Assembly (NCBI GenBank): GCA_030038215.1
Contig: JASHPI010000100.1
Span: 1-52,496 of the forward strand
Direction: 5' to 3'
Length of the DNA: 52,496 nt
Source: Vulcanimicrobiota bacterium
GTDB lineage: Bacteria; Vulcanimicrobiota; Vulcanimicrobiia; Vulcanimicrobiales; Vulcanimicrobiaceae
Within the stretch, counting starts at the first letter, position 1; each line of letters opens with the position of its first letter. The notes under the pieces are model-generated. The model had not been told where the DNA came from. It ran no database searches and worked only from the letters and a program-made list of their open reading frames with translations. Of this stretch, positions 1-52,496 are shown piece by piece. A program made the translations under genes and the position numbers.

Positions 1-593
1 TCGCTGGGGCCTTGCTCGCATCCCCACGGCCCGTACGGCAGGTCGACGGATGACTGTGCTTGCGCCGCGATGACGTACTGATGTGCGACGAAGCTTTCGT
101 CGAGCTGCGATTGGAACATCCGATCGGCAAGAACCCATTCGTGCGCCATATCGAAGTAAGGCTTGGATTCCCGATGCGGCACGTAGACGTACTGCCCGTG
201 CGGCGGCCCGTCGTAGAGCGACTCGCGGTTGAATCCGTTCATCCGGCACTTCGTCCCCGGCAAGGGTCCCCTTCCGTTGCACGCCGCGAACATCGCCTTC
301 GCGGAATGGTCGATGTCGTACTTGAATGCCAGGCTGAGCGGGGCGAGTTTGATAGTTCGCCCTTTTGAGTCCTTACCGCTCGAAACGGTATACGCGCCCG
401 GATAACCTTGGAACAGATTGTTGAAGCTGCGATTCTCTTGAATGATGTAGACGACGTGCGTGATCTTTGCGCGCTCGACGCGGACTTCCGTGGACTGTAT
501 CGCCGGCACTTCGGTCCGAGCTCCGAAAGCGCACGCACTCAGCGAGAGAGCTGCGGCCGGCAGCAGCGCGCTAAGACGGCATGATGCGCCCAT
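1..593 (-). CDS. Phosphoesterase family (PLC/AcpA type) lipoprotein, paralogue 2; 3' end runs off the window
   Basis: Absent from the ORF track because there is no stop inside the window. My translation of the minus strand from ATG 593 reads MGASCRLSALLPAAALSLSAC (lipobox) AFGARTEV...[41 protein letters not shown]...[17 protein letters not shown]. It is collinear with the N-terminus of gene 597-1955 and roughly three quarters identical to it by eye. Confidence 0.8.
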   Translation of the reverse strand, partial: MGASCRLSALLPAAALSLSACAFGARTEVPAIQSTEVRVERAKITHVVYIIQENRSFNNLFQGYPGAYTVSSGKDSKGRTIKLAPLSLAFKYDIDHSAKAMFAACNGRGPLPGTKCRMNGFNRESLYDGPPHGQYVYVPHRESKPYFDMAHEWVLADRMFQSQLDESFVAHQYVIAAQAQSSVDLPYGPWGCEQGPS

Positions 594-596
594 CGC

Positions 597-1939
597 TCAC
601 TCCTCGTCGGGTATGCGGTAGTCGGGCGCATGATGCAGAAAGAAATTCCTGCCTTTGGGCGCGTCGATTTTGACGAACTTCCGCGGTTTCTGCAGAAAAT
701 CGAAGCAGTCGACGGGCGAGGCCGCGCGCTCATCGGCGGCCGCCAGCCGTCCCAAACCGAAGAGATCCTCGGCGAAACGCAGGACGCTGGCGGTCTCGTA
801 TTGCGTCTTCGAGACGTAGTCGCGCCGCGCGTAGGGCGAGATTACCAGTAGCGGGACGCGAAAACCCACACCGTCGTAATCCTCGAACGGCGGCTGCACG
901 TGATCGTAGAGACCGCCCCAGTCGTCCCACTGAACGAAGATCGCGGTCGAATTCCAGAACTTGCTCTTGCCGATCGTGTTCACCAGCGCGGCAACCCAAG
1001 AAGGCCCGTCGCCGCCGCCGCAGTTGGTGTGGTCGGAGTCGAAGCACTCCGGCGTGATCCACGTAAAGTTGGCCAACTTTCCCGCCGGCACGTCGAGGAG
1101 AAAGCGCTGCTGCGGCGCGATCACGTCTTTGCGCCAATCGGGGCCGTCGTAAATGTGCTTGACGGCTTGGTACGAAGACCAGAACGCGCCGCCGTCGCTC
1201 GACGGCGTTCCGTACTTACTGGTGTAGAAGCGCCACGACAAACCCGCCCGGTCCAGCTCGTCGCCGAGCGTGAGGTAATCGAAGCAGGGCGGTTCGCCCT
1301 GACCGATCGTGCGTTTTTGGGTCAGCGTGCTGACGAAGTCGATCCCTTGGTAGCCGCAACCCCATTGGCCGAACGGCAGGTCGACGGCCGATTGGGCTTG
1401 CGCTGCAATGATGTATTGGTGCGCGACAAAACTATCGTCGACCTGTGACTGAAACATATGATCGGCGAGCACCCATTCGTGCGCCATGTCGAAGTACGGC
1501 TTCGATTCAGAGTGGGGTACGTAGACGTATTGGGGATGCTTCAAGCTCGCGGGGGCGTAGAAGGTTGCCTCTCGATTGAATCCGTCCATTCGGCACTTCG
1601 TTCCCGGCAGCTTCCCGGTGCCGTCGCAGGCGGCGAACATCGCTTGCGCCGAGTGATCGATTTCATACTTGAGGGCAAGACTCACCGGCGTCAATGGAAT
1701 CGTTTTGCCTTTTGAGTCTTTACCACTGGCGACGGTGTCGGCGCCTGGATACCCTTGGAAGAGATCGTCGAAGCTGCGATTTTCCTGAACGATATAGACG
1801 ATGTGCGTGATCTTTCCCGCGCCGGTTTGGGCGAGCGCCGGCAAGGCGCGATCGCTGCGCATGAACGGCATTGCGGGCTGCGTTCCAGACGCGCAGGCTG
1901 CCAGGCCCAGCGCGGCGGCAAGCGCGCTCAGGCTACAAT

Positions 1940-1955
<16 letters not shown>
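597..1955 (-). CDS. Phosphoesterase family (phospholipase C / acid phosphatase AcpA type) lipoprotein, paralogue 1
   Basis: This is the 597..2267 ORF trimmed to GTG 1955, which gives [21 protein letters not shown] (lipobox). It carries the [25 protein letters not shown] signature of the phosphoesterase family. The upstream part of the long ORF overlaps the Fur gene and is Arg-rich junk. Confidence 0.85.
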
Positions 1956-5253
<3,298 letters not shown>

Positions 5254-6708
5254 CTACCGTCCCTTCGACCCAGGCGTCAGCGACTCCGCGAGCATCGCTG
5301 CGGCCTGCGCGAGGCTCTCGTCGCTGCCGGCGCTGAATCCAAGGAGAAGACCGCGACAGTCGTCTCGCTGAAGGCAGAGGAGCGAAATCGGCAGCACGCG
5401 ATGCCCTTGCGGCAGGGAATTTGCGGCGCGAACGTCGTCAAACTCGCGTGGGCCGCGGATCGCGACGTGCAGACCCGTTTGCGCGGGACCGATGCGCAAG
5501 CTCGGCGGCAGCTTGCGCGAAAGCACGTCGATCAGGATCCGCCGGCGGCGCTGGTAAATCGCCGTCATGCGGCGCACGTGCCGGCTAAAGTGACCGAGTG
5601 CAATGAAGTCGGCGATCGTTTTCTGCAGGTGCGCGGATGCGCCCAGGCTGGTAGCAGCGCGAGCAAAGCGAAACGTCGGCGCGAGATGTCGTGGAACGAC
5701 GACGTAGCCCGAACGCAAACCGGGCGCCAGCGTCTTACTGAGCGTCCCGACATAGATCACTCGCTCGTCGCGATCCAGGCTTTGCAACGCCGGCAGAGGA
5801 TGTGCGTCGAACTCGCTGTCGTAATCGTCTTCGACAACGTATGCGTCGTTGTCCCGAGCCCAGTTTAAGAGCTCGGTGCGGCGGTGCAGCGGCAGCGCGC
5901 CCCCGAGCGGGAACTGATGCGAGGGCGTCACGTAGGCGAGCGACGCTTTGCGTGGCAGCTCTCCGGTGCACATTCCGCCGGCGTCGACCCGAACTCCATG
6001 GAGAACGAGTCCATGTGCCGCGAAGATCGTGCTCGCGAGCTGATAGCACGGATCCTCGATTGCAACGGTGCCGCCGGATTGACGTAAAGCGAAGGCGATG
6101 AGGTGCAGTCCCGCCTGCGTCCCTTCGACGACGATGATCTGCTCGGGATCGGCAACGACGCCGCGGAATTGCGCGATATGCCGCGAGATCGCTTCGCGCA
6201 GTTCGCGCAATCCGGAGCCTTCGCCGTAATCGAGATGCTGGTCGGGAAGTGCGAGATTCGCGCGCTCTATACGGCGCCACGTTCGCAGCGGAAATGCGCC
6301 GAGATCCGGCGCGCCGACGCGCAGCGGTCCGAACGACGATCCGACGGCGTCGAGACGTTCCTGAATTGCCGCAAGCTTCTGGGCGACCGCGGGCGGCTCG
6401 CGCGGCGGTGCGGCGGGGCGGCGGCGGGCGCGATGAAGCGTCGCGGTGACGAACGTGCCGGCGCCGACCCGCGCCTCGAGGTAACCCTCGGCGACGAGCT
6501 GCTCGTAAGCCGAAGTGACAGTATTGCGGGAGAGGTCGAGCCGCCTCGCGAGCTCACGGCTGGGAAAGAGCCGCGAAGCGGCCGGGAAGAACCCGCTCTC
6601 GATCGCCGCTCGCAGGCGCCGGACCAGTTGCGCCTCCAACGGCTCGCGAGCCGCGCGGTCCGGAAAGAGCGGCTCCAGGTCGATTGGCTCTTTCATTTTT
6701 TCTTGCAT
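5254..6708 (-). CDS. MocR/PdxR-type regulator (GntR winged-helix fused to a fold-type I aminotransferase-like domain)
   Basis: The N-terminal GntR HTH is LPSRELARRLDLSRNTVTSAYEQLVAEGYLEARVGAGTFV. The C-terminal aminotransferase-like domain has the PLP-lysine context YVGTLSKTLAPGLRSGYVV. The start is uncertain: ATG 6708, ATG 6696 or TTG 6780. Confidence 0.9.
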   Translation of the reverse strand: MQEKMKEPIDLEPLFPDRAAREPLEAQLVRRLRAAIESGFFPAASRLFPSRELARRLDLSRNTVTSAYEQLVAEGYLEARVGAGTFVTATLHRARRRPAAPPREPPAVAQKLAAIQERLDAVGSSFGPLRVGAPDLGAFPLRTWRRIERANLALPDQHLDYGEGSGLRELREAISRHIAQFRGVVADPEQIIVVEGTQAGLHLIAFALRQSGGTVAIEDPCYQLASTIFAAHGLVLHGVRVDAGGMCTGELPRKASLAYVTPSHQFPLGGALPLHRRTELLNWARDNDAYVVEDDYDSEFDAHPLPALQSLDRDERVIYVGTLSKTLAPGLRSGYVVVPRHLAPTFRFARAATSLGASAHLQKTIADFIALGHFSRHVRRMTAIYQRRRRILIDVLSRKLPPSLRIGPAQTGLHVAIRGPREFDDVRAANSLPQGHRVLPISLLCLQRDDCRGLLLGFSAGSDESLAQAAAMLAESLTPGSKGR

Positions 6709-6895
6709 TGGCGCGATACGAGGGTCCAAATCCTTCCGCAGAATCAGACCATGAAAAGCACGATCACCGGACGACGGCAAGGCCTGAAAAAACGTTCTTG
6801 ATCGTTGATGACGCGAAGGCTCGGTGACCGCTCGTACCTAAGTCTCCGGCGCGCTCCCCGCATCGGCGGTGCGCTCTTTGACACAGGAGGCTACG

Positions 6896-7778
6896 ATGCC
6901 AGAGAAAGCGCCTACTGGGCCGGTCCCACCTTCCCCGACACCCACACCCATCGCCGCGACGGTCACCGCAGGTTTGCTCAACGTCCCGACACCCTCGAGC
7001 GGAGGGAACGTCGTCGGCGTTTGGGGCTACGAGGGCTCGCTCGTCAACTTGCCGGAAGAGACATCCACACCCCCATTCACCTGCGGCGTTTTAGGCCAGG
7101 GCGAACACGGGGGCGTTGTCGGCACGAGCGCACCCGGGTCGGGAGTGCACGGCGTCAACGGGGCCGGAACCGGAACGAAGCCGGTCTACGGATGCGGCGT
7201 TTGGGGCGAGTCCGACAACGGTTACGGCGTTTACGGTGCGAGCAAGACGGCCAGCGGCGTGTATGGGACGAGCCCGGCGGGTCATTTTGCGGGTGAGTTC
7301 GAGGGAGACGTGCAGGTGAGCGGCAGCGTCAGTGTCGGGAGCAACGTATCCGTTGCCGGCGACGTCATCCTCACGGGCAGCGACTGCGCCGAGCAGTTTG
7401 ATACCGCGGGAAAGCGCCGGATCGAGCCTGGGAGCGTCGTCGTCATCGACGGCGAGGGCACTTTGTGCGAAAGTCACCAAGCCTATGACAAGAAGGTCGC
7501 GGGCGTCGTCTGGCGCCGGATGTTACAAGCCTGGTATTCTGCTTGGGGCAACCGGCGAAAAGCGCACGTCAATCGCGCTGGCCGGAAAAGCTTATTGCAA
7601 GGTGGACGCGCAGTATGGAGCGATCTCCGTGGGCGATCTCCTCACGACGTCTCCGACGGCCGGCCATGCGATGAAGGCTGTCGATCCTGACAGAGCATTC
7701 GGAGCGGTTATAGGAAAGGCGCTGAGCGCTCTGGACCGCGAGCAAGGGCTGATTCCGATCCTGATCGCCTTGCAGTAG
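6896..7778 (+). pseudogene. Glycine-rich GVxGxS-repeat protein with a conserved C-terminal domain; the reading frame is broken near 7505-7511
   Basis: ATG 6896 has a perfect AGGAGG 5 nt upstream. The frame of ORF 6869..7690 reads well up to ...YDKKVAGVV, then turns into Arg/Trp-rich junk. The +1 frame (ORF 7332..7778) resumes at that point with SGAGCYKPGILLGATGEKRTSIALAGKAYCKVDAQYGAISVGDLLTTSPTAGHAMKAVDPDRAFGAVIGKALSAL...IPILIALQ. One extra nucleotide (or two missing) would explain the break. Confidence 0.55.
7001..7280 (+). repeat. About seven degenerate Gly-rich peptide repeats (GVWGYEGS / GVVGTSAPGS / GVHGVNGAG / GVWGESDNGY / GVYGASKTAS / GVYGTSPAGH) inside gene 6896-7778
   Basis: Read directly from the translation. 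The periodicity is roughly 10 residues with a G-V-x-G core. Confidence 0.5.
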
Positions 7779-7779
7779 C

Positions 7780-9294
7780 ATGAGCAACATCTCTGAGCTT
7801 CTGAACAACGTCGCCGAGGCAAATAACGGAGCGATCACGCTCGCCGGGAACGTCATCGGTTCGCTCGCCGACATCTCCGGGGCGCTTAACCTCGTCGTCG
7901 GCGCCATCGATCTCTTTCTCAATGACGACCAAGAAATTCTCACCCAGCTGAACAACATTCAAACGCAAATCCAAGAGGGCTTCGCGGCCGTGGCCGCGGA
8001 AGCCCGAGCTGCGAACATTCTCAACCGGCTAAACAATCTCGACCCGGCCCTCGCGCAAGCGCAATCCGTCCTCGATAATCTCAAGGCCGACTTGAGCCAA
8101 ACGCCACCGGTCGACGAAGAGTATCGTCTCCAGCAGATCCAACTCTGCCTCGACTCGGTCGAACAACTCAATCAAGACGATAAGTGGCTGACCAACTTTG
8201 CCGACGAGATTTACTACGGCTCACCGTGGGGCCCCGACGCAGCTGCCGATCAGACCGACTGGTGGGCGCGCCTCATGGCGCCAACACCCAACGCCGACGG
8301 AACGGTCTTCAGTTGCCGCTACGTTCTTCCCGATTTCCTTCGCGTGCTCTATGACTTCATGCTGGTCGCGTCAGCGTTCGAAGCCGACTACACGACGCTC
8401 TACCAAGCTCCGCTGCAAAATTACGCAGCACGCTTGCAGACGGCTTATAACACGTCAAAGCAAGGCCTTGTGACGATCAAGAAACCCACGCCTAGCCAGC
8501 TGGGCATTTTGAGCTTCAGCCAGGACGTTCCGTGGTACGAAAGTTACGGCACATCGGCGATGTGGGGGCCGGACGAACCACCGGGGCCCGGAGAGTTTCC
8601 GTATATAGACCAGCTATATTCGGGCGGAAGCATTCCACCGGATCAAGATGTTTATCAATGGCATGGGCCTTTCCAAGCCGTGACGTCGGTGCTCGATTGG
8701 CAGGGCAACGTTGCTCAAGGTCCGGTACCGATGCGATGCGTGCCATTAGAAGCCGCTGGCTACGTCGATCCGGAGTACGGCTACAATCAAGAGTATGGCG
8801 TCGTGCACACGTACACCGGCTATAGCAACATCTCGAACTACCCGCCGATTCCGTTGCCTGCGGCAAATCCGAACGTCTTCTGGCCACAGTTCTCGGCATC
8901 GTTAGACCTCGCGCTTCAAAGGAATTACAAGCAGGCTTACTCCGGCATCGGATTGGACACGGTTTGGACGACCATCAACGTCCTCAACCGTTTAACGGGT
9001 CAGCCGCTTCTGGGGACCTACGATCCCAATGTGGTTTGGACGCTGCGCGAGCTCAATGGAATTCTGGGATCGGCATTTCCTCCGCAGCCGCCATCGGGGA
9101 TCTCGGCGCAAGCCGTGATCGCGGGCCTTACGACGGTCGCAACCAATATGGACGCGGGCATAAGCGGCGTGAAGCCGGCACCGCCGCTGACCCGTCCGCT
9201 ATCGCTCCGAGACGCGCTTAACAACGCACTGAAGGCAGTAACCTTCACCTGCCGGCCGGGCGGCACCGTCCCTCCCCCGGTCAATCTCGAATAG
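7780..9294 (+). CDS. Hypothetical 504-aa protein with no signal peptide; helical Asn/Gln/Leu-rich N-terminus and a Trp/Tyr/Pro-rich C-terminal half
   Basis: The ATG lies 1 nt after the stop of the preceding gene. The ORF is long and clean despite lower G+C (45-55% on spot-counted lines). I could not recognise any family signature. Confidence 0.7.
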   Translation: MSNISELLNNVAEANNGAITLAGNVIGSLADISGALNLVVGAIDLFLNDDQEILTQLNNIQTQIQEGFAAVAAEARAANILNRLNNLDPALAQAQSVLDNLKADLSQTPPVDEEYRLQQIQLCLDSVEQLNQDDKWLTNFADEIYYGSPWGPDAAADQTDWWARLMAPTPNADGTVFSCRYVLPDFLRVLYDFMLVASAFEADYTTLYQAPLQNYAARLQTAYNTSKQGLVTIKKPTPSQLGILSFSQDVPWYESYGTSAMWGPDEPPGPGEFPYIDQLYSGGSIPPDQDVYQWHGPFQAVTSVLDWQGNVAQGPVPMRCVPLEAAGYVDPEYGYNQEYGVVHTYTGYSNISNYPPIPLPAANPNVFWPQFSASLDLALQRNYKQAYSGIGLDTVWTTINVLNRLTGQPLLGTYDPNVVWTLRELNGILGSAFPPQPPSGISAQAVIAGLTTVATNMDAGISGVKPAPPLTRPLSLRDALNNALKAVTFTCRPGGTVPPPVNLE

Positions 9295-9651
9295 GAATTC
9301 TTCGCTCGAGTACACCGTTAGATTACTGGCGCGAAGATGGCTGGTAGGCGCAAGCTAGAGTCCTAAACTGAACTGAGGACGTGATGGAGCAATGGCAAAG
9401 CCTAGAGATCACGAGGCCGAGCATTTGCAGTCGCCGCCAACACGAACGTGAGAACGCGGGCGACGACCCGTTGCGTCACACCGAGATCATCGCGCGCCCG
9501 CCGTCCTATTGACGCTTGCGGCTCTGTTTTTGGCGCTTGCGGCGATCAAACGCGGCGCCGCCGCTCACCATCGCCTTCGGTCCGAGTACCTTCGGTCGCC
9601 GGCCTGTTTGGGTAGGAGCAAGCGCGCGGCTGGCTGAAGCCACCCTGCCTG

Positions 9652-12468
9652 GTGACGCCCCAGCGTATGGCCGGCTTGACCGTCGGCGCGTTCGCTATTT
9701 GCGCACTCGCCGGCGCGACCGTGCGCGCCGTTCACTATGGGTTCGGCGTCAACGCGCAAAATATAGTGGTCGTACGTCCGCCCCCTATGGCACCATCCGC
9801 GCGAGGTATGGATCCACGGATCGGCATCACGGGCTACGTTACGCGTCCGCATTGCACGCTCACCCTGTATGCGGACGAAGCACCGATCGCGAGTGCAACG
9901 CCTCCGCCGCTCCCCGCGCGCTTTACCTTTAGCTTGCCGCAATCGCTCTGGGAGACGCAAAACCAGATACTCGCTCGGTGTCCGTTGCCAAGCTTCCCGT
10001 TCGTTAGCCGCGCGCTCGTCGCGGTTCCGGTTCCCAAGAATCTCGATGTCTCCGGGAACGCGCTCTTCCGCGGCGTGGCGCGAGCCGTACACTTTTGGAT
10101 TAGCCCGGGGCGCACGAACTTTTATGGGGTCCTCGAACTAAGCGGCGACGAACCTCGCCTTACGAGCGCGCTCGAACTGTCGTCGCTCGATCAACTTGCG
10201 CGCGAAGCGTTTAACATCAACTTCAACTTTCACCCACTGTATGATGCGCTGCGCAGTCCGACTCCGCAACTGTATGAGAGCAACCATCACCTTTTTTTGA
10301 CGCTTCGCGGCGAGCTCTATCCGTACGCGACCGTTGCCGGTAGCTCGAGAATCAACATCGTCGTCTCGCCGATCGAGCTCGTGCGCGCGGCGTGCGTCAG
10401 GCACGACGCATTTGCTACGGGTTTCGAGTGTAACTCGGACCCGCCCGCAAACGAGAACAGCAAGGTCGTCGTGCGCCTACGCGGCCTCAACGCCACGTCA
10501 TTTCCGAGCGATACGCTCGGGATCTCGCGGTCGCTTGGGCCGCCCAACCATCTGGACCGTGACGGCAGCTACGTTTGGTATACTTCGGTGGCTGCTCCAA
10601 CGCCTCAAAGCGTACAGATCGACGTACACGGTTACGCCCTCTCGTCGCCGGGTGAAGTTCACCACTTTCTAGCGGCGGAAGCCAAGGGCGACACGCCGTT
10701 ACTGCAGGTGATTGTTGACGCGGTCCACGCCCTGATCGGCGTTGTAATTGTTGCAATTCTACTCGTCTACGCCGGCTTCTGGAAACACGATGTCGAGCAC
10801 GAGCGCTATTGCGGCATCATCACTGCGGCCGCGCTGGCAAGCGTCCTGGTTGACGCAGGGTCTTGGTTAGCCAGGTACGGGTTTTACATTTTCGTAAATG
10901 GGAGAGGCCTCCAGCCGGCAGAGCAGCGCAATGTCAGCTTCTTATTGGGTTATCTGCGACCCACGTTCGTCGCCGCCGAGTTGGCGGCGCTGATCGCCAT
11001 CGTGGCGATCGTTTGGGCGTTGCGGCACTGGAAAGTAACGAGCAACGTTGGTTATTTCTTGGGCACGGCACTTGCAATCCTCACCATTTCGTTCTTAGGC
11101 TCACTGTATAGTGCAGTCGAGCTGCACCAGCACTACCTCTCCCTAAGTAACCCCAACAATCTTAACTCCTCGCTGCTCACCATTGCTTCCAACGCGATCC
11201 TTGCGGTCGTAATGTTCGTGCTGCTGATGGTATCATTCAGGCCGGAGCTGGCCATGCAGCTCTTCGGCGTAGCCCGCTCTTTGCGACCATGGGTGTATTG
11301 GCTCGTGGTCTCTCTCATGACTCTGTCGGCAGTGGTCGTCGCGCCAAGTTCGGCGTACTTTGCTGGGAACTACTCGGCACCGGAATTCCGTATCGACATG
11401 GTCGTGATGGAGGCCGGCAACTACATCTCAGGGTTGGCCGTTGTGGTGCCGATCTTGTGGTTTCTTTGCTCTCGCAACCGCGCTATCGTCAAAACGGCGA
11501 AGCATAAGGGGCACCTAGCTTTGCTGTTCGCCGTCCTAGTTGTGCTGACGGGCTACGCATACTTAGGGTTCCCGGTCACGTTGCTGCTGACGTTTGCCGC
11601 GATCTATTGGATCGCCTTGCGGCCGAACAGAGATTACGAGGCAATATCGGCAAACCTGAATAGCGGCCGCACGCGAGAGGACTTGCTGGCGGAAGCTTAT
11701 GACATCGACATGTGCGCGGCGGCTCGCCAGACGAAGGAGCGATTCCTTTCCCAATTCGTTAGCGGAAACTCGACCTGGGATGATTACAAAAAGCGCGAAG
11801 CCGAGCTCGATGCATTTATCAGCAGCAGGGAGACGAGCTCGCAAGACGGCACGCGCGCGCATGCGACGGAGCTTGCCTTCGGAATGGGGCTTGAAAACGA
11901 CCTGGTGTCAAACGCTCGCTTCACCGCGCTGATCTCACTCGCGCCGGCTTCGATCCTGACCGCGTTGGCGGCTCAAGCCGTCATTGGCAACGCTTCTGCG
12001 GCTCACGCGCCGTTCTTTGTGGCTTTTGCGCAAGTCGTTTCTTCGGTCATCGGATATATGGCCGCAGGCCTTGGATTTGGTCTGGTGTATCCGTACGTGC
12101 GAGGGAAGGTCGGCACGATGAAGGCCCTCTGGATAATCCTGGCGCTGGCGCTCTCGATTCTGCCGTACGAGTTCATGTCGGGTTCGCGGCCGGATTATTT
12201 GGCACAGATCTTGCGATGGCTGATCTTTTTCGGCGGCCTAGGAGTGACGACGGATGTGCTGAGCGCGGTTCGTTGGAAGCGGCGCCTCAACGTTCGCGAC
12301 CTCATCGGCATCGTGGGCGTCGGTCATTTTGCCGCAGTCGGGGCGGTCGCCGTAACGATCGCGACGTCGCTCTTGACGTCGGAGTCGCGCGATCTGCTCC
12401 AAGTCGCAATCCACCACGTGGTTCCGGCCCAATATGCTCTCCCGACGCCGCAGGACCCAGGTGAATAG
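9652..12468 (+). CDS. Large polytopic membrane protein of unknown function (N-terminal ~350-aa extracytoplasmic-looking domain, more than 12 hydrophobic helices, one charged ~100-aa loop)
   Basis: MTPQRMAGLTVGAFAICALAGATV is a signal/anchor sequence; ATG 9667 is an alternative start. Many 20-25 residue hydrophobic stretches begin at LLQVIVDAVHALIGVVIVAILLVYAGFW. A soluble loop reads RPNRDYEAISANLNSGRTREDLLAEAYDIDMCAAARQTKERF...KKREAELDAFISSRE. The stop overlaps the next gene. Confidence 0.8.
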   Translation: MTPQRMAGLTVGAFAICALAGATVRAVHYGFGVNAQNIVVVRPPPMAPSARGMDPRIGITGYVTRPHCTLTLYADEAPIASATPPPLPARFTFSLPQSLWETQNQILARCPLPSFPFVSRALVAVPVPKNLDVSGNALFRGVARAVHFWISPGRTNFYGVLELSGDEPRLTSALELSSLDQLAREAFNINFNFHPLYDALRSPTPQLYESNHHLFLTLRGELYPYATVAGSSRINIVVSPIELVRAACVRHDAFATGFECNSDPPANENSKVVVRLRGLNATSFPSDTLGISRSLGPPNHLDRDGSYVWYTSVAAPTPQSVQIDVHGYALSSPGEVHHFLAAEAKGDTPLLQVIVDAVHALIGVVIVAILLVYAGFWKHDVEHERYCGIITAAALASVLVDAGSWLARYGFYIFVNGRGLQPAEQRNVSFLLGYLRPTFVAAELAALIAIVAIVWALRHWKVTSNVGYFLGTALAILTISFLGSLYSAVELHQHYLSLSNPNNLNSSLLTIASNAILAVVMFVLLMVSFRPELAMQLFGVARSLRPWVYWLVVSLMTLSAVVVAPSSAYFAGNYSAPEFRIDMVVMEAGNYISGLAVVVPILWFLCSRNRAIVKTAKHKGHLALLFAVLVVLTGYAYLGFPVTLLLTFAAIYWIALRPNRDYEAISANLNSGRTREDLLAEAYDIDMCAAARQTKERFLSQFVSGNSTWDDYKKREAELDAFISSRETSSQDGTRAHATELAFGMGLENDLVSNARFTALISLAPASILTALAAQAVIGNASAAHAPFFVAFAQVVSSVIGYMAAGLGFGLVYPYVRGKVGTMKALWIILALALSILPYEFMSGSRPDYLAQILRWLIFFGGLGVTTDVLSAVRWKRRLNVRDLIGIVGVGHFAAVGAVAVTIATSLLTSESRDLLQVAIHHVVPAQYALPTPQDPGE

Positions 12469-15256
12469 ACGGTCGCCGAATCGTAGCAAAGCCCCGGTCG
12501 TTAGCGGAACGGTGACCTTTGCCTTTACCGACATCGAACAGAGCACGCGGCGCTGGGAACGCAGCTTCTCGGCCATGGAGAGCGCCGTCCGTCGTCACGA
12601 TTCGTTGGTCTATGCAGCGATCGTCGATCGTGGAGGGTACGTTTTTAAGATGGTCGGCGACGCATTCTGTGCGGCGTTCGCCCGTGCTGAGGACGCGATT
12701 GCCGCGATGCTCGACGTGCAGCGCCGGCTCGCCGAGGAGGACTTTTCCGAACTTGACGGTCTGCCGGTGCGTGCGGCCATCCACACCGGGACTGCGAGCG
12801 AGCGAGACGGCGATTACTTCGGACCGACCGTCAATCGCGTCGCGCGGCTGCTGGCAATCGGGCATGGCGGTCAGATCCTCGTCTCGAGTGCGACGGCGGC
12901 ACTCGTCCAGGGTAACCTTCCGCCAAAAACGCGTTTACGCGATCTCGGCGAACACCGGCTGCGCGATCTGGCGCGGCCGGAACGTGTCTACGGCCTGAGC
13001 GCACCGGATCTGGCCGTCGACCTTCCACCACTGCGCTCGTTGAGCGCACTCGCGACCAACCTGCCGTTGCAGCTTACGTCGTTCGTCGGACGCGAAACCG
13101 AACTCCGCCAGATCGAGTCGCTCATCAAACAGCACCGGCTCGTTACGCTAATCGGTGCCGCGGGTGTCGGCAAGACGCGCACGATGCTGCAAGCTGCGGC
13201 GAATCTGCTCGACCACTGGGATGATGGCGCGTGGTTCGTCGAGCTCGCGTCGTTATCGAGCGGTGAGCACATCCCGTTGGCCGTCGCCCAGGCAATGGGG
13301 ATCACCCTCGAAGGAGACGACTCGCTGCAAAGTCTCATGCGCGCTCTAAAAGAGAAGAACGCGCTGCTCCTCTTCGACAACTGCGAGCATCTCGTCGATC
13401 CGGCGGCGCGCGCGATCGCAGCGCTGCTGTCCGGCTGTCCAAAGCTTAACGTGCTCGCGTCCAGCCGTCAGTCGCTCGAAGTCGATGGCGAGCAGCTGTA
13501 CCGGCTACCTTCGCTCGGGGTTCCGGACGAGGATGAAGCAGAGCCTTTGCAAGCCGCCGACGCGATGCAATCCGCGGCGATCCTGCTCTTTGTCGACCGT
13601 ACCTCGGCAGTCGAAAAACGATTCGCGCTGACGGATGCGAATGCATCGGAGATCGCAGAAATTTGCCGCAGGCTCGACGGCATTCCGCTCGCGATCGAGC
13701 TCGCTGCATCGCGAATGTCGATACTCAGCCTAGCTCAGCTTTCGAAGATGTTGAACGAGCGGTTCCGCCTGCTCGTGCAAAAGAAGGGCGATCGGCTGCC
13801 GCGCCAGCAGACGTTGCGCGCGCTCATCGACTGGAGCTTTGACCTGCTTACCGAGGACGAGCGCGCGGTCTTCAGACGCTTCTCCGTATTTGTCGGCGGA
13901 TGCAGGCTGGAGGCGGCGGTGGCGGCGTGCGCCGACGAAAGCATCGACGAGTGGCAGGTGTTCGAGTTGCTCTCCGGCTTAGTTGCGAAATCGCTCGTTG
14001 TCACAGAACCGCGCGATGACGAGCATCGCTATCACATGCTCAACTCCATCCGAGAATATAGTCGCGAACGCTTGCTGGAGGAGAACGAAGCCGGCGCCAT
14101 CCACGCAAAACACGGCCGCTATTACTCGGACCTTCTGCCCGCGCTCGCCCATCTGGTCGAATCACAGGACGACGCCCAGTGGCAGCAAGCGCTGACGCCC
14201 GAGCTCGCCAACCTGCGAGCGGCAGTGAGCTGGGCGATCGTCGCGCGCAACGACGCCGCAGCGGGTCTCAACCTCCTCGCACACTTCGAATGGCCGGAGC
14301 TCGTAACGACTCCGCAGGAAGCGGTCGCGTGGTTCGAAGCGGCCGTCGCGCTGATTGACGCAGCGGCAGACGACGTCATCAGGGCCCGCGTTCTTCGTCA
14401 TCTCGTTCGTTTGAAGTGGCTGGTCGGGCGCCCGATCTCCGAGCGGGTAGAGACGGCGCTAGAAGGAGTCACGGTGGCGCGCAAGTCGGCGGATCCGGAC
14501 GAAATCGCTCGCGCGCTCGCGAACCTCGGCAGTTGCTACCGCGACGCCGGTCGCTACGACGAGGCCGAGTCGACGTTTTCGCAGGCGTACCAAGCGCCGG
14601 AGCAGCTTTCAGCCATTACACTGAATCACGTCTTACGGAACTGGGCGGTAGCGAATCTCCAACGCGGGGATCTCGAAGCCGCACGCCGGCGCTTCACCGA
14701 AGTCGCTGAACGGGAACGTCCGGGAAGCGAAGCGCATGCCAGCGCGCTGCTGAATCTCGGTGAGCTCGAGTTTGCGATGGGCAACGTCGAGGCCGCGCGA
14801 GCGGCGGCGGGCAAAGCCAGAGAAACCCTTGCGCGATTGCGCGCCGCGCCGCTCGCGCTGGTTATTTGCAACCTGGCCGCCTACGCGCTGGCAGTCGACG
14901 ATCTGGCCGCCGCCCGCGACTTGCTCGGGGAGGCGCTGCGGCTGCTCAAAAAGTCGGGGGCTCGATGGATGATCGTCGCTTTGGAGCATCACGCGCTATT
15001 GGGCGTTCTCCAGGGCGATCACGAGCTCGCCGCTGCCCTGTTGGGATTTACCGAGGCCCACTACACACACAGGGGTCAACGCGAGCGCAACGAGCAGCAG
15101 GGCTACGAGCGGCTCGTCGGCCTGCTGTCGCAAATCTACGACCAGGAGGAGTTGACGCGGCGGCGGAATCAGGGGGCTCGTTTACAGGACGACCAGGCGC
15201 TGGAGCACGCTGCGGCGATTAGCCGTAGCGCAAAGCCGTTGTCGTCGCACGCATAG
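12434..15256 (+). CDS. Class III adenylate/guanylate cyclase domain fused to a STAND (NB-ARC-like) P-loop NTPase and a TPR-like repeat tail
   Basis: Cyclase motifs are FAFTDIEQST (12524), FKMVGDAFCAAF and GPTVNRVARL. The NTPase has Walker A GAAGVGKT (13154-13177), Walker B LLLFDNCEH and an NB-ARC-like GIPLAIELAA. The C-terminal ~300 aa are helical repeats rich in A/L/E/R (...NLGSCYRDAGRYDEAESTFSQAY...). GTG 12461 is an alternative start. Confidence 0.9.
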   Translation: MLSRRRRTQVNRRSPNRSKAPVVSGTVTFAFTDIEQSTRRWERSFSAMESAVRRHDSLVYAAIVDRGGYVFKMVGDAFCAAFARAEDAIAAMLDVQRRLAEEDFSELDGLPVRAAIHTGTASERDGDYFGPTVNRVARLLAIGHGGQILVSSATAALVQGNLPPKTRLRDLGEHRLRDLARPERVYGLSAPDLAVDLPPLRSLSALATNLPLQLTSFVGRETELRQIESLIKQHRLVTLIGAAGVGKTRTMLQAAANLLDHWDDGAWFVELASLSSGEHIPLAVAQAMGITLEGDDSLQSLMRALKEKNALLLFDNCEHLVDPAARAIAALLSGCPKLNVLASSRQSLEVDGEQLYRLPSLGVPDEDEAEPLQAADAMQSAAILLFVDRTSAVEKRFALTDANASEIAEICRRLDGIPLAIELAASRMSILSLAQLSKMLNERFRLLVQKKGDRLPRQQTLRALIDWSFDLLTEDERAVFRRFSVFVGGCRLEAAVAACADESIDEWQVFELLSGLVAKSLVVTEPRDDEHRYHMLNSIREYSRERLLEENEAGAIHAKHGRYYSDLLPALAHLVESQDDAQWQQALTPELANLRAAVSWAIVARNDAAAGLNLLAHFEWPELVTTPQEAVAWFEAAVALIDAAADDVIRARVLRHLVRLKWLVGRPISERVETALEGVTVARKSADPDEIARALANLGSCYRDAGRYDEAESTFSQAYQAPEQLSAITLNHVLRNWAVANLQRGDLEAARRRFTEVAERERPGSEAHASALLNLGELEFAMGNVEAARAAAGKARETLARLRAAPLALVICNLAAYALAVDDLAAARDLLGEALRLLKKSGARWMIVALEHHALLGVLQGDHELAAALLGFTEAHYTHRGQRERNEQQGYERLVGLLSQIYDQEELTRRRNQGARLQDDQALEHAAAISRSAKPLSSHA

Positions 15257-15267
15257 GAGTACCTTGA

Positions 15268-15450
15268 ATGTCCATTGCTACGAATCAAGCGTCCAACCAT
15301 CTCGACGCGCACGCACAGACGATTGACGAGCTCCACCGCAAACTAGCCGCCACACCGGGCGTCGATCAGGAACGTCTTCAGACGGCCGTGACGACCTACA
15401 AGGCGGCCTTTGTTCAGTTCCGCGACGACGCGCTCGGGTGCATGAACTAG
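15268..15450 (+). CDS. Small hypothetical protein (60 aa, predicted helical)
   Basis: GGAG lies about 8 nt upstream of the ATG. The ORF starts 11 nt after the cyclase-STAND stop on the same strand. No family was recognised. Confidence 0.4.
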   Translation: MSIATNQASNHLDAHAQTIDELHRKLAATPGVDQERLQTAVTTYKAAFVQFRDDALGCMN

Positions 15451-15454
15451 CGCG

Positions 15455-16975
15455 CTAACGCGGCCCCGCGCCGAGAGCCGCCGCGAGCGCGGTGCCTTCG
15501 GGTGTGCCAAGGCCCGTACACGGATCCCATCCTTGAGCGGCTTGGTACGGGCCGTTGCTTCCCGCCGTGACGTCGCTGAAGAACCGGCTGCCCGGCGCGT
15601 AAAGAATCGGTGCAAAGAATCCGACCGGAACACCGAGTCGTTGGTTGATGCGCGCGGTCAATGCGGACCATACCGGCGCGACCGCGCTCGTTCCGCCCAT
15701 CGCTAGTTCGACGCCGTCGACAACGACGTAGTATCCGGGCGATTGCTGCGCGGCAACGTCGGGTACGCCGCGCCCGGCGGATACGCCGTAGCCCGCCGCG
15801 GAGGAACGCGCGACATCCTGCCACGGCGGAACGGCGCCCCTGGCGCTGAAGCCGCCGCCGCTGCGCTCCCACGCCTGTTCGTCCGAGCCGGTGCCGGCGA
15901 TGACGGTCGCCCCGCAACCTATGACGAAGGGGCTCGAAGCCGGTGCCAGCACGTGAGGTTTCCCGTCGTAACTCAGCTCGGCCCCGTTATCTCCCGACGA
16001 ACAAAAGACGCTCATTCCCACGAGCGCCGCGGCGACGAAGAGCTCGTCAAGAATGTCCAGCGCAACGGGGGTCCATACATGTTCGGGCCAGCCGTAGCTA
16101 ATCGACAACACCGACGGCATGTATTCCTCGTCGAAGACGGCCTCGCGAACGGCGTCGAGGCACCCCCGCTCGTCATCGGGCGCCTCGTAGACGACCAGGC
16201 GAGCCGCAGGCGCGAGCGATGCAATGATTTGCACGTCGAGCGCTGCCTCGAGATCGTGCGTCGTGGCGACCTCGTGCGCGACGGCCGCGTCGTCGACTCG
16301 CTTGAGGATCGGAAGGGCCGAGGCGATTCCTTGTGCGCGCATGCATTGATTGAAGTCATTGGGCTTGAATTCGCCCCGCAGCTGCACGGCTGCGATCGTT
16401 TGGCCGGCACCGTCAGCCGAAGGAAACTGATAGCGTGCCGCAACATCGCTCGCAAGCAGCGGCTGCGCATGCCGTTGCAGCCCGCCGAGCTTGCGCGAAC
16501 GCGGCCACTGATGGAGGCCAAAGATCCCGCGGACGACGGCCGCGATCTCCGGCGGGACGCGCAGCGCATCCGAGCGATGCCGGAAGCGTTGTTTGATCTC
16601 GTCTTCAAAAATCGCGACCGTCGCGCCGAACGCGGAAATTAGTCCCTCGAGCGGGCCCTCGAGTGTCACCGACCTCCAATGCGATCCTGCGACCTTGATT
16701 CCGAAGCCGTCGCAATAACGGCGCAATAGCTCGACGTCAGCCGGATCTGCTCCGGTTTGCTCGGCCAACGTTTTTCGATCCACGTACGTGCGTTGCGACG
16801 GCGGCGTCGAGCCGAGCGTCAGCGCGCGTTCTCGATCGAGGTCGCCGCCACGGCGTGGTTTCAGCCACGCGGTCAAGAGCACGTCGGAGGCTGCCGCCAG
16901 CGGCTCGACTTGGCGGCTTCCCGGCCACGTCGTGCGCTGCGTTCCTGGTATAGGGACGCGTTGTTCGGCGGTCAC
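15455..16975 (-). CDS. Peptidase S53 (sedolisin/kumamolisin family) with an N-terminal pro-domain
   Basis: The N-terminus resembles the pro-kumamolisin activation domain. Catalytic signatures are EAALDVQ (Glu/Asp), SSGDNGA (oxyanion Asp) and GGTSAVAPVWSAL (Ser). The start is GTG. Confidence 0.9.
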   Translation of the reverse strand: MTAEQRVPIPGTQRTTWPGSRQVEPLAAASDVLLTAWLKPRRGGDLDRERALTLGSTPPSQRTYVDRKTLAEQTGADPADVELLRRYCDGFGIKVAGSHWRSVTLEGPLEGLISAFGATVAIFEDEIKQRFRHRSDALRVPPEIAAVVRGIFGLHQWPRSRKLGGLQRHAQPLLASDVAARYQFPSADGAGQTIAAVQLRGEFKPNDFNQCMRAQGIASALPILKRVDDAAVAHEVATTHDLEAALDVQIIASLAPAARLVVYEAPDDERGCLDAVREAVFDEEYMPSVLSISYGWPEHVWTPVALDILDELFVAAALVGMSVFCSSGDNGAELSYDGKPHVLAPASSPFVIGCGATVIAGTGSDEQAWERSGGGFSARGAVPPWQDVARSSAAGYGVSAGRGVPDVAAQQSPGYYVVVDGVELAMGGTSAVAPVWSALTARINQRLGVPVGFFAPILYAPGSRFFSDVTAGSNGPYQAAQGWDPCTGLGTPEGTALAAALGAGPR

Positions 16976-17028
16976 TCGCTTTCACAGCGCTTCGCCGTAG
17001 CGAACGCAAAGGTCCTCGGGCGTCTGAC

Positions 17029-18957
17029 ATGCAAGAAGGCGCCATGTCCCTTTTCCGGCGGCTTTTGCCATGGCCGGTCTTCGTCGCATTTACAGTCGCG
17101 TCTATAATGGCAGGCGCCTTTGCGCCGGCGGCCGGCTCGTCGAGTCCGGCTGCAGCGCACGCCTGCGGCGCGCCCATCGCAGGACACGAGATCGAACCGC
17201 CCCCCGACGTACCGATGTGGGACGCGCCACTCGATGCGCACGGTTTGCACGAGCTCATCCTTGCCGTGCACAAAGACGGCGACCGCTATTGCTACCGCTA
17301 CACGTGGAATGGCGCCGTGCAGACGGTTGCTCCGACGATCCGTGTGAAGCCCGGCGAACGCTTTGCAATCCGCATCGTCAACGATATTGTGGAGCAATCG
17401 AAGGGCGAGACGGCGCCGTCGACGGCGCTGCCGCCGTGCAAGCCGATGATGATGCCGGACGCGCCTGTCCATCATTGGGTGGGCTATCTCAACCACACCA
17501 TCGACGATCGCCGCATGCCGATCGCCGGGCTCGACGTCAATCTGCACCTGCACGGCTTCGAAGGGCCGGCGTCGATGGAGGACATCTTCCTCTCGTCGCT
17601 CAGCACGCCGATGCACGCATGCGAATACGATATTACGATTCCCGCGACTCAGCCTTCTGGAACCTACGTTTATCATCCGCACGCGCACGGAGGGTCGGAT
17701 ATCGAGGTCGCGGGCGGGCTGGACGGCGCGTGGATCGTGGAGCCTAAAACGCCGGAGCTGCCGCTTTCCGCGCAGCACGTCCTGGTCGTCCGCTATCGGA
17801 TTCCGTTCGAGCTTGACAACAAATTCCAACCCGACGATGGAGGCGCGATCGTGCGGCTGGCCGAGCAGCACGAAGCGACTCGTGATCCGGCTTCACCGGT
17901 GCCGTACGATCCCTTCAACCCGCCGCCGTGGCCGGTGACCTATCCCATGCACGGCGGGGGCGTTTCGCTCGATCCGTCCGGTTGCGAGGGGCTCGGCTCC
18001 GAGGTAGCGGTTCAGGTCGACGGCACCGACGTGCCGGCACTGATGAGCGTTCCTGCAGGCCAAACGCAGTGGTTACGCATCGTGAACGGCACCTCCGATA
18101 CGGCCGAGCTCTTCGCGCTGCGCGACAGCAACGGGAATACGCAGCCCTTGCAGGTCGCGAGTCTCGATGGCGTTCCGATCTCCGGCGACATGCAGCGTCC
18201 GCTCGCGCGCTATCTCTCGTTTAGCCAGCTCATGCTCACGCCGATGGGGCGTGCCGGCGTCCTGCTCGCCGTACCGGCTGGGGCAACGTACACGCTCTCA
18301 ATCGAGCATTACTGCAGTGGCGCCGATGCCTTCTTCGAGATGCACCACGACTTAGTTCGCATTCAGGCTGTCGCAGGAGCCGGTGCCGGCACGGCCTTCG
18401 CTTCACACCCGGAGGCCGCGTCGCAGACGCCGGCTGCAAAGCTGGTCGCCTTCGCCGGGGACCACCCTAAGCTGGTTCGGCGGCGCGCCATTGCGTTTAC
18501 CGAGTATGCCTTCCCGAAGTCCGGAAAGACGAAAGCTCATCAGGCGTACTATATCACCGACATCACCGACAGGAACTTTCACGAGCATCCGTTTTGGCCA
18601 TCGTATCGCGACGGCGGAACCGTTCCGCTGCAGGCGGACATCGTCGTGAAGCAGGGCAGCATCGAGGAGTGGTCTCTGATTAACACGACGATGGAGGCGC
18701 ACGGATTCCATATCCATCAGATGGCATTCGTGCAAGAACGCAGCCCGATGGGCGTGCCCGTAACGCTGGACACCGCCTTCGTCCCGGTCGGCAAACTCTT
18801 GGCCAATCCGCACGATCCGGAGTATCCGCTCGTTAAACCGTCCATTACGAAGGTGCTATTGGACTTCCGGCACGTTCCCAAAGGCACGTTCGTCTTCCAC
18901 TGCCACATGCTCTTTCACGAGGATCACGGCATGATGGGCGTGATACGCGTTGTGTAA
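17029..18957 (+). CDS. Multicopper oxidase (laccase/CueO-like), secreted
   Basis: Four copper-binding motifs are present: HLHGFEG, YVYHPHAHG, HGFHIHQ and FHCHMLFHEDHGMM. The signal peptide is MSLFRRLLPWPVFVAFTVASIMAGAFA. ATG 17044, with GAAGG upstream, is a likely alternative start. Confidence 0.9.
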   Translation: MQEGAMSLFRRLLPWPVFVAFTVASIMAGAFAPAAGSSSPAAAHACGAPIAGHEIEPPPDVPMWDAPLDAHGLHELILAVHKDGDRYCYRYTWNGAVQTVAPTIRVKPGERFAIRIVNDIVEQSKGETAPSTALPPCKPMMMPDAPVHHWVGYLNHTIDDRRMPIAGLDVNLHLHGFEGPASMEDIFLSSLSTPMHACEYDITIPATQPSGTYVYHPHAHGGSDIEVAGGLDGAWIVEPKTPELPLSAQHVLVVRYRIPFELDNKFQPDDGGAIVRLAEQHEATRDPASPVPYDPFNPPPWPVTYPMHGGGVSLDPSGCEGLGSEVAVQVDGTDVPALMSVPAGQTQWLRIVNGTSDTAELFALRDSNGNTQPLQVASLDGVPISGDMQRPLARYLSFSQLMLTPMGRAGVLLAVPAGATYTLSIEHYCSGADAFFEMHHDLVRIQAVAGAGAGTAFASHPEAASQTPAAKLVAFAGDHPKLVRRRAIAFTEYAFPKSGKTKAHQAYYITDITDRNFHEHPFWPSYRDGGTVPLQADIVVKQGSIEEWSLINTTMEAHGFHIHQMAFVQERSPMGVPVTLDTAFVPVGKLLANPHDPEYPLVKPSITKVLLDFRHVPKGTFVFHCHMLFHEDHGMMGVIRVV

Positions 18958-20173
18958 CGTGAGATCCGGGATCTTCGCGGCTGCCGCGCTGATCGGCATA
19001 GCCGGCTGTTCAGGATCCGAGTCGGGTCCGGCGGTGGTCCCGGCGCAGGTCGCGTTCGCCGGCCACGCGAGAACCGCATTACGCTCGTGCCGGCAACCGG
19101 CTCCTCGCGCTCCCGACCCCGACGCGGTGCACGGGCTGATGGTCTGGTTGGACAGCGTCGACGAAACGAAGAACGATCCCGCCATTCTGAAATACGTAGC
19201 TGCAGATCCGAATCTGTGCGGCGCGAGCATCGTCGTGCTGTGGTCGGAAATCGATAAAGGACCGAAGGCCAACCCGCAATACGATTTCGATCCGATCGAA
19301 CGAGCGATCGAGCCATGGATCGCCGCTCGGAGGATCGTCAACCTGCTTCTCGTCGGCGTCGACGAAGTCGGCACGAGCGACCGCGCGACGCCTGCGTGGG
19401 TGCTCGGGCAGACCGGTCCGAATCACGTCGATCTCGTGCCGTGCTCGGATCCAGGCGGCGGCGTGGTCGTGCCGCCGACGCCGGTGTATTGGGAGCTCGG
19501 TTACCTCACGCCGTGGCACAAGTTCGTGGCTGCGGTCATCCGGCGCTACGGAGCCAACCCGAACGTCGGTTACATGCGCTTTGGCTTGGGCGCCGGCGCC
19601 GAGGACTTTCCGCAGCACGGCGCCGACGGCAACTGCTTTCCCGTCTGGCACAAAAAGTACGGCCTGTCGGCGAGGTTCTGGGCGCAGTACAGCGCGCGAC
19701 TGACGGGGTTCATTGCCGCCGCCGCGCGCCGCGACGATTCAAGCGCGCAGCAAATGGTCGCGCTCAATTACTTCTCCGACCCCGAGCGACCGTTCAACGT
19801 TCAAAATGAGGTAGCCAGCGTTGCTGCCGCGGACGGCGTCGGCTTCGGCACTGAGAATCTGGGGTCGGGCCAATATGGAACCGTCGTCGAAAAATGTACG
19901 TCGCAAGAGTATTGGTGCGAGGCATTCATGGCACACGCCGGCCAGGTGCCGCTTCAGTTTCAGCCCATCAACTTCACGCTCCAACCGGGAACACACATCC
20001 TTCCGCTGCCGAAGCTCCTGGCGTATGCGTTGTACAACGACGCGCAAGTATTCGAAATCTATCCCCAGGACTGGTTGACGGCCGACGACCCTCACTACCG
20101 GACCTACGCCGCGCACCATGCGGCCTGGGAGCGAGCCTTCACGAAGGCGGCCGCCCGCCTTGGCGGAACGTAG
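18950..20173 (+). CDS. Lipoprotein, possibly a TIM-barrel glycoside-hydrolase-like protein
   Basis: The lipobox is AAALIGIAGCSGS. The segment VLWSEIDKGPKANPQYDFDPIERAIEPWIAARRIVNLLL resembles the W..IEP..G.YDF motif of clan GH-A enzymes. The function call is weak. The start overlaps the MCO stop. Confidence 0.6.
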   Translation: MCNVRSGIFAAAALIGIAGCSGSESGPAVVPAQVAFAGHARTALRSCRQPAPRAPDPDAVHGLMVWLDSVDETKNDPAILKYVAADPNLCGASIVVLWSEIDKGPKANPQYDFDPIERAIEPWIAARRIVNLLLVGVDEVGTSDRATPAWVLGQTGPNHVDLVPCSDPGGGVVVPPTPVYWELGYLTPWHKFVAAVIRRYGANPNVGYMRFGLGAGAEDFPQHGADGNCFPVWHKKYGLSARFWAQYSARLTGFIAAAARRDDSSAQQMVALNYFSDPERPFNVQNEVASVAAADGVGFGTENLGSGQYGTVVEKCTSQEYWCEAFMAHAGQVPLQFQPINFTLQPGTHILPLPKLLAYALYNDAQVFEIYPQDWLTADDPHYRTYAAHHAAWERAFTKAAARLGGT

Positions 20174-20214
20174 TCGAACGTAACCGCACCGAATACAGCC
20201 GAGGGCCAACAAAG

Positions 20215-20676
20215 ATGTCGATGATGGCGCGCGACGCGTTGCTCCACTACGCCCACTTTCTATGCATCTTCTTACTTGCCAGCCTTTTGTCCGGAGAGGT
20301 AATTCTGCTGAAGAGATCGCTCTCGCGCGCCCGGATCGCGCAGCTTCAGTCCGTCGACCGTTGGTACGGCATCTCCGCCGCCCTGGTCATCGTAACCGGC
20401 TTATTGCTGGTGTTCTTCGGCCTCAAAGGCTCGGCGTATTACGCCCACAACGGCATCTTCTGGGCGAAAATGGCGCTGTTTGTCGGCATCGCGCTGGTCT
20501 CAATCGTGCCGACAATCGAGTACCTCCGGTGGAATCAACGCGCCGGCGCGGACGGCTCGATCGTCCTGGAAGCCGGCGAGTATCGCAGGCTGCGCGGCTT
20601 GCTCTGGATTCAAGTCAGCCTCTTGGTCTTCATTCCGCTCTGCGCCGCGCTGATGGCGAACGGCATAACGACATAA
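20215..20676 (+). CDS. Small four-helix membrane protein (DUF2214-like)
   Basis: The 19894..20676 ORF is trimmed to ATG 20215. The sequence MSMMARDALLHYAHFLCIFLLASLL...DRWYGISAALVIVTGLLLVFFG...FWAKMALFVGIALVSIVPT was recognised from memory of the DUF2214 pattern. Confidence 0.65.
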   Translation: MSMMARDALLHYAHFLCIFLLASLLSGEVILLKRSLSRARIAQLQSVDRWYGISAALVIVTGLLLVFFGLKGSAYYAHNGIFWAKMALFVGIALVSIVPTIEYLRWNQRAGADGSIVLEAGEYRRLRGLLWIQVSLLVFIPLCAALMANGITT

Positions 20677-20766
20677 TCGTCGCGGGTTTGGCGCGACTGC
20701 ACCGAGGGGGAGGGTACGAGCGAGTTGAACCTCCCTGGCCCTTGTCTTCTTCGGAAAGGAGCCACG

Positions 20767-21129
20767 ATGCGTTTCTCTCGACTGGTTGCCGGCTTTTTAC
20801 TGCCGCTGGGACTCGCGCTTCCCGCCGGCGTGCTAGCGCACCAGCCTTCCGGAACGATCTCCGTAGCACAGGCCGCCGCGCCCAGCTCGGCTCAGGTGCA
20901 GGCCGCGGTAAAGAGCGCGCTTCAGAGTGCCGGACTGACGATGCAGCAGAAGAGACAGATCGTCCCGATGGTGCAGCAGTACAAATCGCAGACCGAAAAC
21001 GCCGATGCAGCGACGAAAAAATCCGCGCAGGAAGCTCTTCTCAAAAATATCTACGGCGTGCTGACGCCTGACCAGCAAGAAAAGTTCAAAGCGTCCCTCA
21101 AGGCCTCGCTGGCGAACCCTTCTCCCTAG
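20767..21129 (+). CDS. Periplasmic LTXXQ-motif protein (Spy/CpxP family)
   Basis: Trimmed to ATG 20767, which has GGAG upstream. The signal peptide is MRFSRLVAGFLLPLGLALPAGVLA. Two LTxxQ motifs are present (LTMQQKRQI and LTPDQQEKF). Confidence 0.75.
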   Translation: MRFSRLVAGFLLPLGLALPAGVLAHQPSGTISVAQAAAPSSAQVQAAVKSALQSAGLTMQQKRQIVPMVQQYKSQTENADAATKKSAQEALLKNIYGVLTPDQQEKFKASLKASLANPSP

Positions 21130-22241
21130 TACCGACCGAGCATGCCGGCCGGGATGACCTCGACCGTGTCACTCGCGAAATTCGTGACGTAGATCTCGCC
21201 GTTCGCGGTAGACTCGGTGATCTCTCGCGGAAAGGCGCCCGTATCGAGCGTTAGCGTTTGTACCGTAGCGCCGCTTAAGAAGGCTTTCGCGTCGACGACG
21301 GTGAGCGTGGACGACGTGGCGTTGGGATTAAAGCGATTGGAGTTTGCCACGACGACGTGTTCGCCGTCGGCGCAGGCCAATAATCCCACCGGCGCTTGGC
21401 CCACTTCGAGTGAAGCGATCAAAGCCTTGGGGGGAGTCGTCCGCAGCTTCGCCGCGTCGAATGCGGCCAGCCGATTGGCGCCGCGCACCGTCACCCAGAG
21501 CACGCGGCCGTCCGGCGAGCCGGCAACACGGACCGGGTCGCAACCGGCCCTGGCCGAGGCGATCAGAGCGAGTCGTGGATTGGCGTGCGCGAGGGAGACG
21601 TCGATTACGGAAAGCCGGCCGGCCGGCATGCCGTTGCCGCACGCGCCGATGCCGGAGCTCGAAAGCTCGCTCGTCGCGTAGAGATAACGGTCGTCCGGCG
21701 AACGATCCAGCCCGACGGGTGCGCGTTCCACGCCGATCGAGCTCACCAGCGAGAGCTGCGGACGCAGTCGGACGACGTCGATGGTCGAGCGACTCTCATT
21801 GCTGAAGAAGGCGTACTTCCCGTCTGCCGACGTGACGACTTCTATCAGTGCGGAATCCGACCCGGCGTTCAGGTACGATACCGACGGGGTCGATCCGCTA
21901 AGCGAGTCGGTCGCGATTTCGGCGTAGCGGTCGCCATCTGCGATAACGAGGGTTTCGCCGTCAGGGGTGAGAGCGAGGCCGGCCGGAAGTCCGTCCACTC
22001 GGACTGTCTCAGCCTGGTCGAAGCGCCCTCCATTGCGCCGGAAAACATAGAGCTCGTTCGGCTGCTCGCGAGGCATCTGAACCGTCACGAAGAGCACCGA
22101 ACCATCGGCTGACGGGAGTGCCATGAACGGATTGCCCGGCACGTCGAGAAAAGCAGGGATAGGGGCGCCGGCCGCCGGCAAACAGAGGGCAAGCATCAGC
22201 GTCAGCACATAGGGCAGCCGTGCTTGCGTAGCGTGATTCAC
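21126..22241 (-). CDS. Secreted beta-propeller repeat protein (YVTN/YncE-like)
   Basis: Trimmed to GTG 22241 to avoid overlap with the divergent amidohydrolase gene. The signal peptide is LPYVLTLMLALCLPAAGA. It has repeated ...DG..L.V.....V.V.D-type blades (LYVFRRNG, LVIADGD, YAFFSNESRSTIDVV, LYATSE, LWVTVRGANRLAAFD, VVVANSN, IYVTNFASDTVEVI). Confidence 0.75.
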   Translation of the reverse strand: MNHATQARLPYVLTLMLALCLPAAGAPIPAFLDVPGNPFMALPSADGSVLFVTVQMPREQPNELYVFRRNGGRFDQAETVRVDGLPAGLALTPDGETLVIADGDRYAEIATDSLSGSTPSVSYLNAGSDSALIEVVTSADGKYAFFSNESRSTIDVVRLRPQLSLVSSIGVERAPVGLDRSPDDRYLYATSELSSSGIGACGNGMPAGRLSVIDVSLAHANPRLALIASARAGCDPVRVAGSPDGRVLWVTVRGANRLAAFDAAKLRTTPPKALIASLEVGQAPVGLLACADGEHVVVANSNRFNPNATSSTLTVVDAKAFLSGATVQTLTLDTGAFPREITESTANGEIYVTNFASDTVEVIPAGMLGRY

Positions 22242-22283
22242 GGTACAGGTCCGGCGCTTAGGGGAAACGTAGTGAAGGATGCA

Positions 22284-23966
22284 ATGGCGCTGAAAAGGCC
22301 GCATTTCCTTCGTTCGCTGCTGACGTTACTCGGCGTGCCGCTGCTGCCGCGCACGGCCGGCGCCGCCGATGCGCCCGCCGATTTGATTGTCACGGGCGCA
22401 ACCATTCACACCGCTGACGAGGCATTTGCTTCGGTTGACGCGTTTGCCGTGCGCGATGGAAAGTTCATCTTCGTCGGCCGTACCTCCGGAGCGATGCGGT
22501 TGCGCGGCGATGCCACGAAGGTCATCGATTTGTCCGGCAAAACCGTTCTGCCCGGACTCATCGATGCGCATCTGCATCTTACCGATATCGGGCTCGCGCT
22601 CCACGAGGTCGAGCTCGAAGGCGCATCGTCATTGGATGAGGTGATTCGCAGAACCGTCGCGTTCGCCAAAACGTCCTCGGATCCGTGGATTTTGGGCGAA
22701 GGCTGGGACCAGAATCTCTGGCCGCATCCCACGTTCCCGACGCACCAGGCGCTCAGCGCCGCGATCCCCGATCGCCCCGTCGCGCTCGATCGCGTCGACG
22801 GTCACGCTCTGTTCGTCAACGCCAGAGCCATGCAAATGGCGGGGATTACGAAAGCCACCGCCGATCCTGCCGGCGGACGCATCGAGCGCAGCGCCGATGG
22901 CGAACCGACGGGCGTCTTCCTCGACAATGCGATGACGCTGGTGTACCGAGTCATCCCGCCGCCGACGCACCAGCAGTTACGGCGCGCTGCGCTCGCGGCG
23001 GCAGAGGAATGTCACCGCTGGGGCGTTACGGCAATAGGCGAGGCGCGCACGTCGGCTGCCGATTTGGCCGTTTATCGCGAGTTGGCAGCTTCGGGTGAGC
23101 TGACGCTGCGCAACTATACGCGCCTCGAGGACGACGAACGTTTGCTGGCAGACCGGCTGACGGCCGGTCCAGTCTCAGCCCAGTACGACGGACGCTTGTG
23201 GATCCGCGGCATCAAGCTTTTCGCCGACGGCGCGCTGGGATCGCGTGGCGCGGCACTGCTCGAGCCATACAGCGACGACCCCAACAACAGCGGGCTGCTC
23301 CGAACGACGCCGGCGCACATCGAGGAGATTGCCGAACGCGCGCTGCGCGCGGGCTTCCAGATGAGCGTCCACGCGATCGGCGACCGCGCCAATCGCGTGG
23401 TGCTCGACGCCTATGAAGAGGCGCTGCGCCGCGTGCCCGTCGACGATCATCGCTTTCGCATCGAGCACGTCCAGGTAATCTCCCCGCAGGACCTGCCGCG
23501 CATCAGTGAGCTGCGCCTGGTCGCCTCGATGCAGACCACTCATCAGATCAGCGACATGGGCTGGGCGCAAGAGCGCTTGGGGCCGCAGCGCATCAAGGGC
23601 GCGTACGCCTGGCGCTCAATTCTGGAGCGGGGAACCATCATCGCAAACGGCACCGATGCTCCGGTGGAACCGGTGAACTCGCTGCGCACGTTTCACGCCG
23701 CGATCACGCGTCAAAACGAACGAAATCAGCCGCCGGGCGGCTGGTACCCGGATCAGCGCATGACGCGCGAGGAGGCGCTGCGGTCCATGACCATCTGGGC
23801 CGCGCGCGCCAACTTTCAGGAAGAGTTCATCGGCTCGATCTCGACCGGAAAGTACGCCGACTTCGTCGTGATGGACCGAGATTGGATGACCGCTGCTCCG
23901 GAAGAGATCATGGACACGGCGATCCTCGCGACGTACTTCGGCGGGAGCCCAGTCTATGCGGCTTGA
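22284..23966 (+). CDS. Metal-dependent amidohydrolase (Amidohydro_3 / YtcJ-like), secreted
   Basis: Trimmed to ATG 22284. The signal peptide is [30 protein letters not shown]. Motifs are GLIDAHLHL (metal-binding HxH), [21 protein letters not shown] and NGTDAPVE. Confidence 0.9.
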
Positions 23967-25266
23967 CGCACCAATGCGGGGAGCCGCGCTGGCGGTTGCC
24001 GCCGCGGCCTTGTGGGTCGGATGCGCGCAGTTCTCGAGCGGCCTGCCCAGCCCAACTCGCGGGGTTTTTGAGAGCCTGCGCTCGGCGGCGCGGCCGGATG
24101 GTGACGGAAGCCTCGTCAAGCGTGCCATCAAGAAGGCGTTGGCTGCGATGCCGGCCCCGACTCCGCCTGGGCTGGCGATCGCCGTCTATTTCAAAGGCAA
24201 GACCTATTACTACTATCAAGGCGTTCGCGCGCTCGGCGGAAAGCCAATCGACTCGGAGAGCATCTTCGAGCTCGGCTCGCTGACGAAGACCTTCACCGCG
24301 ATCATGCTCGCGACCGACGTGAATCAGCGAGCCGGCGGCGTTACGCTCTCCGACCATCCGGTACCGTGGATCGTCTTTGCCGGCAATCCGAATCAAGTTG
24401 CGCCGCACCCGGTACAAACGACCTGCGCGACTCCGACGGCCACACCCGTCCCGCGCAGCGACTACGGTACGGTCAAGGAGATGACGCTCGAGGAGCTTGC
24501 GACCCATACGTCGGGGCTGCCGTATACGCCGCCTCCGCCGAATGGGTTCATCGTGCAGCGCCAATGCTATTCGCCCCAGCAGCTCGTGAACTACATCGAA
24601 GCGGGACGATTTCCGACGCCGCCGGCGCCCTGGGTTTATTCAAACATCGCGTTCGGATACTTGGGTTACGTGTTGCAAGGCGTGAACCGCAAAGTCACCG
24701 GAAAGACCACACCGTGGTACGATCTAGCGCGCGATCAGATCATCGATCCGCTGAAGATGACGCACACCTACGGGCTGAACGTGCCGCGCGACAGGCGAGC
24801 CGAATACGTTCAGCCGTATCGGTTCGAGGGCGGGCGGCCGGTGAAGGCGCTGCACTGGACGTGGGATCCATATCCGGCTGCCGGCGTTTTGCGATCGACC
24901 GCGACGGACATGACGACGTTTCTCGAACTGGCCTTACGCCTCAAGGGTCCGGCCGCCCTCATCGCCGGGGCAAAGACCGCCGAAAAAGCGTACACCAAGA
25001 ACAATTTCGGCGATGGTCAAGGCTTGGCGTGGGAGTACGTACCGCTTTACGTACAAGATCCGACCGAACCGCCTCCCCCCCAAGTGATTTGGAAGGACGG
25101 CGGGACCGCCGGCTGCAGCACCTGGGTCGGTCTGCTGTTTAAGCCCGCCAAACAGGTCGCCGGCATCGTCGTGTTGACCAACGGTGCGAATATGCCGGTC
25201 GGTCCGCTCGCGCGCGCGGTGTTGACCCCGCTCTATCTGAACGAGGTCGAGTCGCAAAGGAATTAA
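23956..25266 (+). CDS. Serine hydrolase of the beta-lactamase (class C / DD-peptidase-like) family, probable lipoprotein
   Basis: The SxxK motif sits in FELGSLTKTFTAIMLA, with YSN in WVYSNIAFGYLG. ATG 23974 is an alternative start and gives MRGAALAVAAAALWVGC (lipobox). Confidence 0.85.
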   Translation: MRLDAPMRGAALAVAAAALWVGCAQFSSGLPSPTRGVFESLRSAARPDGDGSLVKRAIKKALAAMPAPTPPGLAIAVYFKGKTYYYYQGVRALGGKPIDSESIFELGSLTKTFTAIMLATDVNQRAGGVTLSDHPVPWIVFAGNPNQVAPHPVQTTCATPTATPVPRSDYGTVKEMTLEELATHTSGLPYTPPPPNGFIVQRQCYSPQQLVNYIEAGRFPTPPAPWVYSNIAFGYLGYVLQGVNRKVTGKTTPWYDLARDQIIDPLKMTHTYGLNVPRDRRAEYVQPYRFEGGRPVKALHWTWDPYPAAGVLRSTATDMTTFLELALRLKGPAALIAGAKTAEKAYTKNNFGDGQGLAWEYVPLYVQDPTEPPPPQVIWKDGGTAGCSTWVGLLFKPAKQVAGIVVLTNGANMPVGPLARAVLTPLYLNEVESQRN

Positions 25267-25637
25267 ATGCGTTCCGGTATCGTGGTGCGTTCGTTTTGAA
25301 CGTTGCCGGTGTTCAATGTCGTTTTCGGTTCGAGCAGAAGGACTTTCGTCCCCGGCGCCGCCACGGGCTTGTGCTCCACGCCGTGCGGAACGATCAGGAA
25401 CTCGCCCGGGCCGAAGCGTTCGCTGCGTTCCGCCCCGTCGTCACGGTAGAACATGTCGAGCGCGCCGTCGATGACCAGGAAGAGTTCGTCCTCGAGGTCG
25501 TGATGGTGCCAGATGAACTCACCATCGGGCTTCACGAGCTTGACGTGGAGATCGTTGAGCTCGCCCACGATCTTCGGCTTCCACTTGTCGTCGAAGAGCT
25601 CAAATTTTTCCGAGAGCGTAACCTTCTCTAACTTCAT
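25263..25637 (-). CDS. Cupin-domain protein
   Basis: Trimmed to ATG 25637, which has GGAGG 13 nt upstream. It begins MKLEKVTLSEKFELFDDKWKPKIVGELNDLHVKLVKPDGEFIWHHHDLEDELFLVIDGAL...IVPHGVEHKP, containing the cupin motifs. Confidence 0.85.
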   Translation of the reverse strand: MKLEKVTLSEKFELFDDKWKPKIVGELNDLHVKLVKPDGEFIWHHHDLEDELFLVIDGALDMFYRDDGAERSERFGPGEFLIVPHGVEHKPVAAPGTKVLLLEPKTTLNTGNVQNERTTIPERI

Positions 25638-25709
25638 GGATACTACGAAACCTCCGGGTCGGACCGGGTTGCTCATGTGCACCACGCGAAAGCCCGGTGA
25701 GCAAAAGGG

Positions 25710-26441
25710 ATGGAACTCGTAACTGAAGCCGGCGCCGTCTTCGAAACCGATCACTGCGGTTGCAGCGCAATGCGGCACCATCGGCATGGATTACCGTTTA
25801 TAACGATCGTCCTGCGCGGGTCGTACATCGAAGTTCAAGATACGGTGCCCGAGGTTTGCCGAGGCGGCACGATCGTGGTCCACGAGGCAGGCGAAGAGCA
25901 TGCCGACCGGTTCGCCAGCGACACGCGCTGCCTCAACGTCGAGTTGCCGAGCGCAACCGGCGTCGTGTATCCCCTCGGAACCTTCGGTCTCGATCATCAG
26001 GCGCTCCGCGATGCCGTGGGATGGGTCGTTCGATCTTTTTACGATCGCACGCACGAACTCTCCGACGCCGTAAGCAACTTGCACGCGGCACTGGTCCAGC
26101 GCTCTCGCGAACCCGCGTCCGAACGTCCGCATTGGCTGCGGCGTGCGATCGACGAGTTCCCATGGGCGCACACGGTCCCGTTTCGTGAAGCAGCCGCGAT
26201 CGCGGGGGTGCACGAGACGCACTTCAGCCGGGCTTTTTGCCGCCACATCGGCATGACGGCAAACGAATACCGCTCGCGCGTCCGCGTCCGCCTGGCCTCC
26301 AAACTGCTCTTGACGACTACCTCGTCGCTGGCGCGCATCGCTTTGAACGCCGGATTTAGCGATCAGAGCCACCTCACGCGCGTCTTCAGCCAGCGGCTGG
26401 GCCTCTCGCCGGCCGGCTACCGCCGGACCTTCGCGCGCTAA
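25710..26441 (+). CDS. AraC-family transcriptional regulator, divergent from the cupin gene
   Basis: The C-terminal double HTH reads AAAIAGVHETHFSRAFCRHIGMTANEYRSRVRVRLASKLLLTTTSSLARIALNAGFSDQSHLTRVFSQRLGLSPAGYRR. The start is uncertain (25710 or ATG 25770). Confidence 0.85.
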   Translation: MELVTEAGAVFETDHCGCSAMRHHRHGLPFITIVLRGSYIEVQDTVPEVCRGGTIVVHEAGEEHADRFASDTRCLNVELPSATGVVYPLGTFGLDHQALRDAVGWVVRSFYDRTHELSDAVSNLHAALVQRSREPASERPHWLRRAIDEFPWAHTVPFREAAAIAGVHETHFSRAFCRHIGMTANEYRSRVRVRLASKLLLTTTSSLARIALNAGFSDQSHLTRVFSQRLGLSPAGYRRTFAR

Positions 26442-26485
26442 GAATCTTCAAGACCCCGGCGGCGCACCGGGAGTACCCTGGAAAC

Positions 26486-28285
26486 ATGATCGTCGCGGCT
26501 GTCTCATTTACGTTCGCTTGCAGTGCGGCCGCCGTGCTCGGGCAGGTTGCCGCCGCCACCGGCGGCGCTTCCTGGACGGGCGTGAGCGAGGTCGTCGCCT
26601 CGGGCCGGCTAACGAGCTCGGGATTGTACGGCACCGCGCAGACGTACGATGATCTGCACGACGGGCGCTTTGCGCTGCGCTTCCGGCTGCCGGTCAAGGG
26701 AACAAGCGCCCGGGTTTACGATGGGCACACCGTCTGGGCGCGCGATGTCTCCGGCGGCGTTCATCCGTACGACTCGTGGTATCCGCGAGCGCGGGCCGTC
26801 ACCGAGTCCTATCTCACGCGGCGCGCCTATCTCCAACCGCATGAAAGCGTGGGTGCTACCTGCGTTGGTGTTGCGAAGAACGGAATCCCATCAGCGCTGG
26901 TGCGACTTGCGCCAAGCGGCGGTATCCCGGCGACGCTCTCGATCGATACGCGAACGCATCTGATCGACTCCGTAGCGATCAGGACGCCGATCACGACCGA
27001 TCTGACGACCTTTGCCGATTATCGACAGGCTGGGGCACTGGTGCTACCGTACGCGATTGCGTTCTCGAGCACGTACGAGCCGGCCAACGCCGATCGGATC
27101 GAGGTAACACGCTACGCGATCATGCCGCGCGTGAACGCGGCCGATTTTGCGAGGCCCGCCGCTCGCCAAAGCGCGCGCATGCTCGGCGGTACCGGCTCGA
27201 CAACCGTGCCGATCGTGCTGGAGGGACGTCAGCTTCTGGTGTGGGCCTCGATCGACGGCCGTCCGGCGATGCCATTCATCCTCGACACGGGCGGTCACGC
27301 GATCCTCGACACGGTGGCCGCGAAGACGCTCGGGCTGCGCGCGGCGGGAGCCGGCGTGAGCGGCGGCGCCGGCGCCGGGACGATCGCGCTGCAGTACGCG
27401 CGCATCAGAAGCGTCCGTATCGGCGATGCCGAGTTGCTCGATCAGCCCTTCCTCGTCATCCCGTATCCTTACGACTTCTACGAGCGCGGGCGCAAGGCAC
27501 CGCTGGCGGGAATTCTGGGACTCGAATGGTTCGAGCGCTACGCGGCGACCATCGATTACGCCCGGCGGACTCTTACGCTGACACCGCTTCGCGCCTTCAG
27601 CTACGACGGACACGGAACGCCCGTGCCGATGCGGTTCCAGGAAGACATGCCTCTCGCGCGCGCCTCTGCCGAGGGCCACGACGGCTCCTTCGGGGTGGAC
27701 ACCGGCAATGCCGGAGTCGTCGTGCTCTACGGCGATTTCCTGGGCCGGTCGGGACTGCTCGCAAAACACGTTCGCGGCTACGCGCAGCTCGGCAAAGGCA
27801 CCGGCGGTACGAACAGCGGACGAATCGAGATGCTCTCGAGCTTTGCGATCGGCGGTCATACGCTCCCAAGCCTCGCCGCCTACTTCACGCAAATGAAGAG
27901 CGGCTCGTTCTCATCGTGGACGGAGGCGGGCGATTTGGGCCTGACGGTGCTCTCGCGCTTCACGCCGACCTTCGATTACGCCAACCAAATGCTCTATCTC
28001 GATCCGGCTGCGCATCCGCTAGTCATCGCGCCGAACCGGTCGGGGCTCACCTTCGAGAAGAACCAGCCCGGCGCGATCGACGTGCTTGCCGTGCGGCCGA
28101 ACTCGGCGGCGTCCGAAGTCGGCATCGTCGCCGGCGACCAGATTGTGGCGGTTAATGGAAAGGGCGCGCGAGATCTTTCGAGCGCCGACTTTCTCGACGC
28201 CGTCACCGCCCCTAGGGGAACGGCCGTGCAGCTTACCATCGCGCACGGCGCGACCACGCGGGCCGTCGAGCTCATCTTGCACTAG
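26486..28285 (+). CDS. Secreted protein with two retropepsin-like aspartyl-protease lobes and a C-terminal PDZ domain
   Basis: There are two D-T-G motifs: FILDTGGHAILD (27284-27292) and FGVDTGNAGVVVL (27698-27706). The PDZ-like C-terminus is VLAVRPNSAASEVGIVAGDQIVAVNGKGARDLS. The N-terminus is hydrophobic. Confidence 0.8.
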   Translation: MIVAAVSFTFACSAAAVLGQVAAATGGASWTGVSEVVASGRLTSSGLYGTAQTYDDLHDGRFALRFRLPVKGTSARVYDGHTVWARDVSGGVHPYDSWYPRARAVTESYLTRRAYLQPHESVGATCVGVAKNGIPSALVRLAPSGGIPATLSIDTRTHLIDSVAIRTPITTDLTTFADYRQAGALVLPYAIAFSSTYEPANADRIEVTRYAIMPRVNAADFARPAARQSARMLGGTGSTTVPIVLEGRQLLVWASIDGRPAMPFILDTGGHAILDTVAAKTLGLRAAGAGVSGGAGAGTIALQYARIRSVRIGDAELLDQPFLVIPYPYDFYERGRKAPLAGILGLEWFERYAATIDYARRTLTLTPLRAFSYDGHGTPVPMRFQEDMPLARASAEGHDGSFGVDTGNAGVVVLYGDFLGRSGLLAKHVRGYAQLGKGTGGTNSGRIEMLSSFAIGGHTLPSLAAYFTQMKSGSFSSWTEAGDLGLTVLSRFTPTFDYANQMLYLDPAAHPLVIAPNRSGLTFEKNQPGAIDVLAVRPNSAASEVGIVAGDQIVAVNGKGARDLSSADFLDAVTAPRGTAVQLTIAHGATTRAVELILH

Positions 28286-28400
28286 CTCGCGCGGGCAGCC
28301 GCCATCCTGCTTTCCAGGCGGGATGCCGAAACGTCCATGCTTGCCCGAGCGCCTTTGCGCACGTACACTACCTCTAGAGAGCTAACGACGAGGACGACCG

Positions 28401-29513
28401 ATGAGTGGGGAAACCTCTCCCTTCAAGGTGGAGCGACTCGGAATCGTGATGCGCCCCGATCCCTCGCGCGAAGACGAGGTCGAGGGGGTGCTCAACCCCG
28501 GCGCGGCGCGTGGTCCCGACGGTGAGCTCTACCTGTTTCCGCGCCTGGTCGGTAAGAACAACTTCTCGCGGGTCGGCATCGCGCGCGTCTTGTTCGACGA
28601 CAACGGGAACCCGCGCGGCGTCGAGCGCCTCGGCTACGCGCTCGAACCGGAGGAGCCCTACGAGCTGCGCCCGGTTGAAGGCAGCGGCGGCTGCGAAGAT
28701 CCGCGCGTAACCTTCCTCGAGCCGCTGGGGCTCTACGTCATGACCTACGTCGCCTGGGGTCCCAAAGGTCCGCGCATCGCGCTGGCCATCTCTGAAGATT
28801 TGCTGGAATGGGAGCGCTTGGGGCTGGTCAGCTTTCAACCCGACGTGGAAGCGAAGTACGGCGTCATCTTCAACAACTACCACAACAAGGATGCGGCGTT
28901 CTTTCCGCATGCGATCCCGATGGCGGACGGAACGATCGTGCTCGGAATGCTGCACCGGCCGTTTTACGACGAATCGCACGCGCCAAAGGGCATCCACGAC
29001 ACGCTGCCAAGCATCTGGGTTTCGGGATGCGAGCTCGAGTGGGCGCTGCGCGACGTGCGCAATCTCTGCGTGATGCGCAAGCATGCGCTCTTGATCGATC
29101 CGGAGCAGTCGTGGGAGAGGCTGCGCATAGGCGTCGGAACCCCGCCCGTGCGAACGCCGCTCGGCTTCCTTATGATCTATCACGGCGTCAGCGGTGTGCT
29201 CGCCCGTAATGCATCGGAGCAGAATCGCGTCGAGTACGTTGCCGGCGTCCTGGTGGTGCACCGTGAAGGCGAACAGCTGATGGAGTACCGTTCCTCATCG
29301 CCGATTTTGATGCCCGAGGTAGAAGAAGAGACCCAAGGAACCGTCAACAACGTCGTCTTCCCGACCGGCGTCGACGACCGCGGGAACGGCGTCCTCGACA
29401 TCTACTACGGGATGGCGGACAAATATATCGGCGTTGCACGCCTGCACCTGCCCGAGCAGCTCCCTCTCGAAGCGCACGAGTTGCTCGAGGTCCAACGCCT
29501 TCACCGGCAATGA
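28401..29513 (+). CDS. Glycoside hydrolase family 130-like (beta-mannoside phosphorylase/hydrolase, DUF377 type), cytoplasmic
   Basis: GAGGA lies upstream of ATG 28401. Motifs are VLNPGAARGPDGELYLFPR and GGCEDPRVTFLEPLGLYVMTYVAW, with DIYYGMADKYIGVA at the C-terminus. There is no signal peptide. Confidence 0.8.
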   Translation: MSGETSPFKVERLGIVMRPDPSREDEVEGVLNPGAARGPDGELYLFPRLVGKNNFSRVGIARVLFDDNGNPRGVERLGYALEPEEPYELRPVEGSGGCEDPRVTFLEPLGLYVMTYVAWGPKGPRIALAISEDLLEWERLGLVSFQPDVEAKYGVIFNNYHNKDAAFFPHAIPMADGTIVLGMLHRPFYDESHAPKGIHDTLPSIWVSGCELEWALRDVRNLCVMRKHALLIDPEQSWERLRIGVGTPPVRTPLGFLMIYHGVSGVLARNASEQNRVEYVAGVLVVHREGEQLMEYRSSSPILMPEVEEETQGTVNNVVFPTGVDDRGNGVLDIYYGMADKYIGVARLHLPEQLPLEAHELLEVQRLHRQ

Positions 29514-30709
29514 CGTCGAGACACTGGCTGGTTCCCGACGCACGAGCCTGGTTCGCGCCCGTGGCTTGGAGCTTGGGCCTCGCCGCGCTGACGGTGACGT
29601 ACGCAAACGTCGCGCTGCAGCTCTTTCACGCCCGAAGGTTTCTTCCGGGAACCAAGTTCGTCATCGAACAAGCGTATGCAGGCCTGCACGCGCCCTCGCA
29701 GGTCGAAGGGCTGGCCCTGGCCTACCCGCCGATTCCAATCATCGCCTTTGCCGTGCTCGGCCGTCCGGAGATCGCATCCACGGTTTTCGCGGTCGCCGCC
29801 ACGCTGGCGCTCATCGGCCTGGCGATGTGCACGTCCGACCTGATCTCGACCGTGTTGCTGGTGCTGGCGCTGCTAACGCCGGCCGTCACGACGGATGCGC
29901 TCGCAGATGCGTCGGCGTGGCTCTTTGCCGCGATGCTGGCTTGGTCGATGTACCTGCTCGTTCGGTTCACCGAACGTGAATATTCTGTCTATCTTTTCGG
30001 CGCGGGCCTGCTGATCGCATTCGGCTCGTTCATCGACGTTCGAATCGGCGCGTTCGCGGCGCTGGCAAGTGTATCTCTGTTCGTCTTATATGCCTTGAAG
30101 CGGCAGCCGTATGAAGGGCTCAGCGTCATCGTGGCAATGATTTTTCCGATCGTCTATTTTGCCGCCGCCTGGGCCTTCGTGTCGTGGGTCTTTGAGCGGC
30201 AACTGGCGTTGCTGGTTCCGCATCTCAATTTGCGCCCGGTCCTTGCGGCCTACCCGGTGGCGATCGCGTCGTTCGTGGTAGCGACCTGCGTCGGGATCAG
30301 TTGTCGAACGGCGTATCGCCGGTTTGCCATCGCGATCTTCCTGTCGTTGCTGGTGATCGTCTTTCTTGCTTCGATCACCGGGCTCGCGTTCGGGGCGGGT
30401 GAGTTTGCGCTGCTGGGTCTGGCCTGCTCCCTGGCCGCGGTCACTCAGGTCGAGAACGTTTGGCTGCGCCGCTTCGCCGCGCTGGTCGTGCTGGCATCGG
30501 CCGTCGCGCTCAGTTATACGCTTCCGCCACTCGTTCCGCAGACGTTGAATCTGCGGGCGACCGAGACCATCGCTCCTCCGGCCGTGACGCATGCATCCTG
30601 GGAAAGTTACGTCGTGGGGATACGTTTGACGCTCGCAGTTCTCCTGGGGGTCGGCGTCGTGCTCCTCGGCATTCACTCTTTGAAAAAGCTCACGGGCAGC
30701 ACGGCGTGA
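29510..30709 (+). CDS. Polytopic membrane protein (about 11 helices) of unknown function; possibly a GT-C or polymerase-like component
   Basis: It has an ATGA overlap with the GH130 gene. The sequence is almost entirely hydrophobic helices. No diagnostic motif was recognised. Confidence 0.75.
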   Translation: MTSRHWLVPDARAWFAPVAWSLGLAALTVTYANVALQLFHARRFLPGTKFVIEQAYAGLHAPSQVEGLALAYPPIPIIAFAVLGRPEIASTVFAVAATLALIGLAMCTSDLISTVLLVLALLTPAVTTDALADASAWLFAAMLAWSMYLLVRFTEREYSVYLFGAGLLIAFGSFIDVRIGAFAALASVSLFVLYALKRQPYEGLSVIVAMIFPIVYFAAAWAFVSWVFERQLALLVPHLNLRPVLAAYPVAIASFVVATCVGISCRTAYRRFAIAIFLSLLVIVFLASITGLAFGAGEFALLGLACSLAAVTQVENVWLRRFAALVVLASAVALSYTLPPLVPQTLNLRATETIAPPAVTHASWESYVVGIRLTLAVLLGVGVVLLGIHSLKKLTGSTA

Positions 30710-31518
30710 GCGCGCGATCGAGCCTGCTCGCGGCCATTATCATGCTGCTGCCGGCGACGGCAGCCGCTCAGACGGCGCCGCGCCTACCGGGGAACACGTT
30801 TTTCAGCCTGACGCAATCCGTTTATAACTCGACGGACTTTTGGAACGACAGCGGCATTCGCGAGCCCAACGGCTGTAACTTCTTCCAGGCCGCGACCGTG
30901 CTGTATCTGGAACACGGATTCAACGCAACCGATACCGGGAGCGTGCGCTTCGAATACGACCACCTGGCCTGCGGGGCTTCGTCGCAAAACGGCTTGAATG
31001 ACACCACGTTGGCCTGGCTGCACCAACTGCGCCATTCGGCCACGACCAGCTTTTCGTGGAGGGCGGAAGCGATCGTTCCCGGCGGTTACAACATCGGCGC
31101 AACGCCGCGGATCGGTTACGGACGCTTCGGCGGACAGTTCGGCGCCGTCTACGAGGGAAGCTTTCGCAGCGAAGGCGGCTACGGTTTCTACTCGATCGAG
31201 AGCTCGCTCCGAGGTTACTTCGGCTATCCCGCGCCGCAGCTGCGCACCTTCGGCCAGATCGGCGAGGATATCAGCCCCCGCGTGCAGCTGATCGGTCAGG
31301 TTGAATGGAACCAGGCGCTGGGAGCCGGGCACGCGCTCACCAACGTGGGGCTCAACCCGCTGATCTTTCCCAGCTACAGCGATGCGCAGACGTGGGCGAT
31401 CCTGCGCATCAAGGTAGCGCCACACCTCTCGCTGGTTGGCAGCACGTCCTACGTCTTCTGGGGACGCAATTACGGTATAGGTTCGACAAGTGCAATCGGT
31501 CTTTGGGGCGACTTCTGA
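30706..31518 (+). CDS. Putative outer-membrane beta-barrel protein
   Basis: The 30460..31518 ORF is trimmed to GTG 30706, giving a GTGA overlap with the previous stop. The signal peptide is VSARSSLLAAIIMLLPATAAAQ. It shows alternating aromatic/Gly-rich strands and a C-terminal ...AIGLWGDF ending in Phe. Confidence 0.6.
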   Translation: MSARSSLLAAIIMLLPATAAAQTAPRLPGNTFFSLTQSVYNSTDFWNDSGIREPNGCNFFQAATVLYLEHGFNATDTGSVRFEYDHLACGASSQNGLNDTTLAWLHQLRHSATTSFSWRAEAIVPGGYNIGATPRIGYGRFGGQFGAVYEGSFRSEGGYGFYSIESSLRGYFGYPAPQLRTFGQIGEDISPRVQLIGQVEWNQALGAGHALTNVGLNPLIFPSYSDAQTWAILRIKVAPHLSLVGSTSYVFWGRNYGIGSTSAIGLWGDF

Positions 31519-33376
31519 GGCCGTCGTCGAGCATCTACTCGACACCGGAAAGGTCTATGCCGCCGACGTAGCTCGCGCGCGAGAGATACAAGCGCGGGAC
31601 GGAGGCGATCTTGCCTGGATTCTCGGTTCGCTGGGCGTGGTCTCGCGCGACGACCTCTTCCAGTCGATGTCGGAGGTCTATGGCATTCCTTACGTTCACG
31701 ACATCGAGGGATTACGTTCGACGGCCGACCCGATGCTCGTTTCAAAAATGAGCTACGAGGAAGTCGAAGGGCTGCAATTCATGCCGTTTCGTCGCGATGG
31801 CGACGTGCTGATCGTGATGACGTCGAGCCCGGGACGTGCCGAAGTGCGCGAGTATTGTGCCGAAAAGTTCGGAACCAGCAAAGTCGCCGAGTTGTTGGTG
31901 AGCGATCTCGGTCTCACGCTCGCGGCCGCGCGTACCTACCGCGACGATCTCATAACCGACTCGACGTTGAAGCTCTACCATCGCGACCCCGAGCATAGCG
32001 CGCGTCGCGTCTTTAGCCGGCAGCAGGTGTATGGTTTCACCGTTATTGGTCTGCTTTGGGTCGTCTGGTTTGCGTTTCAACCAATACCGGCGTTGGTCGC
32101 GATCATCGCCGTAATGCAGCTGTTCTATCTCTCTGCGGTGCTCTTTAAGTTTCTGTTGAGTTTTGCCGGCGCCCAGTTGGAGCGTTTTAAGCCGATCTCA
32201 CAGGCTGAGATCGACGCGCTTGACGACCGCGACCTTCCCGTGTACACGGTATTATGTCCGGTCTACAAGGAGCCGGAGGTCGTCGCGAAACTGATCGAGT
32301 CGCTCAAACGAGTCGACTACCCGCAGCATAAACTCGACGTCATCCTGCTGCTCGAAGAGGACGACTTGGCGACGCTCGACGCGGCGACCGCCGCGAAGCC
32401 GGCCATCACCTGGCGCTTCATGGTCGTCCCAAACTCGCTGCCCCGCACCAAACCCAAGGCGTGCAACTACGGGCTGGTCTTCGCGCGCGGCGAGTTCTTG
32501 GTCATCTACGATGCCGAAGACATCGTGGCGGACGACCAGCTGAAGATGGCGGTCGTGGCCTTCAGAAAATCTCCAATGAGCACCCTCTGTTTCCAAGCGG
32601 CTCTGAACTACTTTAACATTGAAGAGAATCTGCTTACCCGGATGTTCACCCTCGAGTACTCCTATTGGTTCGACTACCTCGTGCCAGGCCTCGACCATCT
32701 GGGTCTGCCGATTCCTCTAGGGGGAACGAGCAATCACTTCCGCACGCAGGAGCTGCGCAAGCTCAGCGGATGGGACCCCTTCAATACGACCGAGGATGCC
32801 GACTTGGGCATCCGCGCGAGCGCGATGAAGTACCACGTCGGCTTCATCAACTCGACGACCTATGAGGAAGCAAACGCCAACGTCGGCAATTGGATCCGAC
32901 AGCGGTCGCGCTGGGTGAAGGGATACATGCAGACCTTCTTGGTTTACAGCCGTCATCCGATCGCCTTGATCCGAGAGATCGGCCTGCGCGACTTCGTGAG
33001 CTTTGCGCTTTTCGTCGGCGGGACGCCGGTCACGTTTTTGGCCACGCCGATTTTTTACTTCCTGTTCGTAGTGGGCTTGATCGGGATGCTTTTGGGAAAT
33101 CAGATGGTTTCGGTGCTCTTTCCGAGATGGGTGCTCTACGTGGCGCTCTTCAATCTCGTGATCGGGAACTTTCTTGGAATATACCTCAACATGATCGCCA
33201 TATTCTTGCGCAAGAACTATAAGCTTATGCCGTTTGCGCTGCTGAATCCCATCTATTGGCTGCTGCATTCGATCGCGGCCTACAAGGCGCTCTGGCAGCT
33301 CTTCACCAGGCCGTTTTATTGGGAAAAGACGCAGCACGGAATTACGCATGTAGCGGTTGGAGATGAAAAGGTATGA
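31490..33376 (+). CDS. Processive family-2 glycosyltransferase (synthase type) with an N-terminal T2SSE_N/MshEN-like domain and flanking TM helices
   Basis: The N-terminus aligns to GSPII_E_N (LLDTGKVYAADVARAREIQ...GGDLAWILGSLGVVSRDDLFQSMSEVYGIPYV). GT2 synthase motifs are VDYPQHKLDVILLLEEDD, IYDAEDI (DxD), TTEDADLG (TED) and QRSRWVKG (QxxRW). There are 2 TM helices before and 3-4 after the catalytic domain. Confidence 0.9.
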   Translation: MQSVFGATSEAVVEHLLDTGKVYAADVARAREIQARDGGDLAWILGSLGVVSRDDLFQSMSEVYGIPYVHDIEGLRSTADPMLVSKMSYEEVEGLQFMPFRRDGDVLIVMTSSPGRAEVREYCAEKFGTSKVAELLVSDLGLTLAAARTYRDDLITDSTLKLYHRDPEHSARRVFSRQQVYGFTVIGLLWVVWFAFQPIPALVAIIAVMQLFYLSAVLFKFLLSFAGAQLERFKPISQAEIDALDDRDLPVYTVLCPVYKEPEVVAKLIESLKRVDYPQHKLDVILLLEEDDLATLDAATAAKPAITWRFMVVPNSLPRTKPKACNYGLVFARGEFLVIYDAEDIVADDQLKMAVVAFRKSPMSTLCFQAALNYFNIEENLLTRMFTLEYSYWFDYLVPGLDHLGLPIPLGGTSNHFRTQELRKLSGWDPFNTTEDADLGIRASAMKYHVGFINSTTYEEANANVGNWIRQRSRWVKGYMQTFLVYSRHPIALIREIGLRDFVSFALFVGGTPVTFLATPIFYFLFVVGLIGMLLGNQMVSVLFPRWVLYVALFNLVIGNFLGIYLNMIAIFLRKNYKLMPFALLNPIYWLLHSIAAYKALWQLFTRPFYWEKTQHGITHVAVGDEKV

Positions 33377-34518
33377 GTGAGAGCAATCGATACGAGCTTG
33401 CGCGGCGCCTCGCCGACAGCTTGAATGAAAACTACGCGCTGGCAGACGCGCGCGTGTGGCTGCGCGACGGCGAAAGCGACGACTATCTGCCGGTCATCTC
33501 GCCGACCGTGACGCAAATCGAGCAGATCACCGAAGCGACGTCGGGCGACCTGCAAGGACGAGGCGCCTACCCGCTAGGGGCGGACGTGCTGGGGTTTGTC
33601 GAGATACCTTCTTGGCGAACGATCGACAAAGAGCGCCAAAAAGCAATTCTCACACGCGTGGAAGAGGCTGCGCAGGCGATGGCGGCGGCAGCGGCGATCT
33701 CCGAGGCGACCAGCGAATCTCCCCGGAAAATCCTGATCGTCGACCCCGACGCGGCTTTTCGAAAGTCGGTGCGGGCGGTTCTTCACGTCGCCGGTTATGC
33801 CGTCGCCGAGGCTGCCGACGGTCCATCGGCGATCGAGCAGACCCGCGCGGAGCAGCCGGACCTCGTGCTGTTGGCGTGGTTACTCGAGGGAATCAATGGA
33901 AAGGACGTCGCGCGGCAGCTCAAGGCCGACCCGTCCACGCACAGCATTCCGATCCTCATGGTGACCGTCTGCTCGTCCATCGAGGACAAGGTCGAAGCCT
34001 TGGACGCCGGCGTCCAGGATTTCGTGACCAAGCCGTTCGATTTTCGCGAGCTGCTGGCGCGCATCGAGCAGCAGGTGCGCTGGCGCAAGCTCCTCGATCA
34101 TGACGTCGAAGGCGCGGCGAGCGTTGCCGTCGCTCCAAAGGCGGTGGCGGAATCGACCGGTCCCGAGCTCACGCACTTGACCGCGTTGCTGGGGGCCAAG
34201 AACTACGACGCCGCGTTGAAGGAATCGATGGCGTCCGCGGAGTTCAGCGAAGGACGCGGCGAGTTCGAAGGCGCGGCGCAGGCGTACGTGCTGGCGAGCC
34301 AGGCAGCCGACGGAGCGAGGCGCCCCGAGCTCGCGAACAAGCTGCAGCGCCTAGCCGGCACGATGTACCTGCGTCTGGCCGAGAACTCCCGGGATACCGC
34401 GAAGATTCAGCTGGGCTACACGATGTCGGCGCGCATGTTCTTGATGGCCGGCAACCTCGTCTTAGCCCAGCAAGCGGCGCAGCACGCGACGCCGCCTGCA
34501 ACCGGCTCGACCGCCTAG
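33373..34518 (+). CDS. Receiver-domain protein lacking the phospho-acceptor Asp, with unknown N- and C-terminal extensions
   Basis: It has an ATGA overlap with the GT2 gene. The receiver core is KILIVDPDAAFR...PDLVLLAWLLEGINGKDV...PILMVTV...DFVTKPFDFRELLARIE. The position equivalent to CheY D57 is Ala (GCG 33874-33876). Confidence 0.85.
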   Translation: MSESNRYELARRLADSLNENYALADARVWLRDGESDDYLPVISPTVTQIEQITEATSGDLQGRGAYPLGADVLGFVEIPSWRTIDKERQKAILTRVEEAAQAMAAAAAISEATSESPRKILIVDPDAAFRKSVRAVLHVAGYAVAEAADGPSAIEQTRAEQPDLVLLAWLLEGINGKDVARQLKADPSTHSIPILMVTVCSSIEDKVEALDAGVQDFVTKPFDFRELLARIEQQVRWRKLLDHDVEGAASVAVAPKAVAESTGPELTHLTALLGAKNYDAALKESMASAEFSEGRGEFEGAAQAYVLASQAADGARRPELANKLQRLAGTMYLRLAENSRDTAKIQLGYTMSARMFLMAGNLVLAQQAAQHATPPATGSTA

Positions 34519-34531
34519 AAAGGAATCGGCC

Positions 34532-35566
34532 GTGCAAGCAATCGTTCTGGTTGGCGGTGAGGGCACGCGTCTGCGCCCGCTCACCTACGGCACTCCCAAG
34601 CCGATGGTTCCGATCATGGGCGTTCCGTTTTTGGCGCGCACGCTGCATCGACTGCGCGACGCGGGGATCACGGACGTCATTCTGCCCGCCGGCTATCTGC
34701 CGCAGGCGATCGTCGACTACTTCGGCGACGGCTCGCAACTCGGCATGAAGATCACCTACGTGATCGAGAAGGTGCCGCTCGGAACGGCAGGTGCCTTGAA
34801 AAACGTCGAAGAGCACGTCACCGGTTCATTTCTCGTGCTCAACGGCGACATTCTCACCAGCCTGGATCTCGGCGCGATGGTCGCCGAGCATCGGCGCAAG
34901 GGAGGCATCGGCCTGATTCACTCGATTCGCGTCGACGATCCGTCGTCGTTCGGTTGCATCGTCTGCGACTCGGACGGATGCATATCCGCCTTCGTTGAGA
35001 AACCGCCCAAGGCGAACGCCCCGACGAACGTAATCAACGCCGGTACCTATCTATTCGAGCGCGAGGTGCTCGATCTGATTCCGGCCGGTCGGAACGTATC
35101 GATCGAACGCGAGACGTTCCCGGCCATCATCGCGAGCCGGCGACTCTATTCGTACACGACCGACGACTATTGGATGGATCTCGGCCGGCCCGATGAGTAT
35201 CTCCAGGCGCACGCCGACATCCTCGCCGGCCGCATGCCGATGCTGCAGCCGCCGTTTCCGATTCGCTCGTACGTCGAGGCGGACGCGACCATCGACCCGG
35301 CGGCGCAACTCGGTCCTAATGCCGTCGTCGGCACCGGCAGCACGGTGGGTCCGCGGGCCGTCGTGCGTGATTCCGTGCTTTGGGACGGCGTGACGATCGA
35401 AGAGGGCGCGGTGGTCGAGGGGGCAATCATCGCGACCGGGGCGACGGTCGGGCGCGATGCGCACGTGCACGAAGACAGCGTGATCGGTCACTACACCGCC
35501 GTGCCCGCCGGCGCGGTCCTCGAAAAGGGGAGCCGCGTTGGAGCAACTGCTCCGATTTCGCGGTAG
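34532..35566 (+). CDS. NDP-sugar pyrophosphorylase, most similar to mannose-1-phosphate guanylyltransferase (mycobacterial Rv3264c / eukaryotic GMPP type) with a C-terminal left-handed beta-helix
   Basis: The N-terminus is MQAIVLVGGEGTRLRPLTYGTPKPMVPIMGVPFL, followed by GTAGALKN. C-terminal hexapeptide-like repeats are present (VVGTGSTVGPRAVVRDSVLWDGVTIEEGAVVEGAIIATGATVG). Sugar specificity cannot be proven by eye. Confidence 0.85.
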   Translation: MQAIVLVGGEGTRLRPLTYGTPKPMVPIMGVPFLARTLHRLRDAGITDVILPAGYLPQAIVDYFGDGSQLGMKITYVIEKVPLGTAGALKNVEEHVTGSFLVLNGDILTSLDLGAMVAEHRRKGGIGLIHSIRVDDPSSFGCIVCDSDGCISAFVEKPPKANAPTNVINAGTYLFEREVLDLIPAGRNVSIERETFPAIIASRRLYSYTTDDYWMDLGRPDEYLQAHADILAGRMPMLQPPFPIRSYVEADATIDPAAQLGPNAVVGTGSTVGPRAVVRDSVLWDGVTIEEGAVVEGAIIATGATVGRDAHVHEDSVIGHYTAVPAGAVLEKGSRVGATAPISR

Positions 35567-35598
35567 GCTGCCGCGTAGCGGCGAGAGCAAAGTGGCGC

Positions 35599-35931
35599 TT
35601 ACTGCTTGCCGTATGCGCTGACTAGGTACTGTACCAGCGTTGGAACCGCGTTGGCCGGAATCTGCGCGCCATAGGCGCGCTGCATTTTCGTAACCTCCGC
35701 GGTCCACTGCGCCGACGTCAGCGCAGGCTGCGTGGCGATGTACCCGGCGGAGTGGCAGGTGAGACAGTAGCGGCGAGCGGTTTCGACGCCGCTCCCCGGC
35801 TTAAAGGCCGTTGCGGCGTCACTCGGCAGCGCAATGGTCGCCGTCCCTTCGGGCGGCGTTGCGGTTGCCGACAGCGCGACGCCGGCCGCGACGAGCGCGA
35901 GCACAGGGAGCACCAGCAAAACGTGTTTCAT
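35599..35931 (-). CDS. Monohaem cytochrome c, SorB-like subunit of sulfite dehydrogenase
   Basis: It has a signal peptide and a CLTCHS haem motif. It is 110 aa long and its start has an ATGA overlap with the stop of the upstream Mo-enzyme gene. Confidence 0.85.
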   Translation of the reverse strand: MKHVLLVLPVLALVAAGVALSATATPPEGTATIALPSDAATAFKPGSGVETARRYCLTCHSAGYIATQPALTSAQWTAEVTKMQRAYGAQIPANAVPTLVQYLVSAYGKQ

Positions 35932-37121
35932 GAGACCGCCACGCTATAGTTCTCGATGCTGTTGCGCATGTAGCCGGCCGGATTCCAAATTGGCGCCGCG
36001 CTTTGGACGGTGCCGTCATTCGAGGTTGCGCGGACGGCCAGGACGTATCGGCCGGGCTCGGCGTTCCATTGCGCATTCCAACGGCGGAAACTGTACTTGC
36101 CGTAATCCACCTCGAGCGCAGCGCGCTGCCAGCTAAGGGCGCCATCGAACGAAACGTCGACGCGCCGCACCCCGCTGCCGCCGTCGAAAGCGATACCGCG
36201 CACCGTCATCGGCCCGGCGGCGATGCTCGATCCACTCGCGATGTTGGTGATGAAGGAGCGCACGTCCATCTTGCTGATCGGCACGGTCGGGAATCCGGTG
36301 CTGCCCGGGGCCACGCTAGCGCTAGGCGTATCGGGAATCCGATAAGCAGTTTTCATCCAGAAATTGTCGTCGGGGTAGTCGAGCACCGTGATCTGCGCGA
36401 GCATCTTAACCCAGTAGGTCGAGTACCAACCGGGAACGACCAGGCGAACGGGGAAGCCGTTGAGCAGTGGCATCGGCTCGCCGTTCATGACGAAGGCGAC
36501 GAGCACGTCGTCACTCTGCGCAACATCGATCGGAAGCGACTTCTTAAAAGCGGGCGTCTGCACGAGCACGGGTGAATCGAGACCGCGGAACTGTACTTGC
36601 ACGGCGTTACGTTGTAGGCCGGCGCGGGCCAAGACGTCGCGTAAGCGCACGCCGGTCCACCGCGCGTTTCCCATCGCGCCGTTGCCCCATTGTCCGCCGG
36701 GAACGCGCGGTTGGAAGAAGCCGCGGCTGTTTCCGGAGCATTGGCAGACGGCCGCGACCTCGACCGCAGGCATAGAGCCCAGATCCTTCAGCGATAGCGA
36801 GAGTTCGCGATTGACGGCGCCGGTGACCGAGATGCGATGCGCCGAAGCATCGACCGATTGGGGAATGCCCGCGAGGTGCCAACGAACGAAGAAGGCGTCG
36901 TTCGGCGTGAAAGCGCCATCATCGAAGAGCGCAAACGGCGTTTCGAGCTGCGGCGGCCGTGTGGTTTGTACGATGAGAGCCCTTTTTTGCGGGTACGCGG
37001 CCACCGGGCGCTCTCCGTTCGCAAACGGGAGGAGAATCGCGTTCTGCGCCTCAGCGCGGGACGCGAGCGAAAGCCACCCTAACGCGCCGCTGGCGGACAG
37101 CAGAAAACGAGACCGTTCCAA
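35928..37121 (-). CDS. Sulfite oxidase-family molybdopterin oxidoreductase, SorA-like
   Basis: The signal is MERSRFLLSASGALGWLSLASRAEA. The Mo-binding Cys context is AAVCQCSGNSRGFF. A C-terminal Ig-like dimerisation region is present. Confidence 0.9.
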   Translation of the reverse strand: MERSRFLLSASGALGWLSLASRAEAQNAILLPFANGERPVAAYPQKRALIVQTTRPPQLETPFALFDDGAFTPNDAFFVRWHLAGIPQSVDASAHRISVTGAVNRELSLSLKDLGSMPAVEVAAVCQCSGNSRGFFQPRVPGGQWGNGAMGNARWTGVRLRDVLARAGLQRNAVQVQFRGLDSPVLVQTPAFKKSLPIDVAQSDDVLVAFVMNGEPMPLLNGFPVRLVVPGWYSTYWVKMLAQITVLDYPDDNFWMKTAYRIPDTPSASVAPGSTGFPTVPISKMDVRSFITNIASGSSIAAGPMTVRGIAFDGGSGVRRVDVSFDGALSWQRAALEVDYGKYSFRRWNAQWNAEPGRYVLAVRATSNDGTVQSAAPIWNPAGYMRNSIENYSVAVS

Positions 37122-37180
37122 TGCGCGACTCCTGGAAAGTTAACAGAAGTCACCATTTTGCGAGCTCGGCCGGTTCTCCT

Positions 37181-37678
37181 CTAGGGGCTCGTCGTCGCAA
37201 GCCGTCCCCTCGAGCGTGTGCCCCAACGCTTGATCTCTGCTTCGAGATCCAGCGGGCCGCTGGGCGCCGAACGCTCGTACTCGCCCCAGTGCTTGCGCGG
37301 CACCATCCACATGACCTCGAACTCGTTACCGTCCGGGTCGTAGCCATAAATCGATTTCGTCGCACCGTGATTGCTGGCGCCGCTCAGCGTTCCATACCGT
37401 TCGAGCGCGTTGCGTGCCTCGCGCAGCGCCTCGATCTCGTCGACTTCCCACGCAAGATGATAGAGGCCGACGCCACGCTCGTTCGGCGGCGGTGCGTTCG
37501 GTCCGACCCGCGCGAGGCCCAAGTCGTGATGGTTCTCGGATCCGGGCGCCCGCATGAACGCCATGACGGTTCCCATTCGCGCGACCGTTTCGAGGCCGAG
37601 CACGTCGGCGTAGAAGGCGAGACTTCGCTCCAGGTCGCGGACCCGCAGCACGGCGTGATTGAGTCTACGGACCTTCAT
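37181..37678 (-). CDS. Glyoxalase/extradiol dioxygenase (VOC) family protein
   Basis: Trimmed to ATG 37678. It begins MKVRRLNHAVLRVRDLERSLAFYADVLGL, followed by GLYHLAWEV and YGYDPDGNEFEV. Confidence 0.85.
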   Translation of the reverse strand: MKVRRLNHAVLRVRDLERSLAFYADVLGLETVARMGTVMAFMRAPGSENHHDLGLARVGPNAPPPNERGVGLYHLAWEVDEIEALREARNALERYGTLSGASNHGATKSIYGYDPDGNEFEVMWMVPRKHWGEYERSAPSGPLDLEAEIKRWGTRSRGRLATTSP

Positions 37679-37691
37679 CGCTCGTGCTGCG

Positions 37692-39086
37692 CTAAGGGTT
37701 GACCTGCTTGCCGACCCATTTGATAACGTCTTTGTCGCACTCCAGCTGAATGTGCGAAAGCGGGAATTCCATCGCGGTGCCGTTGGGAATGTCTTTGGAT
37801 TCGGCGGCGATCGTCTCGACAACGCCGTCCCAGGGCAACTGCACGCCGCTGCCGTCGATCAGGACCTTCTTGAAGTAGTCTTCGCTCAGCAGGCACGCTG
37901 AGGGGTATCCGACGAGACAGATCCACTTGTCTCCGGCTGCTTGAAAGAAAGCCGGCTTCGCCGGCATCGACTTGATGTCGTCGAGGATCTTCGTCAGCGC
38001 ATCGGAGTTGGGTGCGAGCGACGAGATCATTCCGCTGCTGATCGCTTTGTCCACGTCGCTGGGCGGCTCGTCCGAGAACGTGTCCAGCACGCCGAGAACG
38101 AAGCCCATTCGCCAGGAGTTCTTATCTTCGGCCAGCGGCGTGCCGCGAAGCGGAAGCGGTCCGCCGAGCAGGACGACGTGCTTGATCTTGATCGAGGTGA
38201 GAAGCGGGACGGCAGCGAGCGTCACGAGCGTACCATAGCTGTGCGCCTCGACGTCGAGATCGGTCACGCCGGCATCGGCAATTTTATCGAGGAACTTGTA
38301 AAACGCCGGCCCTTCGACCTTGGGCGGATAGAACCAATCGTAATCCCATCCCAACACCTGTTTGTAGCCGCCGGCATCGGCGATCTCTTGCGGGCACGCC
38401 GGCGTCGGTGTTGCCGGGAAGGCGGTTTCCACGCTCGAGAAGATGCCGTGGATGAGCACGAGCGTCTTCTGGCCGGGCTCGATCGTTCCGGTCGTCTTCC
38501 ACTGCTTGCCATCCCAGTACCGCGGCCCCTCGGGCTGTTGTTCGTACTTCGCATTGTCGACGCCGAGCGCGATCGTCAAACCGGTCGCACCGCCGAGGAG
38601 CGTTGCGGGAATCGTGAGACCGATGGTGTGGTGCTCGGTTTCCGTGCGCCCAAGCAGCGGAAAACGTATCGTTCGCCCGTTGGCGTACGCGATTGCGATC
38701 AGCGGCAAGTACCCGGCGCGCAGGCGCGCCGCATCGCGCGGCCGGTAGCTCATTTCGAGCTGCAGCCCGGTCTCGATCTCGTCGGTCCGTTGCAACGCGG
38801 GAAGAAAGTTAACGCGCAGCGTTCCGGGAAGCATCGTCCAGGCGTGATTGGGCGCCGCGACGACGGTGTGGGACTCTTTCGCAATCACGATGCGGACGTT
38901 GCTCCCGAGCGAGCGCGAGACGAGCGCGGCGCTGTCGCCGCTCGGGGTGCGCGCCACGATTTGCGGCACGACGCTTGGTGTTAGCGAAACCCCGCTGCCG
39001 GCGCGGGGTCCGTTGCAGGCGGCGAGGGCCGCAGATACGGCTCCAAGCGCAACGGCGGCAATGCGATAGCGTGCACGAAGGTTCAC
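37692..39086 (-). CDS. Lipoprotein with a C-terminal alpha/beta-hydrolase (lipase/PGAP1-like) domain
   Basis: The lipobox is AVSAALAACNG. The hydrolase motifs are TLVLIHGIFSS and the nucleophile elbow EAHSYGT. Confidence 0.75.
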   Translation of the reverse strand: MNLRARYRIAAVALGAVSAALAACNGPRAGSGVSLTPSVVPQIVARTPSGDSAALVSRSLGSNVRIVIAKESHTVVAAPNHAWTMLPGTLRVNFLPALQRTDEIETGLQLEMSYRPRDAARLRAGYLPLIAIAYANGRTIRFPLLGRTETEHHTIGLTIPATLLGGATGLTIALGVDNAKYEQQPEGPRYWDGKQWKTTGTIEPGQKTLVLIHGIFSSVETAFPATPTPACPQEIADAGGYKQVLGWDYDWFYPPKVEGPAFYKFLDKIADAGVTDLDVEAHSYGTLVTLAAVPLLTSIKIKHVVLLGGPLPLRGTPLAEDKNSWRMGFVLGVLDTFSDEPPSDVDKAISSGMISSLAPNSDALTKILDDIKSMPAKPAFFQAAGDKWICLVGYPSACLLSEDYFKKVLIDGSGVQLPWDGVVETIAAESKDIPNGTAMEFPLSHIQLECDKDVIKWVGKQVNP

Positions 39087-39219
39087 GAGCGTTGCTCCTC
39101 CTCTCGCGGGTCGGCAACATTCTGAAACGATGAAGCCGGTCCCTACAACATTAGGCTGCTTGGCTATCCTACTTTTGGGACTTGACTAGCGCCGCAAAAC
39201 GTCGGAGAATCGTGGGAAC

Positions 39220-40893
39220 GTGGTCGCCCACATTGGTCGCCGGCGGTCGCGCATTTCGGCATCCGCAGGTTCTGGCTTGACAGTGCGTTCGTTTCCGGTT
39301 TGGTCATCGGCTCTTCTCGCCGCGTTTGTTAGCGCGACGGTGGGTTGTGCCGGCGGGATGCAGGGCGTCAACCCGAATCTCTCGACGCCGGACGCGGCGA
39401 TCGCCGCGCCACGCCCGTTGGCGACGGTAGCGCCGCGCGAGCTTCGTCTATGCTCGCCGGCCGGCACGTGCGGAGCAACGGACTGGGATTCGTTCGGCTT
39501 CGATCTCCAGCGGACCGGCTACAATCCGATCGAGTCGGTCGTCGGCGCCGGCAACGTGAGCACCCTGGAGCGGCGCTGGAGCTTCGACGTCGACTCCGGG
39601 GTGGTTCACGAGCCGGTTTTTGCGCAGGGCGTCCGCGTGCACGGACAGCTGACCGACATCTTGTATGCGGGCTCCGCGTACGGGTCGGCGATATATGCGA
39701 TCGACACCAGCACCGGGACGATGGTGTGGAAGCACCGGGTTGCGCACTCGAGCTACAGTTGCGGACCGGGTAAATCGCGCTTTTCCATCGGTGAGACGCC
39801 GGCCATCGATCGCGGGAAGAACCTGCTCTATTTCAATGATGGGCACAATGGCGTGCATGCCGTCGATCTGAGCACGGGGAAAGAGGCAAAAGGCTGGCCT
39901 TTGACGATCGCCGACTACACGCCCGATCACAACTTCATGCACGGCGGCTTCACGTACAATCCCGCGAACGGGCTGCTCTATGCCGTGACCAGCTCGACGT
40001 GCGACATCTCTCCATGGTACGGGCGCATCGTCGCCATCGACACGAAGGTACCCAGCGTTGCCGGCAAATTCTATCCGATGAGCGGCACTGCCAGCCAAGG
40101 CCCGAGCGGCGGCGGCGTTTGGGGACCCGGCGGAGCCTCGATCGATCCGGTCACCAACAATGTGTTCATCGCCACCGGTAATGCGGATACGAGCAAAGGA
40201 GTTCCGCAGAATTCCGCCTACGCCGAGCAAGTCATCGAGCTTTCTCCGCGCCTCGGGGCGGTTCTCGCGAACGATTATCCGGCGAACATCCCGAGAATTC
40301 AGGGCGACAACGACTTCGACTTCGGTGCGACCCCGTTGCTCTTCCAGCCGCTTGGGTGCCCGCCGCTGCTGGCGGCGATCAACAAATCGGGAATGTTCGA
40401 GCTGTACGATCGCGCGTCGATCAGCTTGGGTCCGATTCAATACATACCAATGTCCATCCCGACCGACGACGGAGACTTTATCGGTGTCCCCGCCTTCGAC
40501 CCGCAGACCGGTTACGTCTACGTAGGATTGCCTACGGCGGAGGGGATTTACCAGCCCGGCATGGCGGCCTTTACCATGCAAACGAACTGCACCCTGAATC
40601 CCACTCCGGTCTGGAGCGCGGACTTCGGGCCGGCCGGTTCCGGCGACGGCAATCAGACGCCGCGTTCGCCGATCTCGATTGCGAACGGCGTCGTCTACGT
40701 CAGCAGCTACAGCGGCGATACCGAGTACGCGTTCGACGCGGCGACGGGCACACAGCTATGGAGCGTGCCGCTGCCGAGCCTGGGAGATGTCGGCACGGTG
40801 ATCGCGGACGGCATCGTTTACGTCGGGGCGGGAGGAGGAGACATTACGGCTTGGACGCTGCCGTCAGCTCGCACGCGCGTCCGGAAATGGTAG
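39220..40893 (+). CDS. Lipoprotein with PQQ-like (BamB-like) beta-propeller repeats
   Basis: The lipobox is FVSATVGCAGG; TTG 39277 or GTG 39283 are likely true starts. Repeated blades are present (YAGSAYGSAIYAIDTSTGTMVWK, LYFNDGHNGVHAVDLSTGKE, VYVSSYSGDTEYAFDAATGTQLW, VYVGAGGGDITAW). Confidence 0.8.
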   Translation: MVAHIGRRRSRISASAGSGLTVRSFPVWSSALLAAFVSATVGCAGGMQGVNPNLSTPDAAIAAPRPLATVAPRELRLCSPAGTCGATDWDSFGFDLQRTGYNPIESVVGAGNVSTLERRWSFDVDSGVVHEPVFAQGVRVHGQLTDILYAGSAYGSAIYAIDTSTGTMVWKHRVAHSSYSCGPGKSRFSIGETPAIDRGKNLLYFNDGHNGVHAVDLSTGKEAKGWPLTIADYTPDHNFMHGGFTYNPANGLLYAVTSSTCDISPWYGRIVAIDTKVPSVAGKFYPMSGTASQGPSGGGVWGPGGASIDPVTNNVFIATGNADTSKGVPQNSAYAEQVIELSPRLGAVLANDYPANIPRIQGDNDFDFGATPLLFQPLGCPPLLAAINKSGMFELYDRASISLGPIQYIPMSIPTDDGDFIGVPAFDPQTGYVYVGLPTAEGIYQPGMAAFTMQTNCTLNPTPVWSADFGPAGSGDGNQTPRSPISIANGVVYVSSYSGDTEYAFDAATGTQLWSVPLPSLGDVGTVIADGIVYVGAGGGDITAWTLPSARTRVRKW

Positions 40894-40908
40894 AGCACGG
40901 CCGCAAAA

Positions 40909-42102
40909 CTAGAAAGGCGGGATCGTGACCCTCACGGCCGTTGGGTTACTCTCGAAAATGAACGAGCTGAACTCGTTGCAGTTGTCGTCGAAAGGAAAGC
41001 CGTAAGCCAAGCCGCCGCGACTCTGAGCGTGCATCGCCGCCGAGTAGACGTTGGTCGCGGAGTTTCGGTAGAAATTCTCGGAGCGGCAATACGGTATCTC
41101 GTCGCCGAGCAACAGGGTGGTGCGGTTGAACGCCGCACCGAGCGCGGCCGCGATCTGCCCTTGAACGGAGCACTCTTGCGACGGTGACGGGCCGCAGTTT
41201 CTGGGCGCGAGCGCGCCCGCGCAGGCGAAGACGTCGCGCGTCGCGGGGCGAACGAAGGCGATTGCGGCTTGACCCGGCTGCATGAACACCAGCCGGCCGC
41301 TCTCGTCGACGCGTCCCTCGAACCTCCCATATCCCGGCGCGTCCATCTTCAAGTCGTCGCTGCGATATTTGCTCCATACCGCATCGATGTATGGCTGCAG
41401 GTAGCGCGCGTCGAATACGCCGTTGTCGATTCCGTGAAAGGGCGAGATTGCCCGTCGAATCTCGCCGTCGAACACGATGACGAGCGGGGAAAACACCGGA
41501 TGCTCGCGCAGGCTCGTGAAGATGCGCTCCCGCCCTCCCGGCACGACGCCGACACGCGCAACGCCCGTGCTCCCGCGCAACGCGATCTCGAGCGGGATGC
41601 CGAACATATCTACCATCGTCGTGTTTCCACCCCAACCGTTCTCGTTGTAGGTGAACTCGACCCAATCAAAGAGAATGCGGTAGTTGGGATCCTCGGGCGT
41701 CCAGCCGCTCGGGCTGCCGGGAACGTTCTGGTCGCTCACGGGAAATCCGAGCGGTTCGCCGATCGATACGTAGAGTCGCGCGCCGCCCGGGATCCGCGGG
41801 AGCATCACCTCCATGGCGCGTCTGCGTCCGAGTCGCAGCGAATAGTCGGCGTAACCGCTCGGACCGTTGTCGTGTTGCCGGCACGGCGCCAGTATCCCGT
41901 CCCGGCGCAGATGCACCCAGGTGCCGTTCTGGCCGACTCCGATCACGGCGAAGAATACGTCACGGCTCGGAGGTGCTTGCGTTGCGTCGACCACGGTGAG
42001 CGGAATGCTCGATCGAGTCGTCGATCGAATCAGCCGCGCGCTCGCGCGCGCACCGGTCACCGATGCGGCCGTCACCGCAGCGAGGAACTCCGCTCTCCGC
42101 AC
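40909..42102 (-). CDS. Glycoside hydrolase family 64-like beta-1,3-glucanase, Tat-type signal
   Basis: The 40909..42600 ORF is trimmed to GTG 42102, which has AAGGAG 5-6 nt upstream. The signal is VRRAEFLAAVTAASVTGARASA. The core ARLYVSIGEPLGF...DPNYRILFDWVEFTYNENGWGGNTTMVDMFGIPL...YLQPYIDAVWSKY matches my memory of the GH64/thaumatin-like family. Confidence 0.75.
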   Translation of the reverse strand: MRRAEFLAAVTAASVTGARASARLIRSTTRSSIPLTVVDATQAPPSRDVFFAVIGVGQNGTWVHLRRDGILAPCRQHDNGPSGYADYSLRLGRRRAMEVMLPRIPGGARLYVSIGEPLGFPVSDQNVPGSPSGWTPEDPNYRILFDWVEFTYNENGWGGNTTMVDMFGIPLEIALRGSTGVARVGVVPGGRERIFTSLREHPVFSPLVIVFDGEIRRAISPFHGIDNGVFDARYLQPYIDAVWSKYRSDDLKMDAPGYGRFEGRVDESGRLVFMQPGQAAIAFVRPATRDVFACAGALAPRNCGPSPSQECSVQGQIAAALGAAFNRTTLLLGDEIPYCRSENFYRNSATNVYSAAMHAQSRGGLAYGFPFDDNCNEFSSFIFESNPTAVRVTIPPF

Positions 42103-42153
42103 TCTGCTCCTTTGAAAGATGCTCTTTAGGCAAGCCGGGCGAAGCCCGCATCG

Positions 42154-43071
42154 ATGATGTGGCCGTTGGCTTCTTTGCTTAGTATGGCGCTCCTTTCGCA
42201 GCAAGTCGTTGCCGATGTGCCCGCTCGCACCGTCACGCCCGCGCAGCGATTCGATGCCGGAATCCTGAGTGTCGAGCGCTTCGGGAAACCGGGCGCCGTT
42301 CCGGTCATCTTCATACCGGCGCTCTACTGCGGCGCCTGGCAGTGGAACGGTCAGGTGAGTCTGCTTGCGTCGCGTTACGATATCTACGTCGTGACGCTCC
42401 CGGGCATGGACGGGCGCCCGCGGATTGCACCCGATCGTCTGATGGCGCGCGCGGTAGCGAGCTTGGCGCGCCTGATCGCGGTGCAGCACCTCCACAAGCC
42501 GATCGTCGTCGGGCACAGTCTCGGCGGAACGGTCGCGGTGATGTTCGGCGAGCTGCATTCCGACGAAGCCGGCGGGATCGTTGCCGCCGAGGGCGGTCAT
42601 CCGGTGGCGCCGACGCAGGCTGCGCGCGAGGCCTACGTAGCGCGTGCGGCCGCACCATTTGAGAACGCCGATCCGGCCGGCTTCGATCGAACCATCCGCG
42701 CGACGCTAAGTTTCTTGATCACCAACAGCCGTGACGTCGATGTCGTGGCGCCGCTGGCCGAGCGCAGCGATCCGCGCGCAGTCGCCGACTGGCTGCACGC
42801 GGCGCTGTCACTCGATCTAACGCCCGGTCTGCGCTCGCTCCGGGCGCCGTTTGTCGAGATCGTACCCTACGACGAGTCGGTCGATTCGTATCGCGGCCTT
42901 CCTACGCCGGCTGCGAAACGGCGAGTCTATGCAACGTGGGTTGCGCACGCGCCGGGAGGCTGGGGCGTCGTGATGGTCGAGCGCTCGCGCCACTTCGTCA
43001 TGTTCGACCAGCCGGCGCTCTTCGATCGCATCCTATCGAGCGAGATCGACCGGATGGCCAGCCTGCGTTAA
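42154..43071 (+). CDS. Secreted alpha/beta-fold hydrolase
   Basis: The signal peptide is MMWPLASLLSMALLSQQVVA. Motifs are VIFIPALYCGAWQW and the nucleophile elbow VVGHSLGG. Confidence 0.85.
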   Translation: MMWPLASLLSMALLSQQVVADVPARTVTPAQRFDAGILSVERFGKPGAVPVIFIPALYCGAWQWNGQVSLLASRYDIYVVTLPGMDGRPRIAPDRLMARAVASLARLIAVQHLHKPIVVGHSLGGTVAVMFGELHSDEAGGIVAAEGGHPVAPTQAAREAYVARAAAPFENADPAGFDRTIRATLSFLITNSRDVDVVAPLAERSDPRAVADWLHAALSLDLTPGLRSLRAPFVEIVPYDESVDSYRGLPTPAAKRRVYATWVAHAPGGWGVVMVERSRHFVMFDQPALFDRILSSEIDRMASLR

Positions 43072-43607
43072 GGCGCGTCGGGACGCGGATCCTCTTCGGT
43101 AAAGTTCTCGCGGTTGGGCATTACGACCGACGGCAACGTCCTTGCGTTCATTACGGCATTTTCGGAGACGATGCCGTTCAGGTACAACAGATAGGCGGTC
43201 AGAGCATAGACCTGATCGTTCGTGAGCGTACCAGGCGAGTCAAACGGCATTGCGCGCCGGATGTAGTCGAAGAGCGTCGTCGCGTGCGGCCAGTAGCTGC
43301 CGACGGTTTTAACCGGCTTGGCGGCGGTCAGGCTGCCGGCACCGCCCACCAAACGATCCATCGGACCTCCCGCCCCGCTCGCGCCGTGGCAGGCCGCGCA
43401 GCGCGCCGCGTACAGCAGCTGCCCTTGCGCGACCGCGCCTTGGCCGGCCGGCAGTCCGGCGCCACTCGCCGAGACGTCCACGTTCCAGTTAGTGATTTGA
43501 GCCGCGGTCGGGCTCTGGCCGATTCCCGAGGCCGTCGGACTTGCCGGGAGCATGACCGGGAAAAGTGCGCCGGCGAGCAGCACCGCGACGAGGATCGTCT
43601 TATGCAT
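43068..43607 (-). CDS. Monohaem cytochrome c subunit (SoxD/SorB-like) of the second sulfite dehydrogenase
   Basis: It has a signal peptide, a CAACHG haem motif and a RRAMPFDSPGTLTNDQVYALTAYLL Met-ligand region. It overlaps the upstream Mo-enzyme gene by 8 nt. Confidence 0.85.
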   Translation of the reverse strand: MHKTILVAVLLAGALFPVMLPASPTASGIGQSPTAAQITNWNVDVSASGAGLPAGQGAVAQGQLLYAARCAACHGASGAGGPMDRLVGGAGSLTAAKPVKTVGSYWPHATTLFDYIRRAMPFDSPGTLTNDQVYALTAYLLYLNGIVSENAVMNARTLPSVVMPNRENFTEEDPRPDAP

Positions 43608-44817
43608 GAACGTTCGTCACCGTCCCGTCGGAGGCAACGTGCCAGCTTTGGATCGCGTTGAGGTGATAGACGGAGTTGACGCCGCGCACTCGGACGAGCT
43701 GCGCGAGCGTCGGCTGCACGTATCCGGTCTCGTCGTAGCAGCGGCTTTGTAGGACCGCCTCTTCGCCGCTCCACTTCCAGGGAAAGACGAAGCGCGTCAA
43801 TGCTTTACTCAGAATCGGCTCCTGCAACTGCGCGGCGCTCCAGCGATTTCCGCCGTCGGTCGAAACCTCGACGCGGCGTATGGCGCCGCGGCCGCTCCAA
43901 GCCAGCCCGGAGATCGCGCGCTCGCCGCGCGCGTGAATCTGCATGCCGCCCGACGGCTGCGTGATGACGGATTTTGCCTCCATTACGAAGGTGAACATGC
44001 GTGCTTGGCCGTTCGCGAGCAGATCGGTATACTTCGCCGTCTCTTCGCGGGTGTAGAAAGGAGCGCTTCCGACCTTCAGCCGGCGCAGCCACTTGACGTT
44101 CATGTTGCCCTCGAATCCCGGCAAGATCAGGCGCAGCGGATAGCCTTGCTCGGGTCGCAGCGCCTCGCCGTTCTGCGCGTAGGCTATGATGGCATCGTCC
44201 ATCATCTTTTCCAGTGGAATGCTCCGATCCATCAACGGGGCGTCGGCTCCCTCCGCCAGCACCCACGCCGCGCCGCTCTTCACGCCGACGTCGCGCAGCA
44301 GCGTCGAGACGCTCACGCCGGTCCATTCCGCGCAGCTCAACAAGCCGTGCGTGAGCTGCACCGTCTTACCGGTCGGCTTGCTCCACTCGGTCAGCCCGTT
44401 GCCCGAACACTCCACAAAGTGGATCGCGCTGACCGGCGGGTAGCGCCGCAGATCATCCATCGTGAAGATCGCCGGGTTGTCGACGAGGCCGTGCACCAGC
44501 AGACGGTGCTCGGCCGGGTCGATTTCCGGGACGCCGCCATGGTTACGCTCGAAGAAGAGCCCGTTGGGAGTGATCGTTCCGTGAAGATCCTGCAGCGGGG
44601 TAAAGTCCCAGGAGGAAAATTTCGTCGGCGTGAGCGTGGTCGCGACGCGCACCACGCTGCGTTCGAACGGAGAAGGCGATCCGTATGGCGAGAGCGGCGC
44701 GCCCAGCGCATTTGGGCGGTCGTCGCCGCCATCGGCGGCAGCTCGCGCAAGCTCGCCGGCGGCGAGCGTCGAGCCCGCGGCCAGCGCGACGCTCAAGAAA
44801 CGGCGGCGGTTGGCCAT
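43600..44817 (-). CDS. Sulfite oxidase-family molybdopterin oxidoreductase (SoxC/SorA-like) with a twin-arginine signal
   Basis: The signal is MANRRRFLSVALAAGSTLAAGELARA. The Mo-Cys context is HFVECSGNG. GAGGAG lies 5 nt upstream of the ATG, which itself sits inside the end of the preceding ABC ATPase gene. Confidence 0.9.
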   Translation of the reverse strand: MANRRRFLSVALAAGSTLAAGELARAAADGGDDRPNALGAPLSPYGSPSPFERSVVRVATTLTPTKFSSWDFTPLQDLHGTITPNGLFFERNHGGVPEIDPAEHRLLVHGLVDNPAIFTMDDLRRYPPVSAIHFVECSGNGLTEWSKPTGKTVQLTHGLLSCAEWTGVSVSTLLRDVGVKSGAAWVLAEGADAPLMDRSIPLEKMMDDAIIAYAQNGEALRPEQGYPLRLILPGFEGNMNVKWLRRLKVGSAPFYTREETAKYTDLLANGQARMFTFVMEAKSVITQPSGGMQIHARGERAISGLAWSGRGAIRRVEVSTDGGNRWSAAQLQEPILSKALTRFVFPWKWSGEEAVLQSRCYDETGYVQPTLAQLVRVRGVNSVYHLNAIQSWHVASDGTVTNVHA

Positions 44818-45594
44818 GTGGGCTCCTCAAGCGTCAGCAGCGTCTCCTCGTAAATCTCCCGAAACCGAGCCGAGGCAAGCATCCCGAGTTCGCGCGGTCG
44901 AGGTAAGTCGACGTCGATCGTTCGACGGACGCGCGCCGGTCGCGGTGTCATAATCAGCAAACGATCGGCGAGAAAGATCGCCTCTCGCAGTTCGGAGGTC
45001 ACAAAGAGCGTCGTGCGGGAGTTTGCTTCGAAAAGCTGCAGGTACTGCTCTTGCATGAGCTCGCGCGTCATCGCGTCGAGACCGCGAAACGGCTCGTCCA
45101 AGAGCATCAGCGAGGGCTCGTTGACGATCGCCCGTGCCAGCTCCGCGCGGCGCTGCATCCCGCCCGAGAGCTGGCTGGGGTAGCGATGCGCGAACTCGTC
45201 GAGCCCAACGCCGGCGAGCAGGCCGCGGGCGCGCTCCCGTAACGCTGCATCGGCGCGGCCGCGCCGCGACTGCGGTCCAAACGTGACGTTGTCGAGCACG
45301 GTCATCCACGGGAAGAGCGCCGATTCCTGAAAGACGACGATGCGTTCGGGGCCGGGGCCGCGCACGCGGTTCCCGTCGAGCAGGATCTCGCCCGCGCTCG
45401 GCACTTCATAGCCGGCGATGAGGTTGACCAGCGTCGTCTTCCCGCACCCGGAGGGCCCGAGCATAACGCTGAGCGTTCCGTGGGGTACCGAAAACGAACA
45501 GCCGTCGACCACCGTCACCTCGCCGCCGCCGCCGGTGAAGCGCTTGACGATGCTGCGGACTTGCAGCCCCTGCGCTAGAACGGCTTCGTCCACG
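44793..45594 (-). CDS. ABC transporter ATP-binding protein (NitT/TauT family, SsuB/TauB-like), copy 2
   Basis: The 44793..46274 ORF is trimmed to GTG 45594. Motifs are Walker A GPSGCGKTT, signature LSGGMQRR and Walker B LMLLDEPF. Confidence 0.9.
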
Positions 45595-46402
45595 GCATCG
45601 CGTAGCGGGCAACGAGGCGTACCACTGCGCTCGACGCGTAACCGGCGACGCCGATGCTGAACATGCCCGCGATGATGATCGGGAATGCGCCGGCAACGTA
45701 AGCTTCCCACGTCATATAGCCCAGGCCGCTCTTCCCGGCAATAATCTCCGCAGCGATCAAGACCGACCAAGTAATCCCCATCCCCACGGTCAGACCGGTG
45801 AAGATCGAAGGAAGCGCTCCCGGCAGAATGATGCGCCGGAAAATAATTGCCGGCGTCGCACCGAGCGAGATCGCGGCACGTACGTACCGCTGGTCGATGG
45901 CGCGCACGCCTGCGAGCGTGTTGAGCACCACGGTGAAGAACGCACCGAGGAATATGACGAAGACGATGCTCGACTCCGTCGTCGGCCAGAAAACAATCGA
46001 GAGCGGAACCCACGCGAGCGGCGGAATCGGCCGAAGAATTTCGAAGACCGGAAACGTCAGATAGCGGAACTTGGCTCGCCAGCCCATGAGGAGTCCGAGC
46101 GGGATGCCTACGAGTGCGGCGATGAGAAAGCCGGCCGAGACGCGTTCGAGGCTGACTAGCCAGTCGACATAGTAACGCGCTTCGTGCAGCAACTGCCATT
46201 GCGCGCGCGCAACTTCGAGCGGTGCCGGAATCTGCGCGAGGATCGGAACGTGCGCAAGCACGCCGAGCTCCCACAGCGCGAGAAATCCCATGATCCCTGC
46301 CGCGCCGCGCAGCACGCGCACGCTTTCGACGCGCTTGGTGCGCAGGCGCGTGCCGCGCGCGGCACTCACGCGCACCGCCGTCAGCACGCCTTCGAGCCTC
46401 AT
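45575..46402 (-). CDS. ABC transporter permease (NitT/TauT family), copy 2
   Basis: It has six hydrophobic helices. The EAA-like loop is DQRYVRAAISLGATPAIIFRRIILPGALP. It has an ATGA overlap with the upstream ATPase gene. Confidence 0.9.
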   Translation of the reverse strand: MRLEGVLTAVRVSAARGTRLRTKRVESVRVLRGAAGIMGFLALWELGVLAHVPILAQIPAPLEVARAQWQLLHEARYYVDWLVSLERVSAGFLIAALVGIPLGLLMGWRAKFRYLTFPVFEILRPIPPLAWVPLSIVFWPTTESSIVFVIFLGAFFTVVLNTLAGVRAIDQRYVRAAISLGATPAIIFRRIILPGALPSIFTGLTVGMGITWSVLIAAEIIAGKSGLGYMTWEAYVAGAFPIIIAGMFSIGVAGYASSAVVRLVARYAMPWTKPF

Positions 46403-47253
46403 GCCAGCTCGCGCTCCCCTCGGCGCAGCGCCTTCTCGGCCTCCTCGTGCACGACGCCGGTTAGCTGCGCTCGCAGTTCGAGGAACTCCCGACTCGCCGT
46501 CATGAGCGGCGATCGGGGCCGCGGAAGATCGACGTGCAGAACGCGCTTGACCCGCGCCGGCCGCGTCGCGCTGACCACCACGCGGTCGGCAAGGAGAATC
46601 GCCTCGTCGAGGTCGTGCGTGATGAAAAAAATGGTTTTTTGCGTGGATTCGTACAACCGCAGCAGTTCCTCGTGCATCGCACTCTTAGAAATGGCATCGA
46701 GCGCACGGAACGGTTCGTCGAGGAGCAGCGCTTTGGGGTCGTTGATCAGGGCGCGCAGCATCTCGACCCGGCGCTGCACGCCCGAGGAGAGTTTTAGAGG
46801 AAATGCGCGGGCGACGTCCGCCAAGCCGACGCGCTCCAGGAGCGCGTGCGCCGCGCGCAGCGCCTGCTCGTGCGACATGCGGCGTTGAACGATCGGTCCG
46901 TAGGCGATGTTGTCCACGACGTTTTTCCACGGAAACAACGCGCCGTTCTGAAAGACCACGACGCGGTCGGCGCCCGGAGGGGCTAAATAGCCGGCCGAAG
47001 CGATCGTCGTTCCGTCCAGCGCAATTTCTCCGGCCGTAATCGGATCGAAACCCGCAATGGCGTTGAGGAGCGTCGTCTTGCCGCAGCCCGAGGGACCGAC
47101 GACCGCGAGGAACTCTCCCGGCGCGATCTCAAGCGTCCAATCGGCGATCGCTTCGACGGCGCCGGCGCTGGAAGCATAGACTTTTCGGACGCTGCGCAGC
47201 GAGATCGCGCCCGCGCCGGCCGTGCGCGCCTCAGCCTTTAGGAGAACTGCCAC
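46399..47253 (-). CDS. ABC transporter ATP-binding protein (NitT/TauT family), copy 1
   Basis: The start is GTG 47253. Motifs are GPSGCGKTT, LSSGVQRR and LLLDEPF. Confidence 0.9.
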   Translation of the reverse strand: MAVLLKAEARTAGAGAISLRSVRKVYASSAGAVEAIADWTLEIAPGEFLAVVGPSGCGKTTLLNAIAGFDPITAGEIALDGTTIASAGYLAPPGADRVVVFQNGALFPWKNVVDNIAYGPIVQRRMSHEQALRAAHALLERVGLADVARAFPLKLSSGVQRRVEMLRALINDPKALLLDEPFRALDAISKSAMHEELLRLYESTQKTIFFITHDLDEAILLADRVVVSATRPARVKRVLHVDLPRPRSPLMTASREFLELRAQLTGVVHEEAEKALRRGERELA

Positions 47254-48047
47254 GCCGTCAACCGCTCGCCGAGCCAGCGCACGAGGGCGCTGGATAAGAA
47301 GCCGACGAGGCCGAGCGTAACCATGCCGATCACGATCGTCGTCGTCTGAAGATCCATGTACGCGCTAAGGATCATGTAACCCAGGCCGGCCTGACCGGCA
47401 ATCATCTCTCCTGCGACGAGCGAGAACCAGGCTACGCCCATCGCGATCTGAAGACCGGTAAAGACATAGGGCAACGCGGCGGGAACGACGACGTGCCTGA
47501 GCACGTCCTGGGGGCGCGAGCCCAGGCAGTACGCGGCCCGCACGTAGGCGGGGTCGATCGACGTAACGCCGAGCATCGTGTTGAGCACGGTCGCAAAGAA
47601 TGCCGCGATCCAAGTGAGGAAAATCATGGCGGCTTCCTGATTGGCAAGCATCAACACCGCCAGCGGAACCCAGGCCAGCGGAGGGATCGGCCGGATGAGC
47701 TCGAGGAGCGGAAAAAGGAACTCGCGCACGCTGCGGCTCCAGCCGAGCGCAATACCGGTCGGAACGCCGAGCAGCGTCGCGAGAGCAAACGCACAGAAGA
47801 CCCTCACCGTGCTCGTCCAAATGTCTTGGTAGTACGCTGCCGTATAGAGCGAAACGCCGTATTGCGGCCGGCGCGCCGTCCATTCGCGCACGACGGAAAG
47901 CGGATCCGGCAGCTTCGCAAAGCGCCAAACCTCGAAGCGCACGAGCAGATACCACGCCGCCACGAATGCGAGCGCGCCGGCCGCTCCCAGCAGCACCTGC
48001 GAAGATCTCAGCCGGCGGCGCAACGAATGCGAGTCCGGCTCAGCCAC
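47238..48047 (-). CDS. ABC transporter permease (NitT/TauT family), copy 1
   Basis: The 47238..48374 ORF is trimmed to GTG 48047, which has AGGAG upstream. The loop reads DPAYVRAAYCLGSRPQDVLRHVVVPAALP. Confidence 0.85.
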   Translation of the reverse strand: MAEPDSHSLRRRLRSSQVLLGAAGALAFVAAWYLLVRFEVWRFAKLPDPLSVVREWTARRPQYGVSLYTAAYYQDIWTSTVRVFCAFALATLLGVPTGIALGWSRSVREFLFPLLELIRPIPPLAWVPLAVLMLANQEAAMIFLTWIAAFFATVLNTMLGVTSIDPAYVRAAYCLGSRPQDVLRHVVVPAALPYVFTGLQIAMGVAWFSLVAGEMIAGQAGLGYMILSAYMDLQTTTIVIGMVTLGLVGFLSSALVRWLGERLTAWQFS

Positions 48048-49194
48048 AGGGATACTCCTGCGCGTTATGGGTCTGCGTTTGCCCGAGCGGAGCTCGCACC
48101 TTGAGCTCGCGCATCGCCTCGCGCAGCGGGGCGTCGACGATGGCGTCGGCCGGCATCGGCTCGTTGATGATGTTGGCTTGCTGTAAGAAGTTGGATGCCG
48201 ATGCGAAGAAAGCCCGAACCTGTCCGTCGAAGACGAGGTGAGCCCCCCAGCGCACGGCGCGGGCCTGCGCCGCGGCGTCGCCGACCGGCAACCGGCCGTA
48301 GAGGGCGAACCACATCTCTCGCGTGGTGAAACCGGTCGTATCGTTCGTGGCGTATGTCGCCACGGTGCACGCATTGCGCGGGTAGCTCCCCAGGATGAAT
48401 TGCTGCGCCTCGATGTCGGCCTTGAGCATGCCGATCACGGCGCGCGGATTCGTATCCAGGAAATCCTTCGAGACGATGATGACGCCGGAGTCGTGTTCGT
48501 CCCAATCCGCGCCGGTAGAAACGAGGCGAGCGCTCTTGTTGCCGACGATCTGGCCGACGTGCGCGACGTTGGGATCCCAGATCACCGCGGCATCGAGATT
48601 GCCGGCGCGCAGATTGGTAGCGATGACTTCGATGCTCTGATTCAAGTATTGCGCCGGCTTGACGTTCTCGCGCGCGAAGACCGCTTGAGCGAAGCGATCG
48701 GTGCAGCTTCCCTTGGGGACGGCGACGCGTTTGCCGTCCATCCATTTCACCGCCTCTTGTGCCGTCTTGAACTGCGGTGCATCGGGACGCACGACGAACA
48801 GATCGCACTGCTGATTGTTGAAGCTTGTGACCGAAAGAATGCGAATGTCCGCGACATTGCGCTTGGTCGTCGCGACGATGCCCGGCATGTCGCCGACGTA
48901 GCCCATTTGATACTTGCCGGCGAGCATGTTGTTGGTGATGATCGAACCCTGAAGCCCGACCTCCCAATCTACGGTGCTGCCCGGTGGAAGATATTTCTTC
49001 CACAGCTGCTGCTCTTTGACGACCAGCGCGCTCCAAGCACCGGTGTAGTAGGGTTGATACCCGACGACCAGATGAACCGGCGCCGCCCCTTGCCCGACGG
49101 AATGCAGGGGCGCGATCGCAAGCAGACAGGTGAGCGCGGAGAGCAGCCCGAGCCGTTTGACGGTCCGGGCACGCCGCGCCAGCGGGTCATCCAC
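48040..49194 (-). CDS. ABC substrate-binding protein, NMT1/SsuA/TauA-like (nitrate/sulfonate/taurine class)
   Basis: The start is GTG 49194, with GAGAGGAG upstream. It has a signal peptide (LGLLSALTCLLAIAPLHSVG). The pattern VVGYQPYYTGAWSALV...GYVGDMPGIVA...RVAVPKGSCTDRFAQAVF is typical of this binding-protein class. The substrate cannot be assigned by eye. Confidence 0.8.
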   Translation of the reverse strand: MDDPLARRARTVKRLGLLSALTCLLAIAPLHSVGQGAAPVHLVVGYQPYYTGAWSALVVKEQQLWKKYLPPGSTVDWEVGLQGSIITNNMLAGKYQMGYVGDMPGIVATTKRNVADIRILSVTSFNNQQCDLFVVRPDAPQFKTAQEAVKWMDGKRVAVPKGSCTDRFAQAVFARENVKPAQYLNQSIEVIATNLRAGNLDAAVIWDPNVAHVGQIVGNKSARLVSTGADWDEHDSGVIIVSKDFLDTNPRAVIGMLKADIEAQQFILGSYPRNACTVATYATNDTTGFTTREMWFALYGRLPVGDAAAQARAVRWGAHLVFDGQVRAFFASASNFLQQANIINEPMPADAIVDAPLREAMRELKVRAPLGQTQTHNAQEYPCG

Positions 49195-49237
49195 CAGTAA
49201 TCTCCTCTCGGCGGCAGAAGGTAAAGTTAACCTAGGT

Positions 49238-49276
49238 CACTAATTTAGTGCCCCTAAGAATTATTGACCTCGGTCA
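49238..49276. promoter_or_regulatory. Two short perfect palindromes in the AT-rich divergent promoter region between the ABC operon and the Rieske oxygenase genes
   Basis: CACTAA-T-TTAGTG lies at 49238-49250 and TGACC-TC-GGTCA at 49265-49276. The second is flanked by ATTATT on both sides. The 128-bp intergenic region is conspicuously AT-rich for this genome. Confidence 0.3.
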
Positions 49277-49322
49277 TTATTCCTTCTCTCAGCCTAACCG
49301 AGCCCCGATTGGAGGATGATTC

Positions 49323-50510
49323 GTGCCCCGCAACGCCGCCCAGTGGGATCTCAAGCCGCAGCTGCCGTCTACGCACTTCGTCGATCCCCTCATCTATACG
49401 AGCCCGCTGATCTTGCATGAGGAGCGCGAGAAGATCTTTGCGCGCACTTGGGTCATCGCGTGTCACGAGAGCGAGGTCCGCGATCCGCACGATTACCGCA
49501 CCTACCGGCATCCAGCCGGCAAAAATCTCTTCGTCGTGCGCGGCGACGACGGCACGATCCGCGCCTTCTACAACGTCTGTCCGCATCGAGGGAACACGCT
49601 GCTCTACGAACCGGCCGGCAACGCCAAGCACCTGCTCTGCATCTTCCACGCTTTTGCCTTCGACTGCCGTGGAGAATGCGTGACCATCCCGCGCGGAGAG
49701 GAAGGCTACCAAGACCGCATCGGCAAGGCGGAGATGGGTTTGCGCGCGGTCCGGACGGAGGTCGGCTTCGGCGGGATGGTCTACGTCAATCTCGATGACG
49801 GGGCGCCGGCGCTGCGGGAGTTTCTCGGCGGGGCGCTCGACGACATGCTCGAGGCCCTCGACACCGAACCGTTGGAAGTTTTCGCCTTTCACCGCGCGAT
49901 CGTACCGACCAACTACAAACTCTGGCACGACACCAACAGTGAGTTCTACCACGATTACTTGCACTATCACAATCGCGAAACCAGCCTGAAACAACCTGGT
50001 TATTTCGAGCGACGCTATACGACGTTTCCGAACGGTCACGCGCGCGTCGGCGATCAGGTGGTCAAGTACGAAGCCTACGAAGGCTTCAAGGATCGAGACC
50101 TTTCCTTTCCGGGTCTGGTACGCAACCAATGGAAGATGGTCGACCTCTTTCCCGGTCAGACATACAACCTGCGCGGCTCGTCACTCCGGATCGACACCTC
50201 GATTCCGATCTCGCCCGTCCAGACCTCGATCGAGTTCCGTGGGCTCGGCTTGCGGCGCGATACACCCGAGGAGCGCGCCTTGCGAGTCCGCGATTACAAC
50301 TCGATCTGGGGGCCGTTCGGGCGCAACTTGCATGAGGATTTGCTGGCGGTGCTCGGACAGGGGCGCGCGCTGGGGCGCGGCCAGCGATACTTCTTGCATG
50401 CGCGCGAGGAAGACAACACGATTCACGACGAGATCGGCATGCGCCAATTCTACGGCGAGTGGAGTCGCTGGATGGGCCGCCCGGCCAGCGCGCCGCTCGA
50501 GGTACTCTGA
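49323..50510 (+). CDS. Rieske non-haem iron oxygenase, alpha subunit
   Basis: GGAGG lies 7 nt upstream of GTG 49323. The Rieske cluster ligands are ACHESE...CPHRGN (CxH...CxxH). The mononuclear iron region is EFYHDYLHYHN. Confidence 0.9.
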   Translation: MPRNAAQWDLKPQLPSTHFVDPLIYTSPLILHEEREKIFARTWVIACHESEVRDPHDYRTYRHPAGKNLFVVRGDDGTIRAFYNVCPHRGNTLLYEPAGNAKHLLCIFHAFAFDCRGECVTIPRGEEGYQDRIGKAEMGLRAVRTEVGFGGMVYVNLDDGAPALREFLGGALDDMLEALDTEPLEVFAFHRAIVPTNYKLWHDTNSEFYHDYLHYHNRETSLKQPGYFERRYTTFPNGHARVGDQVVKYEAYEGFKDRDLSFPGLVRNQWKMVDLFPGQTYNLRGSSLRIDTSIPISPVQTSIEFRGLGLRRDTPEERALRVRDYNSIWGPFGRNLHEDLLAVLGQGRALGRGQRYFLHAREEDNTIHDEIGMRQFYGEWSRWMGRPASAPLEVL

Positions 50511-51001
50511 TGCTCGACGTTAGCAGCCTAGAGACTCTCAACTCCGATCATCGCGAAATCGCACGGCTCGTCTACGACACGGTGCTGCTGCTCGACTCCA
50601 AGGATTTTTCGGGCTGGCTCCATCGCTGTACGGATGATTTCGCCTACGCCGTCCGCTCTTGGAGCCCGGAGCTGCGTGCCCAAATCACGTGGCTGGAGCA
50701 CGATCGCGCGGGAATCGAAAACCTCGTCCGTCATCTCCCCCGTCACCACACCGAACCCGTGCTGCTGACGCGCCACGCGACGGTCTACCGCATCGAGCCC
50801 GACGCCGAGCGAAGCGAGGCAACGGCGATCACGGCGCTGACGATTTATCAGACGCAAGACGACGGCGGGGAGACCAGCCTCTTCGCGGTTGGGCGGTACT
50901 ACGACCGCATCATCAGAACCGATGATGGCTGGCGGCTGCGCGAGCGAGAGGTCGAGCTCGACACGCGCAGCCTTGGGATCGGAACCCAGTATCCTTTGTA
51001 G
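50510..51001 (+). CDS. Ring-hydroxylating oxygenase beta subunit (SnoaL/NTF2-like fold)
   Basis: Trimmed to ATG 50510, which overlaps the alpha-subunit stop (TGATG). The protein is 163 aa. The pattern LVYDTVLLLDSKDFSGWLHRCTDDFAY...GRYYDRIIRTDDGWRLREREVELD is typical of beta subunits. Confidence 0.85.
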   Translation: MLDVSSLETLNSDHREIARLVYDTVLLLDSKDFSGWLHRCTDDFAYAVRSWSPELRAQITWLEHDRAGIENLVRHLPRHHTEPVLLTRHATVYRIEPDAERSEATAITALTIYQTQDDGGETSLFAVGRYYDRIIRTDDGWRLREREVELDTRSLGIGTQYPL

Positions 51002-51046
51002 GCCGCGCGCGTAGGCCGCGCGGCGGCGCAGATGCAATAGAGCGGC

Positions 51047-52330
51047 ATGACTGCAGCGCGCGCTTCCGTTGTGGCCGCACGCGATCGACTCAGCGGCCAA
51101 CAGATTTTCGGTTTCTGGGCGGCCTGGCTCGGCTGGACGCTCGACGGCATGGACTCGGTAATCTACGCGCTGGTCCTGGCGCCGGCGCTGACCGAGCTTC
51201 TGCCCAAGAGCGGGATCGCCGCGCTGCCGGGCAATATCGGACTGGCCGGCTCGATTCTCTTCGCACTCTTCTTGATCGGTTGGGGCTCTTCGTTCATCTG
51301 GGGACCCGTTGCCGACCGCTTCGGACGTGCGCGCACGCTGGCAATGACGATCCTGGTCTATGCGGTCTTTACCGGCGCGGCCGCCTTCTCGCAGAACGTT
51401 TACGAGTTGGCGATATTCCGCCTGTTGGCCGGTTTGGGCATCGGCGGCGAGTGGTCGATGGCCGGCACCTACGTTGCCGAAGCCTGGCCGGAGAGCCGGC
51501 GGAAGATGGGTGCCGGATATTTGCAAACCGGCTACTACGCCGGCTTCTTTCTCGCGGCCACGCTCAACTACACGATCGGCGCGGCCTTTGGCTGGCGCAC
51601 GATGTTTCTGGTCGGTTTGACGCCCGTCATCCTTGCGGCGGCGGTATTGGCGCGCGTACGTGAGCCAGAACGCTGGGCGCGTGCGCAACGCGTGGTAACA
51701 ACCGGTGTTTCGATCTTCTCACCGCAGTACCTGAAACGAACGATTGTGAACGCATCGTTGCTGGCAGTGGCGATCATTGGGCTGTGGGCCGGCAGCGTCT
51801 ACGAGCCGACGGCGATCATCGCGCTCGCGCGCAGCGGCGGAGCACTGCTGGGAACGGCGACGAAGCTAGCGTCCATCGGCACGGCGATTCTCTCGGTGGG
51901 AACGATTCTGGGCTGCCTGACGGTACCGCCGCTCGCCGAACGCTTAGGGCGCAAGCCGACGCTGGCGATCTACTTCTCGGGCATGCTCGTTTCGATTGTC
52001 CTCGCGTTCGGCTGGGCATTCTATCTCCCGAATGCGCTGCCGACGTTCTTGACGGTCCTCTTCTTCCTAGGCTTTTTCGGCGGGAACTTCACGATTTTCA
52101 GCCTCTGGCTGCCGGAGCAATATCCAACCTCGATTCGAGCCACGGCATTTGCCTTCGCGACCTCGATCGGCCGATTCGCCGGCGCCGGCATCAACTTCGT
52201 GATCGGAGGCTTGGTGAAGGGAATGGGGACGCTCGGCACGCCGGTCGCCTTGACGGCGATCGCATTCGGGATCGGTTTACTTCTGATTCCGTTTGCGGTC
52301 GAAACGCGCGGGGAGACGCTTCCCGAATAG
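51047..52330 (+). CDS. MFS transporter
   Basis: It has twelve hydrophobic helices. The MFS motif-A-like sequence is GPVADRFGRARTL, with LAERLGRKPTL in the second half. Confidence 0.9.
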   Translation: MTAARASVVAARDRLSGQQIFGFWAAWLGWTLDGMDSVIYALVLAPALTELLPKSGIAALPGNIGLAGSILFALFLIGWGSSFIWGPVADRFGRARTLAMTILVYAVFTGAAAFSQNVYELAIFRLLAGLGIGGEWSMAGTYVAEAWPESRRKMGAGYLQTGYYAGFFLAATLNYTIGAAFGWRTMFLVGLTPVILAAAVLARVREPERWARAQRVVTTGVSIFSPQYLKRTIVNASLLAVAIIGLWAGSVYEPTAIIALARSGGALLGTATKLASIGTAILSVGTILGCLTVPPLAERLGRKPTLAIYFSGMLVSIVLAFGWAFYLPNALPTFLTVLFFLGFFGGNFTIFSLWLPEQYPTSIRATAFAFATSIGRFAGAGINFVIGGLVKGMGTLGTPVALTAIAFGIGLLLIPFAVETRGETLPE

Positions 52331-52367
52331 CAGGGGCAGAGGGCGCGAAGGCGTATGGTTGCCCGCA

Positions 52368-52496
52368 GTGCGAAATGAGCGGTTGTCCTGGTGGTACCTG
52401 CTCCTGGCCGTCCCCTTCGTGGCGACCCTCTTTCCCGGGTTCTACAACCACTTAGAGCCGCGCATTTTCGGCATCCCGTTCTTCTACGCGTACCAG
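52368..52496 (+). CDS. DUF3311-like small membrane protein, truncated by the window end
   Basis: My translation from GTG 52368 gives VRNERLSWWYLLLAVPFVATLFPGFYNHLEPRIFGIPFFYAYQ. This matches my memory of the DUF3311 pattern that usually precedes sodium:solute symporter genes. It is not in the ORF track because there is no stop. Confidence 0.5.
   Translation, partial: MRNERLSWWYLLLAVPFVATLFPGFYNHLEPRIFGIPFFYAYQ

Follow-up and report, generated by a model that had tools for sequence, protein, structure and literature searches.

The window analysed here, a 52,496-nt stretch of DNA from a Vulcanimicrobiota bacterium (contig JASHPI010000100.1), carries on its forward strand three consecutive open reading frames (ORFs), and all three were confirmed at their coordinates (9652–12468, 12434–15256 and 15268–15450). 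A preliminary description, made from the sequence alone, had joined them into one module comprising a large polytopic membrane protein, a cyclase–STAND–TPR protein and a 60-aa ORF, referred to below as orf60. The ORFs, the overlap, the motifs and the 11-nt gap that it reported were all found in place; a sedolisin gene at 15455–16975 had been left out of it. The features are as follows.

6800–12460, no strand: variable segment between conserved flanks, delimited by tblastx against loci L014 and L016.
9652–12468, + strand: polytopic membrane protein (938 aa), a putative remote relative of DUF6185 and apparently a lineage-specific neighbour of the cyclase gene.
12461–12468, + strand: 8-nt gene overlap, GTGAATAG, read from the sequence, with the SD-like sequence GCAGGA ahead of it at 12450–12455.
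12461–15256 (or from 12434), + strand: predicted class III adenylyl cyclase–STAND/NB-ARC-like NTPase–winged helix–TPR protein, assigned from Pfam, a PDB match and motifs.
15268–15450, + strand: orf60, a conserved 60-aa protein, recognised from 34 database clusters, its conserved tail and an SD sequence.
15455–16975, − strand: predicted sedolisin (S53) serine-carboxyl peptidase with a pro-kumamolisin activation domain, assigned from Pfam Pro-kuma_activ and catalytic motifs.

The stop codon of the membrane-protein gene (TAG, 12466–12468) lies inside the cyclase gene, and the overlap is 35 nt if the latter starts at ATG 12434 (940 aa) or 8 nt if it starts at GTG 12461 (931 aa). GTG 12461 is most likely the start, because the N-terminus is then as long as in the orthologues (13 residues before VSGTVTF), the SD-like GCAGGA lies upstream and database entry P0012 (931 aa) uses this start. 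In orthologous loci, homology to the window starts only at approximately 12485–12500, thereby indicating that the overlap junction is specific to the lineage of the window. The start of orf60 is 11 nt past the cyclase stop codon, which is overlapped by the sequence AGGAG, and orf60 is probably co-transcribed with the cyclase gene. The stop codons of orf60 and the sedolisin gene are 4 nt apart; these two genes are convergent and hence not co-transcribed. A promoter and terminator scan of 9200–17100 gave a result no better than chance, and no Rfam match was obtained anywhere in the window.

Residues 25–173 of the cyclase protein matched Guanylate_cyc (PF00211; 38.1 bits, cutoff 21.9), residues 217–432 matched AAA_22/NB-ARC (AAA_22, 33.3 bits, cutoff 27; NB-ARC, 23.0 bits, cutoff 23.5) and TPR matches lay at approximately 680–800 (TPR_12, 54.1 bits), while a winged helix, HTH_77 (PF25872), is precomputed for P0012. 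The best PDB match of the cyclase head was Ma1120 (4wp3, E = 1.1e-16). Cyclase motifs were located at 12524–12547 (FTDIEQST), 12647–12667 (KMVGDAF) and 12809–12850 (GDYFGPTVNRVARL), and NTPase motifs at 13154–13177 (Walker A, GAAGVGKT), 13364–13390 (Walker B, LLLFDNCEH) and 13679–13708 (GIPLAIELAA); depending on the motif, they were kept in 85–118 of the 120 top homologues (cyclase motifs, 85–114 of 120). Numbered from ATG 12434, the key cyclase residues are FTD33IE, K72MVGD76AF and GD127YFGPTVN134RVAR138, which we take to supply the two metal-binding Asp residues, the substrate Lys/Asp pair of the ATP type and the transition-state Asn/Arg. The features that define a STAND protein were all present, from the Walker A, Walker B and GxP motifs to the winged helix and the repeat sensor at the C-terminus. 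These data indicate that the head is an intact class III cyclase on a STAND NTPase with a TPR tail, as had been proposed from the motifs; its activity is a prediction, and its substrate specificity is read from the motifs. The protein belongs to a very large paralogous expansion, with more than 7,632 homologues at E ≤ 1e-100, whose members are annotated as ordinary cyclases.

Mycobacterial proteins of the Rv0386, Rv1358 and Rv2488c type have the same layout, in which a class III cyclase at the N-terminus precedes a P-loop STAND-type ATPase and TPR-like repeats; these AC–ATPase–TPR/LuxR proteins likewise form multiple paralogues, most of them uncharacterised (bioRxiv 10.1101/2024.03.06.583649; PMC2447327). 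The window protein differs from them in lacking a C-terminal LuxR/GerE HTH: neither this nor any other C-terminal HTH was matched in Pfam, and the C-terminal 250 residues consist of TPR-like helices. It also has the canonical Lys/Asp substrate-defining pair, whereas a Gln/Asn pair has been reported for Rv0386, and a 60-aa protein and a sedolisin invariably go with it. STAND regulators of the MalT/AfsR type pair an NB-ARC or MalT NOD with a TPR/SUPR sensor. With these regulators, for which inducer-dependent and ATP-dependent multimerisation is described (PMC4381067), the window protein shares the NOD, the winged helix (HTH_77) and a C-terminal helical-repeat sensor, and the same multimerisation logic would be expected of it. 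It differs in acting through an enzymatic head, the cyclase, where those regulators have a DNA-binding domain, and it may respond to a small protein instead of a metabolite.

A candidate for such a small protein is orf60. Its 34 database clusters encode proteins of 59–61 aa, and wherever source names were present these were Eremiobacterota taxa (Vulcanimicrobiaceae and Baltobacteraceae); the family was found only in Eremiobacterota. Identity to orthologues was 95, 85, 81 and 46%, most substitutions fell on the third base of a codon and the SD sequence was kept; orf60 is a real gene and under purifying selection. In the alignment, the C-terminus F-x-DDALGCMN-COOH is invariant, including its Cys, and the helical body, predicted to form a two-helix hairpin, is likewise well conserved. 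The N-terminus is hydrophilic and contains no signal peptide. Searches of PADLOC and NCBIfam with orf60 gave no match, those of Pfam gave only sub-threshold ones (HBM, 27.0 bits versus a cutoff of 29.8, and Bestrophin-like), and comparison with the cyclase, the sedolisin and the membrane protein revealed no meaningful similarity. A role for orf60 as the copper-binding partner of a neighbouring multicopper oxidase was considered and dropped, because the oxidase adjoins orf60 only in the closest relatives.

The product of the convergent gene resembles kumamolisin/sedolisin (MEROPS S53) in having a pro-kumamolisin activation domain (Pro-kuma_activ, 36.4 bits, cutoff 23.5) and the Ser-Glu-Asp catalytic motifs, namely ExxLD (EAALDVQ), SGD (SSGDNGA) and GTS (GGTSAVAP). 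It differs from these enzymes in that no N-terminal signal peptide was found, and in that its gene stands tail-to-tail with orf60 and the STAND–TPR gene; the protease is predicted to be cytoplasmic. To our knowledge, no bacterial sedolisin with a regulatory role has been described.

In a set of 40 loci with orf60, the sedolisin was counted where at least 300 nt were available downstream, and the STAND–TPR gene where the upstream sequence sufficed. A convergent sedolisin gene, the most constant neighbour of orf60, was present in 34 of 35 such loci, and a STAND–TPR match in 34 of 36. orf60 follows the cyclase gene by 11–24 nt in each of the four closest orthologue groups (L014–L018), is also located 3′ of the cyclase in the more distant L003 orthologue and came immediately after the cyclase gene in all orthologues examined, which upholds the earlier assignment of the 60-aa ORF to the cyclase. 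In seven loci (L026, L027, L031, L033, L036, L039 and L040) a 2TM-GAF head stands in place of the cyclase head and the association with orf60 and the sedolisin remains, indicating that the two are tied to the STAND–TPR part of the protein. The surrounding genes are ordinary metabolic genes of the housekeeping type, and no mobile-element or defence-island genes were observed among the scanned ORFs. As a whole, this gene order makes it fairly probable that the sensor, orf60 and the sedolisin constitute a conserved, Eremiobacterota-specific signalling neighbourhood from which the membrane gene is separate and lineage-variable. A link of a cyclase–STAND protein to a 60-aa protein and a sedolisin was not found in the literature searched, and searches on Eremiobacterota cyclases and on sedolisin/STAND links returned nothing relevant.

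If the neighbourhood is functional, it could work as follows. In the resting state the STAND NTPase would hold the sensor as an inactive monomer. A change in the ligand state of the TPR domain would then lead to ATP-dependent oligomerisation, which would join the cyclase heads. Since the active sites of class III cyclases are built across the dimer interface, joining the heads would switch on cAMP synthesis. The likeliest ligand or brake of the TPR domain would be orf60, which would dock through its conserved C-terminal tail. Proteolysis by the sedolisin would control how much orf60 is present, a step suggested only by the conserved gene order. A more specific proposal, which we regard as possible but doubtful, is that the sensor (with a cyclase or a 2TM-GAF head), orf60 and the cytoplasmic sedolisin form a previously undescribed regulated-proteolysis switch, and that, in the lineage of the window, a DUF6185-like protein has been captured into the same transcript. 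An acid-activated S53 protease would then destroy or trim orf60 on the TPR sensor, leading to STAND oligomerisation and cAMP, and the captured DUF6185-like envelope protein could tie a function of the envelope to the switch in that lineage. Closest to the truth is probably ordinary cAMP signalling of the Rv0386 type, the caveat already attached to the preliminary description, with a newly noticed accessory pair of a small protein and a protease. The cyclase–ATPase–TPR class is widespread, including Rv0386 of Mycobacterium tuberculosis, and its activating signals are still sought; a functional neighbourhood would provide one clade of the class with a testable candidate ligand (orf60) and a candidate upstream regulator (the sedolisin), and would be the first intracellular regulatory role for bacterial sedolisins.

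The same three genes could alternatively be read as a peptide cassette of the RRNPP/RiPP type, in which the sedolisin frees a C-terminal peptide from orf60 as precursor and the TPR domain of the upstream receptor senses it. The position of the small ORF directly 3′ of a TPR receptor gene, the adjoining protease (34 of 35 loci), and the C-terminus as the most conserved part of orf60, with its invariant Cys, are in keeping with this, as is a weak match of the receptor to an FxSxx-COOH-system TPR protein (NF040586), that system being a precedent for a STAND–TPR protein paired with a peptide bearing a C-terminal motif. However, this match was confined to the NB-ARC part and reached 48.7 bits against a cutoff of 300, and the orf60 tail is DDALGCMN rather than FxSxx-COOH. 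Unlike in RRNPP cassettes, orf60 has no signal sequence, nor has the sedolisin a signal peptide, and the receptor output is a cyclase or GAF head, not an HTH or phosphatase. The neighbourhood has no conserved exporter or maturase gene, no radical-SAM maturase gene was present around the closest cyclase orthologues, and the conserved helical body of orf60 is more in line with a folded protein than with a leader peptide. We therefore consider a peptide cassette unlikely.

The remaining gene of the proposed module encodes a polytopic protein, as judged from a hydropathy scan and an AF2 model (pLDDT 82, pTM 0.83). The model was built from an alignment including remote relatives, which were needed because the 11 close homologues alone gave an unusable model (pLDDT 45). 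It comprises an N-terminal TM anchor, a β-rich Ig-like ectodomain (approximately residues 39–330), about 14 TM helices, a helical insert (approximately 657–750) and a conserved disordered C-terminal tail (921–938). A search of 5.8 billion proteins gave just 11 close homologues, and the protein had no match of its own in Pfam (E ≤ 0.01), NCBIfam or PADLOC. A profile search yielded 105 remote relatives that have only the C-terminal membrane half in common with it, and 31 of the 47 scanned relatives matched DUF6185 (PF19683; best E = 1.7e-17), with a core motif kept across them (GFxFGYFxPYLRGxxGxxK...LG..FD). The sequence comparisons thus place the window protein as a remote DUF6185 relative whose membership is transitive: the likeness lies in the polytopic C-terminal half, whereas the Ig-like ectodomain is confined to an 11-member Eremiobacterota subfamily that includes the window protein. 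With the full AF2 model as query, Foldseek returned nothing at E ≤ 1e-3 from PDB or BFVD; Ig folds were aligned with the ectodomain at E > 0.01 only, and the membrane domain had no match at all. A profile search of PDB sequences gave only noise (OATP1B1, E of about 0.1). A literature search for DUF6185 returned nothing relevant and no paper mentioning it, and we know of no function on record for this family.

The preliminary description had cast this protein as the dedicated partner of the cyclase, with the logic of Pycsar or CBASS. In this reading, the membrane protein, the cyclase and orf60 would form a single sensor/effector module in which either the membrane protein is the target of a cyclic nucleotide made by the STAND-gated cyclase, or a signal from the envelope reaches the cyclase through the membrane protein. 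In favour of this, the 8-nt overlap implies that the two genes are co-transcribed in the window organism and may be translationally coupled, the same two orthologues are direct neighbours in L003/L052 (divergent, 125 nt apart), and the conserved, disordered C-terminal tail of the membrane protein could be a docking motif. When the 11 independent membrane-protein loci were compared, however, the cyclase adjoined the membrane gene only in the window and in the L003/L052 lineage. The other nine had no cyclase in their flanks, either within 10 kb (L009, L010 and L012) or in the flanks available (L001, L002/L013, L004, L005, L008 and L011). The preliminary description had itself put forward such a comparison of gene order as a check, and the outcome goes against a dedicated partnership. 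Conversely, the membrane gene was absent from 37 of the 40 orf60/STAND loci, including those of the closest cyclase orthologues (83–86% identity), in which both flanks are as in the window. By tblastx, L014 and L016 matched the window at 5746–6738 (GntR–aminotransferase) and again from approximately 12485 onward. Between these flanks both carry MarR and metallo-β-lactamase genes, with further ORFs in L014; the window segment 6800–12460 is instead occupied by a Gly-rich ORF of 273 aa, an ORF of 504 aa that has no Pfam match, and the membrane gene. The GC content of this segment falls to 0.58–0.60, compared with 0.62–0.65 in the flanks; no direct or inverted repeats bounding it were found and there is thus no evidence for a mobile element.

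Remote relatives of the membrane protein occur in unrelated gene contexts. No consistent partner was found elsewhere (glyoxalase/MM-CoA mutase, bestrophin-like, HTH and unannotated upstream ORFs were checked), and the neighbours of its close homologues contained no BTAD domain. L003 and the window share a wider regional synteny, including a PDZ-Asp protease gene, so that common ancestry of the neighbourhood suffices to explain the adjacency in both. In agreement with the preliminary description, neither a Pfam scan nor the AF2 model revealed a cNMP-binding or other nucleotide-sensing domain in the membrane protein. The likeness to Pycsar and CBASS is limited to the adjacency of a cyclase gene and a membrane-protein gene in the window organism: the cyclase matches class III models (PF00211) and structures rather than a CD-NTase (Pol-β fold), scans of the membrane protein, orf60 and the neighbours covered revealed no cNMP-binding domain, the pairing is not conserved, and PADLOC gave no Pycsar or CBASS model match. 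A single module of all three genes is accordingly quite improbable, and of the earlier proposal the orf60–cyclase part stands while the membrane-protein part does not. The gene-order comparison indicates that the membrane gene is a lineage-specific neighbour of the cyclase, not a dedicated partner or cyclic-nucleotide effector. It is probably co-transcribed with the cyclase in the window organism, and a weak or facultative functional link is possible, given the overlap with the cyclase start and the adjacency in two lineages whose proteins are only about 50% identical.

It is very improbable that the locus serves anti-phage defence or conflict in the manner of Avs/NLR proteins, with a phage protein recognised by the TPR domain and the cyclase as an effector head making a toxic or signalling nucleotide. 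It has the effector–STAND–repeat layout of Avs/AVAST and bNACHT proteins, its head can be either a cyclase or a 2TM-GAF unit, a kind of exchange known from diversifying conflict systems, and there is a weak PADLOC match to mad8 (E = 7.7e-4, 17 bits). However, this and PDC-S02 (E = 7e-3) were the sole PADLOC matches, and no defence model matched any gene convincingly. The locus is chromosomal, syntenic and vertically conserved across Eremiobacterota between housekeeping-type flanks, and the scanned ORFs included no mobile-element or defence-island genes. Its cyclase or GAF heads differ from the nuclease, protease or TIR heads of the defence proteins, GAF is a sensor domain and not a killing effector, and the family is a very large paralogous expansion of annotated ordinary cyclases.

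A dedicated membrane partner would have been the more striking result, although the data do not bear it out. For the DUF6185-like membrane family, which is without a solved structural relative, a confident AF2 model is now available.

The three ORFs recognized in the preliminary description were all present in the window sequence exactly as it had them, and each motif that it quoted was re-located at its position. Together with the neighboring protease gene, the locus comprises the following features:

9652-12468, +, membrane gene (938 aa), ending in the stop codon TAG at 12466-12468
12461-15256, +, adenylyl cyclase-STAND-TPR gene (cyclase), starting at GTG, or at ATG 12434
15268-15450, +, 60-aa ORF (orf60)
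15455-16975, -, sedolisin gene, with a pro-kumamolisin activation domain (Pfam) and intact catalytic motifs ExxLD, SGD and GTS

The cyclase gene overlaps the membrane gene by 35 nt if translation starts at ATG 12434, or by 8 nt (GTGAATAG) if it starts at GTG 12461. GTG 12461 is the favored start, because the N-terminal length then equals that of the orthologs, an SD-like GCAGGA precedes it, and database entry P0012 uses the same codon. The start of orf60 lies 11 nt past the cyclase stop codon, which is overlapped by an AGGAG sequence.

Pfam analysis of the cyclase protein identified Guanylate_cyc (residues 25-173), AAA_22/NB-ARC (217-432) and several TPR families, but no LuxR HTH; the architecture is thus similar to that of Rv0386, but without its DNA-binding tail. 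Among solved structures, the head domain is most closely related to the mycobacterial cyclase Ma1120. The window protein has the full set of canonical class III residues, with roles assigned from what is established for the class (two metal-binding Asp, the substrate Lys/Asp and the transition-state Asn/Arg), and an active, ATP-specific cyclase is therefore the reasonable reading of the sequence. These motifs are kept in most of the best 120 matches. Homologs are very numerous, with more than 7,632 proteins at E ≤ 1e-100; among the matches listed, named sources are mostly Eremiobacterota taxa, and many label the homologs “predicted ATPase/class 3 adenylate cyclase”. The protein belongs to a known, abundant and poorly characterized class. 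A stand-alone 120-aa ORF at L004:189-551(-), 2.3 kb upstream of a membrane-protein homolog, shares 35% identity over 76 aa with the extreme C-terminal tail of the cyclase protein (residues 847-921), and could represent either a remnant of this tail domain or a separate copy of it.

On comparative sequence grounds, orf60 is a genuine gene. Database searching recovered 34 clusters of 59-61 aa, several on the same contigs as top cyclase matches; identity to orthologs (95, 85, 81 and 46%) keeps pace with the value for the cyclase or is higher, substitutions are concentrated at third codon positions, and the SD sequence is conserved. The C-terminus F-x-DDALGCMN, called invariant, has rare variants (DDALGCVGF, DDALACIGF and DDALSCMN), all of which retain the Cys. 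At the loci of the closest cyclase orthologs, P0015, P0016 and P0019 (86, 83 and 74% identity), orf60 was found 11-24 nt downstream, followed by a convergent sedolisin gene in every case, and the upstream genes were MarR and metallo-beta-lactamase, or others, with the membrane gene absent. A metagenome scan for the orf60 family yielded 35 loci, 34 of them confirmed by tblastn. Counts were taken over all 40 orf60-carrying loci with a flank minimum of 300 nt: a convergent sedolisin gene occurred in 34 of the 35 loci with at least 300 nt downstream, usually at a spacing of 0-30 nt, and a STAND-TPR match lay within the locus in 34 of the 36 for which this much upstream sequence was available. Apart from the window, the membrane gene was present only in L003/L052, which represent one other lineage.

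In eight of the orf60 loci (L026, L027, L028, L031, L033, L036, L039 and L040), a 2TM-GAF head replaces the cyclase on the STAND-TPR protein, and the orf60-sedolisin pair is retained. The genes with two TM segments and a GAF-like head, which take three different orientations relative to orf60, are:

L026:3934-6990
L027:3875-6832 (-)
L036:5648-8503
L039:3658-6525
also in L031, L033 and L040

GAF-type Pfam domains (PF13185/PF01590) were detected in the database proteins P0082, P0102 and P0131, and the source name of P0082 is GAF domain-containing protein. The persistence of the pair beside this head indicates that the constant unit is STAND-TPR, orf60 and sedolisin, and thus that orf60 and sedolisin are associated with the STAND-TPR body and not with the cyclase itself. 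To the best of our literature searches, orf60, with its DDALGCMN-COOH tail, and sedolisin are new as a conserved accessory pair, which is confined to Eremiobacterota.

The active sites of class III cyclases require dimerization, and C-terminal peptides are typical ligands of TPR domains. The small helical protein encoded by orf60 could be a TPR ligand or brake, as gene order suggests, its conserved C-terminal tail serving as the docking peptide, and the adjacent sedolisin would control the orf60 protein. STAND proteins are activated by ligand- and ATP-dependent multimerization, with MalT as the paradigm (PMC4381067). STAND-driven clustering would thus be a natural on-switch for cAMP synthesis. 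We infer this mechanism as a whole, from the clustering to the placement of orf60 on the TPR domain and its control by the protease. Peptide signaling or a RiPP would also fit the arrangement of a receptor gene, a small ORF and a protease gene, together with the conserved orf60 C-terminus, but we consider this unlikely because signal peptides are lacking, as are an exporter and a maturase. Sedolisin itself has no N-terminal signal peptide, and the same N-terminus is conserved in an ortholog.

The membrane protein had no matches in Pfam, NCBIfam or PADLOC, matched no known transporter or enzyme family, and, as had been noted before, contains no cNMP-binding domain. Only 11 close homologs were found among 5.8 billion clusters, and the two with source names are both named Candidatus Cybelea. 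Searching 1.8 billion representatives with a profile added 105 remote relatives, which have the C-terminal membrane half alone in common; 31 of the 47 scanned matched Pfam DUF6185. The shared core is GFxFGYFxPYLRGxxGxxK...LG..FD, in which K824 and G864 are invariant and D868 nearly so. AlphaFold2 on a deeper alignment gave a confident model (pLDDT 82, pTM 0.83) with the following parts:

N-terminus, one TM helix
residues about 39-330, beta-rich ectodomain
about 14 TM helices
residues about 657-750, helical insert
residues 921-938 (window 12412-12465), conserved but disordered C-terminal tail (pLDDT<50)

Foldseek of this model against PDB and BFVD returned nothing at E ≤ 1e-3, Ig folds against the ectodomain being the sole matches. 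Despite its predicted disorder, the tail HHVVPAQYALPTPQ(D/E)P hardly varies among the 10 full-length subfamily members, and could serve as a short linear motif for docking.

The consistent adjacency of membrane and cyclase-STAND genes envisaged in the preliminary description was not borne out. Across 10 further independent membrane-gene loci (L001, L009, L002/L013, L003, L004, L005-7, L008, L010, L011 and L012), tblastn with the cyclase matched only L003, where a true ortholog (51% identity) is divergent from the membrane gene; none was present in L009, L010 or L012 with 10 kb of flank per side. Other neighbors were inconsistent (glyoxalase and methylmalonyl-CoA mutase; bestrophin-like and periplasmic binding protein; HTH genes). 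The two closest remote relatives, P0166 (L054) and P0167 (L055), lie no more than 3 kb from BTAD-domain (SARP-type) genes (L054:2744-3505(-) and L055:1065-1952(-)), with a cyclase at neither locus. P0166 also lies beside phage-sheath, gp19-tube and baseplate-like genes, which resemble a contractile injection system, and a GerE HTH gene precedes P0167.

By tblastx, both flanks of L014 and L016 match the window, at the GntR-aminotransferase (5746-6738) and from the cyclase through the multicopper oxidase (about 12485 to 19649). Between these flanks, both loci carry other sequence in place of 6.8-12.46 kb, and homology restarts only at about 12485-12500; therefore, the membrane gene lies in a variable segment and its overlapping junction with the cyclase is lineage-specific. 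This segment also holds two ORFs without Pfam match, 6869-7690(+) and 7780-9294(+), with a homolog in none of the fetched loci. One ORF of the segment is Gly-rich, with repeated GV(W/Y)G units that match DNA repeats at 7082-7221; the 504-aa protein of the segment shows a weak pairwise likeness to orf60 (50% over 34 aa, E 7e-4). An Asp_protease_2 and PDZ protein is common to the window (26486-28285(+)) and L003 (10515-12377(-)), 15 kb and 3 kb from the membrane gene, respectively, which indicates that both loci stem from one ancestral chromosomal neighborhood. The proposed new pairing of a cyclase with a membrane partner is unsupported. That the membrane protein is the effector of the cyclase would agree with their being direct neighbors in two lineages, and overlapping in the window, but appears quite improbable, as L003 and the window are syntenic over a wider region, for which common descent is explanation enough. 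A role of the locus in defense is less probable still, given that PADLOC support is absent and the vertically conserved, housekeeping-type context is at odds with it.

A 299-aa ORF at 16972-17871(-), which is almost wholly contained, on the antisense strand, in the gene for the multicopper oxidase (17029-18957(+)), was rejected as a shadow ORF because its tblastn conservation in L016 falls inside the conserved oxidase region. The family-2 glycosyltransferase encoded at 31490-33376(+) has at its N-terminus an MshEN domain, which is a module for c-di-GMP binding, and its gene shares 4 nt with the start of the gene for a response-regulator receiver (33373-34518(+)); this may be a second-messenger-controlled polysaccharide synthase. 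Two paralogous sulfite-oxidase-like molybdopterin oxidoreductases (Oxidored_molyb and Mo-co_dimer) are encoded less than 8 kb apart at 35928-37121(-) and 43600-44817(-).
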